Source: Candidatus Levyibacteriota bacterium (lineage in GTDB: Bacteria > Patescibacteriota > Microgenomatia > Levybacterales > UBA12049). Taken from it: a stretch of 64,000 nucleotides of DNA. The stretch spans positions 2,847 through 66,846 of the forward strand of contig JAGOPV010000004.1 of the NCBI GenBank assembly GCA_017991775.1. The letters are read 5' to 3'. The position numbers and the translations under genes were made by a program. Positions 1-64,000 of the stretch are shown one piece after another. The notes below the pieces were generated by a model. That model was given only the letters and a program-made list of their open reading frames with translations, was not told the origin of the DNA and searched no databases. Within the stretch, counting starts at the first letter, position 1, and every line of letters begins with the position of its first letter.

Positions 1-2
1 CC

Positions 3-536
3 AGTTACTGGATGAAGCTCCAACATCGACAATGTCTCACGCTTCTTGTCGTCAGAGCGATAATACGAGACAAGTTCGTAATGTGTCTGCGCTTCTTTTC
101 CTCCGGCCACAACACCAAATTGTCGCCTATTCCAGGGTAGCCTGCCCACTGGCACATTAATCTCGCCAGATGGTGGCGTGACCCTACCATGAGCTAGTGC
201 TTTGTATGTCTTTTTTACTTCCCTATTCTTAAATTGAGACTGCATCTGCAAAAATACCTCCTCATTTTTTGCCAAAATAAGTACACCAGACGTTTCTTTA
301 TCTAGACGATGAACGAGACCAGATCGACTCTTAAAATCTGACCCATCTTCATCTGCCTCATCGCCCACTGGACCACCACCTGCCTCACCTTTTTCCCATC
401 CACAGTACTCCTCCATCCAATCCTGCACTGTCTGCTCCCCTCCTGTAGTATCTGAGCGATTTGCAGTCATACCTGATGGCTTATTAATAACAACCAGGCT
501 TTCATCTTCAAAAATTATAGGTACGTTAAATGTCAT
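3..536 (-). CDS. RluA-family pseudouridine synthase, C-terminally truncated by window edge
   Basis: Hand translation of minus strand from ATG at 536-534 gives MTFNVPIIFEDESLVVINKPSGM...GLVHRLDKETSGVLILAK (RluA HRLD..TSG motif) with no stop before position 3; not in ORF track because it runs off the window. Confidence 0.8.
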   Translation of the reverse strand, partial: MTFNVPIIFEDESLVVINKPSGMTANRSDTTGGEQTVQDWMEEYCGWEKGEAGGGPVGDEADEDGSDFKSRSGLVHRLDKETSGVLILAKNEEVFLQMQSQFKNREVKKTYKALAHGRVTPPSGEINVPVGRLPWNRRQFGVVAGGKEAQTHYELVSYYRSDDKKRETLSMLELHPVT

Positions 537-549
537 AATATACTATAGG

Positions 550-1251
550 CTACATGAGATGCTTCTTCATTAACTGACCTTTTCTCTCTTGTCGCAGCAG
601 AACGACCAAGGATGTTACCATCAGACCTAAGAGCAAGCCATTATCAAACTGCTTGTAAAATGATAACTCAAAAGGTTCATGAGTAAGACTTGCTATCAAA
701 AGTGTTGACGCCAGAATAATCAAAATAAGACTTCCCATCGAGCCATCCTTTAGCTCCCCTCTCACGTTTAGTGGTAGTAGGACTTTGGCACTGAAAAAGA
801 CGGTCGCAAGAAAAATAACTGGAAGGAGGATCCCAACAAAAGGATCCTGCATGCCTATAAGTAGCTGAGATCCAAGGAGTCCTACCGGCATGGCTGTCAG
901 AAATGAGAGTGCAAAAAAATCAAGAATTCTTCCTGTCGGGATCCTTTTTCTTCTGTTATAAAGCGTTACAAAAAGTATTCCTCCAACAATTCCACCTGGA
1001 AGGGATAGTCCAGGGAAATACGGAAATAGTAAAAAGACTAATGGATTAAGGTAGTCGGCACTGGGATGAAGAGCAACGTATACAATTCTTGAGAAAAGTA
1101 GCCCAAGACCAGCAGAGTAGAAAGAAAGATTAAAGAGAGTCTCTAAAGTAACATTTTTCCGCACAAAAACGAGATCCTCTTTTGCAAGCACATGGAGTGC
1201 AAAAAGATATACTACTAAACTGAGAATGAGAATAATAATAAGAAATTGCAT
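550..1251 (-). CDS. lgt: Prolipoprotein diacylglyceryl transferase
   Basis: 233 aa polytopic membrane protein with Lgt-like YFPGLSLPGGIVGGILF signature. Confidence 0.7.
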   Translation of the reverse strand: MQFLIIILILSLVVYLFALHVLAKEDLVFVRKNVTLETLFNLSFYSAGLGLLFSRIVYVALHPSADYLNPLVFLLFPYFPGLSLPGGIVGGILFVTLYNRRKRIPTGRILDFFALSFLTAMPVGLLGSQLLIGMQDPFVGILLPVIFLATVFFSAKVLLPLNVRGELKDGSMGSLILIILASTLLIASLTHEPFELSFYKQFDNGLLLGLMVTSLVVLLRQERKGQLMKKHLM

Positions 1252-2519
1252 TAGAAATCAAAGAGAACTCGAGAGACACCTAGGCTTAGAAGAATAACAG
1301 CGATGCCTACGATTACTTTCTCAATGCCAAAGATATCTGAGAGACTTCCAACAACCAGGATTGGGATGAGTGAGAAAATACCTACAAGCGCATTTAGTAC
1401 GCCATATATCTTACCCCTAAATTCATCGCTCGTCTTCTCTTGCAAAATAGTATTGGATGGAACGAAGACAAATGCATTTGCAAATCCAAGTACAAAAGCG
1501 ATAACTACAACTATATGAAGAGTCGTTATATCTATGACTTTCGGCAAAAATCCGTTAAGAGTTTGGATGATTTGTCTTGCGCTGATATTGGCGCCATATG
1601 GCAACAGGAACATCGCAATTCCTGAAAGAAAAAGACCGGCAGTAGATAACTTCTCGCGTGATCGATCATGGAAGAATGTTGCCAGCACAACTGCACCGAC
1701 AAGTACTCCAAGAGCAGCGGGGGCAATAAAAAGTATAGGGAAATTATTTACATTTACTTTTAAAATCTGCGTTGCGTATCCTGGAGCTATCACTGCAAGA
1801 ACAAGAAGGAGGATCTGTGAAAGTGCGAGAAGAAAAAGCGAGTTATAGATAGGCTTTGAAGCCTTCATCATTGTGATGGCAGACTTTACCTCATCCATCA
1901 TTGCAGCCTTTGATGTCCGCAGCAGTGCTTTTTTCTTTTTACCTGGATGATCAAGCTTGATCCCGGTTGTAAAAACTGCACTAATCAGAAAGAGAATTGA
2001 GAGAAAGAGGAGCGTATATTTAGCTCCAAGGAAAAGAATTACTGGACCTGAGATAAGGTATGCAACAAGGATCGACCCATAAAGTCCCAGACCAAACATA
2101 GCATTTGCAGAAAAAAGAATATCTTTAGGAACGACAAGTGGGATTAACGGCGTCTCAGCTGGAACAAAGAACTGTGTAATAACAGAGATCAAAAACGAAA
2201 TAATGAACACGAGAGCCAAGTCATTGATGAAAAAAGCTAAAGGGATGATGATAATGCCACGCAGGATATTGGCAAAGAGAAGTACTCTTTTCTTACTCCA
2301 ACGATCGACCAAAATCCCAGCCAAAATTCCAAAAAGAATTGCTGGCAACGTAAAAGTAACAACGATGAGCGAGACTGCTGTATTTGATTTAGTAAGTTCA
2401 AAGACATGAAGGATGAGGAAAAAATTAAAAAGGTTGAAAGCTATCTGAGTAAAGATCTCACTTAGCCACAAATAGGAAAATGATGGCTGTTTAAAAGCGC
2501 CGAAGATTTTGTTAGTCAT
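1251..2519 (-). CDS. MFS transporter
   Basis: About 12 predicted TM helices; ORF track start 2570 would overlap efp by 59 nt, so internal Met (MTNKIFG...) at 2519 is more likely. Confidence 0.7.
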   Translation of the reverse strand: MTNKIFGAFKQPSFSYLWLSEIFTQIAFNLFNFFLILHVFELTKSNTAVSLIVVTFTLPAILFGILAGILVDRWSKKRVLLFANILRGIIIIPLAFFINDLALVFIISFLISVITQFFVPAETPLIPLVVPKDILFSANAMFGLGLYGSILVAYLISGPVILFLGAKYTLLFLSILFLISAVFTTGIKLDHPGKKKKALLRTSKAAMMDEVKSAITMMKASKPIYNSLFLLALSQILLLVLAVIAPGYATQILKVNVNNFPILFIAPAALGVLVGAVVLATFFHDRSREKLSTAGLFLSGIAMFLLPYGANISARQIIQTLNGFLPKVIDITTLHIVVVIAFVLGFANAFVFVPSNTILQEKTSDEFRGKIYGVLNALVGIFSLIPILVVGSLSDIFGIEKVIVGIAVILLSLGVSRVLFDF

Positions 2520-3072
2520 TTGCTTTTTCCGAATAAGCACCAGTTCTTGTATCAACACGAATTGACTCACCGATATTTATGAACATTGGCACCTTAGTAA
2601 TAATACCATTTTCAAGTGTCGCATCCTTAAAAACATTTGTAGCAGAATTACCCTTAACACCAGGGGTTGTCTCTATAACTTTAAAGACCATTTTTGAAGG
2701 TAGAGCAACTGATAATGGCTCGCCATCAAGAATACTCACGTTGAATTCCTCCCCTTCCTTAAGATACCTATGGTCCTCAATCTTCACAAGGTCAATCTGA
2801 ATTTGCTCATATGTAGCAGGATCCATGAAATATGCAGAGGTATCGTCTTTGTAGAGGTACTGAAGATCTTTCTTGGCAACCGCAACGTTACTTACTTTAG
2901 CTCCATTGGTATAACCTTTCTCAAGTGTAGAACCAGTCTTTAAATTTCTAACTTTAACTTTGATGTTAGCACTTCCCCTACCCATCTTAATGTGCTCATA
3001 TGAGACTACCATCAAAAGCTGTCCATCTTCTTCATACGTAGTTCCAGCACGAAGTTCTGTAACTGAGATCAT
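2512..3072 (-). CDS. efp: Elongation factor P
   Basis: MISVTELRAGTTYEEDGQLL...KMGRGSANIKVKVRNLKTGS matches EF-P; start taken at MISV. Confidence 0.9.
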   Translation of the reverse strand: MISVTELRAGTTYEEDGQLLMVVSYEHIKMGRGSANIKVKVRNLKTGSTLEKGYTNGAKVSNVAVAKKDLQYLYKDDTSAYFMDPATYEQIQIDLVKIEDHRYLKEGEEFNVSILDGEPLSVALPSKMVFKVIETTPGVKGNSATNVFKDATLENGIITKVPMFINIGESIRVDTRTGAYSEKAND

Positions 3073-4031
3073 TTGGAAGCCTTTCTTTTGATACGAACAA
3101 ATCCTGAACATGGGATGATCTCGACACCTTTTGCTTCTAACGCATCCATAAACAGATTGGCGCCTATTGAGTCAGCCGCCATGTGTCCAGCATCAATAAC
3201 GTTGATATGAAGTTCGCGTAACTTTTTAAGAGCATCTTCACTAACATGCATCTCAACAAGTGTGCCTACCCCTGCTTTTGCTAATTGTTCATATAGCTTC
3301 ACTGAAGGGTTCGTACCGCCTGTAAAACTAACGACTACTTTACCAGCACGTGATGAAGGACTTCCGGATACAAGATCGGGCCCTGATTTAGATTTCATAG
3401 CCTCGACAAATTCTGGGATACTTTGAACTTCCTCCAAAACCTCACCTGCCGTATCAAATGTCTTGGTGGCAAATAACTTTTCCATGAAGTCATTACCCAT
3501 GTTATCCCAGATGGTGTGAAGTGCCATGATTGGAACATTCATGATCCGCGCTGCGTCAACTGTCTTTGAGTGATTTAGTGGATTAAATCTTCTTTGCACT
3601 TCCCCACTTCTTTCTTTGAATAATGCGTCCGCGACATTAACAGGAACTCCTGCCTTTGCAAACATATCTACCTGCATCTCCATCACTTCATGAAGACTGC
3701 TAAGCGCATGACCTTCTGGATGATGAGTGATAAGTAGGTCGATCTTTTCACCTTTCTCATTAAGTCTATCGACCATCAATACTTCAGAAACATCAGCATC
3801 AATGCCAGCAATAAGTTTCTTTACGGGAGTTTTTGGATCTCCAAAGAGGATTCGAGAATCTGAATATGGAGAATTGAGAGTTTCGGAGTCAAAGTACTTC
3901 TTTGATTTTTCTGAAGAATCTTTGTGGGCTTTTGTCCTTTTCTCAAGAAGTGCCTTGACTGCCTTCTCACCACGAGGATCTGCCTTTATTCCCATTTCAA
4001 CTGCAAGGTCGTAAATCTGTTGAATAGTCAT
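3069..4031 (-). CDS. NIF3-family dinuclear metal centre protein (YqfO/GTP cyclohydrolase 1 type 2-like)
   Basis: LITHHPEG and HTIWDN NIF3 motifs; 4-nt overlap with efp; ORF track start 4067, Met at 4031 (MTIQQIYDL) also plausible. Confidence 0.75.
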   Translation of the reverse strand: MTIQQIYDLAVEMGIKADPRGEKAVKALLEKRTKAHKDSSEKSKKYFDSETLNSPYSDSRILFGDPKTPVKKLIAGIDADVSEVLMVDRLNEKGEKIDLLITHHPEGHALSSLHEVMEMQVDMFAKAGVPVNVADALFKERSGEVQRRFNPLNHSKTVDAARIMNVPIMALHTIWDNMGNDFMEKLFATKTFDTAGEVLEEVQSIPEFVEAMKSKSGPDLVSGSPSSRAGKVVVSFTGGTNPSVKLYEQLAKAGVGTLVEMHVSEDALKKLRELHINVIDAGHMAADSIGANLFMDALEAKGVEIIPCSGFVRIKRKASK

Positions 4032-4093
4032 ACTCTGAAGTATATAATAGACACACTCGTAATTCAAGGCTGAGTTACGTTCAAATACTTTAT

Positions 4094-4179
4094 GGGCGAG
4101 TGGCGGAATGGTATACGCGACAGTCTCAAAAACTGTTAGTTGTAATGACTATAAGGGTTCGAGTCCCTTCTCGCCCACC
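4094..4179 (+). tRNA. tRNA-Leu (anticodon CAA)
   Basis: Cloverleaf by hand: acceptor GGGCGAG/CTCGCCC, 5-bp anticodon stem ACAGT/ACTGT, loop CTCAAAA (U33, CAA, A37), long variable arm, T-arm AAGGG-TTCGAGT-CCCTT, discriminator A, encoded CC. Confidence 0.85.
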
Positions 4180-4241
4180 TTGGTTCGCTTGCCCTCCCGA
4201 AGCTTTAGCGAAGGAGGGAGTCCCTCTCCCGGCACAACTTT

Positions 4242-4658
4242 ATGGCAAACGACTTTTCATTAAATTTAATTAGAGATTACGACTTCTGGGAAGTCTATGT
4301 CCATGAAAATCAAGGGTATCTCGGACGATGTGTGATTGTTTGCAAACGCGTAGACGCCCTCGACCTTACTCAAGCAACCTCAGAGGAGCAAGCAGAACTA
4401 TTTTTAATCCTTCAAAACTTAAAGAAAGCTTCCGAAGAATTATTTCAACCAGATTGGTTTAATTATGCATTCTTAGGAAATGAGTTCAGGCATCTACATG
4501 GGCACTTTATTCCTAGATATGAAAATCCTAAAAAGTTTAATGGCGTCGTGTTTGAAGACAAGCTTTATGGGCATAATTACAAAACAGATAAAAGTTTCAA
4601 AACTTCTTCCAGCCTCCTCGCATCCATTAGGGATGGATATAAAAATATATTGGTATAA
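4242..4658 (+). CDS. HIT-family (histidine triad) nucleotide hydrolase
   Basis: HLHGHFIP histidine-triad motif. Confidence 0.75.
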   Translation: MANDFSLNLIRDYDFWEVYVHENQGYLGRCVIVCKRVDALDLTQATSEEQAELFLILQNLKKASEELFQPDWFNYAFLGNEFRHLHGHFIPRYENPKKFNGVVFEDKLYGHNYKTDKSFKTSSSLLASIRDGYKNILV

Positions 4659-4733
4659 TCTTCTGTTCTCCAACTACAAAAACGACCCCGCATAGCGAGG
4701 CCGTCTTTTTATGCATATCCTAACGTTAGAATA

Positions 4734-5042
4734 CTAGACTGCTGATCCAGTTCCGCCTGTTGGAGGAGTTGGAGTTTCAGCTGCAGGCTCTGGCGCTGCT
4801 GGAGTCTCTGCTACTGGTGTAGCTGGAGGTGTCCAAGCTGGTGCTGCTGGCACTTCAGGTGTTGTCGGAGGTGTCCAAGCTGGTGTAGCTGGAGGAACAA
4901 CTGGCTCCGCTGGAGTCTGAGGCGCTGCTGGAGTCTCTGCTACTGGTGTAGCTGGAGGTGTCCAAGCTGGTGCTGCTGGTTGATCTGTTACAGGAGGTGT
5001 TGGAACACCTGTCTGTGGAATACCACTATTATTTTGATCCAT
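4734..5042 (-). CDS. Pro/Ala/Thr-rich low-complexity repeat protein
   Basis: Repeated PAAPAWTPPATPVAETPAAP units with matching DNA tandem repeats; coding status uncertain. Confidence 0.4.
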   Translation of the reverse strand: MDQNNSGIPQTGVPTPPVTDQPAAPAWTPPATPVAETPAAPQTPAEPVVPPATPAWTPPTTPEVPAAPAWTPPATPVAETPAAPEPAAETPTPPTGGTGSAV

Positions 5043-5104
5043 TTATATCTCACCTCCTTTCATCATTACTTTCTACTACTTTAGCTTACTTACAAAGCAT
5101 TTGT

Positions 5105-6439
5105 CTATTCACTAGATACGGTACTATTTTCGACATTATAAAATCTGATCCTGTCACCTCTAAAGAGAAGGTCGATCTCACCGGTCGGACCATTTCGATG
5201 CTTAGCGATCAACATTTTTGTGGGTATATTATGATTGGACACATCAAGTTCCATATCTGGCCTGTACAGGAACATAACAACGTCAGCATCCTGTTCGATA
5301 GCTCCTGACTCTCGTAGATCCGACAACTGAGGTCTTTTTTCACCACGCTGCTCAACTGCACGAGAAAGCTGGGAGGCAGCAAGCAGTGGAACACTGAGTT
5401 CTCGAGCGAGATTTTTAAGAGCTTGGGAAACGATCGAGACTTCCTGTACACGACTCTCTACTTTTCGACCTGGATCAACAAGCTGCAAATAGTCAACAAT
5501 AATCAGTCCTAATCCGTGTTCCATGTGAAGTCTACGTGCTTTGCTTCTCATTTCTGAGAGATTAAGACCAGGTGTGTCATCAATAAAAATTGGAGCATCT
5601 GCCAACTCACCCATCGCATTTGATAATTTTGTAAAGTCATCTTCAGACAATTTACCTGTCTTAAGTCTCCATGCATCAACATCTGCCTGAGCTACGAGAA
5701 AACGATCTACCAACTCTTCTTTACTCATTTCCAAGGAGAATATCGCAACAGCTTTACGCTCTTTTGTCGCGATATGTTGAGCCATGTTAAGAGTGATCGC
5801 GGTCTTACCCTGCCCAGGTCGTGCAGCAAGAATAATAAGATTTGACTTCTGAAACCCTGAGAGAACTCTATCAAGATCATTAAAGCCCGTCTTAACTCCC
5901 CGAAGCCCCTCTCCCCCTTTATGCAACTCATCTATCCTGTCAAAACTCTGAGAAAGCGTATCCTTAATTGGTATGAATCCACGAGTAATATTACCTTGGG
6001 ATATTGCAAAGATCGAGGACTCAGCCTTATCGAGAACTTCTTTTACTTCTTTTTTATCATCGTACCCAAGCTCTGCAATCTCTGTCCCAGCCCTGACAAG
6101 AGATCTTTTAGTCGATGCCTCCTTCACAATGCGCGCATATTCCTCGACGTTGGCAGCTGTTGGAACGATACTAACAAGGTCAGTAAAGTATGATGACTCG
6201 ATCTTTGGCATCTCTTTATTCTTTTTCAAATAAGAGGTGATCGTCATCAAATCGATAGGCTTTCGCTGCTCATAAAGTGCGAGCATGACAGAATAAATAA
6301 CTTCATTTGTGCTGTCGTAAAAATCTTCAGAGCGCAGGAGTTCAGAGACAATATTTACCGCATCCTTATCAATAAGAATTGAGCCAAGGACACTCTTTTC
6401 TGCGTCTACATTCGAGGGGAGAACTTTAAGTGTTGCCAT
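5105..6439 (-). CDS. dnaB: Replicative DNA helicase DnaB
   Basis: N-terminal DnaB domain, Walker A GQGKTA, RecA-like C-terminal domain. Confidence 0.9.
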   Translation of the reverse strand: MATLKVLPSNVDAEKSVLGSILIDKDAVNIVSELLRSEDFYDSTNEVIYSVMLALYEQRKPIDLMTITSYLKKNKEMPKIESSYFTDLVSIVPTAANVEEYARIVKEASTKRSLVRAGTEIAELGYDDKKEVKEVLDKAESSIFAISQGNITRGFIPIKDTLSQSFDRIDELHKGGEGLRGVKTGFNDLDRVLSGFQKSNLIILAARPGQGKTAITLNMAQHIATKERKAVAIFSLEMSKEELVDRFLVAQADVDAWRLKTGKLSEDDFTKLSNAMGELADAPIFIDDTPGLNLSEMRSKARRLHMEHGLGLIIVDYLQLVDPGRKVESRVQEVSIVSQALKNLARELSVPLLAASQLSRAVEQRGEKRPQLSDLRESGAIEQDADVVMFLYRPDMELDVSNHNIPTKMLIAKHRNGPTGEIDLLFRGDRIRFYNVENSTVSSE

Positions 6440-6441
6440 TA

Positions 6442-6963
6442 TTAACTTGAAGACAGGACAATCGTCTCGACTTCAGCTGGGAATTTACCTGCAACGATTG
6501 AGTATTTGCTAACTGTTTTTTTAGAGTCTTTATTTAAAGTATCGCTAACTTCATTCGCATGAGCCCCAAAAAATACTGTCGCATTTGTGCCAAGTGCACT
6601 AGCAAATCCAGCTGTGCCTACAGACTCAGCTCGCACAATAAGTACGTGATGCTCTTTTAGTTTTTGATGCGCAGACTCAAGCGCATCTCGATCTCCAACC
6701 AAGACCTCAACACCATCAACTGAAAGTGTAAAGACTGTCTTCTCGCCCACTGATGTTCCAGTAATCTTTATTCCACCTGCTTCATACTCTCCTGGTCCAT
6801 CGATAACAACAATATCGTCTTTAATTTTTAGCGATGACTTTGCTGGACTCCCAAGGAGGATAGCTGCGTTGTATTGCGAGGTCTTATCAATTGGATTGAA
6901 GAATACAGAGGCCGTCTTTCCTTTGATCTTTAAACTGTCTGTTGCTTGTACTGATACTTCCAC
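6442..6963 (-). CDS. Hypothetical protein (possibly degenerate MBL-fold, His motifs absent)
   Basis: 173 aa ORF translationally coupled to dnaB; weak resemblance to UPF0173 beta-lactamase-fold proteins without the HxHxDH motif. Confidence 0.3.
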   Translation of the reverse strand: MEVSVQATDSLKIKGKTASVFFNPIDKTSQYNAAILLGSPAKSSLKIKDDIVVIDGPGEYEAGGIKITGTSVGEKTVFTLSVDGVEVLVGDRDALESAHQKLKEHHVLIVRAESVGTAGFASALGTNATVFFGAHANEVSDTLNKDSKKTVSKYSIVAGKFPAEVETIVLSSS

Positions 6964-7124
6964 CCAGTCATACTACCATACGCAAAATTTTCTGTCTAGA
7001 GATAGTGAATTTGTGCCCTTTTTCTTGACAACATACCCTCAATCGCCTATCATCATCTGGCACGATTACTCCTACTGTCTTATTATCTTCTCGTGTATTA
7101 AGACAATTCATTGACATCACGCAT

Positions 7125-7550
7125 ATGAAAGCAGAAAGGCTTATTTTATCTCTCATAGCAATCTTTGTCGGGCTACTTGTAGCCGGTGGAGCTTTTTATA
7201 TATTTCAGCTCACAAAGCAAGTTCCCGGTGGAGCAAATAGTATTACAGTAAAAGCGCACCCAACTCCAACCCCCTCGTCCACAAACTATCTTGTCATCGA
7301 CTCCCCAGCTGATGAATCAATTTCTAAAGTCAAAACTATCACTATAGCAGGAAAAGTAGTGCCCAACTCTACGCTCATTATTTCAAACGGCGTTACTGAT
7401 CAGGTTGTTAGCCCTTCATCATCTGGTAGTTTTAGCGTAACTTCATCACTTAATGAAGATACAACGCTTTTCAATATCACTGCGATCTTTCCCGATGGCG
7501 AAGAAAAAACTTTGACCCGAACGTTAAGTTTTGTCTCGGAGGAATTTTAA
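7125..7550 (+). CDS. Membrane-anchored hypothetical protein
   Basis: N-terminal TM helix, Ser/Thr-rich extracytoplasmic portion. Confidence 0.5.
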   Translation: MKAERLILSLIAIFVGLLVAGGAFYIFQLTKQVPGGANSITVKAHPTPTPSSTNYLVIDSPADESISKVKTITIAGKVVPNSTLIISNGVTDQVVSPSSSGSFSVTSSLNEDTTLFNITAIFPDGEEKTLTRTLSFVSEEF

Positions 7551-8323
7551 TGACTAAATACTTTATACTTTTATTTCTATTAATTATCCTTAGTGCTCCT
7601 GCGCACGCAGCAACACCGACCCCTACTGGCAGCACGGAACCAACTGCTGAATCAGTTACGCAAAAACTTTCAGACAAGATCAATAATCTAAAAGAGAAGA
7701 TCGCCTCACGCGTTGCTGAGCTAAATCTTGTTGAAAAGAAAGGCTTCATCGGAACAATAAAAGAAATTAAATCCAATCTCATCTCTATTACCGATGGAAA
7801 AGGTGATATCAAATTGATTGACGTTGATGAAATAACAAAGTTCTCTGATGGATCAGATGATATAGGCATCTCAGATCTCAAGGTTGGTGGAAAAGTAGCA
7901 GTTGTTGGACTATATAACAAAGATTCTGAGCATCTCCTCGCTCGCTTCATCTCTATCATCAATATTCCCATCTTTGTCAGTGGAGCCGTCAACAGTATAG
8001 ATGATAAGAATTTTACCTTCACCCTACTAAAAGAGACCGGTGACCAAATAAAAGTAGATGTTGAGAACGTCACCAAGACCATCTCGTACTCTGGTACAAC
8101 TGGTGAGAAATCAGGATTCTCAACAATAAAGAGAGGCACTCGCGTAATTGTTATTGGATTTCCAGATGCAAAAGAGAAAAATAGAGTTGTTGCTACTAGA
8201 CTCCTCCTCTTCCCCTCACTCCCCAAGAATCCTCGCCTAGTTATTCCAGATAATGCAGTAGATACCACTCAAGATCCAGTTACATCTACTGGGAGTGGCA
8301 ACAAACTAACTCCTCTACGATAG
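7550..8323 (+). CDS. Secreted hypothetical protein
   Basis: Signal peptide ending PAHA-A; stop/start overlap with upstream ORF. Confidence 0.55.
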   Translation: MTKYFILLFLLIILSAPAHAATPTPTGSTEPTAESVTQKLSDKINNLKEKIASRVAELNLVEKKGFIGTIKEIKSNLISITDGKGDIKLIDVDEITKFSDGSDDIGISDLKVGGKVAVVGLYNKDSEHLLARFISIINIPIFVSGAVNSIDDKNFTFTLLKETGDQIKVDVENVTKTISYSGTTGEKSGFSTIKRGTRVIVIGFPDAKEKNRVVATRLLLFPSLPKNPRLVIPDNAVDTTQDPVTSTGSGNKLTPLR

Positions 8324-8328
8324 CTTAC

Positions 8329-9408
8329 ATGATTGACAAAAAAGTCATTGAAAATTTTCTCAGGAGCAATGGATTAGATGCCATGCTACTTTCAAATCAA
8401 AGCGATATTGCGCATCTAACATCTTTCCATAGTTTCTCACCAACTGAGAGAGATGCATTTGCTCTTGTTACAGCTAAAGATAGATTTCTCTTCACTAATC
8501 CGCTCTACATCACTGAAGTAAGAGAATCCGTAAAAAATGTTGAAATCATTGAGCACTCAGGCGAGAATAATTTCTTTAAAAACCTAGCTGAAATCGTTGC
8601 AAAAAATAGACTTCACAACATTGGATTTGAGAACGATAATATTACTGTTGCAGAATATCTTAGACTTACGACAGCAATCACATCGCATCTTATTGCAAAA
8701 GACTTCTCCCAAGTTCGAATTCAGAAATCTCCTGCGGAAATAGAATCAATTACTCAGGCGTGTGAGATCGGTGACAATTCATTTGAGCTTATCAAGCCAT
8801 TCCTAAAACCTGGGATCACTGAATTGGGATTGGCATGGGAATTGGAAAAACGCATAAGAGAATCAGGTGCAGAACTTTCATTCCCAACAATCGTTGCTTT
8901 TGGCGCCAACTCAGCCATGCCACATCATCGCCCAAACAGCACAAAGCTCAATACCCGAGACACTGTGCTCTTAGATTTTGGCTCTAAAACAGACGGCTAC
9001 TGCTCTGACATGAGTAGAACACTTTTTATCGGTGAGCCAACAAAGCAACAAAAATCTGTATACGAGGCAGTCTTACAAGCACAGAGGGAGGCAGTTAACT
9101 TTCTGCAAAAAGAATTAAGAATAATTAATAAGGATGGGATCAAAGCTTCTGATGTGGATAAAGTTGCGAGGGAATATCTTGTCTCCAAAGGATACCCATC
9201 AATCCCTCACTCACTAGGACATGGAATTGGACTTGATGTTCATGAAGCTCCTAGAATATCTCCGAGCTCTCATGACTATCTATCAGAGGGGATGGTCTTC
9301 TCAATCGAGCCAGGTGTCTATCTTGAGGGGAAATTTGGTGTACGGATTGAGGATCTTTATTCAATTCAAGATAATAAGCTCATTCAACTCACCCACTCAG
9401 CAGTGTAG
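8329..9408 (+). CDS. Xaa-Pro aminopeptidase / M24 family peptidase
   Basis: M24 metal-ligand signature HGIGLDVHEAP, creatinase-like N-domain. Confidence 0.85.
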   Translation: MIDKKVIENFLRSNGLDAMLLSNQSDIAHLTSFHSFSPTERDAFALVTAKDRFLFTNPLYITEVRESVKNVEIIEHSGENNFFKNLAEIVAKNRLHNIGFENDNITVAEYLRLTTAITSHLIAKDFSQVRIQKSPAEIESITQACEIGDNSFELIKPFLKPGITELGLAWELEKRIRESGAELSFPTIVAFGANSAMPHHRPNSTKLNTRDTVLLDFGSKTDGYCSDMSRTLFIGEPTKQQKSVYEAVLQAQREAVNFLQKELRIINKDGIKASDVDKVAREYLVSKGYPSIPHSLGHGIGLDVHEAPRISPSSHDYLSEGMVFSIEPGVYLEGKFGVRIEDLYSIQDNKLIQLTHSAV

Positions 9409-9449
9409 CCCATCTTCATTTTAATTCGTAACCAATGTATACTATCTGT

Positions 9450-10643
9450 ATGTTACTACAGACACTCAAAGGTTTTAGAGATTTTTTGCCGACTGAAGCT
9501 CGACGCAGACAATTCGTGATTAGCACTTTGAAAAAGGTGTTTGAGTCTTATGGTTTTGAACCACTTGAGACACCCTCGCTTGAATACGAGGCTATTTTAG
9601 CTGGAAAATATGGTGAAGAGGGCGATAAGCTCATGTACAAATTCACAGACAATGGCAAAAGAAAGGTAGCACTTCGCTATGACCAGACTGTCCCGCTTTC
9701 TCGCGTAGTTGCACAAAGACAGAATGACCTCCCTACGCCATTTAAAAGATATCAAATCCAAAATGTTTGGAGAGCTGAGAATACACAGAAAGGAAGATTT
9801 CGAGAATTCCTACAATGCGACATCGACATCGCTGGGAGTGCTTCGAGTTTTGCTGATGCTGAGATACTTGCAATCATCTCAGATAGCTATCAAGCTCTGG
9901 GGTTCAAGAATTTCAAAATCCTTGTAAATGATCGCTCAGTCTTCTCAGGTTTGCCTATGCAAGCCGTAATCAGTATTGATAAGTTAAAGAAAATTGGCAA
10001 AGAAGCAGTTGAGAAAGAGCTCAAAGATTTAGGTGTAGATGCAAAAGCTCTGGACCAACTCCTAGATTCATCCCCCACTCCTGCGCTTGCTAAAATTCTT
10101 GACGCTGCTGAAAAACTTGGAGTTCCCAAAAGCATCATCCAATTTGAGCCAACGCTTGCGCGAGGGCTTGACTACTATACTGGCATAATTATTGAGGTAG
10201 AAATCGAAGGGTACTTAGTTGGCTCAGTTGGCGGTGGTGGACGCTACGATAACCTCATTGGGATGTTTGCTAAGCGACAGATCCCATCAGTCGGATTTGC
10301 ATTTGGATTTGATAGGACGATGGAGGCAATGGAGGAAAAAAAGCTTTTCAGTAAAGATAATGCCACCGCCAAAGTCCTTGTGACGCTATTTTCGCCAGAA
10401 CTAGCAGATGAATCAATCGCCCTTGCCTATGAGCTTCGAGCACAAGGAATACCAACCGAACTCTTCCTTGATGAAAATACCAAGATGGATAGGCAACTAA
10501 AGTACGCAGATCAGAAAAACATACCATTTGTTGCAACAATCGGACCTGACGAGAAAAAAGACGACAAAATATCGCTTAAGGATATGGCGACAAAAGAACA
10601 AAAACAAGTTACACTAAAAGCACTACTGGAAATCCTCCAATAG
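9450..10643 (+). CDS. hisS: Histidyl-tRNA synthetase
   Basis: LKGFRDFLP class II motif, HisRS catalytic core and anticodon-binding domain; start taken at MLLQTLKG. Confidence 0.9.
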   Translation: MLLQTLKGFRDFLPTEARRRQFVISTLKKVFESYGFEPLETPSLEYEAILAGKYGEEGDKLMYKFTDNGKRKVALRYDQTVPLSRVVAQRQNDLPTPFKRYQIQNVWRAENTQKGRFREFLQCDIDIAGSASSFADAEILAIISDSYQALGFKNFKILVNDRSVFSGLPMQAVISIDKLKKIGKEAVEKELKDLGVDAKALDQLLDSSPTPALAKILDAAEKLGVPKSIIQFEPTLARGLDYYTGIIIEVEIEGYLVGSVGGGGRYDNLIGMFAKRQIPSVGFAFGFDRTMEAMEEKKLFSKDNATAKVLVTLFSPELADESIALAYELRAQGIPTELFLDENTKMDRQLKYADQKNIPFVATIGPDEKKDDKISLKDMATKEQKQVTLKALLEILQ

Positions 10644-10650
10644 TTCCAAC

Positions 10651-11574
10651 ATGATTAGACTGTCCAAATACCATCTCGCTATCATTGCGCTCATCGGCAC
10701 AAATATTATTTGGGGAGCAAGTGTCCCACTTTTCAAATGGTCTCTTCAGGAAATGCCTCCATTCACTTTTGCCTTTATCAGATTTCTCCTCTCAGCACTC
10801 ATTCTTCTCCCCTTCACAATGCATCGTCTCAAAATTACAAAAAAGGATGTGATATCGCTTTTTGTCCTAGGATTTGTAGGGTTCTTTGTACATATTGGAC
10901 TACTATTAGTTGGACTGAAGATATCTTCGAGCCTCAATGCTTCGATCATCGCGGCAGCCGCCCCAATTTTTCTCATCATCGGATCTGCACTTTTCTATAA
11001 GGAGAAAGTGAAATCAAAAGTCGTACTAGGGACAATTATTAGCCTTGCAGGAGTAATCGTCATTATCCTAAGACCCTTATTTGACGTAGGCCTAGATGGT
11101 GCTATAAGTGGCAACTTGATGTTCCTCGTTGGAACGCTTGCATTTGTGGCCTATACCTTTCTTCTCAAGAACTACACCACACATCTAAGAACAACAACTG
11201 TGACTTTTTATATGTTCGCATTTTCAACACTCATGTTCCTCCCGTTCTTTCTCATGGAATCATCCAACCACAATATCCTCACCTTTATAACAGTCCAATC
11301 CATGATTGGTATACTCTTCGGTGCAATTTTTACCTCAATTGTAGGATATTTGTTCTATAATTTTGCAATTCGATATGTAAAGGCAAGTGAAGTTGGCATT
11401 TTTCTTTATATGGATCCGATTGTCACGATCTTAGTCGCTGTACCACTGCTTGGCGAGAAATTGACCTCTATCTTCCTACTTGGAGCTCTCCTTGTTTTTG
11501 TAGGAATTTTTATTGCAGAGAGACGCGTGCCGTATCATCCTGTCCACAGATTGAGGAAGAAATACCAATACTAG
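10651..11574 (+). CDS. EamA/DMT-family transporter
   Basis: 10 TM helices, duplicated EamA architecture. Confidence 0.75.
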   Translation: MIRLSKYHLAIIALIGTNIIWGASVPLFKWSLQEMPPFTFAFIRFLLSALILLPFTMHRLKITKKDVISLFVLGFVGFFVHIGLLLVGLKISSSLNASIIAAAAPIFLIIGSALFYKEKVKSKVVLGTIISLAGVIVIILRPLFDVGLDGAISGNLMFLVGTLAFVAYTFLLKNYTTHLRTTTVTFYMFAFSTLMFLPFFLMESSNHNILTFITVQSMIGILFGAIFTSIVGYLFYNFAIRYVKASEVGIFLYMDPIVTILVAVPLLGEKLTSIFLLGALLVFVGIFIAERRVPYHPVHRLRKKYQY

Positions 11575-11593
11575 ACCCTCACCCACCACTGGG

Positions 11594-11622
11594 TTGAATT
11601 TATCCCTAAATTAGACTATAAT
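11594..11622 (+). promoter_or_regulatory. Sigma70-like promoter TTGAAT-17-TATAAT, -10 only 6 nt from rpmE ATG (near-leaderless)
   Basis: TTGAAT 11594-11599, 17-nt spacer, TATAAT 11617-11622, ATG at 11629; no SD. Confidence 0.55.
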
Positions 11623-11628
11623 AGCTCT

Positions 11629-11928
11629 ATGCAACAGGCAATTCACCCACAATATTTCGATAGCGCAAACGTTATTTGTGTTTGTGGTAACAAGTTTACC
11701 ATCGGATCCACAAAAGAGACTATACACATCGAGCTCTGCAACAAGTGTCATCCGTTCTACACAGGTGAACAAAGATTCGTAGACACAGCTTCTCGTATCC
11801 AAAAATTCGAGAAAAAACAGGAGAAGGCAAAGGAGTACAAAGCTACTCACGTTCAAAAGCAAGAAGAAAAGAAAAAGTCCTCAGAGGCACCAAAGTCTCT
11901 TCGAGATATGCTCATGGCTCTCAAATAG
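11629..11928 (+). CDS. rpmE: 50S ribosomal protein L31
   Basis: MQQAIHPQYF...CVCGNKF...CNKCHPFYTG zinc-ribbon L31 signature. Confidence 0.9.
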   Translation: MQQAIHPQYFDSANVICVCGNKFTIGSTKETIHIELCNKCHPFYTGEQRFVDTASRIQKFEKKQEKAKEYKATHVQKQEEKKKSSEAPKSLRDMLMALK

Positions 11929-12021
11929 CACTTCTTCCCCAATTTCAAATACTACCAATACTAAATGGCAAGGCCATTTGATATTTGACATTTTATATTT
12001 GCCATTGGATATTAAATACAT

Positions 12022-12924
12022 ATGAACGATTATCGCTATACACAGATTGAGGAGCTTGATAAAAAAATCCAAGAAACCCAAGTTCTCCTCCAAGACCCTG
12101 ACATGCAAGAACTTGCTCAAGAAGAGTTAGATACTCTTTTGGCGCAGAAAAAAGTTATCGAGGACAGCTTAGCACAAAGCAATGCTTCATCACTTCAAGA
12201 TGACGTTGATGATCGCAATGTTATTATCGAGGTCAAAGGTGCAGCTGGTGGAGACGAAGCGAATATCTTTGCAGAAGAATTAAAGCGTATGTATATCCGC
12301 TTCGCAGAAACGCATAATCTCAAAGCTGAGATGATCGAAGAGAACGTCTTAAAGCTCTCTGGAAAAGGCGCCTACAATACTCTCAAATATGAATCCGGTG
12401 TACACCGTGTTCAACGTACTCCAAAGACTGAAAAGAAAGGGCGCATCCACACGTCAACTGTCACAGTTTCTGTTCTGCCAGAGCTCGAGGATATCGACCT
12501 CCATATCAGCCCAGATGACATTAGTTTTGAAGCATTTCGAAGTGGTGGGCATGGTGGACAAAACGTTAACAAGGTCTCAACAGCAGTTCGACTCATTCAT
12601 ATTCCAACAGGCCTTGCTGTAGTCTCCTCAGCTGAAAGATCACAGATCCAAAATAGAGAAATCGCCATGACACTACTTCGTGCAAGACTATGGGAAAATG
12701 AAGTTGAAAAACAACAAGCTGAGTACTCGTCATTAAAAGCCAATCAGGTTGGACATGGTATGAGAAATGAAAAAATTAAGACATATAACTTTCCTCAAGA
12801 CAGATTAACTGACCATAGAATTGGCAAATCATGGGGCAATCTGCCAGCAATCATGGATGGTGCAATTCCTGATGAACACCCAACAGATGATTCAGTTGCA
12901 CAAGATGTTGAGGACGAGAACTAA
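12022..12924 (+). CDS. prfA: Peptide chain release factor 1 (short N-terminus)
   Basis: GGQ motif (SGGHGGQNVNK) and RF1-type PxT tripeptide region RVQRTPKTEKKGRIHTS (RF2 would have SPF). Confidence 0.85.
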   Translation: MNDYRYTQIEELDKKIQETQVLLQDPDMQELAQEELDTLLAQKKVIEDSLAQSNASSLQDDVDDRNVIIEVKGAAGGDEANIFAEELKRMYIRFAETHNLKAEMIEENVLKLSGKGAYNTLKYESGVHRVQRTPKTEKKGRIHTSTVTVSVLPELEDIDLHISPDDISFEAFRSGGHGGQNVNKVSTAVRLIHIPTGLAVVSSAERSQIQNREIAMTLLRARLWENEVEKQQAEYSSLKANQVGHGMRNEKIKTYNFPQDRLTDHRIGKSWGNLPAIMDGAIPDEHPTDDSVAQDVEDEN

Positions 12925-12993
12925 TGTCAGATATCCAACTCAAATAGATCTCACCCATTTGAAATTTGTCATTTGATATTAGCCATTTGATAT

Positions 12994-14685
12994 TTATGTT
13001 AGATACTGGAGGTCTTTTTCTTTATACTTCTCAATCATCTCAAGATCGTCATCATTAACCAAGATCTTGGCAAGATGATGTCCACCAGCCAAGTGTGGCA
13101 AGACTACATAATCTGCTCCCTTTTTATAGAGTAACTTTGCATCCATTGGCTCATATGCCATAACGACAATCTTCGCTCTCTTATTGAAATGCTTTAGACC
13201 TTCAATAAGGAGAAGATTGTCTTCAAGATCTGGGACCGTTGAGATAACCATTTTCGCCTTCTCAAACCCCACTCTTTCTTGAATATCAGGATCGGCGATA
13301 TCACCAAAGACAGCCACGACCCCATCCTTTTTAAGTTTAGTGATGACATCGGGATCAAAGTCTACCACGAGTACCTGCTCCTTACTCTGTTTAAGTGCAT
13401 GAAGCACACTTTTACCCATTTGATGCCCACCAATCAAAATAACATGCTTATCAAATCCGCTAAGATCATCTTCTGACTCTTCCTGGCGATGAGCAGTCTT
13501 TCGCAACTCAAGAAATGAAAGCCTTCCTCCAATAACTTTATAAATTTTATTTGTATGCGAGATAAGATACGTTGAGATAGTAAAAGTGATCATGCTCACA
13601 ATAATCATAATTGTGACAACTTCACTTGGAATAATCCCTTTGCTCTGACCAAGAAATAATATGATCAAACTAAACTCAGATATCTGTGCCATTGTGACTC
13701 CTGCAAAAAAGGAAGTTCGTTTTCTAAATCCAGACAAGCCGGCAATGATCATTACAATCAGTGGTTTGACAACAATCGCAAATGCAGAGAGAATAAGCGC
13801 TGGGAAGAGCGCACTCAGGAGATTGGTAAATGCCATCTCAATCCCCAACATCACAAAAAATATCGTCATGAAAAAGTCTCTAAGTGCTTTCATGCGAGCG
13901 ATGATTTGGTAATTTTCATGCGTATTCGCGAGCGCAAGTCCAGCTAAGAATCCACCAATCTCAATAGAAAAACCAATTGGCTTTAGTGTGACAATTGCTG
14001 TGACTGCAAAAACCCAAGCAAGACTAAAAAGAAAGAGTATCTCACCAGAGTCTGAGAAATTATGAAGTATTTTCGGAAAGACGTATTTACTACAAACTAA
14101 GATCCACCCAACCAAGACGAGTAATTTTAGAAGAACGAAGCCAACTGCAATTCCAATCTCAAATGCACCCCCGCCATGAAGTCCAGTCATAAAAATGATC
14201 GCAAGAATCGCAAAAAAGTCTTGCATCAAAAGTACACCAATCGCTAATTTACCATGAAGACTATTAAGATCTTTCTTATCAGAGAGCAGCTTCACAATAA
14301 TGATCGTACTTGAGAATGAAAGCGCTAAGGCCACATAGAGCGAGATCTGGGCGCTAAATCCAAGTAAGGTCGCCACGCCAAACCCGAGACCTAGTGTAGT
14401 CACCATCTGCAAGCTGCCAATAACTAGAGCGGTCTTCCCGATTGATTTGAGTTCGTGTAGCTTTAACTCTAGACCTAACAAAAAGAGTAAGAGCGTGATA
14501 CCCAGCTGCCCCAATGTCTGAAGTGACTCAGGATTCTTGAGATGGATAATGCCTAATGGACCAAGAATAATGCCTGTAAGAATATATGCAATTATAGATG
14601 GCTGACGGAGATAACGAAGTAAAATTGAGAGGAATGCTGCAACGATAATAACAATCGAAAGCTCAAAGAAAACACTGTCCATCAA
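12994..14685 (-). CDS. Cation:proton antiporter (CPA2/KefB-like) with C-terminal RCK/TrkA-N domain
   Basis: About 12 TM helices followed by Rossmann-like LIGGHQMGKSV TrkA-N domain. Confidence 0.8.
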   Translation of the reverse strand: MMDSVFFELSIVIIVAAFLSILLRYLRQPSIIAYILTGIILGPLGIIHLKNPESLQTLGQLGITLLLFLLGLELKLHELKSIGKTALVIGSLQMVTTLGLGFGVATLLGFSAQISLYVALALSFSSTIIIVKLLSDKKDLNSLHGKLAIGVLLMQDFFAILAIIFMTGLHGGGAFEIGIAVGFVLLKLLVLVGWILVCSKYVFPKILHNFSDSGEILFLFSLAWVFAVTAIVTLKPIGFSIEIGGFLAGLALANTHENYQIIARMKALRDFFMTIFFVMLGIEMAFTNLLSALFPALILSAFAIVVKPLIVMIIAGLSGFRKRTSFFAGVTMAQISEFSLIILFLGQSKGIIPSEVVTIMIIVSMITFTISTYLISHTNKIYKVIGGRLSFLELRKTAHRQEESEDDLSGFDKHVILIGGHQMGKSVLHALKQSKEQVLVVDFDPDVITKLKKDGVVAVFGDIADPDIQERVGFEKAKMVISTVPDLEDNLLLIEGLKHFNKRAKIVVMAYEPMDAKLLYKKGADYVVLPHLAGGHHLAKILVNDDDLEMIEKYKEKDLQYLT

Positions 14686-14785
14686 TTAAGTATAGAGCAA
14701 ATAGCGTATAGCGTACAGCTAATAGTTTTGCCATTTACCATAAGCTATTTGCCATTTGCAGATACGTTTGCTAGGATAATCCCTC

Positions 14786-16189
14786 ATGCTTCCCTCTAAA
14801 CTTGCCTTTGTCGATCTTGAGACCACAGGCATGAGGTCTCACTCAGATCGAATCATCGAAATAGGAATCATCCTTGTTGATGACGATAAAGTGAGTTCTA
14901 CCTACTCTTCACTTATTAACCCGGGTGCATATATTCCACCGTCAATTCAAGCGATTACTGGTATCACCCAAAGCGAACTTGAGACTGCTCCTTCTTTTCG
15001 TGAAATTCACGAAATCGTCGAAGAACTCTTAATAGATAGAGTATTTGTTGCACATAATGCACGTTTTGATTACGGATTTTTGAAAAGTGAGTTCAAAAGA
15101 CTCGAGAAGTCATTCTCGCCAAAGCAATTCTGCACAGTCAGATTCTCAAGGACACTCTTCCCGTCTCTCCCAAGACATAACTTAGACACCATCATAAATC
15201 ACTTCGATATTAAGGTTGAAAATAGACATAGAGCCCTTGATGATGCTCAAGCAACCTATGAATTCTTTAAAATTGCAAAAGAAAGAACCGACCCGCAGAT
15301 TTTTAAGACTGCCATCGAGAAAACACTCAAGAAGCCTTATCTTCCTAAGAATCTTGATCCACTCGTACTAGACGCACTTCCCTCGTCTCCTGGCGTCTAT
15401 GTTTTTTATGGAGACGACAACTTTCCCCTCTATATTGGCAAAAGTATCAATTTAAAAGATCGAGTCCTCTCACACTTCTCTGACATCCTCTCGCCTACTG
15501 AAATGAATATTAGTCAACAAATCACACGTATTGAAACGATAAAAACGGCAGGTGAGCTTGGTGCACTTTTTCTTGAATCAAGGATGATCAAAGAGCAACT
15601 TCCTCTCTATAATAAAATGCTTCGTCAAACCCAAGAACTTCTCATTCTCAAAAAGAATATCAATAAAGATGGCTACCTTACGACCTCACTCGAGCAGCTT
15701 CCCAGTACACAACTTCCTGATATGGAGAATAATCTCGGCATATTCCGCACGCGAAAACAGGCAAAAGAATCCCAAAGCGCGCTTTCGCTCAAGTACTCAC
15801 TCTGCGAGAAGCTCCTAGGATTGGAAAAAACAAATGGTGCCTGTTTTGGACATAGATTAGATAGATGCAAAGGGGCATGTATTGGAAAAGAAAATAGTCT
15901 TAGCTATAACATGAGATTCGTCGAGGCATTTAGCACACAACGCATAAAGAACTGGCCATTTGAGGGGAAGATCATAATCACTGAAAAAGATGAGCTTGAG
16001 GGTAAGACTGATTACTTCCTCATCGACAACTGGTGTCTATTGGGAAAGGTCCAGACTGACACAAATGATAGCTTTCTGGAAGATGAATATGACTATTCAT
16101 TTGATCTGGATACCTATAAAATAATCTGTCGATATATTCTTTCGACAAAAAATATTCACAGGATCAAAGCTCTACTCAACGATAACTGA
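14786..16189 (+). CDS. DEDDh 3'-5' exonuclease (DnaQ-like) fused to GIY-YIG nuclease domain (Cho/UvrC-N-like)
   Basis: N-terminal FVDLETTG...HNARFD...HRALDDA exonuclease motifs; GIY-YIG-like VYVFYG...LYIGKS...R in middle. Confidence 0.75.
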   Translation: MLPSKLAFVDLETTGMRSHSDRIIEIGIILVDDDKVSSTYSSLINPGAYIPPSIQAITGITQSELETAPSFREIHEIVEELLIDRVFVAHNARFDYGFLKSEFKRLEKSFSPKQFCTVRFSRTLFPSLPRHNLDTIINHFDIKVENRHRALDDAQATYEFFKIAKERTDPQIFKTAIEKTLKKPYLPKNLDPLVLDALPSSPGVYVFYGDDNFPLYIGKSINLKDRVLSHFSDILSPTEMNISQQITRIETIKTAGELGALFLESRMIKEQLPLYNKMLRQTQELLILKKNINKDGYLTTSLEQLPSTQLPDMENNLGIFRTRKQAKESQSALSLKYSLCEKLLGLEKTNGACFGHRLDRCKGACIGKENSLSYNMRFVEAFSTQRIKNWPFEGKIIITEKDELEGKTDYFLIDNWCLLGKVQTDTNDSFLEDEYDYSFDLDTYKIICRYILSTKNIHRIKALLNDN

Positions 16190-16612
16190 TCCAGTCATCT
16201 CCCCAACGGTATACGTGTACGTTCCTGCTGTTGTGAACATGTACGTCGACTTTTCTCCGTTTTCAAGATTAACGCTATCAAATGTTCCATTGTATGAAGT
16301 GACTTTATGATCAGCGGTACCAGCATTGATCCATGTGACCTGTGTACCAACAGGAACTGTAAGACTATCTGGAGTTACCATATCATCTGATATTGTAACG
16401 GTATTCTCGTCAGCAACTTCCTTGGTCATCGTTGCCGCTTCCTGCTTCATCATTGCGTATCTTCGTGCAACAGATGATCTTCCTAAGATCATAAGGATAA
16501 GAAGGATAACGATAAAACCACCACCAACAATAATCAAAAGTGAGTGCTCACCTGCAAGAGATGAATGTCCTTTAGATGCTGCTACTTTTGTCTTTTTTAC
16601 TTTCTTCGCCAT
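16172..16612 (-). CDS. Membrane-anchored cupredoxin-like domain protein (no Cu ligands evident)
   Basis: TM anchor then beta-rich VPVGTQVTWINAGTADHKV...GTYTYTVG domain; start set at second Met (16612) 9 nt after AGGTGG RBS. Confidence 0.5.
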   Translation of the reverse strand: MAKKVKKTKVAASKGHSSLAGEHSLLIIVGGGFIVILLILMILGRSSVARRYAMMKQEAATMTKEVADENTVTISDDMVTPDSLTVPVGTQVTWINAGTADHKVTSYNGTFDSVNLENGEKSTYMFTTAGTYTYTVGEMTGSVIVE

Positions 16613-16819
16613 AATAATCACCACCTTTAGAAGTTCTTGACGAATGCCTGTAAGGCAGAGTCTCTAGAACTTCTTAACCCCTCGAAGCGAATATTCGACT
16701 GCATGGCTGTAAGCCTTGAGGCGAACATGAGCGAAGTGGGGCTTCACATAATTATCATACATCAGCGGCTGAATAGCTTGTCAATGAGATGATTAGATAG
16801 GAGAGTTAGAAGTGGCGGC

Positions 16820-17665
16820 TTAGGCCTTTGGATACGAGATCTTAGCGTTCTTCTGAAGATTTTGGATAAGAGTCTGTACCTGAGTATTGAATTTTTCTTG
16901 TCTCAAAGCCTCTTTAGCCTGCGCCTTGATATCTGCATCTTTTGTTCCTGCAGGGATAGACTCTTTATTCTTTTCAACATAATCTGTAATTTCCTTGTCG
17001 GACACCTTGATCTCGCCTACGAGCTTCTCCAATAGCTTCTGGAGCTGAATACGTTCCTTATAGTTAGCAAGTGTGTCGCCCTGCATAGCAAGAGCTGACT
17101 CAAGGTTTTGACCCTGACCTTCAAGACTCTTACGTGTCTTTGCAACTTCATCATTAATCTCTTTCTCTGTAACTGAAACATTCTTCTTCTCTGCCTCCTG
17201 ATGTAGGAGAGTCTTTGTTACAAGCTGATTCATTGCTTGCTTTCCAGCAGTTGTTCGAGCTTCTGAAACATAAATCCCCTCAACCTCTTTCATGTAAGTA
17301 AGTCGATCAATTGGTTTGCCATTAACAGTTGCAACTACAAAAAACCCTCTAAAATAAATCAAAAGACCGACGATAAGTAAGACGATAATTGCAAGAATTG
17401 CATGCATCGGACGGATATTTAATCTCTTCATCGTAGCTGTAGCAGATGATCTGTATGATGAGAGCGTACTTTTGGAAGTAGTGGATGATGTCTGAGTTTT
17501 TGCTGGAGACGCTGCTACTTTCGTAGGCGTTGGAGATGATTTAACTGGAGTAGCTTTTGAACTAACTTTTACAACTGATTTGGATGCTTTTTTTGCTGGT
17601 GATGCTTTCAAAGTTGGACTTGTAGTCTTTTTAGCAGTTGATGGTTTAGTTTTTTGTGTCGCCAT
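16820..17665 (-). CDS. Lys/Ala-rich N-terminus, TM anchor, SurA-N/PpiD-like chaperone domain protein
   Basis: Histone-like KKxAK repeats, single TM, helical SurA_N-like domain. Confidence 0.5.
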   Translation of the reverse strand: MATQKTKPSTAKKTTSPTLKASPAKKASKSVVKVSSKATPVKSSPTPTKVAASPAKTQTSSTTSKSTLSSYRSSATATMKRLNIRPMHAILAIIVLLIVGLLIYFRGFFVVATVNGKPIDRLTYMKEVEGIYVSEARTTAGKQAMNQLVTKTLLHQEAEKKNVSVTEKEINDEVAKTRKSLEGQGQNLESALAMQGDTLANYKERIQLQKLLEKLVGEIKVSDKEITDYVEKNKESIPAGTKDADIKAQAKEALRQEKFNTQVQTLIQNLQKNAKISYPKA

Positions 17666-17708
17666 AAAGTTATTATACTTATTAAAAAATAAATTGCAAT
17701 AGTATTTT

Positions 17709-18986
17709 TTACTTTTTCAAAATCTCTTCAATTGCTTTTTCAAGTTGTGTGTCACGGGACGGATCTTTCTCATCAAGTGATACAGTCACATCTGGCTTAA
17801 TGCCTTCTCCATTTTTGCCATTCCCGACCCAGATCTTATTTGGCGTGAGCCATCGTGCTATTGTCACGTGAAGTCCAGCTCCACTACCAAGATCTTCAGC
17901 ACTCTGCATGGTGCCTTTTCCAAATGACTGCTCTCCTACGATGACTGCCCTATCATAGTCTCGCATCGCACCAGTCACAATTTCAGAAGCAGAGGCTGAG
18001 CCTTTGTTAATGAGGATTATCAGAGGGGTATCAAGCAGGAGACCATTGCGAGTTACATTAAGACGCTCTTCTCGTCCACTACCAAAATCCTGAATTACAA
18101 CAGTTTGGCCCATCTTCAAAAACTCTGATGCGATAAAGACTGCATCTGTGACATAACCACCCGGATTGTTTCGAAGATCGAGGATAACACCTTTGATACT
18201 CTTGTCAGTCTGCATCTTAAGAGCTAATTCATTTGAGAACGTCAACCATTCTTGATTGGTATTGTCTCCAAACTGTGAAAGTCTGATATAGCTGATTTTT
18301 GAGTCACCGCTCTTTTTGAGTGTGTCATTTAATTTGATCTCCTCAACCTCCTTAATAGGTTTAAGCCAGCTTGTAACACTCTTAACAGTGATCACGTCTC
18401 GAGTGATGTTAAGCACCTTTGGTGACGAATCTTTTGCGCGAAGAATGGTGAGAGCGACCTTGGTCTCTTTAGGACCCCTGATCTTCTCGACTGCTTGAGA
18501 GAGTGTTAGTCCTGCTGTGGAGAGACTGTCTACTTTCAAAATTGCATCTCCTGCACGAATACCAGCTTTTTGTGCCGGACTTCCATCAATTGGTGCAATC
18601 ACAATTATTTGCTTCTCTTTCATCCCTAACTCTGCGCCAATACCAGTAAACTGACCGGCCATTGCTTGCTTAAAATCACTATTTCGTACAGGTGGGAGAT
18701 ATGTGGTAAATGGATCATCCAGACTACTTACCATGCCGGAAATGGCACCATCTAAAAGCTTTTGCTGATCAATAGCAGACTTGTCATAATAATCAGCTTG
18801 GACTTTCTCAAAAACTGTCCAGAACTTTGAGAAGTCGAGGGTAGACACAGAAGTTGGGGGCTCTTTGCTCGAGATCTGAATACTAGGATGAAATGCATTC
18901 CAATCAAGCGCCACTTTATTAACACCCAAATAGTATCCAAGAATTCCAGCAATGATAATAACGGCTATAAAACGAATTGTACGCAT
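17709..18986 (-). CDS. ctpA: Carboxyl-terminal processing protease (S41, CtpA-like) with PDZ domain
   Basis: PDZ (GSPAQKAGIRAGDAI) and S41 catalytic GSASASE, K dyad. Confidence 0.85.
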   Translation of the reverse strand: MRTIRFIAVIIIAGILGYYLGVNKVALDWNAFHPSIQISSKEPPTSVSTLDFSKFWTVFEKVQADYYDKSAIDQQKLLDGAISGMVSSLDDPFTTYLPPVRNSDFKQAMAGQFTGIGAELGMKEKQIIVIAPIDGSPAQKAGIRAGDAILKVDSLSTAGLTLSQAVEKIRGPKETKVALTILRAKDSSPKVLNITRDVITVKSVTSWLKPIKEVEEIKLNDTLKKSGDSKISYIRLSQFGDNTNQEWLTFSNELALKMQTDKSIKGVILDLRNNPGGYVTDAVFIASEFLKMGQTVVIQDFGSGREERLNVTRNGLLLDTPLIILINKGSASASEIVTGAMRDYDRAVIVGEQSFGKGTMQSAEDLGSGAGLHVTIARWLTPNKIWVGNGKNGEGIKPDVTVSLDEKDPSRDTQLEKAIEEILKK

Positions 18987-18992
18987 ATGAAT

Positions 18993-19811
18993 TTAGGAAA
19001 GAAGCAAGACCTTTTCTGATCCTTCAATAAAAATCTGCTTTCCACTTTTTTCTTTTAATTTTTTGGCAACTTCCTTATCAATATCCATGACAGGGAGACC
19101 GAGCTTTTTCTCAACGAGATAGTCAAGATCTTCTTGGACTATTGAAATACCTATTACACCTGAAACGCCTATTGCTGATGCCTTAACAAGTGCATCGCGA
19201 GTCATATATGGAACAAGTAAAATTTTCCCGATCATATCTCCCGTGATCAACCGACTCTCAACTGGTTCTCCGTCTTGGGTTGCAATGATGACTAGTTCAC
19301 CACTTGCCTTCCCACCTACTCCTTTTATCCCAGCAAGCGCAGTTGTCTTGCCCTCGATGACAATCTGATCATTATTACACACAGCGATCTTGCCATCAAG
19401 CGGAGAAAGAATTGGCATCAATTCTTCAGACGAGACATTCTCGCTAACTACACTACTCTGTGATTTCTTAATAATTAATTTGCCTGTATCTCGTTCAAAT
19501 CGATAGATAGTACCAGGCACCGTCGCAACAACTTGCTCTTTTTTAAGCCCAAGGCCTCCCGTTCGCTCAGCCAAGACATCACCCACTACGATATTTTCAC
19601 CCAAGGATTTTTTAAGAAGTCTTCCGACATTCCCAGCACGAGTTGCATAGATAGACGTCAGATCGATCTCATATTCATCATGAGAAATTTGTGAAGTATC
19701 TGTGTGCGATATTTTGGGAGGAGTAGCGAGGACATCATTCATGGACACATGATCCCCTACTTTTACAGTAGACGTATAGCCATGAGGGACAGTGATAGGC
19801 AGTGAAGACAT
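18993..19811 (-). CDS. Hypothetical protein
   Basis: 272 aa, no recognised motif; sits downstream of rpsR in same orientation. Confidence 0.5.
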   Translation of the reverse strand: MSSLPITVPHGYTSTVKVGDHVSMNDVLATPPKISHTDTSQISHDEYEIDLTSIYATRAGNVGRLLKKSLGENIVVGDVLAERTGGLGLKKEQVVATVPGTIYRFERDTGKLIIKKSQSSVVSENVSSEELMPILSPLDGKIAVCNNDQIVIEGKTTALAGIKGVGGKASGELVIIATQDGEPVESRLITGDMIGKILLVPYMTRDALVKASAIGVSGVIGISIVQEDLDYLVEKKLGLPVMDIDKEVAKKLKEKSGKQIFIEGSEKVLLLS

Positions 19812-19827
19812 AGGTAACTAAAAATCT

Positions 19828-20073
19828 TTAGTCGTGAGCTACAAATGGCAGTAGAGCCAAATGACGCGCATATTTAATAGCGTCAGTTAGACGACGCTGA
19901 TGAAGTGCACAAACACCAGTTCGTACACGACCAATGATCTTTCCCCGATCAGTCATATACTTTGAGATCGTTGACACATCTGCATATGATGGCAACTTTT
20001 TGTCATCACAGAATGCGCAGTTCTTAGGTGCGACTATCTTTTTTTTATTTCGTAGTGGTTTTTTAAATGCCAT
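19828..20073 (-). CDS. rpsR: 30S ribosomal protein S18
   Basis: S18 signature ...DVSTISKYMTDRGKIIGRVRTGVCALHQRRL. Confidence 0.9.
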   Translation of the reverse strand: MAFKKPLRNKKKIVAPKNCAFCDDKKLPSYADVSTISKYMTDRGKIIGRVRTGVCALHQRRLTDAIKYARHLALLPFVAHD

Positions 20074-20078
20074 ATATT

Positions 20079-20582
20079 TTAGAAAGGAATATCGTCTGGA
20101 GCAACCTCATCAGTGCTAGCAGTTGATGCTACTGGCTCAGTTGGCTCTGGCTCGACTTCTACCCTCTCTTCTTTCTTTGATTTTACAGACTTTGAAGTCT
20201 CGGCTGGCTTTTCTGCCTCGCCTTCTTCAGTCTTGCCAACAGGTGTACCTGTCTTATCAAGGATGATCATATCATCAATCACAATTTCTGTGACTGATTT
20301 ATTCTGACCATCTTGTGATGTCCAGTTCCTGGTAGAAAGTCGTCCTTCAACATATACCTTACGACCTTTTACCAAATACTGACTGCATATTTCCCCTAAT
20401 TTGTTCCAAGCAACTATGCGATGAAAGTCTGATTCTTCATGCTTTTCGCCTGTATCAGTTGTCCAAGATCTATTTGTTGCAATGCTAAATGAGCAAACTG
20501 CTGCTCCACTTGGCGTATATCGCAATTCTGGATCCCGAGTAAGATTTCCGATTAACTGAGCTTTGTTTAGTGACCGAGCCAT
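20079..20582 (-). CDS. ssb: Single-stranded DNA-binding protein
   Basis: OB-fold MARSLNKAQLIGNLTRDPELRYTPSG... and acidic C-terminal DDIPF tail. Confidence 0.9.
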   Translation of the reverse strand: MARSLNKAQLIGNLTRDPELRYTPSGAAVCSFSIATNRSWTTDTGEKHEESDFHRIVAWNKLGEICSQYLVKGRKVYVEGRLSTRNWTSQDGQNKSVTEIVIDDMIILDKTGTPVGKTEEGEAEKPAETSKSVKSKKEERVEVEPEPTEPVASTASTDEVAPDDIPF

Positions 20583-20646
20583 AATTTATTTAGCTTCTAG
20601 GAATTAGTTCAGCAACTATATGCTAGCTGCTATTTCCTAGTTACTA

Positions 20647-20925
20647 TTACTTAGTTCTAATGAGTAAGTGTCTAATGACACTATCACTTCTAATTAAGCG
20701 TGTTTCGAAATCTGCAGGGATAGCATTTTCACCAGCCAAATGGAGAACTTGATAGAATCCAGCAAGCTCTTTCTTGATCTTGTAGGCTAATGGTTTTTGA
20801 CCCCATTCATCCTCGCTCTCAATCTTAATGTCTCCCAACCACTCTTTAACTGTAGCCAATGTCTTTTTGCGATCAGCATCAGTAAGTGATGTTTTGAAGA
20901 CCAAAACTAAATCATAAAGTCTCAT
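20647..20925 (-). CDS. rpsF: 30S ribosomal protein S6
   Basis: MRLYDLVLVFKTSLTD... S6 signature; ORF track start 21039 overlaps upstream gene, Met at 20925 fits S6 length. Confidence 0.85.
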   Translation of the reverse strand: MRLYDLVLVFKTSLTDADRKKTLATVKEWLGDIKIESEDEWGQKPLAYKIKKELAGFYQVLHLAGENAIPADFETRLIRSDSVIRHLLIRTK

Positions 20926-21016
20926 AACTAGGCCTAATGATACCAAATTTGAGCCTCTTATCGCAAGTGGGAATACATATCTATTTAAAATCCAAGAAAC
21001 AAGTGTTTTGCCTGAG

Positions 21017-21598
21017 TTATTCCTGCTTGAGCCTATCAAGATAGTCTCTCAGATCTCTTCGCTGATCTTCAAGCTCTATGAGAAGGTCTTGATAAACTTC
21101 TCGCTGAGCAACAGACGAAAATGCGACTTGCAACTCGCGTACACCATCTATGGCATTTAGAGTTGATGGAATCACTCGTTCAAAAAAACCACCAACCTTT
21201 GGCCTCTCATTGCTTCCTTTCATGATCAGTCTCATACCTGTAATCGATGTCCTTAGATCCTGCGTAACATACTCAACATCATTTTGGGTTAGTCTTATCC
21301 AAGCTGAATTCTTCTCGTCTTTTCTTAAATGCGCGCCTACAAAACTCTGAGCAAGATTATTAAGATATGATCCTTCCCCATTTGCTGCCTCTCCGCCGCC
21401 TATCTCAACTTGAGCGCTTATTCCATCTTGCTGAGAATTATATGAACTTCTCAAATGCTTTCCAAGCGCAAGTGCACTTTTGGCAGAAATATCAACGGTG
21501 TAGAGAACTCGCTTTTCAGGGTGCTCAATAAAACTAACAATATCACTAATATCAATAGCGTCTGGAGAAAAATGGGGGTTGCTTTCTCTTTCTAGCAT
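21017..21598 (-). CDS. Hypothetical protein
   Basis: 193 aa soluble ORF directly downstream of ychF. Confidence 0.5.
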   Translation of the reverse strand: MLERESNPHFSPDAIDISDIVSFIEHPEKRVLYTVDISAKSALALGKHLRSSYNSQQDGISAQVEIGGGEAANGEGSYLNNLAQSFVGAHLRKDEKNSAWIRLTQNDVEYVTQDLRTSITGMRLIMKGSNERPKVGGFFERVIPSTLNAIDGVRELQVAFSSVAQREVYQDLLIELEDQRRDLRDYLDRLKQE

Positions 21599-22696
21599 TT
21601 AAGCACCGATCTTAAACTCTATAACGTCACCATCTTGTACGATATAATCTTTGCCTTCAAGCCGCGCCTTACCGACTTCACGAGCTTTTTTGCGGCCACC
21701 TCTGGTCACATAATCATCAAATGAGACGACTTCAGCTTTGATAAATTTCTTAATAAAATCTTGATGAATTTCGCCGGAGGCGATGAGCGAGGTAGAACCG
21801 AGTCGAATGGTCCATGCTCGTATCTCCATCTCGCCAGCTGTCAAAAATGAGATGAGACCAAGTCTGCTATACGCTTTTTGAATGAGTCGCTCAAGTCCAG
21901 ATGAACTAACACCGAGCTCTGATAAATATTCTTTCTGCTCATCAGTATTTAATCCTGCTAACTCTGACTCGATCTTGGCGCAAATCACAACGAAACGGTC
22001 CTCTGGTAAGCTGAGCAGACCTGCATACTCAACAATTTTTTTAGCGATGGAAGCCTCATTATAATCATCCTCTGTAACGTTAAGAACTACGACTTCTGGT
22101 TTGTTCGTTAGTAAAAAAAGATCTTTGATCGCCTCACGCTCTTCATCAGTTAGGGATACATCAAACGCTCTCTTGCCTGAGTTAAGTTCGACCAATAACT
22201 TCTCTGCTGCTGCCTTTTTGGCTGGCTCTGCTTTTCTATTATCAACAGTCTTTTCAAGCGTCGAGATATCAGCGATGATCAACTCTGTTTGAATTGTGGA
22301 ATAGTCCTCAGATGGGCTGACACTCCCCTCTCGCAGCACATCAGCGTCCTCGAATGCGCGGACAACGTGCGCTATAACAGATACCTCCCTGATGTGAGAC
22401 AAGAATTTATTGCCAAGACCGGCTCCCTCTGCAGCTCCTTTCACAAGTCCTGCGATATCGACGAACTCCACTGTCGCTGACTTTATCGGTGGCAAAGAAC
22501 TCATCGACTCCTCTATCTTCACGACATCGGCAAGTGTCACAAGACGCTGATCAGGAACGGGCACGATACCTACATTGGGCTCGATAGTAGCGAAAGGATA
22601 GTTGGCAGCCAAAGCCTGCTGCTTTTTCAAAAGCGCATTAAAGAGTGTCGACTTACCGACATTTGGAAGACCCACAATACCTACTGATAAATTCAT
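21599..22696 (-). CDS. ychF: Ribosome-binding ATPase YchF (Obg-like ATPase)
   Basis: GLPNVGKSTLFNAL P-loop, C-terminal TGS domain. Confidence 0.9.
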   Translation of the reverse strand: MNLSVGIVGLPNVGKSTLFNALLKKQQALAANYPFATIEPNVGIVPVPDQRLVTLADVVKIEESMSSLPPIKSATVEFVDIAGLVKGAAEGAGLGNKFLSHIREVSVIAHVVRAFEDADVLREGSVSPSEDYSTIQTELIIADISTLEKTVDNRKAEPAKKAAAEKLLVELNSGKRAFDVSLTDEEREAIKDLFLLTNKPEVVVLNVTEDDYNEASIAKKIVEYAGLLSLPEDRFVVICAKIESELAGLNTDEQKEYLSELGVSSSGLERLIQKAYSRLGLISFLTAGEMEIRAWTIRLGSTSLIASGEIHQDFIKKFIKAEVVSFDDYVTRGGRKKAREVGKARLEGKDYIVQDGDVIEFKIGA

Positions 22697-22764
22697 ATTT
22701 ATTTATATCCTGAGCTATGTCAAAGGATGAGGCTAATTATAGCAGAAACTAGAAGAGAGATAAT

Positions 22765-22792
22765 TTGTACGATGCATTAATGCATCGTACAA
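22765..22792. repeat. 28-bp perfect palindrome TTGTACGATGCATT|AATGCATCGTACAA
   Basis: Exact reverse-complement symmetry read directly; intergenic between ychF start and SRPBCC gene stop. Confidence 0.9.
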
Positions 22793-22824
22793 GATGGATA
22801 TTCTCACAAAATTGGGTGGAGATA

Positions 22825-23229
22825 TTAGCAGGATTCGGTGTGTTTTTTAAAGTTATCGAGGATTGCTTGCCAACCTGTTCTCTGTAGTTCTTCTGAATTT
22901 TCTTGCTCTGGGTCAAAATCAACATCGACCTTCGTAGCATCTCCTTGAGATGAGAGCTTCACAATAACTTTTCTTCCATCATCCATTGTATATGCAATCA
23001 ACTCATGCTCTTTAACCTGCGAATAAACACCTGAAAAATCAAACTGCTCACTCTTATCTTTAGCCGCCATTTTTGTGGAGAACTTTCCACCAACTCGTAA
23101 ATCATTTTCCGCATGAGGAGCCTCCCAGTCATCTGAGGCAAATGCCCATTTTGTAATATGCTCTGGAGACGTATAACACTCCCAGACCTTTTCAAGTGAA
23201 GCATTAATTGTTGAAGTAGTATGTACCAT
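22825..23229 (-). CDS. SRPBCC-superfamily protein (Aha1/AHSA1-like)
   Basis: Sequence pattern typical of activator-of-Hsp90-ATPase-like START/Bet v1 fold. Confidence 0.6.
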   Translation of the reverse strand: MVHTTSTINASLEKVWECYTSPEHITKWAFASDDWEAPHAENDLRVGGKFSTKMAAKDKSEQFDFSGVYSQVKEHELIAYTMDDGRKVIVKLSSQGDATKVDVDFDPEQENSEELQRTGWQAILDNFKKHTESC

Positions 23230-23264
23230 AGCTATGTTGTCATTATAGCAAATAATCTCATGCG

Positions 23265-24767
23265 CTAGAACTTTACGTAGCGGGTAATCGAGCCGATAAC
23301 TCTGGCAGCAAAGTTCTTGTAGTATCTATTCCCAGATGTACTCCCCTTCTTAGAAGTCGTAAATTTCATTTCATTACTCCATGTTCCAGTGGCACAGTCA
23401 TTACCAGCTCTAACACGGACGTAGTACGTGCTCTTGGGCGCGAGCGACTCAATCGTATATGCTCTTACACCAGTTGAGTTGCCAGAGAGTTCTCCTCCAA
23501 ATCGCGCCTCACCTGGTTTGTAGCCATACGAGATCACATACTTATTTGTATTACTTTGCACAGGCGAGAAATAGATCTTCGCTTTTGTAGTTGTTGTATC
23601 TATCTGAAAAAGATTTGGGGCACCAACTGGCTCTGGCGATCCACAAGTAATTGCGAGAGAAAGCGAATCGCCAGATGATGTATTTCCACTTCCGCTATCT
23701 GGGGTTGGTGTTGGTGTCGGTGTCGAGACAGGCAGATCACCTTTATACACTCGTCCATTCCACTCAACCGCAAGCAGCACTTGACCATCGCTACTCATAA
23801 AGCCTGTATTCCACTCAGCATTTACATCACCCTTTGGCTGGGTCTCAGTCCAGGTTGAGCCTGCATTCACTGAGAGATATGATCTTCCTAGGTTGGCAGC
23901 AGCCAGCATGGTCTGACCATCTGAACTCACAGTGCTAATTGCCCATGTCTTATCGGTATCACCTGCAGGCTGGGTCTCAGTCCAGGTTGAGCCTGTGTTT
24001 GTCGAGATATATAGCCTGCCACCTGCTAAACCAACAATCATTGTCTGTCCATTTGAGCTCATGTTGGCCATGTACCAATCTTTATCTATATCACCTGCGG
24101 CTAGCGAATCACCCCAAGTATCTCCGCCATCAGTTGAAAGATAAAGTCTATCCCCAACTGCACCTGCAAGTATGACTTCTCCATCTGAACTCATAGCAAA
24201 TGTTCCCCACTGTTGATCTGATGGACCTGCTGGCTGGGTCTCAGTCCAGGTTGAGCCTGCGTTGGTAGATAGGTATGCTCGGCCTCCATTAACTCCTGCG
24301 AACAGTATCTGTCCATTTGAGCTCATCGCAACCGCACTCCATGATTTATCTAAGTCCCCAGCAGGCTGAACTTCTGTCCACATTGATCCGCTACTCGAAG
24401 AAACAAATATCCTGCCACCATTCACTCCGGCGATCATTTTTACACCATCTGAACTCATCGCAACAGTCTGCCAATCAGCATCAGTGTCTCCTAAAGGTTG
24501 TGCTTCAAACCATGTAGTCCCACTTGTTGAGGAAACAAAGAGTCTCCCATCGATTCCTGTTGCCCCTACAAGCATAACTTGCCCATCATTACTTAGAGCA
24601 GTCACATTCCAGTCTCTTGCCACATCACCTACTGGCTGCACCTCAGTCCACGTCAATGCTGCACGAACTACAAATGTAAAAATGCTAACGAGTAGACCAA
24701 CAAAAACTAAAAAGAGGATCTCTTTTCTCAAGAGATGATTTTTCTTGGGCAGACCTTTTCTCTTCAT
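23265..24767 (-). CDS. Secreted BNR/Asp-box-like repeat protein with C-terminal fibronectin type III domain
   Basis: TM/signal anchor, about 9 repeats of S(S/T)DG..., S.N.GSTWTETQPAGD, then Pro/Thr linker and Fn3-like tail; repeats visible in DNA. Confidence 0.65.
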   Translation of the reverse strand: MKRKGLPKKNHLLRKEILFLVFVGLLVSIFTFVVRAALTWTEVQPVGDVARDWNVTALSNDGQVMLVGATGIDGRLFVSSTSGTTWFEAQPLGDTDADWQTVAMSSDGVKMIAGVNGGRIFVSSSSGSMWTEVQPAGDLDKSWSAVAMSSNGQILFAGVNGGRAYLSTNAGSTWTETQPAGPSDQQWGTFAMSSDGEVILAGAVGDRLYLSTDGGDTWGDSLAAGDIDKDWYMANMSSNGQTMIVGLAGGRLYISTNTGSTWTETQPAGDTDKTWAISTVSSDGQTMLAAANLGRSYLSVNAGSTWTETQPKGDVNAEWNTGFMSSDGQVLLAVEWNGRVYKGDLPVSTPTPTPTPDSGSGNTSSGDSLSLAITCGSPEPVGAPNLFQIDTTTTKAKIYFSPVQSNTNKYVISYGYKPGEARFGGELSGNSTGVRAYTIESLAPKSTYYVRVRAGNDCATGTWSNEMKFTTSKKGSTSGNRYYKNFAARVIGSITRYVKF

Positions 24768-24769
24768 AT

Positions 24770-25237
24770 CTATTCTTTATTTTTCTTCATATGTAATGCG
24801 TAGTCAATGAGTATTAATTGATTTTTGGAAATCTTTGGCAGATCTCCTAAAGCAAAAAAACCATACTCCACTACTTCATGCGACTTCCTGAACTCTCCTC
24901 CTATGAATGTACCAATAAGTGTCAAATCTAGTCGCGAAGATGACCTATCAGTACGCAACTTTAGTTGATCTTCAACGCTCACAACAAGACCAGACTCCTC
25001 TAGTATTTCTCTTTCAAGACTCTCAAATGGATGCTCTTTAGATTTAATGTAACCCCCCGGCAAACTCCACTCCGTCTGGCGATATGTATGCTTGAAAAGA
25101 AGTACTTCCTTCTTTTCGTTAAAAATAATTCCAGTCACTCCAATTAAGAACTGATCCTGGAAGATGCGCATAATTGCGAGCTGAAAATTGGTTGGGAGGG
25201 ATAACGCGCGCCATGTTTTAGCAAGAAGTGTTTTCAC
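24770..25237 (-). CDS. NUDIX hydrolase
   Basis: Nudix box LPGGYIKSKEHPFESLEREILEESGL. Confidence 0.8.
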   Translation of the reverse strand: MKTLLAKTWRALSLPTNFQLAIMRIFQDQFLIGVTGIIFNEKKEVLLFKHTYRQTEWSLPGGYIKSKEHPFESLEREILEESGLVVSVEDQLKLRTDRSSSRLDLTLIGTFIGGEFRKSHEVVEYGFFALGDLPKISKNQLILIDYALHMKKNKE

Positions 25238-25575
25238 AATGACTTATCATCATCTGAGCTGTGTGTTTGTTCTTTTAGACGAGCGTTGTCAAGCTCTAGC
25301 TGGTGAATTTTCTTCAGATGCTCTGCGTTCTCTTTTTTGTAATCGCTAATCTTCTTATCTTTCCCCCTCATGGTCAGACCTGACGCGATATCATTCACCA
25401 AACTAATGATCCATGAGACAAGGAGGCCAAATAAAAGTGCTCCAACTACGACTACATAAACAGGGATATTAGGAATACTATAATTAAAAAAGAACAAAGA
25501 CGTAGTGCCTGTGTTCTGAGTCGCAAAAAACGCAATAACTAATCCCAATAGAACTGTGACTATAAGTGTTGCCAT
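25234..25575 (-). CDS. LapA/DUF1049-like small inner-membrane protein
   Basis: Two TM helices plus C-terminal coiled-coil KKIHQLELDNARLKEQ. Confidence 0.55.
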   Translation of the reverse strand: MATLIVTVLLGLVIAFFATQNTGTTSLFFFNYSIPNIPVYVVVVGALLFGLLVSWIISLVNDIASGLTMRGKDKKISDYKKENAEHLKKIHQLELDNARLKEQTHSSDDDKSL

Positions 25576-25635
25576 ATCTCAATCTTACATACAGATGAGA
25601 AGCGATGCAACCAACTTACAAAACGATTACATTTC

Positions 25636-26247
25636 TCATGCCTCATCATCTTCCTGAGCGTTCATCAATTCTTCAATAAATGTTGAGTTATACGTCGCAA
25701 CTGAAGGATCATAGTCTTCCGATAAAGGCTGAAAAACAATTCTATTTCTTATTCTCCACTTTTCGAGTTCCCAGGCAGGTAATTTATTTACATATTTTTC
25801 CTGCTGTTTTCTCAGCCTTGCTTCCTCAACCCTTACACGTTCGACTTCCCTATTCCACTCAACAACATGTTCTGGGTTTGGCTCGAGCACCCCTAAATAT
25901 GTCCCATCTGCACTCCAAGCATCACCACCTTCATAGTTTAACGTAGGCTCAATCAGACCATAAAGAGTATTCCCAAATTGGTCAAACTTTTCATCATAAT
26001 AATTCACTACTGCTCGAACACTTTTAGGAGCACGCGGATTGGCATAAGGTTGGATTATCCCCTTTCTTCGAGCCCATACATCTGGAGCTAGTCCATCAAT
26101 AGTGTCCATACTTGTATCTTCTGGGTCGCTCATAATATCAGCAACTATTTGATCAACCTCATGCACAGCCTTTTCTAGCGATATCGTAGCTATCTCCTCT
26201 TCAACCAAAACCCCAAGGAATTCTGTTGGAATATGCTGCTCAGACAT
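25636..26247 (-). CDS. Hypothetical acidic protein
   Basis: 203 aa ORF, no recognisable motif. Confidence 0.45.
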   Translation of the reverse strand: MSEQHIPTEFLGVLVEEEIATISLEKAVHEVDQIVADIMSDPEDTSMDTIDGLAPDVWARRKGIIQPYANPRAPKSVRAVVNYYDEKFDQFGNTLYGLIEPTLNYEGGDAWSADGTYLGVLEPNPEHVVEWNREVERVRVEEARLRKQQEKYVNKLPAWELEKWRIRNRIVFQPLSEDYDPSVATYNSTFIEELMNAQEDDEA

Positions 26248-26302
26248 GACACGATTCTAAACATTTTCTATGTCTAAAACAATGTGATGATATACTTCCA
26301 CT

Positions 26303-26623
26303 ATGGCTACAAAGCAATCAACTGTAGATTTTATTGCAGACCAAGTCTCGGGTGCTGGCGAGATCCGAACTCGCAAGATGTTTGGTGAGTATGCACTTTA
26401 TTGTAATGAGAAAGTTGTCGCACTTATTTGCGACGATCAATTATTTATTAAGCCAACCGAGCCAGGACTCAAATTCCTAGATGAAAGTCACGCCACTCCA
26501 CCATATCCAGGTGCTAAGGATTATTTAAAAGTACCAGAGGATAAATGGGATGACAGAGAATGGTTAGCTGATTTTATAAAGGCATCTGCAGACGTCCTCC
26601 CCGTCATCAAGAAGAAAAAATAA
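26303..26623 (+). CDS. TfoX N-terminal domain protein
   Basis: TfoX_N-like ...TRKMFGEYALYCNEKVVALICDDQLFIKPT. Confidence 0.65.
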   Translation: MATKQSTVDFIADQVSGAGEIRTRKMFGEYALYCNEKVVALICDDQLFIKPTEPGLKFLDESHATPPYPGAKDYLKVPEDKWDDREWLADFIKASADVLPVIKKKK

Positions 26624-26712
26624 ACTTAAGGGTAATTCTGTGGTAGAATCTGCGTGAACATTGACACGTTGACGTTAGTTATCATGCTGCGAGGCTAGAA
26701 GGTGAACAAATC

Positions 26713-27108
26713 ATGTTCTTGATACTGTTATTCTTACTGGCTTGTGCAGCTTGCTGCATAAAGTTCTCGCCGCCAGGCACAGGAATTAACAAATCCGGCA
26801 TGGTCGGAACCATCTTAGGATTAATTTTTGGACTCATGGTGGCTCTTTTTCTTGGAGCCTGGCAGCACCAAGAGTCTGTGACCAATAAAGTTCCTCTGGA
26901 GGCATCCAGCTTCGAAGGAACAGTTAGAATCAAAGAGGGAGATGTTAATTGGCCAACATTGGCCTTCACCGACAACCTCTGCGATGATGGTGATTGGGGA
27001 TGGGATCCACTTGATCTTTCCATCTCCAAATGGTGGTGGATCTGCATAGATGTAAACTCAGACGGCGTCCTTCTCGTTCCGAGGGGATATCTAGATCCAC
27101 CAAGCTAA
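26713..27108 (+). CDS. Small Cys-rich secreted/lipoprotein-like hypothetical protein
   Basis: Hydrophobic N-terminus LLFLLACAACC; followed by intrinsic terminator; leader shares CATTGACACGTT with the 34.5-kb array leaders. Confidence 0.5.
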   Translation: MFLILLFLLACAACCIKFSPPGTGINKSGMVGTILGLIFGLMVALFLGAWQHQESVTNKVPLEASSFEGTVRIKEGDVNWPTLAFTDNLCDDGDWGWDPLDLSISKWWWICIDVNSDGVLLVPRGYLDPPS

Positions 27109-27135
27109 AACGTTAGGACGATCAATTACACACTA

Positions 27136-27166
27136 CCCTGCGCCCCCTCTGGGCGCAGGGTTTTTT
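27136..27166 (+). terminator. Rho-independent terminator
   Basis: CCCTGCGCCC-cctct-GGGCGCAGGG hairpin then TTTTTT. Confidence 0.75.
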
Positions 27167-27167
27167 A

Positions 27168-27848
27168 CTACTTGATCTTAAGAGTTGCGCCATAATCTTT
27201 TAGCCATTTAATTTGCTGCCTATATGAAGGGGTGATGCCTCGCACCTTCATCCAAAACATCTGCGTATGATTTTTCTCAATCGTATGTGCTAACTCATGG
27301 ACCACGACGTAGTTAAGAACCATAGCTGGTGCCATAATTAGACGCCAATTGAATTGGAGCCTATTATCCTGGGTGCACCTACCCCACTGTGACTTAGTAT
27401 CTGAGAATGTAATTTCTTTGAACTCTGTCTTCATCTCTAAAGCATATTTCTCAGTCTGAAGCGTGATCACTCTCTTTGATTCAGACAGATACCAATTTAA
27501 GAGCTCTTTATCTTTGCGAAACATGAGTGACTGTGGGAAAAATAATGTATCATTCTTGACCGAAATCTTTGTGACACTCGAAGGCTCAAGTGTCAGCATC
27601 TGCCCAAGATAGAGATATTGATCTTTTGCTCTTTTAACAACTGGAACTTTCTTAATTCGCGCGAGGTGCTTATCAATCCAGTCTTGATGTGAGGAAATAA
27701 AATTATTGATCATGAAGGTGGGCATGAGCTTTGGAGCCTTGACGATCACATCGCCATCCGGCTCAATGTGGACTGATATCGTTCTTCGATGAGACCTAAC
27801 AATACTTATCTTTGGAGACTCTACCATAGGAGAGGACTTATTGTACAA
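27168..27848 (-). CDS. M48-family/YgjP-like (DUF45) zinc metallopeptidase
   Basis: HELAHT HExxH motif in C-terminal part. Confidence 0.7.
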   Translation of the reverse strand: MYNKSSPMVESPKISIVRSHRRTISVHIEPDGDVIVKAPKLMPTFMINNFISSHQDWIDKHLARIKKVPVVKRAKDQYLYLGQMLTLEPSSVTKISVKNDTLFFPQSLMFRKDKELLNWYLSESKRVITLQTEKYALEMKTEFKEITFSDTKSQWGRCTQDNRLQFNWRLIMAPAMVLNYVVVHELAHTIEKNHTQMFWMKVRGITPSYRQQIKWLKDYGATLKIK

Positions 27849-27865
27849 CGAATTAACAGATCTGG

Positions 27866-28387
27866 CTATTTATTATCAGGGATAAATTTAAGTGCTGAGG
27901 CATTGATACAGTATCTTTTACCGGTTGGCAAAGGCCCGTCATCGAAGACATGCCCTAGATGTCCGCCACATTTTTTACCAATAACTTCGATGCGCTTGAT
28001 GCCCCCTGAGTAGTCATCCTTCAAAATAACTGCATCCTCATTAATGGGTGCCCAAAAACTTGGCCACCCAGTTCCAGAATCAAATTTCTGTTCGGAGCGA
28101 AAAACTGGCTCATTACAGTCAGCAGTGACATATGTCCCCTTCTCATGATTCTCAAGCATCTCTTTATTGCTAAAGGGCACATCTGTTCCGCCTTCTCGCA
28201 AGACATAGTATTGTTGGGCTGTAAGCTTAGTCCTCCATGGATCATCCACTTCTGACACCTTTTTCTGTGACAATATTTGAATTGAGAAAAAACCAAGAAC
28301 TATAACAAGAAGAGTAACGAGGAGCACAGTGGTTCGATATTTAGGCTTTAGCAATATCATGGGTACTTTACCCAAACGTGAAAGCAA
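27866..28387 (-). CDS. msrB: Peptide-methionine (R)-S-oxide reductase MsrB, membrane-anchored/secreted
   Basis: SelR/MsrB motifs GWPSF, two CxxC pairs (CNEP...CGGHLGHVF), RYCIN catalytic Cys; N-terminal TM helix. Confidence 0.85.
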   Translation of the reverse strand: MLSRLGKVPMILLKPKYRTTVLLVTLLVIVLGFFSIQILSQKKVSEVDDPWRTKLTAQQYYVLREGGTDVPFSNKEMLENHEKGTYVTADCNEPVFRSEQKFDSGTGWPSFWAPINEDAVILKDDYSGGIKRIEVIGKKCGGHLGHVFDDGPLPTGKRYCINASALKFIPDNK

Positions 28388-30116
28388 ATGCTTGCACGCC
28401 TGGAGTCTTGAAGCGAAGCTCTAAAAGATGATTCCTTGTATTACCCTTCATATCCACAATGTCATAGAGCTTATCAGTAGAGACTGTCATGACTCCATCA
28501 GTTACGTCAAGTCCTGAGTGCTCTGGACTGATAACTTTCCCATCAATGAATACCTCGATCTTCCCGTCTACTGCTTGACCTTTTTTCAAAACAAGATAGA
28601 CATGTTCCCCAATAAAGTTATAAATGAGGGACGCATCATTACCGCTTTGCGAGAATTCATCCTGAACAGTCCAGTTACCAACGAATGAAAATTTATTCAG
28701 ACTAATGGTCTTGGGTCTCTCAAAATTTTGCTCACCAAGGTCTGCTTTTCCTCTTCCCTGAAGGTAAAGCATGCGTCCTGATCCTAGATATGTTTCTGGT
28801 GATGTCTGTGCTGTAGGAGTCTGATCACTCGTCTGAGAAATGCTCTCTTCGACGTCCTGTCCAGCCTCTTTGAGAAGTCCCTGAATAGCTTCTTCCATCT
28901 CATCGTACTTCCCTTCTCCAAAATGTGTCCTTCTGATGACTCCCTTGCTATCTATCAGGTACTCTGCAGGCCAATAAAGATTCTCATACGCATTCCATGT
29001 CGCAAAGTCATTGTCCTGTGCGACGGGATAATTGATCTTAAATTGCTTAATCGCATTTTGGACATTTGAAGTCTCTTTTTCGAATGCAAATTCTGGAGTG
29101 TGTACTCCTACGACCACAAAACCTTTATCTTTATACTTCTCATACCAACTTGTGACATGCGGCAACGTCCGAACACAGTTAATACAGGTGTATGTCCAAA
29201 CATCAACGAGCACAACTTTCCCCTTTAACTCCGCAAGCGTTAGGCTACTTTTGCCCTCAGGTAAGTTAAGCCATTTTGTAATTCCTACAAATTCTGGAGC
29301 TTTTTTATTTTCGTTATAAAGCGATGAGCTATTCTTAGTCGCAAAGCCCGAACTGTCGCCACGTAACTTGCGCAGCTCAGCGGTCACAGTGTCACTGGTC
29401 TCAAATCCGTTCAAAGCCGTAGCGAGCACTGGGAAGCGGTCAAGAAGCGCGATCTGGAGCTCTTTGTCTTTATTGGTATAGATTAGAAGAGCTGTAATAA
29501 TCATGATGACGCCAAAGACCTGCTGAATCCTGGCTGTATATTTATTAATCCCTCTTGCTTTCAACACGAATCGCTGTCCTCCGTAAGCAAATGCAAAAAG
29601 TGGTATTCCAACCCCTATGACATAGGCAAGTGTGACAAGTACAACTTGAATAGAGACATTACCAGTAGCTGCAAGTGCAGCAATCGACGCGAGAATTGGA
29701 CCTGCACATGGCGACCAGACAACGCCCAAAGAGAGTCCTGTCACAAATCCTGGGAGAAATTCATTCTGCTGTGCTTTGCCTGTCCTGTTAAAAATATTTG
29801 ATAGTCTCGATACGGCTAATTCGAACTTCACTGCTAGTGCAGGAACGACCATGGTCAGTCCCAAAAGAGCGATAATGATAACTGCGAAAAGCCTGATAAC
29901 ATTTGGATCAAGACCGAAAAGTGCGACAAGAGTTGAGACAGAAAGAGTAAAAATCAAAAAGCTAAGCATCACACCAATTGTGATTCCCAATGGCCTCTTA
30001 TGTCCGCCACCCCCCTGAATTGAAGAAGATAATACGATGGGCAGGACCGGCCAAATGCATGGAGCAAGAATAGTGACCAGTCCAGATAAAAATGCGAATG
30101 CAAGTAATAAAATCAT
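28368..30116 (-). CDS. CcdA/DsbD-like membrane thiol-disulfide transporter fused to TlpA-like thioredoxin and a C-terminal domain
   Basis: N-terminal DsbD_2 TM core with conserved Cys pairs, periplasmic thioredoxin fold with WTYTCINC active site. Confidence 0.75.
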   Translation of the reverse strand: MILLLAFAFLSGLVTILAPCIWPVLPIVLSSSIQGGGGHKRPLGITIGVMLSFLIFTLSVSTLVALFGLDPNVIRLFAVIIIALLGLTMVVPALAVKFELAVSRLSNIFNRTGKAQQNEFLPGFVTGLSLGVVWSPCAGPILASIAALAATGNVSIQVVLVTLAYVIGVGIPLFAFAYGGQRFVLKARGINKYTARIQQVFGVIMIITALLIYTNKDKELQIALLDRFPVLATALNGFETSDTVTAELRKLRGDSSGFATKNSSSLYNENKKAPEFVGITKWLNLPEGKSSLTLAELKGKVVLVDVWTYTCINCVRTLPHVTSWYEKYKDKGFVVVGVHTPEFAFEKETSNVQNAIKQFKINYPVAQDNDFATWNAYENLYWPAEYLIDSKGVIRRTHFGEGKYDEMEEAIQGLLKEAGQDVEESISQTSDQTPTAQTSPETYLGSGRMLYLQGRGKADLGEQNFERPKTISLNKFSFVGNWTVQDEFSQSGNDASLIYNFIGEHVYLVLKKGQAVDGKIEVFIDGKVISPEHSGLDVTDGVMTVSTDKLYDIVDMKGNTRNHLLELRFKTPGVQAFAFTFG

Positions 30117-30143
30117 AGTTATGTAATAAGTATATACCCTTTT

Positions 30144-30175
30144 GCTCTATCCACCAGGCGCCTGGCGGATAGAGC
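30144..30175. repeat. 32-nt near-perfect palindrome (GCTCTATCCACCAGGCG|CCTGGCGGATAGAGC)
   Basis: Read directly; lies between fasciclin gene stop and dsbD-like gene start; no adjacent T-tract. Confidence 0.8.
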
Positions 30176-30187
30176 CTCAATCCCCCA

Positions 30188-30775
30188 TTACTGAGGCATT
30201 AATACAGTATCAATAACGTGTGTCACGCCATTGGATGAGATAACATCAGCAATGTCAATCATAGCTGAATCGTTGATCCACCACTTACCATCTTTCATCG
30301 TGAAAGTAAGCATTTGACCGTTAACGGTCTTAAGAGTCATGCCTTCTGTTATATCAGAAGAGCGATATACTCCAGGAACAACGTGGTATGTCAAAATACT
30401 GGTAAGCTTAGCTTTATTCGCCGGCATTACGAGCGTATCAACTGTACCTGCTGGCAATTTAGCGAACGCTTCATTTGTTGGAGCGAAAACGGTAAATGGC
30501 CCGGTTCCCTTAAGAGTCTCAACGAGCCCTGCAGCCTTAACAGCAGCAACGAGCGTTGTGTGGTCATTTGAGCCTAATGCATTATCCACGATATCTTTAT
30601 CGGGAGTCATTAATGCTCCTCCAACCATAACTCCATCTTTATTCATGGAGTCATCTTGGGTAGTCATAGCTTTGTTCTCCATAGAGTTCTTTGTGTCACT
30701 TTTCATAGAAAAGACCATATAAGCTCCTCCAATTAGAACAACTGCTGCGATTATAATAAGAATCATTTTATTCAT
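30188..30775 (-). CDS. Fasciclin (FAS1) domain secreted protein
   Basis: TVFAPTNEAF and LTYHVVPG FAS1 motifs; N-terminal TM/signal. Confidence 0.8.
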   Translation of the reverse strand: MNKMILIIIAAVVLIGGAYMVFSMKSDTKNSMENKAMTTQDDSMNKDGVMVGGALMTPDKDIVDNALGSNDHTTLVAAVKAAGLVETLKGTGPFTVFAPTNEAFAKLPAGTVDTLVMPANKAKLTSILTYHVVPGVYRSSDITEGMTLKTVNGQMLTFTMKDGKWWINDSAMIDIADVISSNGVTHVIDTVLMPQ

Positions 30776-30816
30776 AATTTTTCACCTCCTTTCAATGTAG
30801 TTTACTAATATAATAT

Positions 30817-30840
30817 TTAACTTACTTAAGTATACTATAC
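30817..30840. promoter_or_regulatory. Candidate MarR operator copy 1 (TTTAACTTACTTAAGTATACTATAC) upstream of fasciclin gene
   Basis: About 24-nt block nearly identical to 31362-31389 upstream of marR; internal dyad AACTTAsTTAAGT. Confidence 0.5.
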
Positions 30841-30871
30841 AAAAAAACTGCACTGTCAAGAAAGAGTGTTC

Positions 30872-31339
30872 TTACACATTCGTATTCTTGACGATAGCAG
30901 TTAGCACTTTAAGATATATTAGAAGGTGTTCTCTACTCACGCCATCAAGCACTTGGGCCATCGCTTTTTTAACAAAAGGCTCAGCATCTTGAACAATCTC
31001 TGTACCACTTCTTGTTATAGTTATTATTTTCGCTCTCTCATCAATCTTATCTGCCTTGCGCAAAACATACCCTTTCTTCTCAAGTTGCTTAACAAGCTTG
31101 GTGACCATAGGAGGATCATAACTGAGGAGCTCTGCGAGCATGGAGAGTTTAACATCACCAAATTCATGAAGTTGACCTAAGAGCTTCCACTCTGGAATCG
31201 AGATGTTCATAGATGCAAGGGATCTATTTAAATGCGAATTTAGCCTGCTGTATGCTGTTCCCTGTAAAAGCCCTGCGCCATGTGCTGATAGCTGCATTGT
31301 CTTTGGATTAATGATCTTATCAAGTGATATATTTTCCAT
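30872..31339 (-). CDS. MarR-family transcriptional regulator
   Basis: Winged-helix MarR fold pattern. Confidence 0.8.
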   Translation of the reverse strand: MENISLDKIINPKTMQLSAHGAGLLQGTAYSRLNSHLNRSLASMNISIPEWKLLGQLHEFGDVKLSMLAELLSYDPPMVTKLVKQLEKKGYVLRKADKIDERAKIITITRSGTEIVQDAEPFVKKAMAQVLDGVSREHLLIYLKVLTAIVKNTNV

Positions 31340-31361
31340 TTTTATTTGCCTAACTAAATTA

Positions 31362-31389
31362 ATTAACTTAGTTAAGTATATTGTATAAC
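31362..31389. promoter_or_regulatory. Candidate MarR operator copy 2 (ATTAACTTAGTTAAGTATATTGTATAAC) upstream of marR
   Basis: Shares AACTTA(G/C)TTAAGTATA(T/C)T(G/A)TA(T/C)A with 30817-30840; overlaps the palindromic TTAACTAAATTAATTAACTTAGTTAA. Confidence 0.5.
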
Positions 31390-31458
31390 ACAGGGTTTTT
31401 TATGTCAAGCACCTTTGAGTAACTAGATCCTAGCGTCCAGCAGCTAGTAGCTTACTAG

Positions 31459-32964
31459 CTAGAATCCGGGGAAGTAATCGGAAATGATATTCTTACGCTG
31501 TACACCAACTGAAAGGAGCATGGCTTTATACCCCTCAACCATAGCATTTGGCCCTGAAAGGTAGTACATTCTCTTTGCAAAATTTGGGGTGTATTTTTTC
31601 AGCATATCTTTTGTGAGCCTTCCGCTCTCACCATGCACAGCTTCTCTTGTGGGAACATACATAGTCTTAAGTCCGTATGCCTCAGCCCTTGTAAAAATAT
31701 CTCTATAGACAAAGTCCTCCACAGTATTTGCAAAATAAAAAAGCGTGATATCTCTTTTCTCTTTTTTATCAATAAGGTATGCGGCCATACTCCTAAATGG
31801 TGTAATGCCAATTCCTCCTGCGATGAAGGTCATCTGAACTGTGGGGTCATTTGGGAGTGTAAAATCCCCGGCAAGCTGTGTCGCAATAATTCGAGCATCT
31901 TTGGTAAGTGAAAGTAGTTTCCTTTTAAAGCTACTGGATGATTCACTATCTACTCTAACTCCTAATTTAAGAGTCTCCTCAGTTGGAGATGAGGCTATAG
32001 TAAAAAAACGTCTTACTCCCCTGCTATCACTTTTAGGATGAGAAAGAGTCCATTCTAGATACTGCCCAGCTTTATATGTAAAACCCTTTGGCTTTATAAA
32101 AACGAATTCATAGATATTTGATGCTATTTTCTTAGAACTAATAACTGACAGAAATAGCTTATATTTTGGACCGACAAGATATGAATAAATATTACCAAGA
32201 ACAAGTGCTAACTCTGGCGAGGAATATATCGGCCCTAGCTCAAATCGAATACTAAAAAGCAATCCAACAAGAACCCCGTAGCTCATGTAGAGTTTTTTTG
32301 TTGGCGGCGTTGTCATTGGCTCGGTCAACATGATAGACCCAAAAAATAGTAACGGCCATGATGTAAGAATCAGAACAACCGATTCATTGATGGACACACC
32401 TTGTGCAATATTTAAAAAAGTTAGCACTGGAATAGCGATCAAGGCGAAAGAGAAGAAGAGATGAAATCTTCGTATCTTTCTAACGACCAAGAGACCAAAA
32501 CACAATGTAAATGGTAAAAGAGCAGCGCTCCCAACCCACCAGATAGCGTTCCCAAAACCAAATAGTCCAAGCAGAAAAAGCGAAATAGCCACAGGATTAA
32601 AAATATGCCTCTTGTTAATAGCCAGTAAATATTTGGATACTGAAGCAAGAACACCTGCAACAAACGTGATATACACATCTGTCATGCTTGCAATTGGTGC
32701 AAGGATGAGAAAGAGAATCATCCCTGTAATGATGTAAGATTCAACGTTAGTCGTCGCTTTGAAGAAACGAGCGAGTATCACATGTGAGACCCAAACTCCT
32801 GTCATCACAACAAAATAAGTCTCAATCATAGCAAAACCAGAATATGAGAGGACACCTAAGAAGCCAAAAAGTACTGAGATACAGGACAGGATCAGCAAGC
32901 CATGCATTACAAGCTTATACATCGTAATTTGATTCAGGAACGAGTCGATAAAAGACAGCCGCAT
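31459..32964 (-). CDS. Integral membrane oxidoreductase with C-terminal FNR-like FAD/NAD(P)-binding domain
   Basis: About 8 TM helices then RRFFTIASSP (FAD RxYS-like) and GGIGITPFRSM (NAD-binding GGxGxxP) motifs. Confidence 0.7.
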   Translation of the reverse strand: MRLSFIDSFLNQITMYKLVMHGLLILSCISVLFGFLGVLSYSGFAMIETYFVVMTGVWVSHVILARFFKATTNVESYIITGMILFLILAPIASMTDVYITFVAGVLASVSKYLLAINKRHIFNPVAISLFLLGLFGFGNAIWWVGSAALLPFTLCFGLLVVRKIRRFHLFFSFALIAIPVLTFLNIAQGVSINESVVLILTSWPLLFFGSIMLTEPMTTPPTKKLYMSYGVLVGLLFSIRFELGPIYSSPELALVLGNIYSYLVGPKYKLFLSVISSKKIASNIYEFVFIKPKGFTYKAGQYLEWTLSHPKSDSRGVRRFFTIASSPTEETLKLGVRVDSESSSSFKRKLLSLTKDARIIATQLAGDFTLPNDPTVQMTFIAGGIGITPFRSMAAYLIDKKEKRDITLFYFANTVEDFVYRDIFTRAEAYGLKTMYVPTREAVHGESGRLTKDMLKKYTPNFAKRMYYLSGPNAMVEGYKAMLLSVGVQRKNIISDYFPGF

Positions 32965-32965
32965 A

Positions 32966-33844
32966 TTATGTAGTATAGTAAAGTTCTCCTGGAAAGTCTG
33001 TGGACTTTTTGATACTAAAATCAGGATAAAGAAGGAGGTATGAGAATGAAAATTTTTCTTTCAAGCGATCTGGCTCTACTAAAAATAATGCAGTTGCAAG
33101 AGCATCGGCTGTGATCGCTCTATCAGCAATTACCCATGATGCCAAGATATGACTTGCAGATGAAAGTGTGCGAGGATCAAGAATATGATGGAATTTCCCC
33201 CATTTACGTCTATTACCAGCTGATGCACAGATGCTTTGATCTTTAAGCTGCACAACGCCAATTACCTGACTTAGGTCTTCGGGGTGCTCAAGTCCAATAC
33301 TCAGAGGGAATGATGGATTTTTATAGAGAAGATCTCCCCCTGCATCTATGCAGTATGAATGAATACCTTGCTCTTCAAGATAATTTGCAACCAGATCAAT
33401 GAGATGGCCTTTTCCAAGAGCACCAAAATCAAGCAGTGCGGGTTTTTTGAGAGTTAAGAGTGGAAAATCGTAGTCTATCGCCTCATCCCAGCCATAAGGC
33501 TTTTGTATTTCTTTTTCCCCAAAAGAATAGGAAGCGTCGTACCCGGCATCACTGATAACTGAGCCAATAAGCGGCGTCATTGCTCCATCTGTCAGATCAT
33601 ACATGGTTCTGTAGAGATCGAGCATTTCTTTCGCATCTTTATCTAAAGTGTATTCACCAGCCTTCTTTGACCATATTGTGACATCGGAATCAGCACGAAA
33701 CCGTGAGTACTTTTGATCAAAGCCCTCAACTAATTCAAGAATATGCTTTTCAAGAAAAGCGGCTACTCTCGGATCAAGACGTGGCAGATGATCTATCACC
33801 CACTTGGTACCTATCGCATCAAATACGAATTGGGATGAGCTCAT
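32966..33844 (-). CDS. apbE: ApbE-family FAD:protein FMN transferase
   Basis: ApbE-like sequence pattern through the core (DAGGDL...); located between FNR-like reductase and FMN-binding protein. Confidence 0.7.
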   Translation of the reverse strand: MSSSQFVFDAIGTKWVIDHLPRLDPRVAAFLEKHILELVEGFDQKYSRFRADSDVTIWSKKAGEYTLDKDAKEMLDLYRTMYDLTDGAMTPLIGSVISDAGYDASYSFGEKEIQKPYGWDEAIDYDFPLLTLKKPALLDFGALGKGHLIDLVANYLEEQGIHSYCIDAGGDLLYKNPSFPLSIGLEHPEDLSQVIGVVQLKDQSICASAGNRRKWGKFHHILDPRTLSSASHILASWVIADRAITADALATALFLVEPDRLKEKFSFSYLLLYPDFSIKKSTDFPGELYYTT

Positions 33845-34311
33845 GCTTTGGCTTCTGTTTTCACTTTCTCAAGTGCATCCATGAATCCTTTTGGAGTTAG
33901 AGAAGATCCAGCAACCTTGGTCAACTGTACTTCATCAATCTTTTTGCCAACAACCATCGGCTTAAATCCTTCTGCGAACTCCCCCTGGAATCTCTTTGAG
34001 GGTGCATCTGTGGCACTACCTTCAAAAGTTGAGTCAGTAACAACATCTCCTTGCAGCGTCACTGTAATATTTACCTCACGTGGGCCTCCTGGCGAAACGT
34101 AGTTACCAACGACACTATATGTACCATCTTTATAAATACCTGTAGTAGCAGAGTCTTGTGTTGGAGCCGTAGTCACCTGATCTGAAACTGCACCAGATGG
34201 GACAGTTGAAGATTTTTGAGTCGTATAGAAGAAAATCACTGCGACTGCAATGATTGCAACGACGGCAGCGGGAAGTACGAACTTCATCATAGAATTATTT
34301 TGTTCATCCAT
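33841..34311 (-). CDS. Membrane-anchored FMN-binding (FMN_bind) domain protein, probable flavinylation substrate
   Basis: TM anchor, FMN_bind-like domain with candidate flavinylation site KVAGSSLTPKGF. Confidence 0.6.
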   Translation of the reverse strand: MDEQNNSMMKFVLPAAVVAIIAVAVIFFYTTQKSSTVPSGAVSDQVTTAPTQDSATTGIYKDGTYSVVGNYVSPGGPREVNITVTLQGDVVTDSTFEGSATDAPSKRFQGEFAEGFKPMVVGKKIDEVQLTKVAGSSLTPKGFMDALEKVKTEAKA

Positions 34312-34555
34312 ATAAAATCACCCCCGTTAGAAGCTCTTGCTCTTTTTGTAAAGCAAAAAAGCTTAGAGATTCTTACGTCCCTCATAGTGAACTTTCGGCT
34401 GCATGGCTGTAAGCCTTGAGACGAACGTGAACGACGTGGGACCAAGCCTACTTAGAGTAGCGTAGATTCTTAAGATATCCTAAGCACTACTATATGTGAA
34501 GGTAGTATACAAACCATTTCGTCTTCGTGCAACTGAAAAAAACCTATAGGTTTGC

Positions 34556-34620
34556 TATAATCCCCTTGTTCATTGACACGTTAGGATCGAATCAGGCTAA
34601 CGCCTGGAAAGGACAGGACC
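34556..34620 (+). promoter_or_regulatory. Conserved promoter -10 (TATAAT) plus 5' leader, copy A of 3
   Basis: TATAAT 34556-34561 followed by CCCCTTGTTCATTGACACGTTAGGATCGAATCAGGCTAACGCCTGGAA, identical to copy B. Confidence 0.6.
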
Positions 34621-35088
34621 ATGATCTATCCATTGGTCTTAGTAGTCATCTTTGTTCTTGCCTTTGGCAAGCTCTTCAAGCATTCGAGCTTCAAAGATAT
34701 GACTACTCTTGCGAAAAAGATCTGCTCTTACAGCCTGGGAATTGTATTTGGTGGACTCCTAGGAGTCTTCGTTGGACTTCTTTTGGACAACATCTCCCCA
34801 GCAAGTGAGATTCGCAGCGTTCCCTACACACTAGATCAATTCTCCTCGCCTAAAGGAACGCTTGTTTTTGTGGGCGAGGAGTATGTCTGGTATCTGCTCA
34901 ATGGAGAGGAGAAAAAGACACATCTAAGTGCTGTCGAATTCGTTGAGGCCGACTCGGCAACACTTACCGTACAAGGAGAATACTGCATGCGAGACTTTTG
35001 GTCAATCCTGCTGCGAGGATTTTGTTTCGGCAACGAAACATTTGTCTTCGAAGTTCCACCAGAATCCATTCATCAATTCAAAACCTAA
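34621..35088 (+). CDS. Small membrane protein, array paralog 1 (2 TM + about 90-aa beta-rich C-domain)
   Basis: 155 aa; own promoter/leader and terminator; architecture shared with 35245 and 35886 ORFs. Confidence 0.6.
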   Translation: MIYPLVLVVIFVLAFGKLFKHSSFKDMTTLAKKICSYSLGIVFGGLLGVFVGLLLDNISPASEIRSVPYTLDQFSSPKGTLVFVGEEYVWYLLNGEEKKTHLSAVEFVEADSATLTVQGEYCMRDFWSILLRGFCFGNETFVFEVPPESIHQFKT

Positions 35089-35112
35089 CATCAATCAACC
35101 CAATAATCACAC

Positions 35113-35145
35113 CCCGTCCCGCTAAGCGGGACGGGGTTTTTCTTT
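35113..35145 (+). terminator. Rho-independent terminator (conserved module)
   Basis: CCCCGTCCCGCTAAGCGGGACGGGG hairpin then TTTTTCTTT. Confidence 0.8.
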
Positions 35146-35179
35146 ATCTCATCGCTTGTCCTACGCCTTCAGAATATAC

Positions 35180-35244
35180 TATAATCCCCTTGTTCATTGA
35201 CACGTTAGGATCGAATCAGGCTAACGCCTGGAAGGAGTACCAAA
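35180..35244 (+). promoter_or_regulatory. Conserved promoter -10 plus leader, copy B
   Basis: TTGTCC-18-TATAAT then leader identical to copy A over about 50 nt. Confidence 0.6.
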
Positions 35245-35739
35245 ATGATCAATATTCTTTTTGGAGCTAATCTCGGTGTGCTTTTTTGCATTTTCGCTAG
35301 GCTCTTTATCGGGCCTCATCCAGTAGATAATCGCGAGATTAAAGGTTTGGCAGTATTTGGAGCAATCATTGGAACTATTATCACCCTAGTTGCGTCACCA
35401 TGGATTCTGGATAGAGGACCAATGTCCAACGAATCCAAGATCTATCCCATATACCGCCTCCATGACCCCGCCAATGGTCCGTATCTCATCCTTCAACGGG
35501 ATGGCGAATATGTCGCAGACATCGACATAAAGGAAGGGGTCCAACTCGTTCCTATACCTACATTGACGAACTATCATCTCGAAGTGATAATTGCACCACG
35601 TGATGATGCGATCGCAATCGTATCAACAAATAGGTGCATTAACAGAATCACACTCTGGACAATCTGCTGGAGGAGCACCACGGAGGTCACCTATCGAATT
35701 CCGACTGGAACGCAACTTGACCTCCTCTCGTCAACCTAA
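35245..35739 (+). CDS. Small membrane protein, array paralog 2
   Basis: 164 aa; 2 TM + C-terminal domain; flanked by conserved promoter and terminator modules. Confidence 0.6.
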   Translation: MINILFGANLGVLFCIFARLFIGPHPVDNREIKGLAVFGAIIGTIITLVASPWILDRGPMSNESKIYPIYRLHDPANGPYLILQRDGEYVADIDIKEGVQLVPIPTLTNYHLEVIIAPRDDAIAIVSTNRCINRITLWTICWRSTTEVTYRIPTGTQLDLLSST

Positions 35740-35762
35740 CAATCAACATCTTTCATCCATAC

Positions 35763-35797
35763 CCCGTCTCGCATTATGCAGGCGGGGTTTTTCTTTA
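35763..35797 (+). terminator. Rho-independent terminator (diverged copy)
   Basis: CCCCGTCTCGCATTATGCAGGCGGGG hairpin then TTTTTCTTT. Confidence 0.7.
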
Positions 35798-35830
35798 TCT
35801 CATCGCTTGTCCTAAGCCTTCAGATTATTC

Positions 35831-35885
35831 TATAATCCCCTTGTTCATTGACAGATCGTTGCAAGTCACTTGAAGGGAGTAAAAA
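35831..35885 (+). promoter_or_regulatory. Conserved promoter -10 plus leader, copy C (3' half diverged, alternative hairpin CAAG-tca-CTTG)
   Basis: TATAATCCCCTTGTTCATTGACAG shared, then divergent. Confidence 0.5.
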
Positions 35886-36320
35886 ATGCTCTATCCTATC
35901 ATTGGCATAATCATAGGATTAGTCCTAGCATCAATTTCAAGCACACTGAGTGAAATTCTGGGCAAATGGCTAACCGTCCTCCTGTGCGTCGCCTGCACAT
36001 TTATTCTAGGTGCATATATTGGTACATATGCACCACATGATCAACGCAACAATGTATCTTATCTTTCTCCACATCCAATTTCCGAAAATACTCTTATCAT
36101 CTACAATCAGGGTGACGCCTGGTTGTTCATTGATGGAAAGCTTCGGACCATTGGGAGCGAGAAGGTCCATCTCAATCCAAAAACGGAAGGGGTTCTCATT
36201 GAATCCGAAAGAGGCTGCAATAGCAACTTCCTAACACTCTCCATCTGGAGTCTTTGCGACGGAAGTACTGAATTCAAAGTCGAAATTCCAGACGAGTCGG
36301 TGACATATTCACTCGAGTAA
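35886..36320 (+). CDS. Small membrane protein, array paralog 3
   Basis: 144 aa; 2 TM + C-terminal domain. Confidence 0.6.
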   Translation: MLYPIIGIIIGLVLASISSTLSEILGKWLTVLLCVACTFILGAYIGTYAPHDQRNNVSYLSPHPISENTLIIYNQGDAWLFIDGKLRTIGSEKVHLNPKTEGVLIESERGCNSNFLTLSIWSLCDGSTEFKVEIPDESVTYSLE

Positions 36321-36349
36321 TTTCTTTGGATTTCCCGACAACCAGCATC

Positions 36350-36378
36350 CCGTCCCGCTTAGCGGGACGGGGTTTTTC
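36350..36378 (+). terminator. Rho-independent terminator (conserved module)
   Basis: CCCGTCCCGCTTAGCGGGACGGGG + TTTTTCTTT. Confidence 0.8.
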
Positions 36379-36382
36379 TTTA

Positions 36383-36428
36383 GTTTCATTGGGGGTTCAA
36401 CCCCTAACTTGATACAAGGACAGGGGTT
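36383..36428. terminator. Second long hairpin (AGGGGTTCAACCCCT ... AGGGGTTGAACCCCT), likely terminator for convergent minus-strand gene
   Basis: Two 15-nt arms, exact reverse complements, 17-nt loop. Confidence 0.55.
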
Positions 36429-36441
36429 GAACCCCTGAAGA

Positions 36442-37557
36442 CTATTGAAGGTGTTTCTTGTAAAACGCTACTGTACGCTGCATTGCCAAACCAAAACTAG
36501 ACCCATCGATATTGTGTCCGCCTGTTGAATACTCAAATAACTCATGGGGAACGCTTGTCTTATCAAGAAGTGTTATCAGATCCCTACTATAACCCACATT
36601 CACAACATCGTCATTAACAGCATGATGTAATTCAATTGCTCCTTGAAGATCATTCAGATAATTGGTGGGTGCAACTTGTTTCCAAAATAGACTTTGCGCT
36701 GAAGGACTTCCTACTTTTGCAAAAAGACTTTGACGTCTATTTTGATTCTGCTGCTGAGCTGCACTCGGCATGGGAGGTCGATAGCTATTATCATTAATGC
36801 CGTACTTTCGCTGATCCTCATATGAATAAACTGCACCAGCCCATATCACGATCGCAGGAATAGTCTTTTTGACTACTGCACTTCGCAACAAAATATTACC
36901 AGCCATACTATGCCCCCACATTCCTATTTTTTCTTTATTCACAAAGTCTGCACTCTGTAACGCTGCATATGCATTGAGTGCATCAATCACATAATCGGAT
37001 CCGTAGTATCCACCACCTGGATCTCCTTCTGACTCACCATGTCCACGAAGATCTATCTTGAGTACTACAAATTCATTTCGCGCTAGATAATCGACATAAT
37101 CTACATATTTCTCGGTTGTCACGTAAAGTGTTGGAGGGATATATCCATGAATAAAGACAATTGCTGGCCATCCCCCTTCTGGCTCAGCCCCAGCTGGTCT
37201 AGTCATCAGAGCATTAATCTTAAGACCATCTGAGGTATAGCTTGTAAGGTATGAGGTGTAGTTAGTATTGGTTGAAATTTGATCCAGCTCCCCTAACGAA
37301 CCTTGATACTCTCGTTCGCGAAGATGAGGAATGGTGAGTTCTTTAAACGGTAGGGACTCAACTGACTCAGCAATTTTTTGTGTGACACCTTTACTCTTCT
37401 CCATAAGTCCTGATAAAGACTGTGATGCTATCAAAAAAATCGCGATGACTATAATGGCAAGAACTAGAATATATTTCATTTTCGATTTCTTAGCAGAACT
37501 TTTTGACTCATCAATTTCAACGAGGTCTTCCTGAATTTCATTGGCAAGTGTCGTCAT
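36442..37557 (-). CDS. Membrane-anchored alpha/beta hydrolase (S9/dienelactone-hydrolase-like)
   Basis: TM anchor; nucleophile elbow GHSMAG; catalytic His near C-terminus (GGHN). Confidence 0.7.
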   Translation of the reverse strand: MTTLANEIQEDLVEIDESKSSAKKSKMKYILVLAIIVIAIFLIASQSLSGLMEKSKGVTQKIAESVESLPFKELTIPHLREREYQGSLGELDQISTNTNYTSYLTSYTSDGLKINALMTRPAGAEPEGGWPAIVFIHGYIPPTLYVTTEKYVDYVDYLARNEFVVLKIDLRGHGESEGDPGGGYYGSDYVIDALNAYAALQSADFVNKEKIGMWGHSMAGNILLRSAVVKKTIPAIVIWAGAVYSYEDQRKYGINDNSYRPPMPSAAQQQNQNRRQSLFAKVGSPSAQSLFWKQVAPTNYLNDLQGAIELHHAVNDDVVNVGYSRDLITLLDKTSVPHELFEYSTGGHNIDGSSFGLAMQRTVAFYKKHLQ

Positions 37558-37596
37558 ATGAAGAAATAGTATACCATCTCTTTTCTTAAGGAATTC

Positions 37597-38199
37597 TTAA
37601 GATTCATCAACATAGTATCGGATCTCCTCATTTTCAGGATCAAGGAGCTCATAAAGATATGTGATGTCTTCATCTTTGTGACGAATACACCCTAGACTTC
37701 CTTCATTTTCACTAGACAACTTATCCTCATTCCCAGCAACTCCATGGAGGCCAAAAAACCCTGGCTGCACCCAGTCACATTGTGCATTCTCACCAGAAAC
37801 GGGATCAATACACTCTTCATAAGGCGTGGGTCCATAGGGCCAGTCTATACCTGAAGGTATATCAAGTGTTAAGAAATATGGAGCGGTATCAGGATTATCG
37901 CTAGAGCTCTCTTTCTTGATAATCTTCCAATACTCTCTCCCCATCAAGCGTGGCAATGGCGTAGGGCTCTTCCCATCTATCCCTGTCTTAACTTGAAATA
38001 CACGTATAATTTGACTATGATTAGCATCTCCTGGCGTGCCCTTATATAATGTTTCTGTCTGAGATGTTCGAGCTAATCTTAGCCAGTACTTTGCAGGCAC
38101 AATCATTTCTTCTTGATGAACAAAACTTTTATGGAAAACAAAAATACTACCAATAATAAAGACCAGACCGAATATGAAAATGAAATACCTCAAACGCAT
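37597..38199 (-). CDS. L,D-transpeptidase (YkuD domain)
   Basis: YkuD catalytic motif GLHGV...SLGCIRH with Cys nucleophile; N-terminal TM. Confidence 0.75.
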   Translation of the reverse strand: MRLRYFIFIFGLVFIIGSIFVFHKSFVHQEEMIVPAKYWLRLARTSQTETLYKGTPGDANHSQIIRVFQVKTGIDGKSPTPLPRLMGREYWKIIKKESSSDNPDTAPYFLTLDIPSGIDWPYGPTPYEECIDPVSGENAQCDWVQPGFFGLHGVAGNEDKLSSENEGSLGCIRHKDEDITYLYELLDPENEEIRYYVDES

Positions 38200-39354
38200 C
38201 AGAATTATCTTAGCAAAAGAGGCATCATATTTACACTAATTGGGCTTTTTCTCACAATACTTTTGGCTGTCCATTTTTTTTCCACTTTTATCCATGAGAT
38301 CGAGATGTCGCCCGATGGAAAGCGTGTCATCCTCCCCTCTCGGCAAAATTCGAATGAAACAAATCGTCCGACAACTTTTCCAATTGCAACGAAAAATCAG
38401 AGCTCATTCCCTCCGACTCCAGATCAGAAGGTCCTAGCCAACTCATATCACATTTTCCAGTCATTTAATAATTGTGGTCCGGCTGCCCTCTCTATGGCAC
38501 TTTCTTATTTTGACATCTCTGCAACTCAGGCTGAGTTGGGCCAGGCACTTCGCCCGTATCAAAATCCAAATGGTGATAATGATGATAAATCGGTAACACT
38601 TGAAGAAATAGCTACATACGCAAACGAAAAATATGGACTCACAGCATATCGTCGACCAATGGGAGACATGGCAACGATCAAACAATTTATCGCAAATGAT
38701 ATTCCCGTGATCACAAGGACATGGCTTAAACAAGATGACGACATCGGTCATTTTCGAATTATAAAAGGCTATAACGATACAAGGGGCATTATTATCCAAG
38801 ATGATTCATATCAAGGGAAAAATCTCGAATACACGTATGATGATTTTATGTCTATCTGGAAAAAATTTAACTATGAATACCTCGTCCTTGTACCTAAGAA
38901 CAAAGAAAGCGTAGCGAAATTAATTCTCAATGAGAACATTGACGAGAAAATAGCATGGCGTCGTGCTATCACTAACTCTGAAAAAGATCTCAAAATAAAT
39001 CCCAATGACTTCTATGCAGGATTTAATTTATCCGTAGCATATTATGAAATTGGCTACTATCAAAAATCAGTAGAGGAGTATGAGAAAATTAAAGAAATAC
39101 TTCCATTTCGAACACTTTGGTATCAAATTGAACCTTTAAAAGCTCTCTATGAGATCAAAAGATATGACGAACTTCTAGATATCACTGGAAGAATCCTTTC
39201 AAATCAAAACAGAGCGTACTCTGAGCTCTATATCATCAGAGGTGATATCTATAAAGCCCAGAATAACACCACCCTTGCTCGAGCAGAGTACGAAAAAGCC
39301 GTCCAGTATAATTCTCACCTTACTCTTGCCCAAAATAAATTAGACTCACTTTAG
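38113..39354 (+). CDS. Peptidase C39-like (papain-fold) domain protein with C-terminal TPR repeats
   Basis: NCGPAALSMALSYF Cys motif, His in DDIGHFRIIKGY; TPR-like C-terminus; 5' end overlaps divergent ldt gene so start uncertain. Confidence 0.65.
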   Translation: MMNKTFMENKNTTNNKDQTEYENEIPQTHQNYLSKRGIIFTLIGLFLTILLAVHFFSTFIHEIEMSPDGKRVILPSRQNSNETNRPTTFPIATKNQSSFPPTPDQKVLANSYHIFQSFNNCGPAALSMALSYFDISATQAELGQALRPYQNPNGDNDDKSVTLEEIATYANEKYGLTAYRRPMGDMATIKQFIANDIPVITRTWLKQDDDIGHFRIIKGYNDTRGIIIQDDSYQGKNLEYTYDDFMSIWKKFNYEYLVLVPKNKESVAKLILNENIDEKIAWRRAITNSEKDLKINPNDFYAGFNLSVAYYEIGYYQKSVEEYEKIKEILPFRTLWYQIEPLKALYEIKRYDELLDITGRILSNQNRAYSELYIIRGDIYKAQNNTTLARAEYEKAVQYNSHLTLAQNKLDSL

Positions 39355-39767
39355 AAAAGTCCAATAATAATCCCCATGACTAGAAGTGCAGCCAACTGAT
39401 TTCCTGCATTTATCCAGACATGTGGCATCGTCTTTTTTCCAAAAAAGTTATCATTGAGTTGACTTGGCACGACAAATCCCAGCCAGACAAAAAATGCTGT
39501 AGTGAGACCTGCTTGGATCATCGGGTAGCCAAAATAACTCGCCGACATCTTGATAAGATGAGCAAGTATAAAGGCAGTGACTAAAGTTACAACGAAGTTA
39601 ACAGGATAGATCTTACCCATTTCCTTCGCATCATGCTGAGCCTTATCTTTTGACTCAGTCATAATCTTCATATATTGTTTTCCAAACAAGACTGTGTACC
39701 ATGCAAACCCTACAACAGTTGCTCCAACTGCTGCTAATAAAACCGCAATATAGTTTATTTCAATCAT
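39351..39767 (-). CDS. DUF1761-family small membrane protein
   Basis: MIEINYIAVLLAAV...FAWYTVLFGK pattern typical of DUF1761; strong GGAGGAGG RBS. Confidence 0.55.
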   Translation of the reverse strand: MIEINYIAVLLAAVGATVVGFAWYTVLFGKQYMKIMTESKDKAQHDAKEMGKIYPVNFVVTLVTAFILAHLIKMSASYFGYPMIQAGLTTAFFVWLGFVVPSQLNDNFFGKKTMPHVWINAGNQLAALLVMGIIIGLF

Positions 39768-39840
39768 TTTCTACTCACCTCCTCCGCCCGCCGAAGTTTT
39801 AACGAAGGCGGGTCTTTCTTACTCTCCAAATAATATCACC

Positions 39841-40809
39841 CTACTTCTCAACTGTGAAGTATTTATAGACTGCTGTGGAAACATCAGCAATCCTCCCCTC
39901 CGCGGCAAGTGGATCAGAACTTTCAGACATAGCGACAATAATATATGGACTAGTCGTATAGACTATACCTGCGTCATGAGTAAAGTCTCCTAATTCACCT
40001 GTCTTATGAGCGACGACTGTAGAATCCGGTAAATTAAGTGGTAGCTTATTATTAAGTCGCTGCTGCTTTAGTAGCTCTAACATCTCTTTTGAGGCAGACT
40101 CGCTCACAAGATCTCCCCTGTAAAGTCTTTCCAGAAAAAGCGCCATATCTGAAGGTGTCGTAGTCGGATTGTTACCACTTGTCCCTACCTTGGAATCCTC
40201 AAAACCTTGCTCATCCAAAAATGTTGTGACTGAGGAAAGTCTGATTTTTTCTGTAAGCAAAAGTGCTGCATAGTTATCTGAAAATGTAATCATATTAAAA
40301 AGTGCATTCTCTACACTTAAGGTGATCTTTCCTTCAGATCTTTCTGCTGATTCTGATGCTATCTTGAACTTCTCATTAAGGACTTTGACATCCTGACTGA
40401 GTACTGTGTTCAACTCTAAATCACCCTTCTCTACTTTTTCAAAAACAACAGCCATGATCCACAATTTATAGAGACTTGCCGACTCGAACGACTTTTGAGG
40501 ATTGCGAGAATATGACTCACCTGTCGCCAGGTCTTTAACAACAATTCCATACGTCCCTTTTGTCCCATCTAACTCTGACGAAACTACCTCATCAAGCTGC
40601 GTGTTTTTCGAGAATGACGTAGGGGTGATTTTAGAAGTCGGGCTAGTGGACGCATTAAGCACCCGCTTTGTGTCTTTTGGCAAAATGTACATAACGAGGA
40701 AAAAATAGATCAGCCCAATAATAAAGAAAAGTAGGAGAAAAAATCGAGTGACTTGTCTTCGTATCCTTCTTCGTCTCCTATGCAGCATGGCTGAATTAGA
40801 ATACCACAA
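39841..40809 (-). CDS. Class A beta-lactamase-fold serine hydrolase, membrane-anchored
   Basis: SxxK (SASLYK), SDN-like and KTG (KTGELG) motifs; Arg-rich N-terminus + TM. Confidence 0.7.
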   Translation of the reverse strand: MWYSNSAMLHRRRRRIRRQVTRFFLLLFFIIGLIYFFLVMYILPKDTKRVLNASTSPTSKITPTSFSKNTQLDEVVSSELDGTKGTYGIVVKDLATGESYSRNPQKSFESASLYKLWIMAVVFEKVEKGDLELNTVLSQDVKVLNEKFKIASESAERSEGKITLSVENALFNMITFSDNYAALLLTEKIRLSSVTTFLDEQGFEDSKVGTSGNNPTTTPSDMALFLERLYRGDLVSESASKEMLELLKQQRLNNKLPLNLPDSTVVAHKTGELGDFTHDAGIVYTTSPYIIVAMSESSDPLAAEGRIADVSTAVYKYFTVEK

Positions 40810-40926
40810 GATGATAAATTAGGAATCAGTCAATAGGAACTAGGAAATAGTTCCAATATGACATTGTAACTAATTTCTAATTCCTAGTTACTAGCTTCTA
40901 TCTCTGGGGGGGGTACTTGCTATGTA

Positions 40927-41493
40927 GTGTATAATAGATCCATGGACACACAATATGAGACCGCAACGTTTGCAAATGGCTGCTTCTGGTGCACTGAAGC
41001 GATCTTTCAAAGACTCAAAGGCGTAAAATCAGTCAGCCCAGGATACACAGGAGGTACGACTGTTAACCCATCATACGAAGATGTATGCAACGGCAACACG
41101 GGTCATGCCGAGGCTCTTCAGATCGTCTTTGATCCAAGTGTGATCACCTACGAAAAACTTCTTGATGTCTATTGGCACACTCATAACCCTACCACTCTCA
41201 ATCGACAAGGTAATGATGTTGGAACTCAGTACAGATCTGTGATCTTTTATCAAAATGATAGACAAAAAGATGCAGCAGAGAAATCCAAAATGGAACTAGA
41301 AGAATCTGGATATTATCCAGACCCAATTGTCACCAAGATCGAACCACTTAATGCATGGTTCGCAGCTGAAGATTATCACAAGGACTACTACAACAAGAAT
41401 GGATCAGCTGGCTACTGCTCAGTGATCATTGATCCAAAAGTGAGGAAATTTATCGCTGAATACTCTCAGGACGTTCAAGATAAGTATAAATAG
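40927..41493 (+). CDS. msrA: Peptide-methionine (S)-S-oxide reductase MsrA
   Basis: GCFWCTE active-site motif. Confidence 0.9.
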   Translation: MYNRSMDTQYETATFANGCFWCTEAIFQRLKGVKSVSPGYTGGTTVNPSYEDVCNGNTGHAEALQIVFDPSVITYEKLLDVYWHTHNPTTLNRQGNDVGTQYRSVIFYQNDRQKDAAEKSKMELEESGYYPDPIVTKIEPLNAWFAAEDYHKDYYNKNGSAGYCSVIIDPKVRKFIAEYSQDVQDKYK

Positions 41494-41515
41494 AAGTTAT
41501 AGAAATTGATCCCCT

Positions 41516-41552
41516 GAAAAAAGGCGGCGGGCCCAAAATGGGAGCCGCCGCA
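41516..41552 (-). terminator. GC-rich hairpin with T-tract on minus strand
   Basis: GCGGCGG...CCGCCGC stem with inner CCC/GGG, A6 on plus side (U-run for minus-strand MarR gene). Confidence 0.5.
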
Positions 41553-41579
41553 AATAATGGATTAAGACCATCGCTGCCG

Positions 41580-42005
41580 CTAGTCGTCGCAAAGACAACT
41601 TAATACGATGATCGCATTCTCGACCGCCTTTGGCGGGATACCTTTTTTAGAGGCTACTTGAACCAGCTCTCTCCTTAACTTAATCTCAAGAGCGACTAGA
41701 TGGCTTACGCCATCAGGACTGAGCTCATAGAGCCAAATTCTCCCGTCTGAATCGTCTTGGAACCGGGAGATAAGCCCTTCCTCCAAAAGTCGCCCCACGA
41801 TTTTTGGGCACTGCTGGCCTGTCATTGACTTGAGGGCCATCTCTTTTACGGTACGAGCCCCAAGTTCGATTGCGACAAGCACATCAAGCTCGTCACTTTT
41901 CTTAGCGTTGATCAGAATTTGGGAGAGCATGCCCCCAATCGCACGACTGGACCTTGGGATTCTATTTCTCAGTGTGCTTGAACGATCAACCATGGATACC
42001 TCCAA
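41580..42005 (-). CDS. MarR-like winged-helix regulator (GC-rich island)
   Basis: wHTH pattern; local GC clearly above genome background. Confidence 0.55.
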   Translation of the reverse strand: MEVSMVDRSSTLRNRIPRSSRAIGGMLSQILINAKKSDELDVLVAIELGARTVKEMALKSMTGQQCPKIVGRLLEEGLISRFQDDSDGRIWLYELSPDGVSHLVALEIKLRRELVQVASKKGIPPKAVENAIIVLSCLCDD

Positions 42006-42129
42006 TACTAATTAGGCGAAGAGTCAATTGAACTACGTGTATTATAGGATATTTTGATGAGGATTTCAAACCAAGAAAAAGCGGCGATCTGTACCAGATG
42101 GTATAGAATCGCCGCACGTGTAAGATGAG

Positions 42130-42546
42130 TTACTCCCGACTGGAAAAATAGTCCAGTGAAATTGTATTGTTTGACGAGTTCTGTTTCGACAGCCACTCAT
42201 CTTTGATGTCCAGGAATGTTCCAGAAATACGCTGCAAAAGCTGTAGCCCATCATCAGATAGGCATATTGTGACCTCAACGTCACGCTCAATGTGCCTACA
42301 AACCAGCCGTAGGTCCTCGAGCCTACCAACTGCAGCTGACACTGCTGACCTTGTTGACATCAGGTCACCGGCAAGCCCGATGAACGTAGCACGATCGCTC
42401 CTATAAACTTTGAGCATCACTAAAAGCTCAAAGAAGGTCAAAGGTTCATCGACTTTCCAGAGAAGATAGTTGAAGAATTGCAACAATAGTCTTTCGACCA
42501 TCATCATATTCTCCAACGAATTAAGCCTTTCCTTGCAAGTGTCCAT
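42130..42546 (-). CDS. MarR-like winged-helix regulator (GC-rich island)
   Basis: wHTH pattern; GC-rich. Confidence 0.55.
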   Translation of the reverse strand: MDTCKERLNSLENMMMVERLLLQFFNYLLWKVDEPLTFFELLVMLKVYRSDRATFIGLAGDLMSTRSAVSAAVGRLEDLRLVCRHIERDVEVTICLSDDGLQLLQRISGTFLDIKDEWLSKQNSSNNTISLDYFSSRE

Positions 42547-42620
42547 GACGATTCTCCCTCATCTGTGAATACGAACAACGGCTGAACTAGTGTGAAGTAT
42601 AAGGCTTTTACACTGCGAGT

Positions 42621-43544
42621 TCAATGAAGAGGCGGAGTAACACCTTTGTGGTGAATCGTGATTTTATAATAGTTATCTTCACAACTCTTGTCACAAAATG
42701 CGAGACCAGTCTTTTCGTCCAGACAGTCATCGCAGCTAATGAAATGTCTATGGCACTCGTTATACGCGCAATTCACATAACTATCACATGGCTTACTACA
42801 TTTATCACATGATCCAACGATTTGATGCTCTGGACTGTCTGTATTAAATCCAACTGTAATTCTCTTATCAAAAACATACAGCTTGCCTTTGAAATGCCGA
42901 TTGGGATACTTCTCCATGTAGGTATGTATTCCATCTTTAAGCTGATAGACATCAGCAAATCCATTCTCTACCAAAAAACCAGATGCCTTCTCGCATCGGA
43001 TGCCACCGGTGCATACTGTCACAACAGTCTTGTCTCTTAGATGAATTAGCTTAGGAAGGACGCTTGGGAGATCGTAGAAATTCTTAAGTTCTGAGGAGAT
43101 GAAATTCTCAAAATGACCACTCGCATACTCATAGTCGTTGCGCATATCGACGACATAAAATTCTTTTCCATCTTCATACCATTGATGCAGCTCCTCCGCT
43201 GACAGATACTTACCTGTTGTTCTATTGGGGTCTAACCCATCAACTTTGGTAGTCACGACTTCTGGTCTAAATTTCACAGAGAGCTTTGGAAACGCTTCGC
43301 CAGTTCCTGTACTTTTTTTAAATGTAATATCTTTAAAGTATTCAGACTCTCCCATCACCTTGGTATACTTTTCTGTATTCTCAGCTGTACCCTCAACTGT
43401 TCCATTAATCCCCTCATATGACACGATAATACGACCCTTCAAGTCCAGGGACTCACAAAGAGCTCTCTGCTCATCTCGAACATTTTTAGGATCTGCTATC
43501 GAAATATATTTATAGAATAGTAAGACCTGAAAATTTTGCTTCAT
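42621..43544 (-). CDS. trhO: tRNA uridine(34) hydroxylase TrhO (rhodanese-like, YceA/UPF0176) with Cys-rich C-terminal extension
   Basis: LLFYKY... N-domain, rhodanese active-site loop CTGGIRCEKAS, C-terminal CxxC-rich tail; start set at MKQNF. Confidence 0.75.
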   Translation of the reverse strand: MKQNFQVLLFYKYISIADPKNVRDEQRALCESLDLKGRIIVSYEGINGTVEGTAENTEKYTKVMGESEYFKDITFKKSTGTGEAFPKLSVKFRPEVVTTKVDGLDPNRTTGKYLSAEELHQWYEDGKEFYVVDMRNDYEYASGHFENFISSELKNFYDLPSVLPKLIHLRDKTVVTVCTGGIRCEKASGFLVENGFADVYQLKDGIHTYMEKYPNRHFKGKLYVFDKRITVGFNTDSPEHQIVGSCDKCSKPCDSYVNCAYNECHRHFISCDDCLDEKTGLAFCDKSCEDNYYKITIHHKGVTPPLH

Positions 43545-43645
43545 GAGGCTATTATACCACGAGATGGGATTACAAACTAAAATTAATGTCATCCTGAACT
43601 TGTTTCAGGATCTCAGTTAGATGCTGAAATAATTTCAGCATGACA

Positions 43646-45004
43646 CTATTTTTTAATAAATGTGAGGAAGTCGTCCTGCATTTTTTGCATTTTTTCTTTC
43701 TCCATATTCGCAATCATCAGCATCGCTTCATCAGATCGCTTAAGAAAATCACGATCAACTTCTGCGATATCTGGATTGACTGTCAGAGCAATGTTATTCA
43801 TCCCCATCAATCTTAGACCATTCAAATTTCTCAAGCGAGATAGCGCGACATACCCTTGTCCTGGCACAAAAGAACGGGAGAGATCGACCTCAGCCGCGTC
43901 CAACGACATACCTTGTGACTTATGCACTGTGATAGCCCAAGCAAGCCGAAGTGGGATCTGGCTGATCGCAGCCACAACATTTCCTTGTCCTGAGCCTGTC
44001 GCAGGATCTTCTTTAACTTCCCAACTCGAAGCATCAACGATGATCTCTGCCCCATCAAAAGTACGGACCTTTGGGTGTCCTTCTTTATCAAAACCTATTA
44101 CTTCTCCCAGTGTACCGTTGACATACCCTACATCCCAATTGTTCTTCACGAACATCACCTGGGCTCCAACTTTTAAGGACAACCTTTCTGGAGCTAGGCA
44201 GGTTTTTCGTAAAGTTTCAACGATCTTGGGACTACCTCGACCTACCATTAAGAAGTCATGTGACTCGCCCTTAAGTTCATCAAGTTCTTTTTTATTAATT
44301 GCATCAACATCTGCATTATGTGTGAACAATTTTGTCGGCTTAGAATACCCTTCTGGATTTTTATCAAGACGCTCTGAGAGAACTTCAACAGTATCTTCAT
44401 TAACCTCTCCAGATCGAATATCACTGAGAACTCGCAAAAAGGATCTATCGCTTTGCCTGAACTGCTCATCTAGATAGCAAATCTGTAGACGCATGTTATT
44501 CCAGACTTCTGCATCAATAACATAGGAAGGCTTCTCACCACCTTTCACGACAGGAGGAAGTTGAAAAAAATCCCCACACATGATTACTTGCATCCCGCCA
44601 AAAGGCTCATAATTTCGCTTAAAGCCTCTACATATTGCATCCACAATATCGAGCTGGTGTGCATGAAGCATCGAGACTTCGTCAATGATCAGGACCTTAG
44701 CAAGCAAAAATCTTTTTCGAAGGTATGACCTCTTCATAAGATCATGGATTTCAGGAGTAGTGATCGTGTCTTTTATCCCCATCCCCGACCAGCTATGAAT
44801 AGTCGTCCCACCCATGTGAGTTGCTGCAATTCCAGTTGAGGCTGTAATACCAACGCTCACTTTTTGCTGCTTAAGATAATCTATATATTGATTGAGCAGA
44901 TGTGTTTTGCCACTTCCAGCAGGACCTGTGAGATAGACATTATGCCCTAGCTTGAGCAGATTGAGGGCATCTTTTTGTGTCATAGGAGAACAGTAGTATA
45001 GCAT
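43646..45004 (-). CDS. Pif1/RecD-family SF1 helicase
   Basis: Walker A GPAGSGKTH, motif II IIDEVSM, Pif1-like GDFFQLPPV; start ambiguous because 8-nt repeat supplies ATGs in all frames (ORF track 45052). Confidence 0.8.
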   Translation of the reverse strand: MLYYCSPMTQKDALNLLKLGHNVYLTGPAGSGKTHLLNQYIDYLKQQKVSVGITASTGIAATHMGGTTIHSWSGMGIKDTITTPEIHDLMKRSYLRKRFLLAKVLIIDEVSMLHAHQLDIVDAICRGFKRNYEPFGGMQVIMCGDFFQLPPVVKGGEKPSYVIDAEVWNNMRLQICYLDEQFRQSDRSFLRVLSDIRSGEVNEDTVEVLSERLDKNPEGYSKPTKLFTHNADVDAINKKELDELKGESHDFLMVGRGSPKIVETLRKTCLAPERLSLKVGAQVMFVKNNWDVGYVNGTLGEVIGFDKEGHPKVRTFDGAEIIVDASSWEVKEDPATGSGQGNVVAAISQIPLRLAWAITVHKSQGMSLDAAEVDLSRSFVPGQGYVALSRLRNLNGLRLMGMNNIALTVNPDIAEVDRDFLKRSDEAMLMIANMEKEKMQKMQDDFLTFIKK

Positions 45005-45059
45005 GACTGCATGACTGCATGACTGCATGACTGCATGACTGCATGACTGCATGACTGCA
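45001..45059. repeat. 8-nt tandem repeat (GCATGACT) x about 7.4 overlapping the helicase start region
   Basis: Read directly; each unit carries an ATG on the coding (minus) strand. Confidence 0.9.
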
Positions 45060-45064
45060 AAATT

Positions 45065-45607
45065 CTAGTCGTCGAAGTCTTTGTAGACTTTTGAGCCCAC
45101 GAGAGTTTTTTTCTTACCATCAGAACTTGGGATCAATTCTTCAATAATTTGTGAGTAACGAAATGGGTTGTGAATCATGTACATATCCTGATATTTTGTA
45201 CCTCGAAAATCAGATAGCGAGACAGTACCAAAGTTGAACATCCTACCATACGCACTTTGATAGACCTCGACCATCCGCACATGACTCAAGAGAAATTTTT
45301 CCTCCTTTTTAAAAAAGACTCCCCTGCGATGATAAAGTGTCGTCGATGTAATTTCATAATATTCATTCAGCCACTGCAAAACGATATAGATAGATAACGA
45401 CATTTTAATAAGAAGAAATGTAATAAATATTGGAATGGTGAAGACCGTAAATTCAAAACCTGCAAAGGTGTCGCGAATCATAGCCAGCGATGAGAAAGAA
45501 AAGACTGCAAGTCCTCCAGACATGATTTCAATAAATAGTAATTTCGCGAGAAGAAGAGAGATGCTTGTTCTAACATTGACGTGTGTGACTTGTATCGGCT
45601 TCTCCAT
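45065..45607 (-). CDS. bPH_2/YdbT-like membrane protein (bacterial PH domain)
   Basis: Two TM helices + PH-like domain pattern. Confidence 0.55.
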   Translation of the reverse strand: MEKPIQVTHVNVRTSISLLLAKLLFIEIMSGGLAVFSFSSLAMIRDTFAGFEFTVFTIPIFITFLLIKMSLSIYIVLQWLNEYYEITSTTLYHRRGVFFKKEEKFLLSHVRMVEVYQSAYGRMFNFGTVSLSDFRGTKYQDMYMIHNPFRYSQIIEELIPSSDGKKKTLVGSKVYKDFDD

Positions 45608-45614
45608 TTTTTAT

Positions 45615-46328
45615 TTACTGCGCAATCTTCATGTGATACTTAAGACTATAGATCCAATCCTCTTCATTACCAGGACTTTGCAACTTCTGTTCCAAGAGCC
45701 ACTCTAAATATGGCCTATCTGTCATGACTATCTCCTCAATTTTTTTACCTCTATGCTTACCAAAATTCATCATTGTATAGAGAATTGGGTCAAGCGAAAT
45801 CCTCAGCATTTCCTCGACAGCTTTTTCATGCGTACCCTGCTGCTCCATAACTTTTGCGTAAAGTCGCTTGAAGAGTGCTTCAAGTACGATTACATCATCT
45901 TTCGCTTCATGCGCTGAAGCCTCTACATCAAGATCAAGATAATAGCGAAGATACTGCATGTTGTACTCAGGGATCTTGCTCTCAGGATCCATCGCTCGAG
46001 CCAACTTGAGCGTGCAGATAAATCGTGGCACCTCGATATCCTCGTGGGCAAGCATTGTGATATCAAAAACAGCATTATGCGCAACGAGAATTTTTTCTTT
46101 CAGTAAAAGTGATAGGTCCTTGCTCATAGCACTACCTGCAAAGGGTTCTTTATCATCTACCATTCTATTGGTGACGTGCGTGATGCTCTGAGACTTAATA
46201 GAGATTGGAAGTGGTGGTTTGAAATACGCGTCCTTTATCTCTGTCCCAATTTTGTAGCAGACTTGAAATAGCCTATCTTCTAGCAACTGATTGCCAGTCG
46301 TTTCGGTATCCAAAAACATGAAATCATC
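45615..46328 (-). CDS. DEDD 3'-5' exonuclease (DnaQ/epsilon-like)
   Basis: FLDTETTG (Exo I), HNAVFD (Exo II), HEAKDD (Exo III); start set at MDDFMFLD. Confidence 0.75.
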   Translation of the reverse strand, partial: DDFMFLDTETTGNQLLEDRLFQVCYKIGTEIKDAYFKPPLPISIKSQSITHVTNRMVDDKEPFAGSAMSKDLSLLLKEKILVAHNAVFDITMLAHEDIEVPRFICTLKLARAMDPESKIPEYNMQYLRYYLDLDVEASAHEAKDDVIVLEALFKRLYAKVMEQQGTHEKAVEEMLRISLDPILYTMMNFGKHRGKKIEEIVMTDRPYLEWLLEQKLQSPGNEEDWIYSLKYHMKIAQ

Positions 46329-46456
46329 CATGAGCACATTATAGCAGGCCAGCAAATTGCAGGATAGCATGCGAGTAAACCAAGGGTATAAAAAACTCAG
46401 GTTAATAATTACTCCATCTGCTTGCCCGCCCGCCTGCTTTACGCTATCGTTAATGT

Positions 46457-47509
46457 ATGTCCACTACTCCGATAGATGAGTTAAAAAAAGAACTTCGTAA
46501 AGAAGAGCTTGTCTACGCCATGGACACCAAGCCTGGCTTGATGCGCCAAAAGATTCAAAAGTCATATGCCTACTATGACCTTGATGGTAAAAAGGTCACG
46601 GATAAAAAGACTAAGGATAGGATTGATAGCCTAGGCATCCCTCCAGCTTGGGAAAATGTCTGGATATCCCCCCTCACCAATGGCCACCTACAAGCAACTG
46701 GATTTGATGAAAAAGGTCGTAAGCAGTACATCTACCATCCGTCATGGATCAAAATTTCCCAGGAAAATAAATTCGCAAAAATGGTCGACTTTGGCATGAA
46801 CCTTCCTAAAATCAGAGGTAAAGTTGCATACGACATGCGAAATGATGAATTGAGTCGTAAAAAGATAATCGCGACTGTTATCTGGCTACTCGAGCATACC
46901 TTTATCAGAATTGGTAATGAGCAATATTCAAAAGAAAATGCATCCTTTGGACTCACGACTCTTCGAAATCGCCATGCAAAGGTACGTGGTAAGGAAGTCA
47001 CTTTTCACTTCACGGGCAAAAGTGGTGTTGAGAATATCCTCACTTTCTCAAATCCAACTGTCGCCAAAACTATAAAGAAATGTATTGAGCTTCCAGGCTT
47101 TGAACTTTTTCAGTACATCGATGATGATGGCACCAAGCACACGATCGAGTCCTCAGATGTAAATGAATTCTTAAAAGAGATCACCGATGACACTTTTACT
47201 GCTAAAGACTTTAGAACTTGGGGCGCGACCAATCTATCAGCCGATATTTTCTATGACACGGGGGATCCCGAAGATTCGAAAACACTGAAGAAAAACGTTA
47301 AGGAGACTATCAAACAGGTCTCAGAGCATCTTAATAACACTGTATCAGTCTGTCGTAGCTACTACATCCACCCAAGCGTGATACAGACTTATGAGAAGAA
47401 GATCCTCTTACCCTTTATGAAACGCCATGATGGGAAAAAGTCTGATATCAATGGGCTCTCATGGAAAGAATCAGCCCTGATCAAACTTCTTCGCGAACAC
47501 CCCCTTTAA
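46457..47509 (+). CDS. Type IB DNA topoisomerase (bacterial TopIB, poxvirus-like)
   Basis: GRKQYIYH, FTGKSG, KDFRTWGAT and catalytic-Tyr motif RSYYIHP characteristic of TopIB. Confidence 0.85.
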   Translation: MSTTPIDELKKELRKEELVYAMDTKPGLMRQKIQKSYAYYDLDGKKVTDKKTKDRIDSLGIPPAWENVWISPLTNGHLQATGFDEKGRKQYIYHPSWIKISQENKFAKMVDFGMNLPKIRGKVAYDMRNDELSRKKIIATVIWLLEHTFIRIGNEQYSKENASFGLTTLRNRHAKVRGKEVTFHFTGKSGVENILTFSNPTVAKTIKKCIELPGFELFQYIDDDGTKHTIESSDVNEFLKEITDDTFTAKDFRTWGATNLSADIFYDTGDPEDSKTLKKNVKETIKQVSEHLNNTVSVCRSYYIHPSVIQTYEKKILLPFMKRHDGKKSDINGLSWKESALIKLLREHPL

Positions 47510-47510
47510 C

Positions 47511-47555
47511 TAGGAACTAGGAACTAGGAACTAGGAACTAGGAACTAGGAACTAG
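47511..47555. repeat. 7-nt tandem repeat (TAGGAAC) x about 6.4
   Basis: Read directly, begins 2 nt after topIB stop. Confidence 0.9.
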
Positions 47556-47573
47556 TTAAATATAACCTATAGT

Positions 47574-47602
47574 TTGACTATCTCCCCTCAATTTAATAAA
47601 AT
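47574..47602 (+). promoter_or_regulatory. Sigma70-like promoter TTGACT-17-TAAAAT
   Basis: Upstream of 47647 ORF, appropriate spacing; AAGGAG RBS follows. Confidence 0.5.
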
Positions 47603-47646
47603 ATACACCTAGCTCTTTTTCATCTACGCCAAACAAGGAGATACAA

Positions 47647-48063
47647 ATGTCAACTTCAACAATGGACACCGAGATCGTTGCTCCATCTGGACGAGTCTTC
47701 ACCAGCACATTGCTCGACCAAATCGCCGAAGCAGTTTGGCAACGCTTTCAGGCAAAAGCTGGTCAGGACGAGCTTCTCGACTTGCATTTCGCTGACTTCC
47801 CCGTCGGGAAGAATCTGCGTGATCCTATCGTCACAAGCGAGAAGATCGCATGGTACGTCGCACGTGGATTCACTGCCAACATGGCAAGGCTGCTGGTAAG
47901 AAGTGATATTTCACCTCAGTTTCTTTACACAGCAACACCGGAGCAAATTATTGGCAGGAAAGGTATTGGCGTGAACTCTCTTGAGGAAATCCTTGAGAGA
48001 AGAAAACAGCTTGCACCACAAGTTTGGATCAAACAACAATTGTTGTCTTTAGCAGCGCGATAG
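47647..48063 (+). CDS. Hypothetical protein with helix-hairpin-helix-like motif (GC-rich island)
   Basis: IGRKGIGVNSLEEILERR resembles HhH; elevated GC. Confidence 0.45.
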   Translation: MSTSTMDTEIVAPSGRVFTSTLLDQIAEAVWQRFQAKAGQDELLDLHFADFPVGKNLRDPIVTSEKIAWYVARGFTANMARLLVRSDISPQFLYTATPEQIIGRKGIGVNSLEEILERRKQLAPQVWIKQQLLSLAAR

Positions 48064-48080
48064 CGCGCTGATGCGAGGCA

Positions 48081-48590
48081 TCATTTGTTATCCATCAACG
48101 AGGCGGTTGGTTCGAAAGAATCGGCCGCCTCAAGTCTAAATAACTCAATGCCGCCTTCTTTGTTAAAAATAAAAGACCCTTTTACAAATTTTCCATTTAG
48201 TACCTCTGGTAGCCAATGAGCATCATCCGGCCACATAGCTGAGTACGGAATATCTTCGACCGCAAACCACTCTGGCTTCATCTCTATACTCTCACTAGGC
48301 TCTCCCTTCCAACTTTCTACCAAATATACATGCACGACCTGATCCCAATCTGGCTGATGTGGATTCTCAAATACTAATCGTGCACACTTCTTAAGGTCCT
48401 TGATCTCTACTCCAATTTCTTCTCGTGTCTCACGAACTGCAGCCTGCTCTATGGTCTCACCCGCCTCTAATTTACCTCCGACACCATTGTATCTCCCTTC
48501 CCCAAAGCCACCCTTTTTCATGGCAAGACAAATTTCAGAGATCTCCCCATATGATCTTTTTACAAGGAGAACGAGAGTCGTATCCGGCAT
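48081..48590 (-). CDS. NUDIX hydrolase (MutT-like)
   Basis: Nudix box GVGGKLEAGETIEQAAVRETREEIGV. Confidence 0.8.
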   Translation of the reverse strand: MPDTTLVLLVKRSYGEISEICLAMKKGGFGEGRYNGVGGKLEAGETIEQAAVRETREEIGVEIKDLKKCARLVFENPHQPDWDQVVHVYLVESWKGEPSESIEMKPEWFAVEDIPYSAMWPDDAHWLPEVLNGKFVKGSFIFNKEGGIELFRLEAADSFEPTASLMDNK

Positions 48591-48672
48591 AATTCACATT
48601 ATACTCCAGACTGAGTATGAGATCAGTAAGAAGTCTTGACACGATATTTAAATGGGAGGATAGTATAGATAT

Positions 48673-49140
48673 ATGGCCTCAACAGACGGATACACCTCCA
48701 ATTCATTCTTCAGCATGCGCAATATTATCATCTATATTGTCGTAGCACTTGTGGTATATGGAGCTATTTATCTCCTCTTCTTGAGAAAAGACGGAGGCTA
48801 CATGCAGCAGTCCAACTCCATGTCCGTCACTCTTGCTGCACAAAATGACTCCACCCAGGCTGGGACTGCAACACTCACTGAAAAAGATGGCAAGACTACA
48901 GTATCAGTCACACTGAGCAACCCTGTAGATGACTCGCCTCAGCCTGCACATATCCATAGCGGGGCATGTCCTACACCAGGTGATGTAGCTTATCCTCTCA
49001 CCAATCTCGTTGGTGGCAAATCAGAGACAGTCCTCGATGTCACTCTTTCGACACTTAAAAAAGCACTCCCACTTGCGATCAATATCCACAAGTCAGAAGC
49101 TGAGTCCAGCGTCTACGTCTCCTGCGGTGACCTAAAATGA
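48673..49140 (+). CDS. Membrane-anchored CHRD-like domain protein
   Basis: TM anchor; PAHIHSGACPTPGDV resembles CHRD HIHxGxxG motif; TGA stop. Confidence 0.45.
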   Translation: MASTDGYTSNSFFSMRNIIIYIVVALVVYGAIYLLFLRKDGGYMQQSNSMSVTLAAQNDSTQAGTATLTEKDGKTTVSVTLSNPVDDSPQPAHIHSGACPTPGDVAYPLTNLVGGKSETVLDVTLSTLKKALPLAINIHKSEAESSVYVSCGDLK

Positions 49141-49286
49141 CACGATAAATTGTGTCATCCCGGACTTGATCCGGGATCTCCTCTCTATTTCTCATTCTTA
49201 TAAGCCTATTTATGCTATAATCACACCTAATCTCCCTCGTTTTTTGAGGGAACGATCATTCACAATTCAACAGAAAGGCTTGGAAA

Positions 49287-49526
49287 ATGCCAGAGAGAGC
49301 ATATTGCATGATCACTGTCCAAACAGGATGGGCAGACGATATCCTCAACTCTCTCAGAGAAATAGAAGGGGTCGTTCGAGCAGACGGAACAACTGGTGAC
49401 TTCGATGTCATTGCAACAATCGAGATGGAAACATCAAGAGAAATCGGTGAGACAGTTCTTCGAAAAATTCAGGTCCTAAAGGGCGTAGTCCGAACAACAA
49501 CCAGCTTAGTGATCAGTAGCCTCTAA
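49287..49526 (+). CDS. Stand-alone Lrp/AsnC ligand-binding (RAM) domain protein
   Basis: 79 aa beta-alpha-beta-beta-alpha-beta pattern typical of AsnC_trans_reg C-domain. Confidence 0.55.
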   Translation: MPERAYCMITVQTGWADDILNSLREIEGVVRADGTTGDFDVIATIEMETSREIGETVLRKIQVLKGVVRTTTSLVISSL

Positions 49527-49542
49527 GCAATTCCGATATACA

Positions 49543-49577
49543 CCCTCCTCTCGCACACGCGGGAGGAGGTTTTTTTA
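49543..49577 (+). terminator. Rho-independent terminator
   Basis: CCTCCTC-tcgcacacgcg-GGAGGAGG hairpin then TTTTTTT. Confidence 0.7.
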
Positions 49578-49611
49578 TGAACATAATCCCCTCGTGCTAT
49601 AATGGCCCACT

Positions 49612-50961
49612 ATGGATTTAGAATTTATCGGCTATCGACTACTACTCTCTTTTCTCATCGGCGCAGCCATCGGACTGGAGCGAGAGATCAATGAAAAGTC
49701 TGGCAAATTTGCTAAGAAGTCATCTGCGATCCTGGGCATTAGAACTTTCTCACTCACAAGCATACTGGGTGCTGTTACTGGAATTATTTATCTGTCATAC
49801 GCTCCATTAGGACTTCTTATCGGAGTGGCATTTTTTGCGCTACTTCTATCTTTTTATATCTTAGACGTCAAAGCCACCAACGATCGCGGTCTCACGACTG
49901 AGATAGGACTCCTTTTTAGCTATGTCCTTGGACTTCTACTAATAACAGATGTCATCCCAGTCCATTTCACACTCGCTCTTTCCGTAGGCATTCTCTTACT
50001 CCTCTCGCAAAAAGCATTTATTAAAGAGACAGTGTCACGTATTCGCTCGAATGAACTCAATGCCTTCATTAGTTTTGCTATCATCGCAATCGCGATCCTC
50101 CCTTTTCTACCAAATCAAGCATACAGTCTCAATGATATTCCAGGAGTTCAAGGCCTGCTCCAAAGTTTTGGCGTCAAGCAAAATGCTTTCTCAGATCTCA
50201 CTATCATCAATCCATTTAAGACCTGGCTCTATGTCGCCCTCATCACGGGTGTAGATCTGATCGGTTATTTCCTAGAAAAAGGACTGGGGCAAAAAAGAGG
50301 CTGGCTTGTAGCAAGTGCTGCTGGAGGATTTGTCTCATCAACTGCGACAACGCAGTCACTTGCTCAAGAAGGAAAAGGTAAAAAGGTCGTAAATCATCTT
50401 GTCGCTGCAGCGATTGCGGCCAATCTTGTAAGTTTTGTACAGATCTTCGTCCTACTAACTCCTATCAATAGCAACCTTGCCATAACACTTATTCCGACAA
50501 TCATACTTATGATAGTCACAGCTGGGGCAGGACTTTTGTACCTTCTGAGAACACAGGAGAAGAAAGAAAAATACTCCAAGGAGAAGAAAGAAGTTGTAAC
50601 AAAGATCATTGACCTTCGCGCTGCACTATCATTTGCAGGACTTTTTGTTCTGATAAGCATTTTTACTCAAGTCGCTCTGATCCTTTTTGGAGATAGCGGT
50701 TTCTTGATAGCAACTGCATTTGGAGCAATCATCGGTCTTGACGCAGTGATGATCAATACAGCTCAACTAGTTGGTGGAACTATCAGCATCTCTACTGGAA
50801 TTCTCGCATTTGTCATAGCCAACGCTGTCAATATTGGAGCAAAGACTTTTTATAGCTATGCAGCAGGGGCTAAGACATTTACTCTTAAATTTGGAGCTAG
50901 TATGGGCGCGGTCGTCATCGCGAGTCTGATAGGATATTTTATCACTACAACGATTCTCTAA
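49612..50961 (+). CDS. MgtC/SapB-family membrane protein with DUF4010-like C-terminal TM domain
   Basis: MgtC N-terminal motif AIGLEREIN; about 12 TM helices. Confidence 0.7.
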   Translation: MDLEFIGYRLLLSFLIGAAIGLEREINEKSGKFAKKSSAILGIRTFSLTSILGAVTGIIYLSYAPLGLLIGVAFFALLLSFYILDVKATNDRGLTTEIGLLFSYVLGLLLITDVIPVHFTLALSVGILLLLSQKAFIKETVSRIRSNELNAFISFAIIAIAILPFLPNQAYSLNDIPGVQGLLQSFGVKQNAFSDLTIINPFKTWLYVALITGVDLIGYFLEKGLGQKRGWLVASAAGGFVSSTATTQSLAQEGKGKKVVNHLVAAAIAANLVSFVQIFVLLTPINSNLAITLIPTIILMIVTAGAGLLYLLRTQEKKEKYSKEKKEVVTKIIDLRAALSFAGLFVLISIFTQVALILFGDSGFLIATAFGAIIGLDAVMINTAQLVGGTISISTGILAFVIANAVNIGAKTFYSYAAGAKTFTLKFGASMGAVVIASLIGYFITTTIL

Positions 50962-51070
50962 AAAAAGAAGCACCGGCAATGCAGAATGAATGCCGGCTAC
51001 TTCTTCTCCTCTCAAATTGAGGATGCGAAGCAAAACCGCTTCAATCCGCACCGAAATCCGGTGCTTAATG

Positions 51071-51289
51071 TCACATTTTCTCCCATGGTTTTCGGTGGAA
51101 AAATACTGGCATGATGCCAACAACTCCCACCAGGGTGTACGATGCAGCGATCGCATCTCTGGTCTCAAGACCAAAAGCGCGAAAGCTTACATCTATAAGT
51201 GGCACTCCCACTATCCCCACCATGAGATAGCAGAGGAATTTTGCGAGCCAGTAGACAGCACCCTCTGCCCAAGCAAGCATTTTGTGCAT
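51071..51289 (-). CDS. Small membrane protein (2 TM), last gene of the defence operon
   Basis: 72 aa, start overlaps stop of upstream ORF (ATGA-type coupling); GC-rich. Confidence 0.35.
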   Translation of the reverse strand: MHKMLAWAEGAVYWLAKFLCYLMVGIVGVPLIDVSFRAFGLETRDAIAASYTLVGVVGIMPVFFHRKPWEKM

Positions 51290-51290
51290 A

Positions 51291-51644
51291 CTACTCTCCG
51301 TTCGTTAATCGCGGACTTGCCAGGAAGCAAGTTGCGATGAACTCGTGAGTGACCTCGCACTCATCGCCATTGATGATCATGTATCCGCCACTCGCAAGTC
51401 TTTCGGCGAATGTGAATTCCTTCTCGAGCTTGTTCTTGCGAACTCGTGACTCATCATAGAACTTCTTGAAGTCAGCTTTGGTAAAAGGCGCAAGCCCTTC
51501 ATCGCGATGCTGCAAGAATTCTACAACCTTGCGAGCTGCCTCCTCAATACTATTATCGAAACCACCGAATGCTCCCGCGAATCCCCGCTTCTTATTAATG
51601 TGGTGAAGGCCGAGTGGGTAATTTTCACCGATTGGTGTGTTCAT
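51291..51644 (-). CDS. Hypothetical protein (defence-operon member)
   Basis: 117 aa, GC-rich, no recognised motif. Confidence 0.45.
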   Translation of the reverse strand: MNTPIGENYPLGLHHINKKRGFAGAFGGFDNSIEEAARKVVEFLQHRDEGLAPFTKADFKKFYDESRVRKNKLEKEFTFAERLASGGYMIINGDECEVTHEFIATCFLASPRLTNGE

Positions 51645-51721
51645 TTTGTCCTCCTGGACGAAAAAGTGCTATCCCTTGATAGTATCAACGTATTATAGGA
51701 CAAACCGAGGGAAATTGAAAG

Positions 51722-52066
51722 TTAAATTTTACGTATGAGGACGGTCCGAGGCTTTGCTCCTTCTGCAGCACTAATAACTCCGTTATCATAAAGCATTTGT
51801 ATAAGTTTAGCTGCCTTCTCATAGCCAATGAGAAGTTTCCGTTGCAACAACGCAGGACTTGCAGTACCAATTTCCATTACATACTCCAGTGCTGACTCAT
51901 AATATTCATCATCAATATCTTCTTTAGAAATATACTCCTTTGGATCTGGAAAAAAGCTCAGAAACTCTTCAACTCTTTTAAGGCGGATTTTGAGGTTCGT
52001 TACATCGTATCGCAACTGTATTAGCTCTTTCTTTTCTTCGTCATTCATTGGCTTAATATACACCAT
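51722..52066 (-). CDS. Stand-alone FtsK-gamma winged-helix DNA-binding domain protein
   Basis: C-terminal ASPALLQRKLLIGYEKAAKLIQMLYDNGVIS...GAKPRTVL closely matches the FtsK gamma (KOPS-binding) domain consensus. Confidence 0.7.
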   Translation of the reverse strand: MVYIKPMNDEEKKELIQLRYDVTNLKIRLKRVEEFLSFFPDPKEYISKEDIDDEYYESALEYVMEIGTASPALLQRKLLIGYEKAAKLIQMLYDNGVISAAEGAKPRTVLIRKI

Positions 52067-52083
52067 CTAAAATGATTTTTACA

Positions 52084-52833
52084 CTATGAAACCTTTTCAA
52101 CTGCCTCTCTATAATTGCAGAAGTCACACTCAGGAGAAGCTGGAGGGATTTGATCTCCCTTGAGGCAATCGACAGCATCGCGGACTGTCTGCTCGACCCA
52201 ACTATCATCACCCTCATAGCCAAGAAGTCTCACTTTGAACTCTAACTTTCCATCAAAGGCTTCTTTATCACTATCTCCATTGCAGTATACAAAGTATCCA
52301 GTTCTTGATACCTTAAATCCATTCTGCCTGAAAAGCCACTGATAAGTCTCCATCTGTCTTTTATATCCATCCTGCCAGTCAGCATCAAGATTCACTTCCC
52401 CAGTCTTTGAAGTTGCCTTATAGTCAACGATGATCAGCTCACCATCTGGTCTGACCCAGACATCATCAACTCCCCCAGTCACTAAGATATTCGTACCAGC
52501 AACTTGTGCTGTGATCCCGCGGCGCAGCGAATCTCGCCATTCATCCATACGCTCGTCCTGAAATGGCACAGCATCTACTCCATATTCTTTCATTAATGGA
52601 TGACTACTACCATTGGCTCGATGCACATCGAATTCTTTTTTAAGTAGTGCATCAACTGCGCTATTAAGGGAGAACGGAAATCCAGGAGGTCGACCCACGC
52701 CCAACTTGCGATCAAGATAGAAGCACTGCTGACAACTCAAAAAGAGATCTATCTTCCCCCGACTGAGCCTGAACGACTCCAATGAGGCATCATACATATT
52801 TCTAGAACGTTGTGAGTTGTAGTAATGAGACAT
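52084..52833 (-). CDS. Cas4/RecB-like PD-(D/E)XK nuclease with putative Fe-S cysteines
   Basis: GGVDDVW...DGELIIVDYKAT (D...(D/E)xK), N-terminal CQQC and C-terminal C-x12-C-x2-C cysteines. Confidence 0.6.
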   Translation of the reverse strand: MSHYYNSQRSRNMYDASLESFRLSRGKIDLFLSCQQCFYLDRKLGVGRPPGFPFSLNSAVDALLKKEFDVHRANGSSHPLMKEYGVDAVPFQDERMDEWRDSLRRGITAQVAGTNILVTGGVDDVWVRPDGELIIVDYKATSKTGEVNLDADWQDGYKRQMETYQWLFRQNGFKVSRTGYFVYCNGDSDKEAFDGKLEFKVRLLGYEGDDSWVEQTVRDAVDCLKGDQIPPASPECDFCNYREAVEKVS

Positions 52834-52877
52834 ATAATTGAATTATATCTTATTATTTTAACTTCTAAAGAACTATT

Positions 52878-53570
52878 CTAAATTTTGCCATTAAGTCTGT
52901 CATCTAATTTAGAGAGTTTTCCTTGCTGCATATCTGCTGGACATAGATACTCTTCGGAGAGATGTTGAGAAATATAATATTCGCCGTCTTCTTCCATCCC
53001 CATCTCTTCAAGCCATCTCTCTGCAACTGAATCATTTAACTTAAGCATTTTGGGCTGGATTAACCGTAAAATTGAAAAATATTGCTCAATTCTAGATTCG
53101 ATATTCTCCTCAATGTTTCCATTTGCATGAGCATATGTACTTCTAATCTTAACAAGCTCCTTTCCTTTTTCTACGACTTCACTGTCTACATTTATTATTT
53201 TCAAAAAATCGAAAAGTTTTCCCTCTGGAATATAACTTAAATTGCTCACTAAGCAATGACTCGGAATCACTCCTCCGTTATCTCTTATGGGAGGATTTTG
53301 CCTAAGCATCTCAAGATCATTGGGCTTGCGCACGGAGCAAGAGCCAAGAGTGGTTAAATAATCTTCTGCGTGAAATGCGCTGATACGAAAAACCTTATAT
53401 TGAATAGCGAACATGCATAACAGGTGGAATGGGAGAATCGCAAAAGGCTTAACAGGATGCTCTTTTTCAATAAGAGCTAGGAATGCTCCCCAAAGATGAT
53501 CAATATAAGGACCCAGTGATGCTGGTTCTAGTGGCAGAAAATCAAATATTTCATAATATCTTTCGTCCAT
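52878..53570 (-). CDS. Hypothetical protein with HEPN-like R-x4-H motif (possible Abi-type RNase)
   Basis: KIRSTYAHANG contains Rx4H; 4-nt gap to hsdMS stop; assignment speculative. Confidence 0.4.
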   Translation of the reverse strand: MDERYYEIFDFLPLEPASLGPYIDHLWGAFLALIEKEHPVKPFAILPFHLLCMFAIQYKVFRISAFHAEDYLTTLGSCSVRKPNDLEMLRQNPPIRDNGGVIPSHCLVSNLSYIPEGKLFDFLKIINVDSEVVEKGKELVKIRSTYAHANGNIEENIESRIEQYFSILRLIQPKMLKLNDSVAERWLEEMGMEEDGEYYISQHLSEEYLCPADMQQGKLSKLDDRLNGKI

Positions 53571-53573
53571 TTA

Positions 53574-56075
53574 CTAAGATTTCCAAACTTCTGCGATTTT
53601 TTCTCTAACCCTTTCCTCATAGATTTTAATTATTTTTTTTGTCGATTCAATTAATGCACGCTCAATTTCAACATTTTCCACAATTTGCTTTTGAACTTCC
53701 AGACTAGGGAGAGGGATCTCTTGATTAGTCACGAAATCTCTCGTTACCCCAGCCACGCTCATACCAACTGCATTATTTTTTATTCTCTCTGCAACAATCT
53801 CTGACACTAGCCATAGGTATTTTGCATCTAAATTAGGGTCTTTAGACACTAACGCGGTCAAGTCCTGGTTAATAGCATAATCCTGGTCTGCAATAGCAAA
53901 CTTACCAACAGACACACGCGTTATTAATATTGTTGAACCTTTTGGGGCAATTTTACTTGAGCTATTTTTCAAACCTTCTTCTGTAATCATTTCTGAACCC
54001 TTGATCTTGTGCTCATCAGTAAAATACCTGGCCGAAAGCCATGGAATATTGCCGCCCCAATAATTCTCCATCTCTCTTGAAGGAGTTCCGCCTCCAAAAA
54101 TGTCACATAACTGTCCTAGCTTCGCCATACTCCACTCAGGATCGATATCAAACTTTGGCTTCCAATTTTTAACAATTTGTTCTGCTCCTGAAATAATTTT
54201 TTGGTATCCCTCAATCTCCCCAGAAATTTTCTTCTGAATTTCAAGTGGAGGGAGTGGAATTTCTAGATTATATGCATCATTTCTATTAAGACCAGGAATA
54301 CCAGCTCCCGCTCTTAATAATTTCAAGTTTAGCGAAGCAAGTATAAAGTAAAGATACTTTAAATAAACCTTCTTCTCGTCTAGTAATTTTACGTAGTAAG
54401 TAGTGTCGATCGGAAAACAGCTCTCATCCTCCCAAACTACTTCACCAGCCGATCCTTTCCTTCCGATAATTATTACCGGGCCTTTAACTAAGAAACTTAT
54501 ATGAAATCCACTTCTACCATTTGATCCCATAACTGGATAAGGTCCTTCTACTCGGTCCCTCTCGGGTAAACTTTTCCCGTACTCGAACGTACATACATCT
54601 CGAAGTTTTACCATTGAACTCTTGACATCTTTCTCTGCGCCTCCAAAAGTGTATCTTTCCCAGGACAAATTATGACTCTCACTCTCTAAAATTTCTTTCC
54701 TTGATACAAAATTTATATTTGGATGTCCGTCAATTGCATGCTCTCCTTCAGGCCAACCATTAGCTGAAAATGAATTTCCAGAGATTATATGCTTTTTGTA
54801 CCTTTCAATTGCATCCAAAGCGAGTGGAATATCATTGAATTGAGATGGTGACCTTTGTGCGCTCAGATTAAATCCATCAGAAGTTAACTTAACAAATAAA
54901 ATGTGATTTACTTTTTTTACAGCTTCTTTATCTATAAATAAAATACTTGTCTTAACACCAGCGTATGGATTAAAGACTCCTGAAGGCAGGGATACTACGC
55001 ACCATAATCCTTTTTCAATTAACATTTCTCTTATCTTTCTGTATGCAAATGAATTGTTAAAAATAACTCCTTCTGGAACAATGACTCCAAGCCTTCCATT
55101 GTCCGTAAGATGATCAAGCATATATCTTAGGAACAGCACTTCTGTAGCGCCAGTATTCATCTGCAATTCTTGAGCCACACTATCTCTATCTATCGTTCCA
55201 CTAAATGGTGGGTTGGCAAGAATCACGTCATATTTATCACGATTACCTGCTGTATCTGTCAGTGTGTTTTGTCTTACTAAGCGAGCATTTTGAAGCCCGT
55301 GGAGATAGAGATTCATCATCCCAAACTTGATCATATCCTCATCACTGTCAAACCCACTGAAAGTGTGTTCATATAAAAATGTATGCTCTTTAGAATTTAA
55401 TTGATCAAAAGAGCCGCCTGTCTCTAGCACTACCTCGCTCGTATTATTCTTTCGCAAATATTCAAATGCTTTGACTAAAAATCCTGCAGTGCCAACTGCT
55501 GGATCTAATATTGTCTCCCCTTTCTGAGGAGCAATGACATTCACCATAAAATCAATAATATGACGCGGAGTTCTGAATTGTCCCGAAGTACCTGCCTGAG
55601 ATAACTTACTCAAAAGGTACTCATAAGCATCTCCGAATATATCTCTATGATTTGTCTTGCCTGCCTTTTCTGCTAATTTGGCAAACTCATCAATCTCATG
55701 AACAACAACCCTCAAAGTTGGCTGATCATAAAGTTTGATATGTGCATTTCTGAATATCAATTTAACTGTCTTATTTGTTGTACTCTCAGGTATTTTACGG
55801 AAACATTCCTCAAGAGCTACGAATAACGCTTCTGCATTAAGACTAAGCAAATTTTCCCAACGATATTTTTCAAGATCTCCATCAAAAACAATATGATCAG
55901 CATCATTAATACCTAATTGACGATATTCATCATCCTTATATGAAAGAGCTCTCATGAAGAGGAGGTAATTGATCTGCTCAATAATTGTCGGGTGACTCGC
56001 AACACCAGCACCAAAAAAACGATCCATAAGACCGTCAATCTTTCTAAGAACCTCGCTTGTTGTAATTTCTTTCAT
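53574..56075 (-). CDS. hsdM: Type I R-M N6-adenine DNA methyltransferase fused to specificity subunit (HsdM-HsdS, two TRDs)
   Basis: HsdM_N region, motif I DPAVGTAGFL, motif IV NPPF(SG), followed by two HsdS-type target-recognition domains with central/terminal conserved helices. Confidence 0.8.
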   Translation of the reverse strand: MKEITTSEVLRKIDGLMDRFFGAGVASHPTIIEQINYLLFMRALSYKDDEYRQLGINDADHIVFDGDLEKYRWENLLSLNAEALFVALEECFRKIPESTTNKTVKLIFRNAHIKLYDQPTLRVVVHEIDEFAKLAEKAGKTNHRDIFGDAYEYLLSKLSQAGTSGQFRTPRHIIDFMVNVIAPQKGETILDPAVGTAGFLVKAFEYLRKNNTSEVVLETGGSFDQLNSKEHTFLYEHTFSGFDSDEDMIKFGMMNLYLHGLQNARLVRQNTLTDTAGNRDKYDVILANPPFSGTIDRDSVAQELQMNTGATEVLFLRYMLDHLTDNGRLGVIVPEGVIFNNSFAYRKIREMLIEKGLWCVVSLPSGVFNPYAGVKTSILFIDKEAVKKVNHILFVKLTSDGFNLSAQRSPSQFNDIPLALDAIERYKKHIISGNSFSANGWPEGEHAIDGHPNINFVSRKEILESESHNLSWERYTFGGAEKDVKSSMVKLRDVCTFEYGKSLPERDRVEGPYPVMGSNGRSGFHISFLVKGPVIIIGRKGSAGEVVWEDESCFPIDTTYYVKLLDEKKVYLKYLYFILASLNLKLLRAGAGIPGLNRNDAYNLEIPLPPLEIQKKISGEIEGYQKIISGAEQIVKNWKPKFDIDPEWSMAKLGQLCDIFGGGTPSREMENYWGGNIPWLSARYFTDEHKIKGSEMITEEGLKNSSSKIAPKGSTILITRVSVGKFAIADQDYAINQDLTALVSKDPNLDAKYLWLVSEIVAERIKNNAVGMSVAGVTRDFVTNQEIPLPSLEVQKQIVENVEIERALIESTKKIIKIYEERVREKIAEVWKS

Positions 56076-56076
56076 C

Positions 56077-58479
56077 TTATATATTGACTAAAGGACTTGC
56101 TTGGATATCGCTTACTAATTCAAGAAGTTCTTCTTTGCTGTCAAATTCTTCCAGCCACCCACTCATTAGATACGCTTGAGAAAATTCTGGTCGGGTCAAA
56201 AAAGATAAATTATTTGACAAAATAATTTCTGTGCGAAGGTTTTTATCCTCGATCAGATGACCTGCCAAGTACTTAACCATCTGAGTTCTTCGCTGAGACC
56301 CTTCTCCATCATTATTTGCGAACTTATTGACGAGGCCCTGCTTAAATTCTGCAATTTGCTCATCTCTTGTAGGAAGTTGAGACTTACCCATTGCAGCGAG
56401 AAAAAAGTCCTTTACCCCTGCAACAATTCGATGACTCTGGCGAAGGGACTCTTCGTTGAAATAATATTTTGGCTTATCTAACAACTCACTACCTACCTCA
56501 GACATCAGCTCCTCAATTGCTTCTGAGTCATCGATCAAACGCTCAATCTTATCCTTATTTTTCTCTACATAACTTCTGACACTCTTTGTCCATTCATCTT
56601 GGTACATATTTCGGTCAACTACATCTCCTTCATCAAGACCATATTTTATAAGATCTCTTGTGGCGACAAAATCATTCATCTGACTTATTGGAGTATGAGC
56701 ATAAACAGGAACTTCACCATCCGCACCAGTTGCTGAGCCATGGACGAATGGAAGAGGCTCACCTGAGCCCTGGACGCGGGAGAGAGAAGTTTTCTCTTTA
56801 GGAATATTTAAAGGCTCATCCCAATCATGCTTCTCGTTGAAGTAGTCAATAACTCCAGCAAAATCATGCATAACAAAACGCTCTTTTTTAATTTCTGGAC
56901 AAAGCCTTGTACCACGACCTTTTATTTGCTGATACGTAGTTGGATCAAAAATAGCACGAGCTAATACAATATTTTGAATTTCTGGAGCATTAAATCCTGT
57001 TGATAGCATGTCAACTGTGACAGCAACTCTTGGAAGCTTATTCTCTGGGTTGGCAAAATCTTTTGCAATATCATGAGCTCCTCTAACATTTGATGTCACA
57101 ACTTCCGCGAATCGTCCATTATATTCAGGCATCAAATCATTCAGTATCTTACTCAGCGCAACAGCATGGCTTTGAGATACCGCGAAAACTAGAGACTTTC
57201 CAATTTCACCATTTGGTGAACGGTCTGCGTAATCTAGAAATTCTTGCATCATTGCCATATTGCGCTTAGGAAAAAATACTTTTTGCTCTAGGTCGCGAAT
57301 TTTAAGACTTGTTCCCTCCTCCAGCTCAATGTCGTCAAGTTTTGTAATACCTTCTTCACTCAGAGCTTGGTATGTCAAAGACGTCTTAGCTTTTCTGTAC
57401 ACTGGTGAAATCAAGTAGCCAGCTTTTGATCCATCTTGGATCGTATAGCGGAATGTTGGCTGACCATCATCACATTCAAAATATCGATAGGTATCGCGCT
57501 GGATGCGGGCTTCTAGCTTGCGCGGGTCCTCAGACGAAAGCTTCTCAATATCGATATTTTTAAGAAAGTCTTTGGGAGTAGCGGTAAGTCCGACCTTTAT
57601 TGCGCCTACGAAATGATCTACTGCAGAGCGGGCCTCAGGGGTATAAATACTTCTGTGAGCCTCATCATGAATAATCAAATCAAAAGCACCAGGAGTAAAA
57701 TCTTTTTTTCCATGTAGTCCAAGAGATTGAATCGTTGCTATCACTACATTGCTTCCGGTCAGATTCTGACGCTTACCACCCCAATATATTCCAACCATCG
57801 ATATATGTCGCAAGATTCGCTCAAATTCTTGCTTGGTCTGAATTGCAAGTGACTGACGATCGACTATAAAAAGAACTCGACTAGCATTGTTGGTGCGTAA
57901 AAATTTACTGATAATGAGTCCAGCCAGCACTGTCTTCCCAGTACCTGTAGCCATCTCTAAAAGAAAGGCCCGCTTCTTCTTTTCATCGTACCCTTTAGCA
58001 ATCGCATCCCACGCATTGATTTGAAAATCCCGAAGCCTTATTTGATCAATAACGTCAATAAAATAATCCTCATTTACACTTTTCTGCATCAAGGGCTCAA
58101 CATTGCTCACGCGTCCAGCTGCCCTTCTTCGCTCTAAGTCACTCTGCGAAAAGAAACCACTATCGGATGGAATAGCATCGCCATGCCCAAGATCCCAAAA
58201 ATAAATCTTCTCGTCATTTGCGAGATAAATAAAATCAACTTGAGGATACTGAAGTTCTACATATGATCTAGCTTGATTTTTTGCAGTATATGGATCGATA
58301 TCATGCGATTTAGCCTCAATGATTGCGATAGGCATTCCCTTAGAGTCCTTAAGGACATAGTCTGAACGGCCCGCTGCTCCATGATCCTCAAAGATAACCT
58401 GAGAGCTATCCTCGATATCCCACCCAGCTTCGCGTAACTTACGATCAATTACTACCCTCGAAAATGATTCATTTACCAT
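56077..58479 (-). CDS. hsdR: Type I restriction enzyme R subunit (HsdR-like): N-terminal PD-(D/E)XK nuclease + SF2 DEAH helicase
   Basis: N-terminal DYVLKD...IIEAK nuclease motif, Walker A MATGTGKT, DEAH (HDEAHRS), motif VI QIKGRGTR; 800 aa, shorter than typical HsdR. Confidence 0.8.
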   Translation of the reverse strand: MVNESFSRVVIDRKLREAGWDIEDSSQVIFEDHGAAGRSDYVLKDSKGMPIAIIEAKSHDIDPYTAKNQARSYVELQYPQVDFIYLANDEKIYFWDLGHGDAIPSDSGFFSQSDLERRRAAGRVSNVEPLMQKSVNEDYFIDVIDQIRLRDFQINAWDAIAKGYDEKKKRAFLLEMATGTGKTVLAGLIISKFLRTNNASRVLFIVDRQSLAIQTKQEFERILRHISMVGIYWGGKRQNLTGSNVVIATIQSLGLHGKKDFTPGAFDLIIHDEAHRSIYTPEARSAVDHFVGAIKVGLTATPKDFLKNIDIEKLSSEDPRKLEARIQRDTYRYFECDDGQPTFRYTIQDGSKAGYLISPVYRKAKTSLTYQALSEEGITKLDDIELEEGTSLKIRDLEQKVFFPKRNMAMMQEFLDYADRSPNGEIGKSLVFAVSQSHAVALSKILNDLMPEYNGRFAEVVTSNVRGAHDIAKDFANPENKLPRVAVTVDMLSTGFNAPEIQNIVLARAIFDPTTYQQIKGRGTRLCPEIKKERFVMHDFAGVIDYFNEKHDWDEPLNIPKEKTSLSRVQGSGEPLPFVHGSATGADGEVPVYAHTPISQMNDFVATRDLIKYGLDEGDVVDRNMYQDEWTKSVRSYVEKNKDKIERLIDDSEAIEELMSEVGSELLDKPKYYFNEESLRQSHRIVAGVKDFFLAAMGKSQLPTRDEQIAEFKQGLVNKFANNDGEGSQRRTQMVKYLAGHLIEDKNLRTEIILSNNLSFLTRPEFSQAYLMSGWLEEFDSKEELLELVSDIQASPLVNI

Positions 58480-58631
58480 ATTACTATGCTTATTATACTC
58501 CTCCTATAGGGTTTTATAAAGCTGAGGGAGATCCTAAAACAAAGTTCTCCCGGATTAATCGGTATTCAGGTTGACATCATAACTATTTACTAACTTCTAG
58601 TTACTAGCTCCTAATCTGATATACTTCACAA

Positions 58632-58704
58632 CAGTTCTTTGACATTCTGTTACGTTACTCCCCCACGACTTTGTGGAAGGAGCGAAATTCAAAAGGAGTT
58701 GGTC
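58632..58704 (+). promoter_or_regulatory. Conserved leader/promoter module, copy 1 of 2 (CAGTTCTTTGACATTCTGTTACGTTACTCCCCCACGACTTTGTGGAAGGAG)
   Basis: About 55-nt block about 90% identical to 59332-59390; -10-like element just upstream in both copies. Confidence 0.55.
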
Positions 58705-59226
58705 ATGTTCCAAACTGCAGGAGAATTAACAATCCAAGACGTGAGTGTAGCTATTTTGGCTGCAATCATAACGCTCTTCTGTGTTTGCTACTTAAGCAAG
58801 TACACTTTGTTCTTGGCGATGCTTGGCTATATTGCAATCATCTCCATGATTGCAGGTGACATCGCTGAGCAATTTAGTCAAAGCAGTCAAACAACTGCCC
58901 TCGCGATACTGATCGCGGCATTCTGCTTCGAAATTCTTTTTATTGCGACCCCCATCAGTAAAAAAAAGTACGATGAGGTTGCGAAGGAGGCGATGGAGTT
59001 CCGTGCGATCATTGCTGCTCATGAAGCACGCAGGCAGCTAGATCGCAAAGAAGCGCCTATCAAATATATTCAAGATCTCAGGGTACCACATGCACTAAAC
59101 AGTGAATTCTGGAAACTCATAGAAGAGGAGTTCCGGAATTTAAACATAAGGATCACCTCCACCTCTGTGGAGAAGCTCGGAAGAACTCTTACCTTCGCCA
59201 ATGAGGTCACACCCAAAACATCGTAA
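58705..59226 (+). CDS. Small membrane protein, pair paralog 1 (3 TM + cytoplasmic domain)
   Basis: ATG at 58705 preceded by AAAGGAG RBS; ORF track start 58639 is a TTG inside the conserved leader. Confidence 0.55.
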   Translation: MFQTAGELTIQDVSVAILAAIITLFCVCYLSKYTLFLAMLGYIAIISMIAGDIAEQFSQSSQTTALAILIAAFCFEILFIATPISKKKYDEVAKEAMEFRAIIAAHEARRQLDRKEAPIKYIQDLRVPHALNSEFWKLIEEEFRNLNIRITSTSVEKLGRTLTFANEVTPKTS

Positions 59227-59244
59227 CAGCTTAGATCATCACCT

Positions 59245-59278
59245 CCCCGTTTCGCCACTTGGCAGACGGGGATTTTTT
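59245..59278 (+). terminator. Rho-independent terminator (conserved module)
   Basis: CCCCGTTTCGCCACTTGGCAGACGGGG then TTTTTT. Confidence 0.8.
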
Positions 59279-59331
59279 ATACTCACGTCTACAGACTTGT
59301 CGCAAGATTGATGAATAGACTATAATTCCCC

Positions 59332-59406
59332 TCAGTTCTTTGACATTCTGTTACGTTGCTCCCCCACAACTTTGTGGAGGGAGAGAAAATTCGAAAGGAG
59401 TAACTC
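59332..59406 (+). promoter_or_regulatory. Conserved leader/promoter module, copy 2 (TATAAT 59321-59326 just upstream)
   Basis: CAGTTCTTTGACATTCTGTTACGTTGCTCCCCCACAACTTTGTGGAGGGAG. Confidence 0.55.
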
Positions 59407-59937
59407 ATGTGCCTTTCTCTCATTGAAATCTATCTGCTCATTGGAACAGTTGGACTGTTGAGCATTGCATTTGCAATCTGGACATTTGGCGGAAACGACA
59501 TGTCTCCGATACTACTCACTTGCATTGTAGTACTTACCTTGATGATCTTCATCAGGGGGTACCTGAACGAGCTGACTCTCGCACCAATCTTTGTGATGTC
59601 ATTGCTCATATGCATTATCACAATGATTCAGTTCCAGAAATCGTCGCCGCTCATGCCTCGAAAAGAGGTCCATGCATTCACTGTCGCTACGATCACACGT
59701 CGAGCCAAGCACACAGCAGAGCAACTGATGAGTCAAATGGATCCAGATGAAGAACACTTTGAAATCCACATAAGTACAGCTGGGGTTCCATGGAGACTCA
59801 CGGATCTATTCATCTCAGAAGTTGCAACGGAATTTTCCAAACACAGGCTATCTCTCTCATCACTTGAGAGAGCAAAAAACGGTCGTCAAGTGGTACTTGA
59901 ACGAATACCAACCAGAATGATGAGGACCAACGAGTAA
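59407..59937 (+). CDS. Small membrane protein, pair paralog 2
   Basis: 176 aa; 3 TM + cytoplasmic domain; AAAGGAG RBS. Confidence 0.55.
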   Translation: MCLSLIEIYLLIGTVGLLSIAFAIWTFGGNDMSPILLTCIVVLTLMIFIRGYLNELTLAPIFVMSLLICIITMIQFQKSSPLMPRKEVHAFTVATITRRAKHTAEQLMSQMDPDEEHFEIHISTAGVPWRLTDLFISEVATEFSKHRLSLSSLERAKNGRQVVLERIPTRMMRTNE

Positions 59938-60006
59938 GCAACGTCTACTCCTTAGGAGAACATCTGGCCCAACATCACCTTCGTAACAGAAACAGATTCC
60001 ACACCT

Positions 60007-60041
60007 CCCCGTTTCGCCATTTGGCAGACGGGGATTTTTTT
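60007..60041 (+). terminator. Rho-independent terminator (conserved module)
   Basis: CCCCGTTTCGCCATTTGGCAGACGGGG then TTTTTTT. Confidence 0.8.
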
Positions 60042-60339
60042 AAGAAAAAATGATGAGGCCAACCACGATCACTGCATCCAGAAGACAGATTGATAAATTA
60101 CCGATGATGAGTGGCAATTGTTTTTTAAAAATACCATACAGCATCCAAAGACCGGAAAGAATGGTATAAGACCCCCACGTCAAAAGCGAGACACCCGCGA
60201 CATTATGATCAACCCAGACACTAATGAGCTGTGGGATTGTGACGATTATCGAAAAGAAGACAATAGGATAAATTGCGTAGTCAAAAAAGCCTTTTTTGAT
60301 TTTTCTAGCTTTTGCTTTTCGATGAGGAGGTATGACCAT
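60040..60339 (-). CDS. SemiSWEET / PQ-loop (MtN3-like) 3-TM sugar transporter
   Basis: 99 aa, three TM helices, PQ motif in TM1 (TIPQLISVW). Confidence 0.55.
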   Translation of the reverse strand: MVIPPHRKAKARKIKKGFFDYAIYPIVFFSIIVTIPQLISVWVDHNVAGVSLLTWGSYTILSGLWMLYGIFKKQLPLIIGNLSICLLDAVIVVGLIIFS

Positions 60340-60451
60340 ATAATAACGATATCATAGTTAGGGATTAGGAAATAGGAGCTAGGAATTAGTTTAAAAAAAG
60401 AGCGGTCCGATAAATGAATATCGGACCGCTAAGAACAGACACTGGGTCCTT

Positions 60452-61057
60452 TCACGCCGACCTCAGCCTCGCTTCCATGATCTGCATCATGAAGTTTGCA
60501 AGCCGATGCCCCAATTCGTTGACGGCATTCTGCCCGACAGATTCTGTCATGCAGATATCTCGGTCCTTAAAGCCCATATCTCGAAGAGCATCTGGTGTTG
60601 GCGACAGCCACGAAATCCTGTGATAAATCCCTTGACCTGGATTCTTCATGACCGAGCACTTGAGCTTGAAATGGAAGACACCTGGGATCAGGGCTGGATG
60701 GACCGGATTGAGATCGACCACGTTCTGGACGTCTTGCGAGTCCAAAAATATGACCGAACATGCGAGCCCATCCAAATTGACACCAAGAAAGTGAGCAAGC
60801 ATATCCGAAGCGTCATCGTTCTGCAACGAGATCCTGACTTCGTCAATGGAAGTCTCACTTAGATGCATGTTGACGCGCCCTATGAGCTCTCGCTCTGCTC
60901 GAAGGAACCCTTCGATTCGGCGCACAAACGCCCGCCTGGCAAGAGCCTCGGACAGGCGAGCCAGCCTGCGTGCGATTGGATTCTGAGGCGAGGACAACCT
61001 CACCTCGGACTCGTAATTCGGAACGAGCTTCTCCTCGTGAGGATTACAGGTCAGCAT
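60452..61057 (-). CDS. Hypothetical protein on GC-rich (~50%+) island
   Basis: 201 aa ORF, composition strongly deviates from flanks. Confidence 0.45.
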   Translation of the reverse strand: MLTCNPHEEKLVPNYESEVRLSSPQNPIARRLARLSEALARRAFVRRIEGFLRAERELIGRVNMHLSETSIDEVRISLQNDDASDMLAHFLGVNLDGLACSVIFLDSQDVQNVVDLNPVHPALIPGVFHFKLKCSVMKNPGQGIYHRISWLSPTPDALRDMGFKDRDICMTESVGQNAVNELGHRLANFMMQIMEARLRSA

Positions 61058-61180
61058 GATGTCTCCTTGTTTTAAAAAGGGCTAGCTCGCAAAGACGCGT
61101 GTCTAAGCAGGCAAAAATGTCACAAGCGACACTTTGTGGAGAGATTGTAGCAAAAAGAGGACAATGACTCAACTATAGGA

Positions 61181-62866
61181 CTACCAAGAACCCCCACCCC
61201 CACCGCCTCCTCCACCGCCTGAGGATCCACCAGAGAATCCAGAGGATGAAGATGGAGCTGTCGTCGTCACATTAGAACTTGCTGCTGAGTGGAAAAGTGG
61301 ATACATCGCATAAAAAGTTCCATTGCCTCGATACCAAGACGGCTCATACTCAGGCTTTAGGATCTTTAGTTCTTTCATATACTGATCGATCAATCCTAGC
61401 GCCATCGCATACGGAATCATGCTCTCAAGAAATATGAAGTTCTTTGTCTGCCAGACATTATATCTATTAGTCGCTTTCAAGAATATCTTCAACCCATCTA
61501 TCTTCCAGTCCATCTCATCGCCCGCTGCCGTTCGTCCATTGAGATTGCGATAGAGCCAGAAAAGAACGACTGCCAAGATAACAGCGCCAAATGAGAGTGA
61601 CATAATCCCAAAAACTAGACAGGCTGACTTTTGTGACTTAGGATTTTTGATGAAAAACTTCCTTGCGATGAGTGCATCGAAATTCTTTTTCTCAAGATCG
61701 GTAAAATCTGTGTATGTTAATTTTGCAGCCTTCAATGTCGTTGTCTTTTGCCCACTAAATAATGCTGACATCAATGCTATTTCAAAAGCATTGAGACCAT
61801 CGGTATCTCTTAATTTTGTTAGTGTGAAGTCCTGACTTTTCCCAAGCCCCAACTTCGTCTTTTTCTCTGTCCCCTCGATCTTAATATATTTTCTAATCGC
61901 AAGATCAAAAATAGTTGCCACGATATCTTCCTTATCTAACTTTGTATTATCAATTGTACCCGCCTCTGCTGGACTGATCCTCTCACCCTTTGGATGCTCT
62001 GGAGTATCAAAATTTACAGTTGGTGGACCAAATTTTTTCTTATTTCTCTTTTTGTGATGCCAGTAGATAAGGTACGGTGCTAGGATAAAATTCAGAAAAA
62101 TAAAAATGGTCCCTGCAATAAGCATGAATGCTTTCAGATCTGGATCTGTTGGCATCGACTTTTGGAGTGTGCTCTTTGGAAATGTGCCGACTGGAAATGA
62201 AGAGACCAGAGTGAGCCCAGCTGAGGCAGGCAGGAAAGCTGATGTAGCAACACTTGCTGATCCGTTATTCAAGACGACCTTGCAGTTACTTTCTGTGGAG
62301 CCTGCGATACCTGTAAAACAGAGGGTCTTACTGACCTGAGCACCAAAATCTGTAGTCAATTGCACTGATGCAGAAGAGATCGGGACTTCCCATCCATTTC
62401 CCGTTACATTCCAATAGATTTCGTCATGATCCTCATAATTACTACCAATTCCATTTTTGACAGTATAATTTATCTCATACAAATGTGGTCCCGAGATAGT
62501 CTTGTCTTTATCCCCGATCTTTATCTCAACTTGATCTCCTGAACTATCCAATGAATATGGCTCACGCTCTCCATCTCTTTTAATATCTGTAAATCTGATA
62601 TCGACCACTCGATAAAGATCGCCAACGCGCGATACCAGTGGAACATAACGATAGATACCATGACGATACTTACTTCCAAAACTATACTCAATCTTCTCCT
62701 GCACTTTGATATCACCATTCTTCTGTGCCTGCATCGTAACATCAAATTTATTGATGAACTCCTGAGCATGCGCCTTTTGAGCAAAGATGAATAAGAGGCT
62801 AAAAACAAGTAGCATCAGCCAAAGACTGATCGTCCTTTGGACGAGGAGTGAAAAAAATTTCTTCAT
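61181..62866 (-). CDS. DUF2207-family membrane protein with poly-Gly C-terminal tail
   Basis: Signal peptide (start set at MKKFFSLL), large extracytoplasmic domain, TM helices, C-terminal SGGSSGGGGGGGGGGSW. Confidence 0.6.
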   Translation of the reverse strand: MKKFFSLLVQRTISLWLMLLVFSLLFIFAQKAHAQEFINKFDVTMQAQKNGDIKVQEKIEYSFGSKYRHGIYRYVPLVSRVGDLYRVVDIRFTDIKRDGEREPYSLDSSGDQVEIKIGDKDKTISGPHLYEINYTVKNGIGSNYEDHDEIYWNVTGNGWEVPISSASVQLTTDFGAQVSKTLCFTGIAGSTESNCKVVLNNGSASVATSAFLPASAGLTLVSSFPVGTFPKSTLQKSMPTDPDLKAFMLIAGTIFIFLNFILAPYLIYWHHKKRNKKKFGPPTVNFDTPEHPKGERISPAEAGTIDNTKLDKEDIVATIFDLAIRKYIKIEGTEKKTKLGLGKSQDFTLTKLRDTDGLNAFEIALMSALFSGQKTTTLKAAKLTYTDFTDLEKKNFDALIARKFFIKNPKSQKSACLVFGIMSLSFGAVILAVVLFWLYRNLNGRTAAGDEMDWKIDGLKIFLKATNRYNVWQTKNFIFLESMIPYAMALGLIDQYMKELKILKPEYEPSWYRGNGTFYAMYPLFHSAASSNVTTTAPSSSSGFSGGSSGGGGGGGGGGSW

Positions 62867-62970
62867 TAAGAGTATTCTAACATTTCTTGTACTCCTTTTG
62901 AGCAAGATTTTGTAAAAAAAGCGGCGGACACTCCCAATGAGGGAATGCCGCCGCAGAAAATGACTGAAAA

Positions 62971-63666
62971 CTATTCCCACACTGCCGTGCTAGCGAGAAA
63001 GTCGCTAACATGACTTGCGAGAGATGTCTCCAGATCCTTCTCTCCCTTGTAGTAAATGTGATGAATCGAATTTAGTCGCTCTGGCGCCCAAGTTGAGCTT
63101 ACAAGAATATGGCACGACTTTCGCACCATCCTCTTTACGACGAGATGGCCATACTTTGGAAGAACTTCTTCCATTTTCCGTCGAGCATCCTCAACGGAAA
63201 ACTCAAAGAAATAGTCGATCTCCCTGCCCTTGACAGTAATTCTAAGGAAGTGAGCCATCTCAGGACGGTTGATTGAGATCTCCATCTCACCGATCTTCCA
63301 GGCAATTGACGTTTCGCCTACTGAGGCGCGGAACATCGCGATGTAAAAATCGAATGGACCGCAGAGCTTTAGAACTGTCCCGTCTTGTTGTTTAATTCCA
63401 ACTTGATGTCGATTGACAACGAGATAGGCCAGATTCCCAGATCTTCCTGCCTCACGGAATGGATAAATGAGGCAAGCCGGCCAGAATTTCTCCTCATCGA
63501 GCTCTTGGTCTAGTAACAACCGAATGGAATTTCGATAATCCTCCCTCTCCTGGAATGTCAGGCTAGATAGGTCCTCTTGTAGAAGGATTAGGAGAGCCCT
63601 AATCCTATCCACGACCAGATCTAATTTCAGAGCATTCACGTTGCTTGGTACCATCCAGACCTCCAT
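62971..63666 (-). CDS. Hypothetical protein (GC-richer)
   Basis: 231 aa ORF, no motif recognised. Confidence 0.4.
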   Translation of the reverse strand: MEVWMVPSNVNALKLDLVVDRIRALLILLQEDLSSLTFQEREDYRNSIRLLLDQELDEEKFWPACLIYPFREAGRSGNLAYLVVNRHQVGIKQQDGTVLKLCGPFDFYIAMFRASVGETSIAWKIGEMEISINRPEMAHFLRITVKGREIDYFFEFSVEDARRKMEEVLPKYGHLVVKRMVRKSCHILVSSTWAPERLNSIHHIYYKGEKDLETSLASHVSDFLASTAVWE

Positions 63667-63780
63667 CCTTCATCAATGTCTTACAACACAGAACTCCCGT
63701 GCTGCATTAGATTGTGTGAAGCGCCCCTCACAAGCGGAAACTGAGGCTGATAGTAGCAAATTATAGGATGTAAGTAAAGA

Positions 63781-64000
63781 TTAGAATTCGAAGGATTCGC
63801 CAAGCTTGGGAAGGATGATGTCGTTGATCTTTAGATCTGACTTGATCTTGGCAGCTAGTGCTGTTCTTTGAGGATCTTCACCGTGAATGAGGAATACTTT
63901 CTGAACACCCTTCATCGACTTGAGCCAATTCATCAGCTTTGGCTGATCTGCATGAGATGAGAATGACTCGATCTGTCTGATGTGTGCACGCACAGTTACA
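63781..64000 (-). CDS. MBL-fold beta-CASP family ribonuclease (RNase J/CPSF-like), C-terminal fragment; N-terminus beyond window
   Basis: SFSSHADQ (beta-CASP motif C His) and LIHGE C-terminal pattern. Confidence 0.55.
   Translation of the reverse strand, partial: VTVRAHIRQIESFSSHADQPKLMNWLKSMKGVQKVFLIHGEDPQRTALAAKIKSDLKINDIILPKLGESFEF

Follow-up and report, generated by a model that had tools for sequence, protein, structure and literature searches.

Two related intergenic elements lie in the 64,000-nt stretch of DNA analysed here (the window), each directly 5' of a minus-strand gene for a redox-type protein, and they raise the question of whether such an element is a regulatory leader of these genes, an RNA in its own right or a unit that is not bound to any gene. 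The relatedness of the two copies, claimed in the earlier note on this DNA, was borne out. The core CTGCATGGCTGTAAGCCTTGAGRCGAAC is present exactly twice in the window, at 16699-16726 and 34399-34426 on the plus strand, against an expectation of 0 occurrences in the shuffled window. Similarity between the copies runs from the start codon and Shine-Dalgarno sequence of the minus-strand genes across approximately 130 nt and decays beyond, and a covariance-model search with filters off returned no copies in the window beyond these two. Of the intervals first assigned to the copies (16625-16820 and 34312-34520), the element proper accounts for 16618-16742 and 34318-34442, the remainder being promoter and upstream leader.

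Each copy comprises two hairpins, A and then B, on the minus strand. Hairpin A of copy 1 (16677..16742) was delimited using folds, the covariance model (match at 16674-16744, 90.2 bits), and alignment with covariation. It is a 66-nt imperfect hairpin with a closing stem CCCCAC/GAGGGG, a 2-bp mini-stem, a UUCG/CGAA stem, and the invariant apex CUCAAGGCUUACAGCCAUGCAG. Hairpin A of copy 2 (34377..34442; covariance-model match at 34374-34444, 86.8 bits, with fold and alignment) is of a second sequence type with a CGU/ACG mini-stem, as at L012, L027, and L044 (L numbers denote loci outside the window), and the alignment places both types together in one genome. The "45-nt core" described before is near-identical in both copies as stated, but it is not free-standing, being the apex and one arm of hairpin A; the opposite arm, on the plus strand, is CCCCUCGAAGCGAAUAUUCGA. 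Between the copies, three pairs of A differ on both sides yet remain paired (two from C-G to U-A, one from U-A to C-G), as does one pair of B, whereas pairing is lost at another position of B. The supposed GNRA tetraloops are triloops: GGCUGUAAGCC, previously read as GGCU-GUAA-AGCC, is by sequence and fold a GUA triloop (UAC on the minus strand) on a 4-bp stem, with U-A as the closing pair on the plus strand, and GCCUGUAAGGC, the other hairpin of copy 1, has the same stem, loop, and closing pair. The preference for the plus strand drawn from GUAA tetraloops thus falls away, and a separate argument for that strand comes from conserved purine-purine mismatches. Hairpin B is the variable member of the module. 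In copy 1 (16629..16674, minus strand; fold and comparison with L002 and L060), it is a AGAAGUUCU/AGAACUUCU stem around GCCUUACAGGC, and its 3' part resembles, in the same comparison, the 3' part of a leader present in relatives (leader X). In copy 2 (34326..34376, minus strand; fold), an AGAA.CUCU/AGAG.UUCU stem surrounds an A/U-rich hairpin.

Both copies adjoin the ribosome-binding sites of minus-strand genes, as had been noted. Downstream of copy 1 are the Shine-Dalgarno sequence AAAGGUGGUGA (16618-16628), unpaired in the predicted fold, and the ATG (16610-16612; together 16610..16628, minus strand) of a gene for a Cupredoxin_1 protein (Pfam). Downstream of copy 2 are AACGGGGGUGA (34318-34328) and the ATG (34309-34311; together 34309..34328, minus strand) of an operon whose first product is named "FMN-binding protein" in public sources and is followed by ApbE and an NAD_binding_1 reductase (Pfam). 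Upstream, a probable promoter for copy 1 was identified by eye (16754..16784, minus strand), with TTGACA at 16779-16784, a 19-nt spacer, and TATGAT at 16754-16759, from which the transcript is predicted to start approximately 5-7 nt before hairpin A. The promoter scan, with spacers of 16-18 nt allowed, did not report it; the same hexamers are conserved at the orthologous loci L002, L004, L005, and L060. Copy 2 is preceded by an upstream leader outside the shared module (34448..34532, minus strand; by eye, with L055 and L061), which carries a small hairpin CUACUCUAAGUAG (34448-34460) and a probable promoter with TTGCAC at 34527-34532, a 17-nt spacer, and TATACT at 34504-34509. This promoter and the first ~45 nt of the leader are conserved at the orthologous loci L055 and L061, both without hairpin A. 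The minus-strand leader position suggested by gene context is thereby upheld for both copies, with promoter-like hexamers upstream and a Shine-Dalgarno sequence and ATG directly downstream. Since the copies lie on the minus strand between promoter and Shine-Dalgarno sequence, we infer that they are transcribed as 5' leaders. Other identities were tried and rejected. No terminator-like site, that is, no GC-rich hairpin with a U run, is present at either window copy. By eye, neither TTGACG in hairpin B nor TTGAGR in the core is accompanied by a conserved -10 at a fixed distance, as would be expected of a promoter within the element. By inspection, a small plus-strand open reading frame (MAVSLE(A/T)N...) has no Shine-Dalgarno sequence, has stop codons just upstream in copy 2, and continues into unconserved C-termini of 13-40 aa, with one L051 frame running into 16S rRNA.

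The Rfam search on both strands and the search for covarying homologues, both proposed in the earlier note, had clear outcomes. Neither the window nor 10 homologous loci gave a match to Rfam 15 at the gathering score, and at E<=10 on both strands nothing relevant to either window copy was found, including SRP RNA, 6S RNA, and small ribozymes. Related genomes do hold further copies. Pattern scans recovered 10 more distinct intact copies and one with a replaced apex from Levybacteria, Gottesmanbacteria, and metagenomes, and homologues of like architecture from Gottesmanbacteria, Levybacteria, and metagenome contigs scored 75-91 bits with the covariance model. The stems of hairpin A, with 21-27 predicted pairs, covary strongly: 90.1% of alignment cells are paired, 13 of the 24 pairs are changed on both sides, none of 500 shuffles reaches the observed level, and slid controls are 26-46% paired. 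The 27-nt apex is invariant over class-level lineages. Strict-pattern matches were found once per species genome in three species genomes, and 60 kb of related loci contained 0 copies. Pattern matches in unrelated genomes, among them a repeat of eight copies in a Caldarchaeales MAG, were set aside as due to chance, and SRP RNA, hammerhead ribozyme, K-turn, and tRNA anticodon-arm mimicry as likenesses by eye, with defining motifs absent and Rfam silent. A literature search for a described equivalent in Patescibacteria gave nothing relevant. The two window copies are members of a previously uncatalogued, structure-conserved two-hairpin module that occurs sporadically in Microgenomates.

The neighbours of the module are heterogeneous. 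Genes downstream of the copies are unrelated (cupredoxin, the FMN-binding operon, YbaB, S21 [rpsU], cupin, AHSA1/SRPBCC, double zinc ribbon, and a methyltransferase), and 16S rRNA and tRNA-His also occur in this position. About seven copies are co-oriented with the downstream gene, in the sense of the window minus strand, and about five to six are in the opposite orientation between co-oriented neighbours; five such loci are L051 and L008, where the element is upstream of 16S rRNA (69 nt, ~260 nt), L031 copy 2, in a tRNA-Phe/tRNA-His spacer, L047, and L050. A replication-strand bias was considered and rejected, as GC skew of the element strand merely tracks the orientation of flanking genes.

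The module is gained, lost, and relocated between close relatives. At the cupredoxin locus, hairpin A is intact in the window, degenerate in L060, and stripped of its apex in L002, and L004 and L005 lack it. The FMN-operon locus has kept its promoter in the relatives L055 and L061, in which leader X stands in place of A and B. The module precedes rpsU in L021 but not in L012; there, within the same gene block, the copy is found between dnaX and ybaB. Leader X is common to the cupredoxin and FMN operons in a related genome, and it is X, not hairpin A, that pairs with the Shine-Dalgarno sequence; X may be the better regulatory candidate of the two. Switching by pairing of the 5' arm of the closing stem with the Shine-Dalgarno sequence was also considered for hairpin A and rejected, a 6-bp pairing being possible in copy 1 and not in copy 2.

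Our preferred reading, held tentatively and at somewhat less than even confidence, is that the element is a portable structured spacer module that serves in the window as a 5' leader, probably as a generic stable RNA double hairpin for processing, stability, or insulation. Its constant part is hairpin A, an imperfect hairpin of ~66 nt in which the apex and internal loops are invariant and the stems covary, and the variable hairpin B follows on the same side. The module is bound to no gene and occupies transcribed spacers in either orientation; in the window, the minus-strand copies between promoter and Shine-Dalgarno sequence would form the 5' leaders of the cupredoxin mRNA and of the FMN-binding/ApbE operon mRNA. 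The RNA is predicted to be a very stable double hairpin that leaves the Shine-Dalgarno sequence single-stranded, in keeping with most predicted folds, in which this sequence is unpaired (including copy 1, L012, L030, and L044). Close to the 5' end, such a structure could protect or insulate the transcript, or offer a processing site to a double-strand-specific enzyme of the RNase III type. Because the stems read alike on both strands by Watson-Crick complementarity, a reader specific for double strands would meet an identical helix whichever way the element is oriented. The mode of action would be that of co-transcribed ERIC, Correia, and REP elements and would not involve a ligand-sensing switch.

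ERIC (enterobacterial repetitive intergenic consensus) sequences and the Correia elements of Neisseria are imperfect palindromes that, as co-transcribed hairpins, alter mRNA stability or processing, and Correia elements are RNase III substrates. Like the module, they are imperfect palindromes of ~100-150 bp in transcribed intergenic regions, occur in either orientation, vary in presence between relatives, and have a sequence that is well conserved from taxon to taxon. Traits of MITE, ERIC, and Correia elements found here are presence or absence at orthologous sites, occurrence in both orientations, and an intergenic position that is predicted to be co-transcribed; terminal inverted repeats with target-site duplication were not found. 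ERIC and Correia elements are present in tens to hundreds of copies per genome and carry terminal inverted repeats with a TA target duplication, whereas the module has one or two intact copies per genome, no duplication seen, a non-palindromic hairpin B, and a Microgenomates host. Sites cleaved by RNase III comprise about two turns or more of double-stranded RNA with staggered cleavage; known examples (phage T7 R1.1-type and rRNA/mRNA leader sites) resemble the module in having ~25-30 bp with internal loops and in lying in rRNA leaders, intercistronic spacers, and 5' leaders, but do not make up one family of dispersed homologues in which a 27-nt apex is invariant. REP/REPIN sequences, like the module, are hairpin-forming extragenic palindromes with conserved mismatches that occur in either orientation; their strand-specific recognition as single-stranded DNA would be shared by the module under the selfish-DNA alternative given below. 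REPs measure 20-40 nt and have a GTAG or CGTC tag (PMC3733652); they are highly repeated and paired with a RAYT gene. Neither that size nor that degree of repetition was found here; the element borders show no conserved GTAG/CGTC tag in the alignments, and no transposase-like gene was called among the neighbours. Against the spacer reading stand the low copy number (2 per 64 kb), unlike that of REP, ERIC, or MITE families, and the failure to see a target-site duplication or transposase.

A rather unlikely alternative is a strand-specific functional RNA, always read from the strand equivalent to the window minus strand (M) and having a dedicated partner such as an RNA-binding protein. It would be a 5' leader in some genomes (A, B, Shine-Dalgarno) and a stand-alone small RNA (A, B, terminator) antisense to its neighbours in others, with hairpin A as the recognition site and the leader copies placing the downstream gene under the control of the factor. 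It is favoured by the constant order of A and then B in all intact copies and by what follows B: in six copies a Shine-Dalgarno sequence lies within a few nucleotides and homology continues through it, and in copies without a following gene a GC hairpin with a U-rich tail comes next and travels with the unit, with L047/L050 homology extending into it. Separate terminator hairpins after B are confined to L008, L051, L047, and L050. Leader-type copies have good promoter-like hexamers ahead of A (by eye), and a few copies with arbitrary neighbours are typical of independent RNA genes. The conserved internal mismatches of hairpin A, pyrimidine-pyrimidine on the window minus strand and tandem G.A and GAA/GAA on the plus strand, keep a fixed strand identity in both orientation classes of the alignment, as such an RNA predicts, although pyrimidine-pyrimidine internal loops are unusual among structured RNA motifs. 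Leader-type copies have 13 G.U pairs on the M strand against 6 on the other, while the other strand folds more stably in L051, L008, and L027 (by 8.3, 3.6, and 12.4 kcal/mol). A strand call from wobble pairs and fold energies was suggestive, with the classes slightly better on the transcribed strand, but the numbers are too few to decide. Also contrary to this alternative, promoters on the M strand are poor or missing where the neighbours oppose the element, with none visible in L051; near-consensus promoters in L051 and L008 (11/12 and 10/12) run on the other strand through the element toward 16S rRNA; L031 copy 2 lies 14 nt from an opposite-strand tRNA gene; and close relatives do without the element at the same genes.

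It is unlikely that the module is selfish DNA read as a single-stranded hairpin, such as a REPIN or an IS200/IS605-derived palindrome, by a strand-specific transposase or nuclease whose gene lies elsewhere. The folded and recognised strand would be the window plus strand, with its stable tandem sheared G.A and GAA/GAA loops, and effects on RNA would be by-products. The conserved mismatches are all purine-purine on one and the same DNA strand, irrespective of how the locus is transcribed, and on both arms the tandem GA lies in a 5'-YGAR-3' context, which sheared G.A pairs prefer. Neither strand has many G.U-type pairs, the element is oriented independently of transcription, two sequence types coexist within one genome, and gain, decay, and relocation occur among close relatives. 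Unit borders can also be sharp: L047 and L050 have exactly the module in common (133 nt, 97% identical), and to either side of it their sequences are unrelated. Weighing against a selfish element are the very low copy number and the contents of the flanks, in which no transposase or RAYT gene was called beside any copy, no conserved target motif or duplication was seen in alignments, and no direct repeats border the L047/L050 unit. The unit of A and B, with or without terminator, is not palindromic as a whole. Orientation does not track local GC skew, a measure confounded by coding-strand bias, and there were no matches in phage or plasmid sequences (blastn) and 0 in the viral_contigs pattern scan. 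The rRNA-leader copies in L008 and L051 have been kept at the orthologous place (81% identical) with compensatory changes, which suggests selection at the level of the host.

A riboswitch-like, ligand-sensing leader controlling extracytoplasmic redox proteins (cupredoxin and the FMN-binding/ApbE operon), suggested by both window copies preceding redox-type genes next to ribosome-binding sites, by the conserved, covarying structure that with the promoter-to-Shine-Dalgarno position recalls Rfam riboswitches and cis-regulatory leaders, and by leader X, whose presence before the same two operons in a related genome does make them look co-regulated, is very improbable and by context largely refuted, since hairpin A has no Rfam match, is a rod without a junction, showed neither a terminator nor an alternative pairing that masks the Shine-Dalgarno sequence (folds and inspection) to serve as an expression platform, stands in both orientations before unrelated genes and stable-RNA genes with no consistent gene, is decayed or absent at orthologous cupredoxin and FMN-operon genes and variable at rpsU, and is not the leader that these operons have in common in relatives.

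Two features bear on the preferred reading of a generic spacer module. The fixed strand identity of the mismatches is unexplained by a purely generic double-stranded RNA role and points to a sequence- and strand-specific partner, and an invariant 27-nt apex across class-level lineages exceeds the needs of a generic hairpin. Hairpin A may, though at well below even probability, be the recognition site of a sequence- and strand-specific factor confined to Microgenomates, either as a new protein-binding RNA (leader and stand-alone) or as a new low-copy mobile element read as a single-stranded DNA hairpin with tandem sheared G.A loops. If so, the invariant apex and the mismatch strands, fixed independently of transcription, would be the signature of that factor.

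The case is a cautionary one, in that a structured leader common to two related operons looked riboswitch-like until the wider distribution of its family contradicted this. The genomes of candidate phyla radiation bacteria are tiny, and to our knowledge hardly any non-coding elements have been described from them. The module is a covarying, deeply conserved, and uncatalogued element of their rRNA leaders, tRNA spacers, and mRNA leaders. Leaders in these genomes prove to be modular and swapped between genes, and the module is a tangible starting point for mining metatranscriptomes and for tracking down the factor by which it is read.

Sequence inspection bore out the two look-alike sequences described in the earlier note. 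A 28-nt core (CTGCATGGCTGTAAGCCTTGAGRCGAAC) was matched exactly twice in the 64 kb, at 16699-16726 and 34399-34426 on the plus strand, and in 0 of 100 shuffles. In the pairwise alignment, the two copies resemble each other from the start codon and Shine-Dalgarno site of their minus-strand genes outward, over about 130 nt, beyond which the similarity fades. Whichever strand was folded, both copies gave two hairpins: hairpin B (16629-16674 in copy 1, 34326-34376 in copy 2), which adjoins the ribosome-binding site, and hairpin A, an imperfect hairpin of 66 nt (16677-16742 and 34377-34442). The "45-nt core" of the earlier note is conserved, but in the fold it is the apex and one arm of hairpin A; what the note took for GNRA tetraloops are triloops, GUA with a closing U-A pair (on the minus strand, UAC), and its GGCU-GUAA-AGCC is a mis-transcription of GGCUGUAAGCC. 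Alignment and fold together showed three pairs of hairpin A changed on both sides between the copies with pairing kept, the mini-stem being CGC/GCG in copy 1 and CGU/ACG in copy 2; in hairpin B, one pair is changed on both sides and still paired, and one is broken. A CUUACAG loop is common to hairpin A and the hairpin B of copy 1 in the window.

The window originates from a Candidatus Levybacteria MAG. The gene next to copy 1 was confirmed as cupredoxin-like using Pfam (Cupredoxin_1), and the gene next to copy 2, named FMN-binding in public sources, has genes for ApbE and an NAD/FAD reductase after it. The cupredoxin gene (-) converges with a 467-aa exonuclease/Cho-like gene (+, 14786-16189) in an 18-nt overlap at 16172-16189, conserved in the related loci L001, L002, L004, L005, and L060 (the prefix L denotes loci from other genomes and metagenomes). 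At 34555-36382 (+), three genes for small, paralogous membrane proteins (34621, 35245, 35886) each have a repeated cassette of terminator (CCCGTCCCGCTAAGCGGGACGGGGTTTTT), promoter (..CTATAAT), and 60-nt leader (CCCCTTGTTCATTGACACGTTAGGATCGAATCAGGCTAACGCCTGGAA), the repeats being 88-96% identical; this leader also occurs in L055 and L061, divergent from the FMN operon.

The earlier note had proposed an Rfam scan of both strands and a covariance model for searching relatives. The scan assigned no family to either copy: Rfam 15 gave no match to the element over the window at the gathering score, nothing relevant for each copy on each strand at E<=10, and only rRNA and tRNA in the homologous loci, and the element is not a known RNA family. 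The sole RNA gene found in the window with Rfam/ARAGORN is tRNA-Leu(CAA) at 4094-4179 (+). True homologues, with covarying stems, were found by two pattern scans, one over species genomes, the other over metagenomes: in MAGs of Gottesmanbacteria (L008) and Levybacteria (L012), in assembly GCA_964533055.1, whose organism is related to that of the window (L021), and in another seven distinct sequences from metagenomes (L026/L031, L027, L028/L047, L030, L044, L050, and L051); the remaining pattern matches were chance matches. Among these is a repeat, roughly 170 nt long and nearly identical between its copies, on eight contigs of the Caldarchaeales MAG JAVVGN01 (L007, L009, L011, L013, L017, L019, L022, L023), several times close to the end of the retrieved stretch, which is unrelated to the element. 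Under the covariance model, hairpin A scored 75-91 bits in all listed homologues; in L031 the model also picked up a second, divergent copy at 39.9 bits, with a plain GC hairpin instead of the apex and the basal loops retained. With filters off, the model found no copies in the window beyond the two. The two window copies represent different sequence types of hairpin A, and copy 2 aligns more closely with L012 than with copy 1.

In the 13-sequence alignment of hairpin A, which was fitted to the covariance model, 90.1% of cells were paired and 13 of 24 pairs had changes on both sides, a level reached by 0 of 500 shuffles; with slid partners, pairing fell to 26-46%. The MAFFT alignment gave the same compensations, for instance C-G and U-A split 8 to 4 in the 2-bp mini-stem. 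On this comparative evidence, hairpin A is a selected structure. Its internal loops are invariant, as is the apex, which reads CUCAAGGCUUACAGCCAUGCAG on the minus strand. Hairpin B follows A on the same side in every intact copy, with unrelated sequences.

In six leader-type copies, hairpin A, hairpin B, Shine-Dalgarno site, and ATG follow in that order on the minus strand, and the downstream genes are unrelated: cupredoxin (copy 1), the FMN-binding operon (copy 2), ybaB (L012, the module lying between dnaX and ybaB), rpsU (L021), cupin (L030), and an AHSA1/SRPBCC protein (L044, directly 3' of the arsR stop codon). The seventh co-oriented copy, the first one of L031, opens a longer leader in front of a zinc-ribbon gene. 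At a further five or six loci, neighbouring genes face the opposite direction. The element lies upstream of 16S rRNA in plus sense in L051 and L008, 69 nt from its 5' end in L051, with a boxA-like UGUUCUUUGACAAUCG in between, and about 260 nt away in L008; near-consensus sigma-70 promoters directed at 16S (L051:74-185 (+) and L008:1043-936 (-), 11/12 and 10/12, respectively) are followed by about 50-70 nt, a strong hairpin that resembles a terminator and has a U run, the element, the boxA-like sequence, and 16S rRNA, which would mean a terminator within an rRNA leader or a tiny transcript just ahead of it. L008 also has an extra GC-rich hairpin between element and boxA (709-762, 17.5 bits), with apex GGCUGUAAGCC in polarity opposite to the neighbouring hairpin A. 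Copy 2 of L031 lies in the 131-nt tRNA-Phe/tRNA-His spacer, with both tRNAs in plus sense, the copies in L047 and L050 lie between two plus-oriented protein genes directly past the terminator of the upstream gene, and the flanking genes of L027 are divergent. Since both orientations occur and the local minus-strand GC skew tracks the orientation of the flanking genes, orientation of the element is not tied to transcription, nor to replication so far as so crude a measure can tell.

The module is also gained, lost, and relocated as a unit. Homology between the related genomes of L047 and L050, which have a neighbouring 705-aa gene in common, is exactly the module (133 nt, 97% identity, from the first base of the closing stem), and the flanks are unrelated on both sides. 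At the cupredoxin locus, relatives keep the promoter and hairpin A varies: intact in the window and L001, degenerate in L060 (88% protein identity; mutated core, 20-nt apex insertion), truncated with the apex deleted in L002 (85%), and absent in L004 and L005 (63-65%). In the rpsU-ybeY-dnaX-ybaB block, the module precedes rpsU in L021 and ybaB in L012, where rpsU has a short plain leader. At the FMN operon, L061 (86% identity) and L055 (80%) retain the promoter and the first 45 nt or so of the leader, followed by a different structured leader, X, instead of A+B; copy 2 is therefore, judging from these orthologues, a gain in the window's lineage. A further observation in L012 (7240-7480, -) is a diverged duplicate of the first 14 codons of a ychF-like GTPase gene (MNLSVGIVGLPNVG) upstream of that gene, followed by a 70-nt GC-rich hairpin (weak model match, 20.8 bits) and then by a GTG start with a new Shine-Dalgarno site before it; the arrangement could reflect an upstream ORF or else the insertion of a hairpin with rescue of the start.

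Leader X (L002:2880-3000, L004:890-985, L060:465-576, L055:9895-10000, and L061:405-508, all outside the window) stands in front of the cupredoxin gene as well as the FMN-binding operon in GCA_964533055.1, L004, L060, and L061. It has no Rfam match, and hairpin B of copy 1 is homologous to its 3' part. The Shine-Dalgarno site GGGUGGUG is the predicted pairing partner of an invariant GCCACUCC in X (five sequences, with no covariation among them), and predicted CCYGCC/GGCRRG and GCCUUCG/CGAAGG pairings near this site are mutually exclusive. X may regulate the cupredoxin and FMN-binding/ApbE operons as a leader of the riboswitch or thermometer kind, so the earlier idea of a leader common to both redox operons may be right for X in relatives; in the window X has been replaced.

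Watson-Crick stems are identical on both strands, which differ only in mismatches, bulges, and loops. The conserved mismatches of hairpin A are all pyrimidine-pyrimidine on the minus strand (UUC/UUC, UC/UC) and purine-purine on the plus strand (tandem G.A in 5'-YGAR-3' context on both arms, and GAA/GAA), with the same strand identity in both orientation classes. Purine-purine loops are usual in structured RNA or folded single-stranded DNA, and these mismatches favour the plus strand; on the opposing side, one stem position is G.U or A-U on the minus strand in 7 of 13 copies, and the gene fusion with a Shine-Dalgarno site favours the minus strand. Fold energies (plus better by 3.6-12.4 kcal/mol in L051, L008, and L027) and G.U counts (13 on minus vs 6 on plus in leader-type copies) lean toward the locally transcribed strand, with numbers too small to decide. 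The strand transcribed in the window is almost certainly the minus strand, because promoter hexamers, identified by eye and conserved in orthologues, precede both copies (TTGACA, 19-nt spacer, TATGAT for copy 1; TTGCAC, 17-nt spacer, TATACT for copy 2).

Context decides the interpretation, and the best-supported reading, held tentatively, is a portable structured spacer module. This reading does not account for the invariant apex and strand-fixed mismatches, which call for a specific reader and so leave two serious rivals. One is a minus-strand RNA with a dedicated protein partner, serving as leader at some loci and, at others, as an independent small RNA that carries a terminator of its own. 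The other is a low-copy mobile element recognised as a plus-strand single-stranded DNA hairpin. Like ERIC, Correia, and REP-type palindromic elements, the module is intergenic, predicted to be co-transcribed, in either orientation, and variably present among relatives. It differs from them in its low copy number and in lacking terminal repeats with target duplication; no GTAG/CGTC tag was found at the aligned borders and no transposase gene among the called neighbours, and it lies outside every Rfam family. The riboswitch-like leader of redox genes suggested earlier is very unlikely as a metabolite riboswitch, because downstream genes are incoherent, both orientations occur, hairpin A is predicted to be a junctionless rod, neither a terminator nor an alternative pairing that masks the Shine-Dalgarno site was found, and the element is dispensable at orthologous genes.

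As a spacer module, the element would be transcribed in the window as a 5' leader, hairpin A beginning about 5-7 nt past the inferred start of the cupredoxin mRNA. The transcript would fold into two very stable hairpins, leaving the long Shine-Dalgarno site free. The effect may be generic, either 5'-end protection or insulation or a double-strand-specific processing site; such a role would not depend on orientation, the helices being the same on both strands, and would also suit rRNA leaders, tRNA spacers, and intercistronic positions.

Follow-up and report, generated by a model that had tools for sequence, protein, structure and literature searches.

Three adjacent genes in the 64-kb window (the whole stretch of DNA analysed here), part of a Candidatus Levybacteria genome, raise the question of whether a bacterium of the candidate phyla radiation might pass electrons from NAD(P)H across its membrane through flavins, and of which kind of complex would do so. 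We consider it likely that the locus is a three-gene operon encoding an Nqr/Rnf-like flavin-based transmembrane electron-transfer complex together with its dedicated flavin transferase. This reading is carried by the gene structure, by profile and fold family memberships, by the loss, in alignment, of the RnfD flavinylation loop, by a conserved serine and by three-gene synteny. The first-pass annotation had arrived at the same general view of a flavin-based transmembrane electron-transfer module, and that view holds, but it had regarded the membrane partner as an unusual variant. By profile comparison this partner is rather an NqrB/RnfD homologue and part of the published "NQR/RNF-like system", the three-gene architecture of which is the one found here (Méheust et al. 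2021, PMC8238504; Huang et al. 2024, PMC11334425). Since this class was described in 2021 and 2024 from genome and structure-model analysis, the locus is a divergent new member of it and not a new kind of system.

The three genes are co-directional and lie on the minus strand at the positions first assigned to them (Table 1). They had also been described as overlapping, which is correct for the first pair only: the stop of the FMN_bind-type gene and the start of the ApbE gene share 4 nt (ATGA), whereas the ApbE gene, on the upstream side, is spaced 1 nt from the fusion gene. Upstream of the operon, in the presumed promoter region, promoter-like sites are no more numerous than in shuffled sequence, so that the sigma-70-like site listed there is suggestive only. 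On the other side, the gap that precedes the MarR gene is likely the operon boundary, judging from its near-consensus promoter-like site.

Table 1. Features of the locus, with positions counted along the window.
Feature	Positions	Strand	Evidence or content
FMN_bind-type subunit gene, 156 aa	33841..34311	minus	ORF; Shine-Dalgarno sequence GGGGGTGA 8 nt upstream
ApbE gene, 292 aa	32966..33844	minus	ORF; PF02424
NqrB/RnfD-like–FNR fusion gene, 501 aa	31459..32964	minus	ORF; PF00175
Upstream non-coding stretch (presumed promoter region)	34312..34500	minus	Weak sigma-70-like site TTCACA-17-TATCTT, 9/12 matches
Gap 3' of the operon, 119 nt (likely operon boundary)	31340..31458	minus	Near-consensus promoter-like site TTGACA-17-TACAAT, 11/12, ahead of the MarR gene

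The 501-aa protein joins a polytopic membrane domain (residues 1-268) to an FNR/NqrF-like FAD- and NAD(P)H-binding domain (residues 270-501). The FNR fold that had been claimed for it is well supported: PF00175 (NAD_binding_1) matches residues 380-479 (E 8e-14, 52.7 bits against a cut-off of 22), FAD_binding_8 scores slightly under its cut-off (21.1 versus 22 bits), and the motifs RRFFTIAS, GGIGITP and the C-terminal DYFPGF are present. Moreover, Foldseek searches with the AF2 model (pLDDT 85.9, pTM 0.79) returned NqrF, flavohaemoglobin and FNR structures at E 1e-13 to 1e-16. The same model contains about 10 membrane helices and not the eight initially proposed. Pfam and NCBIfam are blank on the membrane domain and on the 156-aa protein, and both required family alignments and profile-profile comparison. 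PF03116 does not match the 501-aa protein itself even at E<=10 (Pfam) but matches 15 of its 18 relatives (45-56% identical; best E 2.4e-11). The sole PDB match of the family profile is RnfD (8ahx_D, E 0.03), and hhalign aligns the family with E. coli RsxD over 222 columns (E 4.5e-5). On this basis the membrane domain is a divergent NqrB/RnfD homologue, an assignment to PF03116 reached through profile and transitive homology and not directly through the Pfam model.

In the hhalign alignment, the RsxD segment that contains GISQATPLD has no counterpart in the window family, where a gap of over 75 residues opens between FGFGNAI and WWVGS; as far as this alignment tells, the loop with the flavinylated Thr of RnfD is lost from the membrane domain. 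No second flavinylation site of the [ST]G[AS][ST] type was seen by eye among the invariant or nearly invariant residues of the RnfD-FNR family. In the model, the K/R-rich loops (NKR, RKIRRFH) and helix parity would place the site of the deleted loop outside and the FNR domain inside. The domain holds four His, of which only H120 of KKHIFNP is conserved (nearly invariant). Its identification as a haem ferric reductase, which the first-pass annotation had already doubted, was rejected on its RnfD fold family and its lack of conserved His pairs.

That the 292-aa ORF encodes an ApbE, as proposed at first, is confirmed by PF02424 (E 1.1e-42, 146.8 bits against a cut-off of 25.6). From residue 11 onward it aligns with E. 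coli ApbE (4xgw, 2o18) and T. maritima TM1553 (E 5e-14), and the GALGKG and HHILDPRT motifs are conserved in the alignment to these solved structures. Its NCBIfam equivalog score is far under the cut-off (45.7 versus 498 bits), and the protein therefore belongs to a divergent subfamily. Neither a signal peptide nor a lipobox nor a hydrophobic segment was found in this ApbE, the ORF of which cannot be extended upstream; a signal peptide is likewise missing from ApbE in every related locus with a readable N-terminus, in both cluster subtypes. Characterised extracytosolic ApbEs typically carry a secretion or N-terminal lipoprotein signal, and a signal-less ApbE is hard to reconcile with the flavinylation of an extracytosolic domain. 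The missing export signal had been overlooked in the earlier annotation.

The 156-aa protein consists of an N-terminal TM helix (about residues 11-31), which may or may not score as a signal peptide, a low-complexity linker of S/T/Q/P and a globular domain (residues 60-156). Its FMN_bind identity stands for the family but is not matched by the protein alone: PF04205 does not hit it even at E<=10 (Pfam), whereas 19 of 30 relatives are matched at E<=1 (best 7e-6), and hhalign of its family against 13 partners from orthologous clusters, all PF04205 and canonical, gives E 1.2e-8. Direct hhalign to E. coli RsxG was not significant, and PDB searches with single-sequence and profile queries gave no meaningful match. 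The domain is modelled by AF2 with pLDDT >90 as a beta3-alpha-loop-alpha fold, and its best Foldseek matches are FMN_bind 3o6u, 8p2a, RnfG and NqrC, which are weak (E 6e-3). Given that the window proteins miss PF03116 and PF04205, membership rests on relatives, on profile-profile alignment and on these weak fold E-values. Read in this way, the protein is a divergent, NqrC/RnfG-like and membrane-anchored FMN_bind domain.

A flavinylatable Ser or Thr had also been predicted in this subunit, and a suitable serine is indeed present, but in a context that is not canonical. All 30 sequences of the family alignment share G135-S136-S137, and hhalign places S137 opposite the flavinyl-Thr of SGAT; Ser137 in TKVAGSSLTPKGF is the predicted ApbE flavinylation site. 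[SA]GSS is present in all 120 of the 120 closest relatives, and Ser is the dominant acceptor among the 147 cluster representatives examined. Compared with the canonical motif D-x-x-[S/T]-G-A-[S/T] (PMC12052999), the window motif TKVAGSS differs at positions 1, 4 and 6 but retains Gly and the acceptor Ser; the motifs of relatives include D-K-V-S-G-S-S and xGAS intermediates. In the same study, replacing the D by A had only a minor effect and Ser was accepted, while flavinylation fell to roughly half with the substitutions tried at the Ala position (PMC12052999). No other candidate ApbE substrate was found in the 64-kb window, and D..[ST]GA[ST] is absent from all of its ORFs.

The association of the three genes is conserved. 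In about 20 of 26 related loci the fusion gene is directly preceded by ApbE, and in most loci with a readable flank ApbE is in turn preceded by an FMN_bind gene; the module was seen in the candidate phyla radiation, Actinobacteria and Chloroflexota. Méheust et al. defined the class operationally by PF03116 and PF00175 in one protein, at most 5 genes from an ApbE or FMN_bind gene (PMC8238504). At this locus 1 nt separates ApbE from the fusion gene that follows it, and the FMN_bind-type gene overlaps the start of ApbE. Immediately downstream, on the same strand, are genes for MarR, a fasciclin, a DsbD_TM-Redoxin-Thioredoxin_10 protein (CcdA-thioredoxin fusion) and a TM-anchored SelR/MsrB. Neither the clustering of 26 related loci nor the JGI/NCBI contigs showed any of the four again beside the module. 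A functional tie to them was rejected on this lack of conservation and on the promoter-like site in between. A conserved acceptor gene was not found near the module across relatives. The other core subunits (RnfA/E or NqrD/E, RnfB/C or NqrA) were not found: each of E. coli RsxA, B, C, D, G and E was without a match among all window ORFs (phmmer, E<=10, single-sequence sensitivity), and the Pfam domains of the flanking genes are unrelated to RNF/NQR core subunits.

With an ApbE, an FMN-binding flavinylation substrate and a membrane NAD(P)H-type reductase, the locus is predicted to form a flavin-based transmembrane electron-transfer module. We infer its topology, the direction of electron flow, the cofactor of the membrane domain, flavinylation itself and the acceptor as follows. 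On the cytoplasmic side, NAD(P)H would hand a hydride to the FAD of the C-terminal FNR/NqrF-like domain in the 501-aa protein. Electrons would then move to the RnfD/NqrB-like membrane domain, the covalent-FMN loop of which is gone and which presumably has a non-covalent flavin site, and from there to the FMN on Ser137 of the 156-aa subunit at the outer face, held by a phosphoester bond that ApbE would make. The covalent FMN would finally reduce an extracytosolic acceptor. An equivalent model has already been proposed (PMC8238504; PMC11334425), and an AlphaFold-multimer model sets the partner's flavinylation site beside the flavin pocket of the membrane domain (PMC11334425). No experimentally characterised member of the NQR/RNF-like class was found in the literature searched.

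A rival reading concerns the side of the membrane on which FMN is attached. A cytosolic ApbE might flavinylate the 156-aa protein in the cytoplasm, in which case the FMN domain would either stay inside and provide no outward conduit or be modified before or during membrane insertion. We regard this as unlikely. It would agree with the absence of any export feature from ApbE, with an alignment to solved structures that begins as early as residue 11, with the spread of signal-less ApbE over both subtypes and with the weak charge bias around the anchor helix, where the flank richer in K/R is the N-flank in 109 sequences and the C-flank in 53, a weak positive-inside signal. Cytosolic ApbEs are moreover known, and ApbE can act on a seven-residue motif (PMC12052999). 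Several points speak against it. Weak as it is, the charge bias is about 2:1 for N-in/C-out. In NqrC/RnfG, to which the anchor subunit is homologous, the FMN domains are periplasmic, and the S/T/P/Q-rich linker of the anchor subunit is typical of exported domains. The covalent-FMN loop that the RnfD-like domain has lost falls at an outside loop, and the published multimer model puts the partner on the extracytosolic face (PMC11334425). It is also conceivable, if rather unlikely, that ApbE is cytosolic across the whole class, FMN being added inside on a short unfolded [S/A]GSS or SGAT motif before or during insertion and then carried across, or the complex facing inward with no electron export. 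If true, either outcome would revise the view that extracytosolic flavinylation requires an exported ApbE and exported FAD.

Other readings concern what the electron transfer is for. NqrB/RnfD has been implicated in ion translocation by NQR and RNF, and the two-subunit complex might therefore be a minimal redox-driven ion pump that couples NAD(P)H oxidation to the export of Na+ or H+. The RnfD homology across 222 columns, with the FNP and T(D/E)PxT motifs included, fits such a pump, but the window is without RnfA/E, NqrD/E and other subunits (single-sequence sensitivity) and a large loop is deleted from the membrane domain; we judge this very unlikely. A supply of reducing power to the fasciclin, the CcdA-thioredoxin fusion or the membrane-anchored MsrB, for the repair of oxidised envelope proteins, appears highly improbable. 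CcdA-thioredoxin-MsrB is already a self-sufficient thiol relay with cytoplasmic thioredoxin as its source, the 119-nt gap and near-consensus promoter separate the two gene sets, and the downstream genes recur beside the module in 0 of 26 related loci, even though they follow it immediately on the same strand and links of flavinylation clusters to DsbD- and thioredoxin-like proteins are known (PMC8238504). As regards the acceptor, the covalent FMN may reduce Fe(III), soluble flavins or other extracellular oxidants, for iron uptake or for NAD(P)+ regeneration in a host presumed to be without a respiratory chain, which we propose only tentatively and hold to be possible though doubtful. The host belongs to the candidate phyla radiation, whose bacteria are generally fermentative, which would suit such a sink. 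VIT1 ferrous-iron transporters occur in 6 of 127 NQR/RNF-like clusters, and iron assimilation has been proposed (PMC8238504). Against it, the flanks contain no iron transporter (Pfam, 27.2-35.7 kb), and no such gene is recurrent across relatives. Reduction of Fe(III) or of another electron sink specifies the acceptor within the transmembrane electron-transfer complex and does not replace it as the best explanation.

Bacteria of the candidate phyla radiation are thought to be without respiratory chains; a self-contained path from NAD(P)H to the outside would thus give them one of their few means to shed electrons or to reduce iron or other extracellular substrates. The class has been described through genomics and AlphaFold modelling alone. 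Its candidate-phyla-radiation/actinobacterial subtype is abundant, the family of the 156-aa partner comprising 2548 representatives at the 50%-identity level. Since individual proteins of this subtype largely escape PF03116 and PF04205, surveys built on those models may undercount it. The locus adds, further, that the subtype has a Ser-based GSS motif and a signal-less ApbE. These points bear on annotation and on the choice of constructs and bring no new principle.

Among known systems, Listeria-type flavin-based extracellular electron transfer (Ndh2, EetA/B, FmnB, PplA) has, as is predicted for the module, an ApbE-type transferase that flavinylates a surface FMN_bind protein by which electrons are passed outward. 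In that pathway the electron source is a type II NADH dehydrogenase, via quinone, FmnB is an exported lipoprotein and flavin is supplied via an ECF transporter (PMC9973259); none of its components was seen beside the module. MsrQ-like and PepSY-like PF00175 reductases and NOX/FRE also combine a polytopic membrane domain with a cytoplasmic FNR-type domain, beside ApbE and FMN_bind genes (PMC8238504), but bear bis-His haems in a ferric-reductase or PepSY fold, whereas the domain here is RnfD-like with H120 as its sole conserved His. Na+-NQR and RNF are closer, their RnfD/NqrB membrane domain, NqrC/RnfG-type FMN domain and NqrF-type FAD/NAD(P)H domain being homologous and ApbE-dependent. Unlike them, the module has only two polypeptides and is without NqrA/D/E, RnfA/B/C/E and the [2Fe-2S] ferredoxin domain of NqrF (in the window, at single-sequence sensitivity); its membrane domain appears to have no covalent FMN site, and electron flow would presumably be one-way outward here and semicircular there.

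The nearest relatives are the NQR/RNF-like systems, 127 clusters mainly from Actinobacteria and the candidate phyla radiation (PMC8238504; PMC11334425). Compared with them, the window proteins are too divergent for PF03116 or PF04205, the partner has [S/A]GSS and not SGAT, and ApbE has no export signal, a point that does not appear in the consulted parts of PMC8238504 or PMC11334425. The subtype of the window has an ApbE of about 292 aa, whereas the Ktedonospora-type loci in this comparison have one of about 245 aa and canonical SGAT partners; the published multimer model was built on Ktedonobacter racemifer (PMC11334425). In both the published class and the locus, an NqrB/RnfD-like membrane domain is fused to an NqrF-like PF00175 domain and accompanied by ApbE and by a membrane-anchored NqrC/RnfG-like FMN_bind partner, the membrane domain is without the NqrB/RnfD flavinylation Thr (Huang et al. 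2024, PMC11334425), and the taxonomic range extends over the candidate phyla radiation, Actinobacteria and Chloroflexota.

Domain tests and synteny bore out the flavin electron-transfer module (ApbE, an FMN_bind-type protein and a membrane reductase) proposed by the first-pass annotation. The functional unit is the three module genes, which are tightly packed with one overlapping pair only: genes 1 and 2 overlap in an ATGA and a single base separates genes 2 and 3, so that the earlier description of three co-directional, overlapping genes holds for their direction and for the first pair but not for the second. A GGGGGTGA Shine-Dalgarno sequence lies 8 nt 5' of the ATG of the 156-aa gene, and the 119-nt gap between the module and the MarR gene in the window carries a near-consensus promoter-like site (TTGACA-17-TACAAT). 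Database entries 100% identical to the 156-aa and 501-aa proteins, from a Candidatus Levybacteria metagenome-assembled genome at NCBI, are labelled 'FMN-binding protein' and 'oxidoreductase', respectively, which makes the host a member of the candidate phyla radiation.

Coordinates of the module genes and of neighbouring features in the window and in a related genome
Feature	Location	Strand	Remark
156-aa ORF	34311..33841	-	module gene 1
292-aa ORF	33844..32966	-	module gene 2
501-aa ORF	32964..31459	-	module gene 3
MarR gene	30872-31339		
Fasciclin-domain protein, 195 aa	within 27866-30775	-	secreted or anchored
CcdA/DsbD_TM + Redoxin + Thioredoxin_10 fusion, 582 aa	within 27866-30775	-	
MsrB (SelR), TM-anchored	within 27866-30775	-	start overlaps end of 582-aa fusion gene
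YgjP-like gene	27168-27848		
Three tandem genes	34555-36382	+	155, 164 and 144 aa
Terminator hairpins	35110-35146, 36346-36382		same hairpin, GC-rich
P0069, Zincin_1 gene	L083 6704-7069; L084 282-647		upstream of ApbE
Related genome, YgjP-like and MarR genes	L083 7111-10692; L084 689-4270		directly beside fusion gene

The 292-aa protein matched PF02424 with an E-value of 1.1e-42 and 146.8 bits (cut-off 25.6), aligned to solved ApbE structures (E. coli, T. maritima and others) at E ~5e-14, and retained the GALGKG and HHILDPRT motifs. The main test by which the annotation's proposal could have been refuted, the ApbE HMM on this ORF, thus came out in its favour.

Roughly residues 270-501 of the 501-aa protein form a C-terminal domain of the FNR/NqrF type, with a PF00175 match (E 8e-14), FAD_binding_8 slightly below cut-off, and RRFFTIAS, GGIGITP and C-terminal DYFPGF motifs invariant or nearly so across the fusion family; Foldseek with the AF2 model (pLDDT 85.9, pTM 0.79) returned flavohaemoglobin, NqrF and FNR (E 1e-13 to 1e-16). 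The N-terminal 268 residues matched no Pfam family even at E<=10. PF03116 was matched by 15 of 18 aligned relatives that are 45-56% identical (best E 2.4e-11), a precomputed match to this family is on record for about half of the 120 closest relatives in the database, and some JGI records of relatives are named ferredoxin-NADP reductase/RnfD or NqrB. The sole match of the membrane-domain profile among PDB sequences was RnfD of Azotobacter vinelandii (8ahx_D, E 0.03), spanning the TEPxTxP/TDPVTSP motif, and hhalign aligned the domain with E. coli RsxD over 222 columns (E 4.5e-5). Together, these data show the N-terminal 268 residues to be a divergent NqrB/RnfD domain. The periplasmic flavinyl-Thr segment of RsxD (GISQATPLD) falls opposite a gap of >75 residues in the window family (between FGFGNAI and WWVGS); the membrane domain therefore no longer has a covalent-FMN site of its own. 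Judging by K/R-rich loops (NKR, RKIRRFH) and helix parity, this deletion site would lie on the outer side and the FNR domain in the cytoplasm. Of just four His in the membrane domain, the nearly invariant H120 of KKHIFNP alone is conserved, and the earlier opinion against a haem reductase was right.

In the 156-aa protein, a single TM helix at the N-terminus is followed by a low-complexity S/T/Q/P linker and then by a globular domain of 95 residues, modelled by AF2 as a beta3-alpha-loop-alpha fold (pLDDT >90). The best Foldseek matches of this domain, 3o6u (the reference structure for FMN-bind1), 8p2a, RnfG and NqrC, were weak (E >=6e-3), with IscU/SufU look-alikes among them. The 156-aa protein itself has no PF04205 match, yet the evidence makes it an FMN_bind protein, with 19 of 30 relatives matching PF04205 at E<=1 (best 7e-6). 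The strongest test was hhalign against partner proteins of orthologous clusters (13 proteins, 13/13 of them PF04205 members), with a probability of 95.6% and E 1.2e-8. It pairs KV[S/A]GSSLTPKGF with DIISGATxTSxAF and thus brings Ser137 into register with the flavinylated Thr; the flavinylatable residue expected by the annotation is present, in a GSS context that is not canonical. All 30 sequences in the family alignment have G135-S136-S137, and [S/A]GSS is found in 120/120 closest relatives; the 147 more distant cluster representatives examined have mostly xGSS, with some xGAS intermediates, and T, D or S at position 1 of the seven-residue motif. Compared with the canonical D-x-x-[ST]-G-A-[ST] motif (PMC12052999), T-K-V-A-G-S-S of the window differs at three positions and keeps the Gly and the acceptor Ser. 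In published mutagenesis, Ser was accepted, replacement of the Asp had a minor effect, and the tested Gly/Ala-position changes cut flavinylation roughly by half (PMC12052999). At 50% identity, the family is large, with 2548 representatives at E<=1e-3 and 1630 at E<=1e-10.

Scanning one genome per species gave 80 loci, ~26 of them with a full RnfD-like/FNR fusion and ~20 of these with ApbE directly 5' of the fusion gene. Full-fusion loci occur in the candidate phyla radiation (Saccharibacteria, Amesbacteria, Nomurabacteria, Adlerbacteria, Peribacteria and other groups) and in Ktedonospora, Anaerolineales, several Alphaproteobacteria and Actinobacteria such as Nocardioides and Amnibacterium. Two subtypes can be told apart by the ORFs that lie upstream of ApbE: one with canonical VD[IV][IV]SGATxTS partners and a ~245-aa ApbE (Ktedonospora, Alphaproteobacteria, several candidate-phyla-radiation genomes), and that of the window, with [S/A]GSS-type partners and a ~292-aa ApbE (Saccharibacteria, Actinobacteria, one JGI contig). 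In P0069, a relative holding loci L083 and L084, a Zincin_1 protein (PF06262) and not an FMN_bind partner is encoded upstream of ApbE, and a GSS-type partner was not detected within 8 kb; the partner may thus be encoded elsewhere or absent in some genomes. In all-against-all clustering over 27 loci, the recurrent neighbours were limited to ApbE and the two partner subfamilies, with YgjP and MarR at 3 loci each. There was no recurrence of fasciclin, CcdA-thioredoxin or MsrB, and the module encodes no acceptor. Outside the module, the window contains no further ApbE, FMN_bind or RnfD-like gene; it also lacks the canonical flavinylation motif, and an RnfA/B/C/E homologue was not detected in it.

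YgjP-like metallopeptidase and MarR genes lie directly beside the fusion gene in the related genome of 1.3 Mb that holds L083 and L084, and a few kb downstream of the module in the window; the block of fasciclin, CcdA-thioredoxin and MsrB genes may therefore have been inserted between them in the window's lineage. This block, preceded by the MarR regulator with its own strong promoter-like site, resembles a repair set for methionine sulfoxide in the envelope and is not kept beside the flavin module in relatives. The products of the three tandem genes are small, divergent proteins (~21% identical); each has two conserved Cys and a TM helix at its N-terminus, and none has a Pfam match. A near-identical promoter/leader of at most ~120 nt (TATAAT-CCCCTTGTTCATTGACACGTTAGGATCGAATCAGGCTAACGCCTGGAA; copies 88-96% identical, no Rfam match) stands in front of each gene, and the same hairpin follows at least two of them; a conserved regulatory leader contrasts with rapidly diverging coding regions.

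The observed domain identities, loop loss, conserved Ser and synteny are consistent with a mechanism that we consider probable as a whole. NAD(P)H would reduce FAD in the cytoplasmic FNR domain of the 501-aa protein, and electrons would cross the membrane via the RnfD-like domain, reach an FMN esterified by ApbE to Ser137 of the anchored 156-aa subunit, a functional stand-in for the lost covalent FMN of RnfD, and leave to an extracytosolic acceptor. Topology, cofactor content, flow direction and acceptor are predicted in this scheme; of the candidate acceptors suggested in the literature, Fe(III) and a general electron sink, neither finds support in the window.

Judging from its N-terminus, the dedicated ApbE appears cytosolic, whereas its presumed substrate domain is expected outside. 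By the usual criteria, the 292-aa protein has neither signal peptide nor lipobox: its alignment to mature ApbE starts at residue 11, no upstream extension of the ORF is possible and a hydropathy scan found no hydrophobic segment. The ApbEs of related loci with ApbE directly upstream of the fusion (L001-L028, L082-L084) likewise have neither wherever the N-terminus is readable, a trait common to both subtypes. Flavinylation before or during insertion, non-classical ApbE export or an inward-facing FMN domain might account for this, and the charge bias of the anchor helix favours N-in/C-out only ~2:1 (239 relatives). Even jointly, these unconventional readings seem unlikely to us.

Since the window proteins escape both PF03116 and PF04205, Pfam-based surveys with the added demand of a signal peptide, as in the methods of Méheust et al. 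2021 (PMC8238504), may under-count the [S/A]GSS subtype. No experimental study of NQR/RNF-like systems was found in the searched literature. Méheust et al. define these systems as flavinylation clusters with a fusion of N-terminal NqrB/RnfD and C-terminal NqrF-like PF00175 (PMC8238504), and Huang et al. 2024 describe a two-subunit complex with an NqrC/RnfG-like second subunit and a membrane domain from which the NqrB/RnfD flavinylation site is missing (PMC11334425). When tested directly, all of these features are found at the window locus. Thus, the membrane partner, a divergent NqrB/RnfD domain in a published architecture, is not the unusual variant that the annotation had taken it for, and the locus belongs to the NQR/RNF-like class as a new, divergent member.

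Follow-up and report, generated by a model that had tools for sequence, protein, structure and literature searches.

Tandem membrane-protein cassettes with near-identical control modules at a strain-variable site in a Candidatus Levyibacteriota genome

Three adjoining genes of an uncultured member of the Levybacteria (CPR) are each enclosed by nearly identical promoter/leader and terminator modules, while their coding sequences have diverged so far that no similarity is detectable at the DNA level. The genes, here called A, B and C, lie on the same strand of a stretch of 64,000 nt, referred to below as the window (Candidatus Levyibacteriota bacterium, GCA_017991775.1, contig JAGOPV010000004.1, positions 2,847-66,846 of the forward strand). 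They encode small membrane proteins of a common architecture, which to judge from the searches form an orphan, lineage-restricted family. Gene content at this fixed genomic site differs between related lineages, and the cassettes and their flanks have diverged to discordant extents. The locus probably represents a strain-variable site at which cassettes are exchanged by homologous recombination with fixed control modules. On its left the array is bordered by a conserved flavin/redox operon (a 156-aa FMN-binding-like protein, ApbE, a ferric-reductase-like protein and MarR), and on its right by a conserved alpha/beta hydrolase gene. The features are listed in Table 1.

Table 1. Coordinates of the cassette array and of gene D, as positions in the window.
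Feature	Position	Strand	Description
Gene D, possible outlying member	26644..27108	+	TAGAAT-N9-CATTGACACGTT, then 131-aa ORF (26713-27108)
Promoter P1 of A (predicted)	34533..34561	+	CTGAAA (-35-like); 17-nt spacer with A7; TG-extended -10 box TATAAT (34556-34561)
Repeat copy 1 (-10 box and A/B-type leader)	34555..34609	+	From repeat comparison, fold and leader alignment; start-site-proximal box CATTGACACGTT (34571-34582); small stem CAGGC-UAAC-GCCUG (34593-34606)
Cassette A ORF	34621..35088	+	155 aa; two TM helices, K-rich loop, acidic C-domain with Cys122 and Cys135
Terminator of A, type T2	35111..35146	+	12-bp GC-rich stem, 3-nt loop, then TTTTTCTTTA
Internal junction 1	35147..35185	+	32-nt spacer with -35-like TTGTCC (35156-35161), then -10 box TATAAT (35180-35185)
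Leader of B	35186..35244	+	Equals the A leader up to the ribosome-binding site
Cassette B ORF	35245..35739	+	164 aa; A-like architecture; the only cassette with orthologues (88%, 82% and 50% identity)
Terminator of B, type T1	35762..35797	+	Imperfect stem CCCCGTCTCGCATTATGCAGGCGGGG, then TTTTTCTTTA; read from the sequence and the T-run motif
Internal junction 2	35798..35836	+	32-nt spacer with -35-like TTGTCC, then -10 box TATAAT (35831-35836)
Leader of C	35837..35885	+	Identity with A/B ends at TTGACA (35853); different beyond
Cassette C ORF	35886..36320	+	144 aa; A-like architecture; closest relative is A
Terminator of C, type T2	36347..36382	+	End of the array

A sequence-only reading of this DNA had described three tandem genes with a shared promoter/leader and terminator, and the repeat comparison bore this out. 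The 23-mer TATAATCCCCTTGTTCATTGACA is present in exactly three copies in the window (34556, 35180 and 35831; 0 expected from shuffles), and GGGGTTTTTCTTTA also occurs three times, against 0.04 expected. At the start of the leader 24 nt are identical across all three copies. Upstream of A and B the identity covers 55 nt (34555-34609 and 35179-35233) and reaches the ribosome-binding site. Comparison of the two internal junctions gave 96% identity over a 71-nt stretch (35132-35202 versus 35783-35853) and about 85% over the 125 nt that begin at the stop codons. Between A and C, the terminators show 95% identity, that of B being a different version. The boundaries of these identities are sharp, lying on the left at CTATAAT and on the right at TTGACA (C) or at the ribosome-binding site (A and B). 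The terminator of B was not listed by the consensus scan, and the same type T1 is carried by the B orthologues of related lineages.

Promoter P1 matched the consensus at 10 of 12 positions and has the TG extension. Its spacer contains the only A7 run, which is absent from the internal promoters and does not vary in length among four lineages. In four lineages, too, the promoter block GTGCAACTGAAAAAAACCTATAGGTTTGCTATAAT is nearly invariant, the invariant bases following the -10 box being 17 in number. The TTGACA motif, which had been placed directly after the -10 box, starts in fact 11 nt downstream of it; its possible role as the -35 element of a further promoter was discarded, because no -10-like hexamer was found 16-18 nt 3' of it in any copy. 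The 32-nt spacers of the two junctions agree at 29 of 32 positions and are found nowhere else in the window. Alignment of the spacer to the flanks of the array was no better than that of shuffled sequences (p 0.2-0.9), and the idea that it is a degenerate copy of an ancestral upstream or downstream flank was consequently dropped.

A conserved leader hairpin, CGTTAG...CTAACG, had also been proposed, and this proposal found no support. The minimum-energy hairpin is CAGGC-UAAC-GCCUG instead, the folding energy of the leader does not stand out from that of shuffled sequence (z -0.96 and -0.84), and neither of the two stems exceeds the controls or shows convincing covariation. The leader of C has a small stem of its own, CAAG-UCA-CUUG, immediately 5' of the ribosome-binding site. 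Rfam returned nothing for the leader at the gathering score, only chance-level matches (E up to 5), so that the leader does not correspond to a known cis-regulatory RNA of that database; scans of metagenome and viral sequences with the 19-mer of the leader likewise gave chance matches only, in unrelated flanks.

Each of the proteins encoded by A, B and C has two TM helices and, behind them, a C-domain of about 90 aa that is acidic, rich in beta structure and contains two cysteines. All three ORFs are intact and are preceded by good ribosome-binding sites, and among the six frames the annotated one scores best in codon usage for all cassettes. The coding sequences gave no blastn match among themselves (best E-value 0.09), which, set against the repeats, confirms that the regulatory DNA is far better conserved than the coding DNA. 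At the protein level no match was found for the pair A-B; A and C are clearly homologous as judged from the comparison of their sequences (22% identity over 152 aa, E 6e-9). B appears weakly homologous to both, as suggested by the B-C comparison (E 0.004) and by the comparison of a B-type profile with an A/C profile (hhalign P 1.7e-4, 48 co-linear columns). The N-termini are divergent, and no lipobox was found in A-C. By the positive-inside rule, which can be applied to A only, the C-domain of A would be located outside the cell; in B, C and D the loops carry hardly any charge. Structure prediction, as suggested in the sequence-only reading, was run with AlphaFold and returned a beta-rich C-domain in both models, at low confidence (pLDDT 56.7 with a 3-sequence alignment and 43.9 with a 6-sequence alignment). 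The GC3 of the cassettes is 43-49%, versus 38% in reference genes, and their codon score is below that of the reference genes; this offset fits exchange between lineages.

No family could be assigned to the cassette proteins in Pfam, PHROGs, PADLOC, NCBIfam or a PDB profile search, and Pfam, PADLOC and NCBIfam gave no match for A-D. Among 1.84 billion representative proteins, only the array genes and a few B-type orthologues of close relatives were retrieved; in 5.8e9 proteins the sole match of A was A itself. Beyond A and a variant of C, an exhaustive profile search retrieved only a single B-type protein and, as borderline matches, two repeat proteins, while neither the family profile against viral sequences nor tblastn against phages gave any match. 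No orthologue of A or C was found beyond near-identical strains. The family thus appears to be an orphan one, restricted to this lineage.

A fourth gene, D, deserves mention. It had been noted as an unrelated small secreted-protein gene sharing a 12-mer with the array leaders. The 12-mer is real (26659) and lies 9 nt from the TAGAAT box, the spacing found in the array; the word "unrelated", however, is doubtful, as the product of D also combines two TM helices with an acidic C-domain that has two cysteines. Its terminator is its own and of a different type (27136-27166). Homology of D to A-C was not significant (hhalign probability 2.7%; hmmsearch E 0.1-0.4), and D was accordingly dropped as a provable member of the family, to which by its architecture it may nevertheless be related.

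The relatives that could be recovered comprise four or five lineages, mostly on short contigs whose ends fall within the locus or close to it, and the catalogue of arrangements is therefore thin. The flanking genes are constant, the 156/162-aa gene and ApbE standing to the left, and the alpha/beta hydrolase gene to the right, in the window, L002, L018, L019 and L022. Between them, the window has A-B-C. In L018 the promoter is followed by B (88% identity) and a terminator, B being alone up to the end of the contig. L019, L002 and L022 have the promoter, B (82% identity), a 61-aa gene, a T1 terminator and the hydrolase gene, and L021 has the promoter, a B of 50% identity and the 61-aa gene. The relatives without A and C thus keep B in the first position. 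The 61-aa gene was considered as a truncated cassette, and this was rejected because its similarity is of the TM type only. Four hydrolase homologues of 70-73% identity (L023-L026) are accompanied neither by a cassette locus nor by synteny, which indicates that the locus is confined to a narrow clade.

The cassettes and their surroundings have different histories. Between the window and L018, dS is 0.60-1.10 for four flanking genes and 0.18 for B. The reverse is seen in L021, whose upstream intergenic DNA is 92.5-95% identical to that of the window, while its B is only 50% identical (dS 1.3). These patterns argue for allele exchange by homologous recombination and not for hypermutation in place. 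The identity profiles are mosaic, with a shift at the promoter/leader block. Identity between the leaders of A and B is 100%, and both carry derived bases that are missing from the leaders of the B orthologues, which we read as the probable trace of conversion within the array or of co-transfer. Cassette-like shuffling, as previously suggested, is thus corroborated by the same site with differing gene content and by the discordance between cassette and flank divergence. Since A and C have no orthologue, however, we infer their transfer rather than see it.

The suggestion of ongoing diversifying selection found no support within the B type. The dN/dS of the B orthologues is 0.22-0.36, and the core of the C-domain of B has 8-10 nonsynonymous versus 10-19 synonymous codon changes, indicating purifying selection; positive selection within B, judged from both measures, was not seen.

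The reading that we favour would account for these data as follows. One cassette would be a full monocistronic unit, composed in order of a consensus -10 box, a fixed 17-nt start-site segment, a leader roughly 50 nt long that contains a good ribosome-binding site, the ORF and a strong intrinsic terminator. The cassettes would be discrete types that diverged anciently, and purifying selection would act on each of them. Two effects would follow from the conserved promoter/leader and terminator modules: every cassette would come under the same expression control, and the modules would double as homology arms, through which whole cassettes could be replaced, added or deleted by homologous recombination. 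Incoming DNA could plausibly serve as the substrate, since competence machinery is present in Patescibacteria; in that group, natural competence and homologous-recombination genetics have been demonstrated for Saccharibacteria, not for Levybacteria (PMC10633639; review PMC11665869). An alternative route would be unequal crossing-over between the copies of the junction. In this way the lineage of the window would have accumulated three cassettes, and its relatives one or one and a half. From their predicted architecture, the cassettes may encode strain-variable surface proteins, whose diversity of types frequency-dependent selection might maintain.

It is rather unlikely, in our opinion, that A, B and C are ordinary old tandem paralogues, produced by two ancient duplications, whose ORFs drifted in place while strong purifying selection held the flanks, with no exchange at all. 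Strong constraint does exist, the promoter block being almost invariant even between lineages with a flank dS of about 1; part of the flank identity must therefore reflect functional constraint and not recent recombination. The single architecture and the co-linear motifs common to A, B and C would also suit old duplicates. However, this explanation accounts neither for a B less diverged than its flanks nor for the 50% identical B of L021 behind a flank of 92-95% identity, nor for the lack of A and C in relatives with B in first position, nor for the derived bases of the A and B leaders; moreover, the junction spacers are nearly identical though they are no obvious functional element.

As to function, the cassettes could encode immunity or protection proteins (against polymorphic toxins, bacteriocins or phage) rather than proteins of host interaction or receptors, which we consider unlikely. 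Such a function would be compatible with the recombination model. Collections of immunity genes, orphan arrays included, typically consist of tandem genes for small, often membrane-bound proteins of discrete, highly diverged types, and vary between strains through recombination. The cassettes resemble them in all of being small, membrane-located, highly diverged, tandem and strain-variable, and a C39-like peptidase/TPR gene (38113-39354) lies 1.8 kb from the array. On the other hand, this gene is also present in a distant relative without cassettes (L023). Among the scanned ORFs of the window there was no toxin, bacteriocin, Rhs/LXG or secretion-system domain, PADLOC and the phage searches gave no match, and no similarity to a known immunity family was detected. 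Furthermore, each gene here has its own full promoter and terminator.

The invariant start-site block, CTATAAT-CCCCTTGTT-CATTGACA, stands before every cassette and is echoed at gene D. There is a slender chance that it is the target of a recombinase or regulator encoded in trans, and that the array is an integron-like system of self-promoted cassettes. Such a system would allow an ultrasmall, episymbiotic CPR bacterium to gather alternative surface modules and to trade them, for example for host or phage recognition; neither the protein family nor the cassette mechanism is known to have been described before. Chromosomal integrons, such as the Vibrio VCR arrays, contain dissimilar ORFs in one orientation, separated by highly similar, dyad-symmetric intergenic repeats some 120 nt long, and their cassettes are generally promoterless and expressed from Pc. 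The array shares with them the repeat-separated, dissimilar ORFs of one orientation and the strain-variable content. In contrast, the array has no intI, attI or Pc, Pfam scans of the window ORFs of at least 100 aa having found no integrase or recombinase domain, every cassette has a TATAAT box and a -35-like hexamer, the cassettes belong to one architectural family, and the repeat is a terminator-promoter module, whose 3' element (a T-run behind a perfect GC stem of 12 bp with a 3-nt loop) resembles an intrinsic terminator rather than an attC site.

It appears very unlikely that site-specific recombination is at work, with a recombinase encoded elsewhere that acts on the 5' block or on the terminator palindrome and excises, inserts or reorders cassettes. 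This scheme is modelled on integrons or on the mycoplasma vsp/vpma loci, with self-promoted cassettes. The sharp identity boundaries and the 17 invariant bases, more than a promoter needs, would agree with it, as would the precedent of vpma, whose recombination sites lie within the conserved 5' UTR, at -1 to -72 from the start codon (PMC2268961). Nevertheless, Pfam scans of the window ORFs of at least 100 aa (64 kb) were negative for tyrosine and serine recombinases, integrases, transposases and reverse transcriptases. The copies are all in direct orientation and each has an intact promoter, unlike those of single-promoter inversion systems, and the junction, a perfect GC hairpin with a T-run, looks like a terminator and not like attC.

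That the array is an artefact of metagenome assembly, in which allelic variants of co-existing strains were chained through their shared flanks, is extremely improbable. Contigs of several assemblies do break in or beside the repeats, and the sequence of L002 has a 101-N gap beginning right after TTGACA. Yet the unique junction spacer could not be invented by an assembler, and a second assembly (GCA_020047435.1) independently contains two contigs that match the window at 99.7-100% identity: L001, spanning flank, A, terminator, spacer and promoter, and L020, spanning B, terminator, spacer, promoter, C, terminator and hydrolase gene. Only the A-to-B link depends on a single contig; the second assembly also has a variant of C with 2 aa differences. 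It is hardly credible, finally, that the region is a decaying non-coding repeat with unexpressed ORFs, a condition raised in the sequence-only reading with which the confinement of A and C to near-identical strains would agree, given the intact ORFs with good ribosome-binding sites, the best-of-six annotated frame, the A-C similarity present in protein and absent in DNA, and the low dN/dS of B.

Among known loci, the minimal mobile elements (MMEs) described in Neisseria (Saunders & Snyder 2002; Snyder et al. 2007) share with the array two fixed flanking genes, a whole-gene content that differs between lineages at one site and the lack of a dedicated recombinase (here, in the 64-kb window, of any mobility gene). 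In the array, too, exchange would proceed by homologous recombination, to judge from the dS discordance and the mosaic profiles, in a lineage with competence genes. Unlike those of MMEs, the alternative cassettes all code for proteins of one architecture and can build up side by side, and the homology arms would include the cassette-borne promoter/leader and terminator repeated inside the array, and not the flanking genes alone.

The variable surface lipoprotein loci of mycoplasmas (vsp of M. bovis, vpma of M. agalactiae and vsa of M. pulmonis; PMC2268961) are likewise made of tandem, very divergent genes for membrane-anchored surface proteins behind a highly conserved 5' UTR, to which the 24 nt common to the three copies and the 55 nt common to A and B correspond. 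In those loci, conservation reaches into the signal peptide, and a single promoter serves genes in both orientations, with inversions driven by an adjacent Xer-like recombinase (PMC2268961). The array has instead divergent N-termini without a lipoprotein signal peptide and three intact promoters in the same orientation, with no recombinase in the window. The vlp genes of M. hyorhinis, also tandem, with near-identical promoters of their own and a divergent surface-exposed C-terminal part, reportedly encode repeat-containing lipoproteins and switch by the length of a poly(A) tract between -35 and -10 (Yogev et al. 1991; Citti & Wise 1995); in the array, A7 is limited to the first promoter and constant in four lineages, which does not suggest a homopolymer switch. 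A diversity-generating retroelement is not indicated either, there being no reverse-transcriptase domain in the window and no repeats in the coding regions; divergence spans the whole ORFs, synonymous sites included.

Patescibacteria (CPR) live on other cells, and to our knowledge hardly anything has been established about which surface molecules determine their range of partners or their exposure to phages. The locus provides a compact and recognisable site at which related lineages differ in membrane-anchored proteins under one control module; if these proteins are exposed at the surface, they would be candidate strain-specific factors of interaction or protection. The conserved 23-mer and the terminator offer handles for PCR or read mining of cassette repertoires in metagenomes, and regulatory DNA more conserved than the ORFs it flanks provides a general route to search for such sites. 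In addition, the locus constitutes a natural test of the share that homologous recombination has in shaping CPR genomes.

Each of the three tandem cassette genes A, B and C has its own promoter (P), leader and terminator (T1 or T2). Each ORF is preceded by one copy of the 23-mer TATAATCCCCTTGTTCATTGACA; the 64-kb window has these three exact copies and no others, and none would be expected by chance. The upstream DNA of A and B is identical over 55 nt that start at CTATAAT and run as far as GGAA in the ribosome-binding site, and C has only the first 24 nt in common with them. Terminator T-run, 32-nt spacer, -10 box and TTGACA make up each internal junction; the two junctions agree at 96% of positions over 71 nt, and at about 85% over 125 nt in a longer comparison beginning at the stop codons. 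A and C are terminated by the same perfect 12-bp hairpin (T2), unlike the imperfect hairpin terminating B (T1), and GGGGTTTTTCTTTA lies directly 3' of all three hairpins (3 occurrences vs 0.04 expected). No similarity among the coding regions was found by blastn, and the observation of the sequence-only reading, i.e. near-identical flanks around dissimilar ORFs, is thus confirmed. An inverted repeat, GGGGTTCAACCCCT-N16-AGGGGTTGAACCCC, lies in the stretch that separates the array's 3' end from the convergent hydrolase gene, and each of its arms is nearly palindromic by itself; it is kept in one relative (L002) and absent from another (L022), and may be the terminator of the hydrolase gene or a protein-binding site.

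Positions of the cassette genes and of other features in the window and in relatives' contigs
Feature	Sequence	Position	Strand	Remark
Cassette A ORF	window	34621-35088	same as B, C	155 aa
Cassette B ORF	window	35245-35739	same as A, C	164 aa
Cassette C ORF	window	35886-36320	same as A, B	144 aa
Inverted repeat	window	36392-36435
A7 run	window	34539-34545
Gene D region	window	26644-27166		131-aa ORF at 26713
TfoX_N gene	window	26303-26623
MarR gene	window	30872-31339
FMN-binding-like/ApbE operon	window	start 34311	-
Cupredoxin-like gene	window	16624..16172	-
80-nt element	window	34371-34450	-
80-nt element	window	16671-16750	-
80-nt element	L021	17-96	-
Redox/repair cluster	window	27866-34311 and 40927-41493
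Helicase, topoisomerase, restriction-modification genes	window	43646-47509 and 53574-58479
61-aa gene	L019	5016-5083
61-aa gene	L021	806-991
61-aa gene	L022	897-1082	reverse
Gap	L002	3224-3324		101 N

At the protein level, A aligns with C over the full length (22% identity, E 6e-9) and B matches C (E 0.004), with no match between A and B in the same comparison. Alignment of the B-type profile with the A/C profile by hhalign (P 1.7e-4) covered 48 co-linear C-terminal columns, including the motif C-x(9-13)-C...(I/V)P. Judged by these alignments, A and C are clearly homologous, and B is probably homologous to both, a weakly supported assignment. All three, as well as gene D, a possible outlying member, have two hydrophobic helices within the first ~55 residues and, after these, a two-cysteine acidic domain that is 84-114 residues long.

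It is hardly conceivable that the ORFs are decaying repeats. Of the six reading frames, the annotated one scores best by codon usage in A, B, C and D, B orthologues show dN/dS of 0.22-0.36, and in the core of the B C-domain synonymous codon changes outnumber nonsynonymous ones between orthologues. GC3 of A-D (43-49%) is above that of 26 reference genes of the window, and their codon score is below. On these sequence features, A-C are expressed-looking protein genes under selection.

The cassette proteins are very rare in databases. Protein A, whose NCBI record comes from a Candidatus Levybacteria MAG and calls it hypothetical, had no match besides itself among 5.8 billion proteins. When 1.84 billion representatives were searched exhaustively with a HMMER profile, the only matches were A, a variant of C differing by 2 aa, a single B-type protein (E 1e-12) and, at a borderline E of 1e-4, two repeat proteins that we regard as spurious. 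No family match was found in Pfam, PHROGs, PADLOC, NCBIfam or PDB. A scan of genome collections found L002 as the only relative, and a metagenome scan gave chance matches only.

In all the relatives recovered (few, and mostly on short contigs), the locus occupies the same site. It is flanked on one side, on the other strand, by an operon for a 156/162-aa FMN-binding-like protein, ApbE, a ferric-reductase-like protein and MarR, and on the opposite side by a convergent alpha/beta hydrolase gene. The content of the site is variable. The window and a second assembly, GCA_020047435.1 (L001, L020; 99.7-100% identical), are arranged P-A-T2-P-B-T1-P-C-T2. In L018, a B orthologue (88% identity) immediately follows the first promoter, and the contig ends at T1. 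The contigs L019, L002 and L022, representing one lineage, have P-B (82%), a 61-aa two-TM gene located ~60 nt beyond B without a promoter of its own, T1 and the hydrolase gene, while L021 has P-B (50%) and then the 61-aa gene. No orthologues of A or C were found, and distant genomes with the hydrolase at 70-73% identity showed neither the cassette locus nor synteny.

The 61-aa gene, which takes the place of cassette C 3' of the B-type gene, consists of nothing but two TM helices, also lacks its own terminator, and resembles the cassettes in TM type only. It should be noted that L002 (CAZHKZ010000015.1) is labelled 'uncultured Gammaproteobacteria'; it is probably mis-binned, because it shows synteny with the Levybacteria locus, with ~80-90% identity in the flanking genes. 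Its gap, starting exactly after TTGACA, conceals the B-type gene and part of the 61-aa gene, as shown by L019 and L022.

In the comparison of the window with L018, dS is 0.60-1.10 for the four flanking genes (dN/dS 0.02-0.13) and 0.18 for B; in a 60-nt identity profile, the flanks reach ~0.77-0.88, the promoter block 0.95 and B 0.88-0.97. L021 represents the reverse case, with upstream intergenic DNA 92.5-95% identical to the window and a B allele of 50% identity with saturated synonymous sites. This discordance between B and its flanks speaks for recombination and against hypermutation in place. The ORFs diverge over their whole length, synonymous sites included, and the boundaries at the regulatory modules are sharp, as replacement of alleles or cassettes predicts. 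The cassette-like shuffling suggested earlier is therefore upheld by the fixed site, its variable content and the discordant divergence of B. In addition, the window's A and B cassettes have one and the same leader sequence, with CGTTAGG and the loop TAAC, while the leaders of B orthologues have GTCAGG and the loops AGAT, TTTT or TAAA; that A and B share bases missing from the orthologues suggests conversion or co-transfer inside the array.

The interpretation with the best support is that of a cassette site of the 'minimal mobile element' type (definition in PMC3082526) that varies between strains. What sets the locus apart is that every cassette is a transcription unit complete in itself and that the homology is the cassettes' own conserved, repeated promoter/leader and terminator, which makes tandem accumulation possible. 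The mycoplasma vsp/vpma and vlp loci (PMC2268961) are alike in their conserved 5' region and divergent membrane-anchored proteins, but their defining single promoter with recombinase and inversions, conserved signal peptide and variable homopolymer are absent here. An integron would have intI and attC; neither was found in the window, and the cassettes have their own promoters. Pfam scans of window ORFs of at least 100 aa revealed no integrase, recombinase, transposase or reverse transcriptase. Cultivated Patescibacteria are known to be naturally competent and amenable to homologous-recombination genetics (PMC10633639), and the phylum is enriched in competence genes (PMC11665869).

Every unit has a consensus TATAAT box. 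The first promoter, P1, has a TG-extended -10 and CTGAAA at -35, and the internal promoters have TTGTCC at -35 with 18-nt spacing. An A7 run, found in the P1 spacer only, is of equal length in four lineages, with no sign of slipped-strand switching among them. From GTGCAAC through TTGACA, hardly any base differs among four lineages whose neighbouring genes have dS ~1, and part of the flank identity must therefore reflect functional constraint. The 17 fixed bases after the -10 box exceed the needs of a promoter. We read the conserved block CATTGACA (general form TAKAAT-N9-CATTGACA) as a candidate operator or 5'-end RNA determinant common to the cassettes and gene D; among the candidate regulators is the MarR encoded in the divergent operon. 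The conserved leader hairpin proposed from the sequence was not borne out: the leader folds no better than shuffles, has no Rfam match, and neither the proposed stem, with one compensatory pair retained, nor CAGGC/GCCUG, which persists with four different loops, exceeds controls.

Gene D carries TAGAAT-N9-CATTGACACGTT with the spacing seen in the cassettes, an exact 12-mer match for which we estimate ~0.008 expected occurrences in 128 kb. Its homology to A-C is not significant; even so, with this element and the cassette architecture shared, its description as unrelated is unsupported. It has its own terminator, unlike those of the cassettes, and adjoins a TfoX_N gene.

A structured element of ~80 nt recurs in the 5' leaders of the FMN-binding-like/ApbE operon and of a cupredoxin-like gene. 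The two window copies are 75-80% identical with a 30-nt invariant core, and fold into a 24-bp imperfect hairpin (3 compensatory pairs, z -2.4) with no Rfam match; L018 and L019 have a different leader at the corresponding place. The element is a candidate new cis-regulatory RNA, possibly tied to redox or metal sensing. The cassette site lies inside an extracytoplasmic redox/repair cluster including MsrB, a DsbD/CcdA-thioredoxin fusion, fasciclin, MarR, the ferric-reductase-like protein, ApbE and the FMN-binding-like protein, with MsrA further right. Nearby cell-wall enzymes comprise a beta-lactamase-like protein, a C39-like peptidase with TPR repeats and a weak YkuD-like match under Pfam's cut-off. 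Elsewhere, the window encodes a PIF1-like helicase, a bacterial type IB topoisomerase and a type I restriction-modification pair with an HsdM-HsdS fused protein.

The four Lys/Arg in the loop of A (positive-inside rule), the acidity of the C-domains and their conserved pair of cysteines suggest that the C-domain would be outward-facing and disulfide-bonded. The discrete types, with conservation inside each type, suggest that type diversity may be selected for at a cell-surface interface, a pattern known from surface antigens, receptors or immunity proteins.
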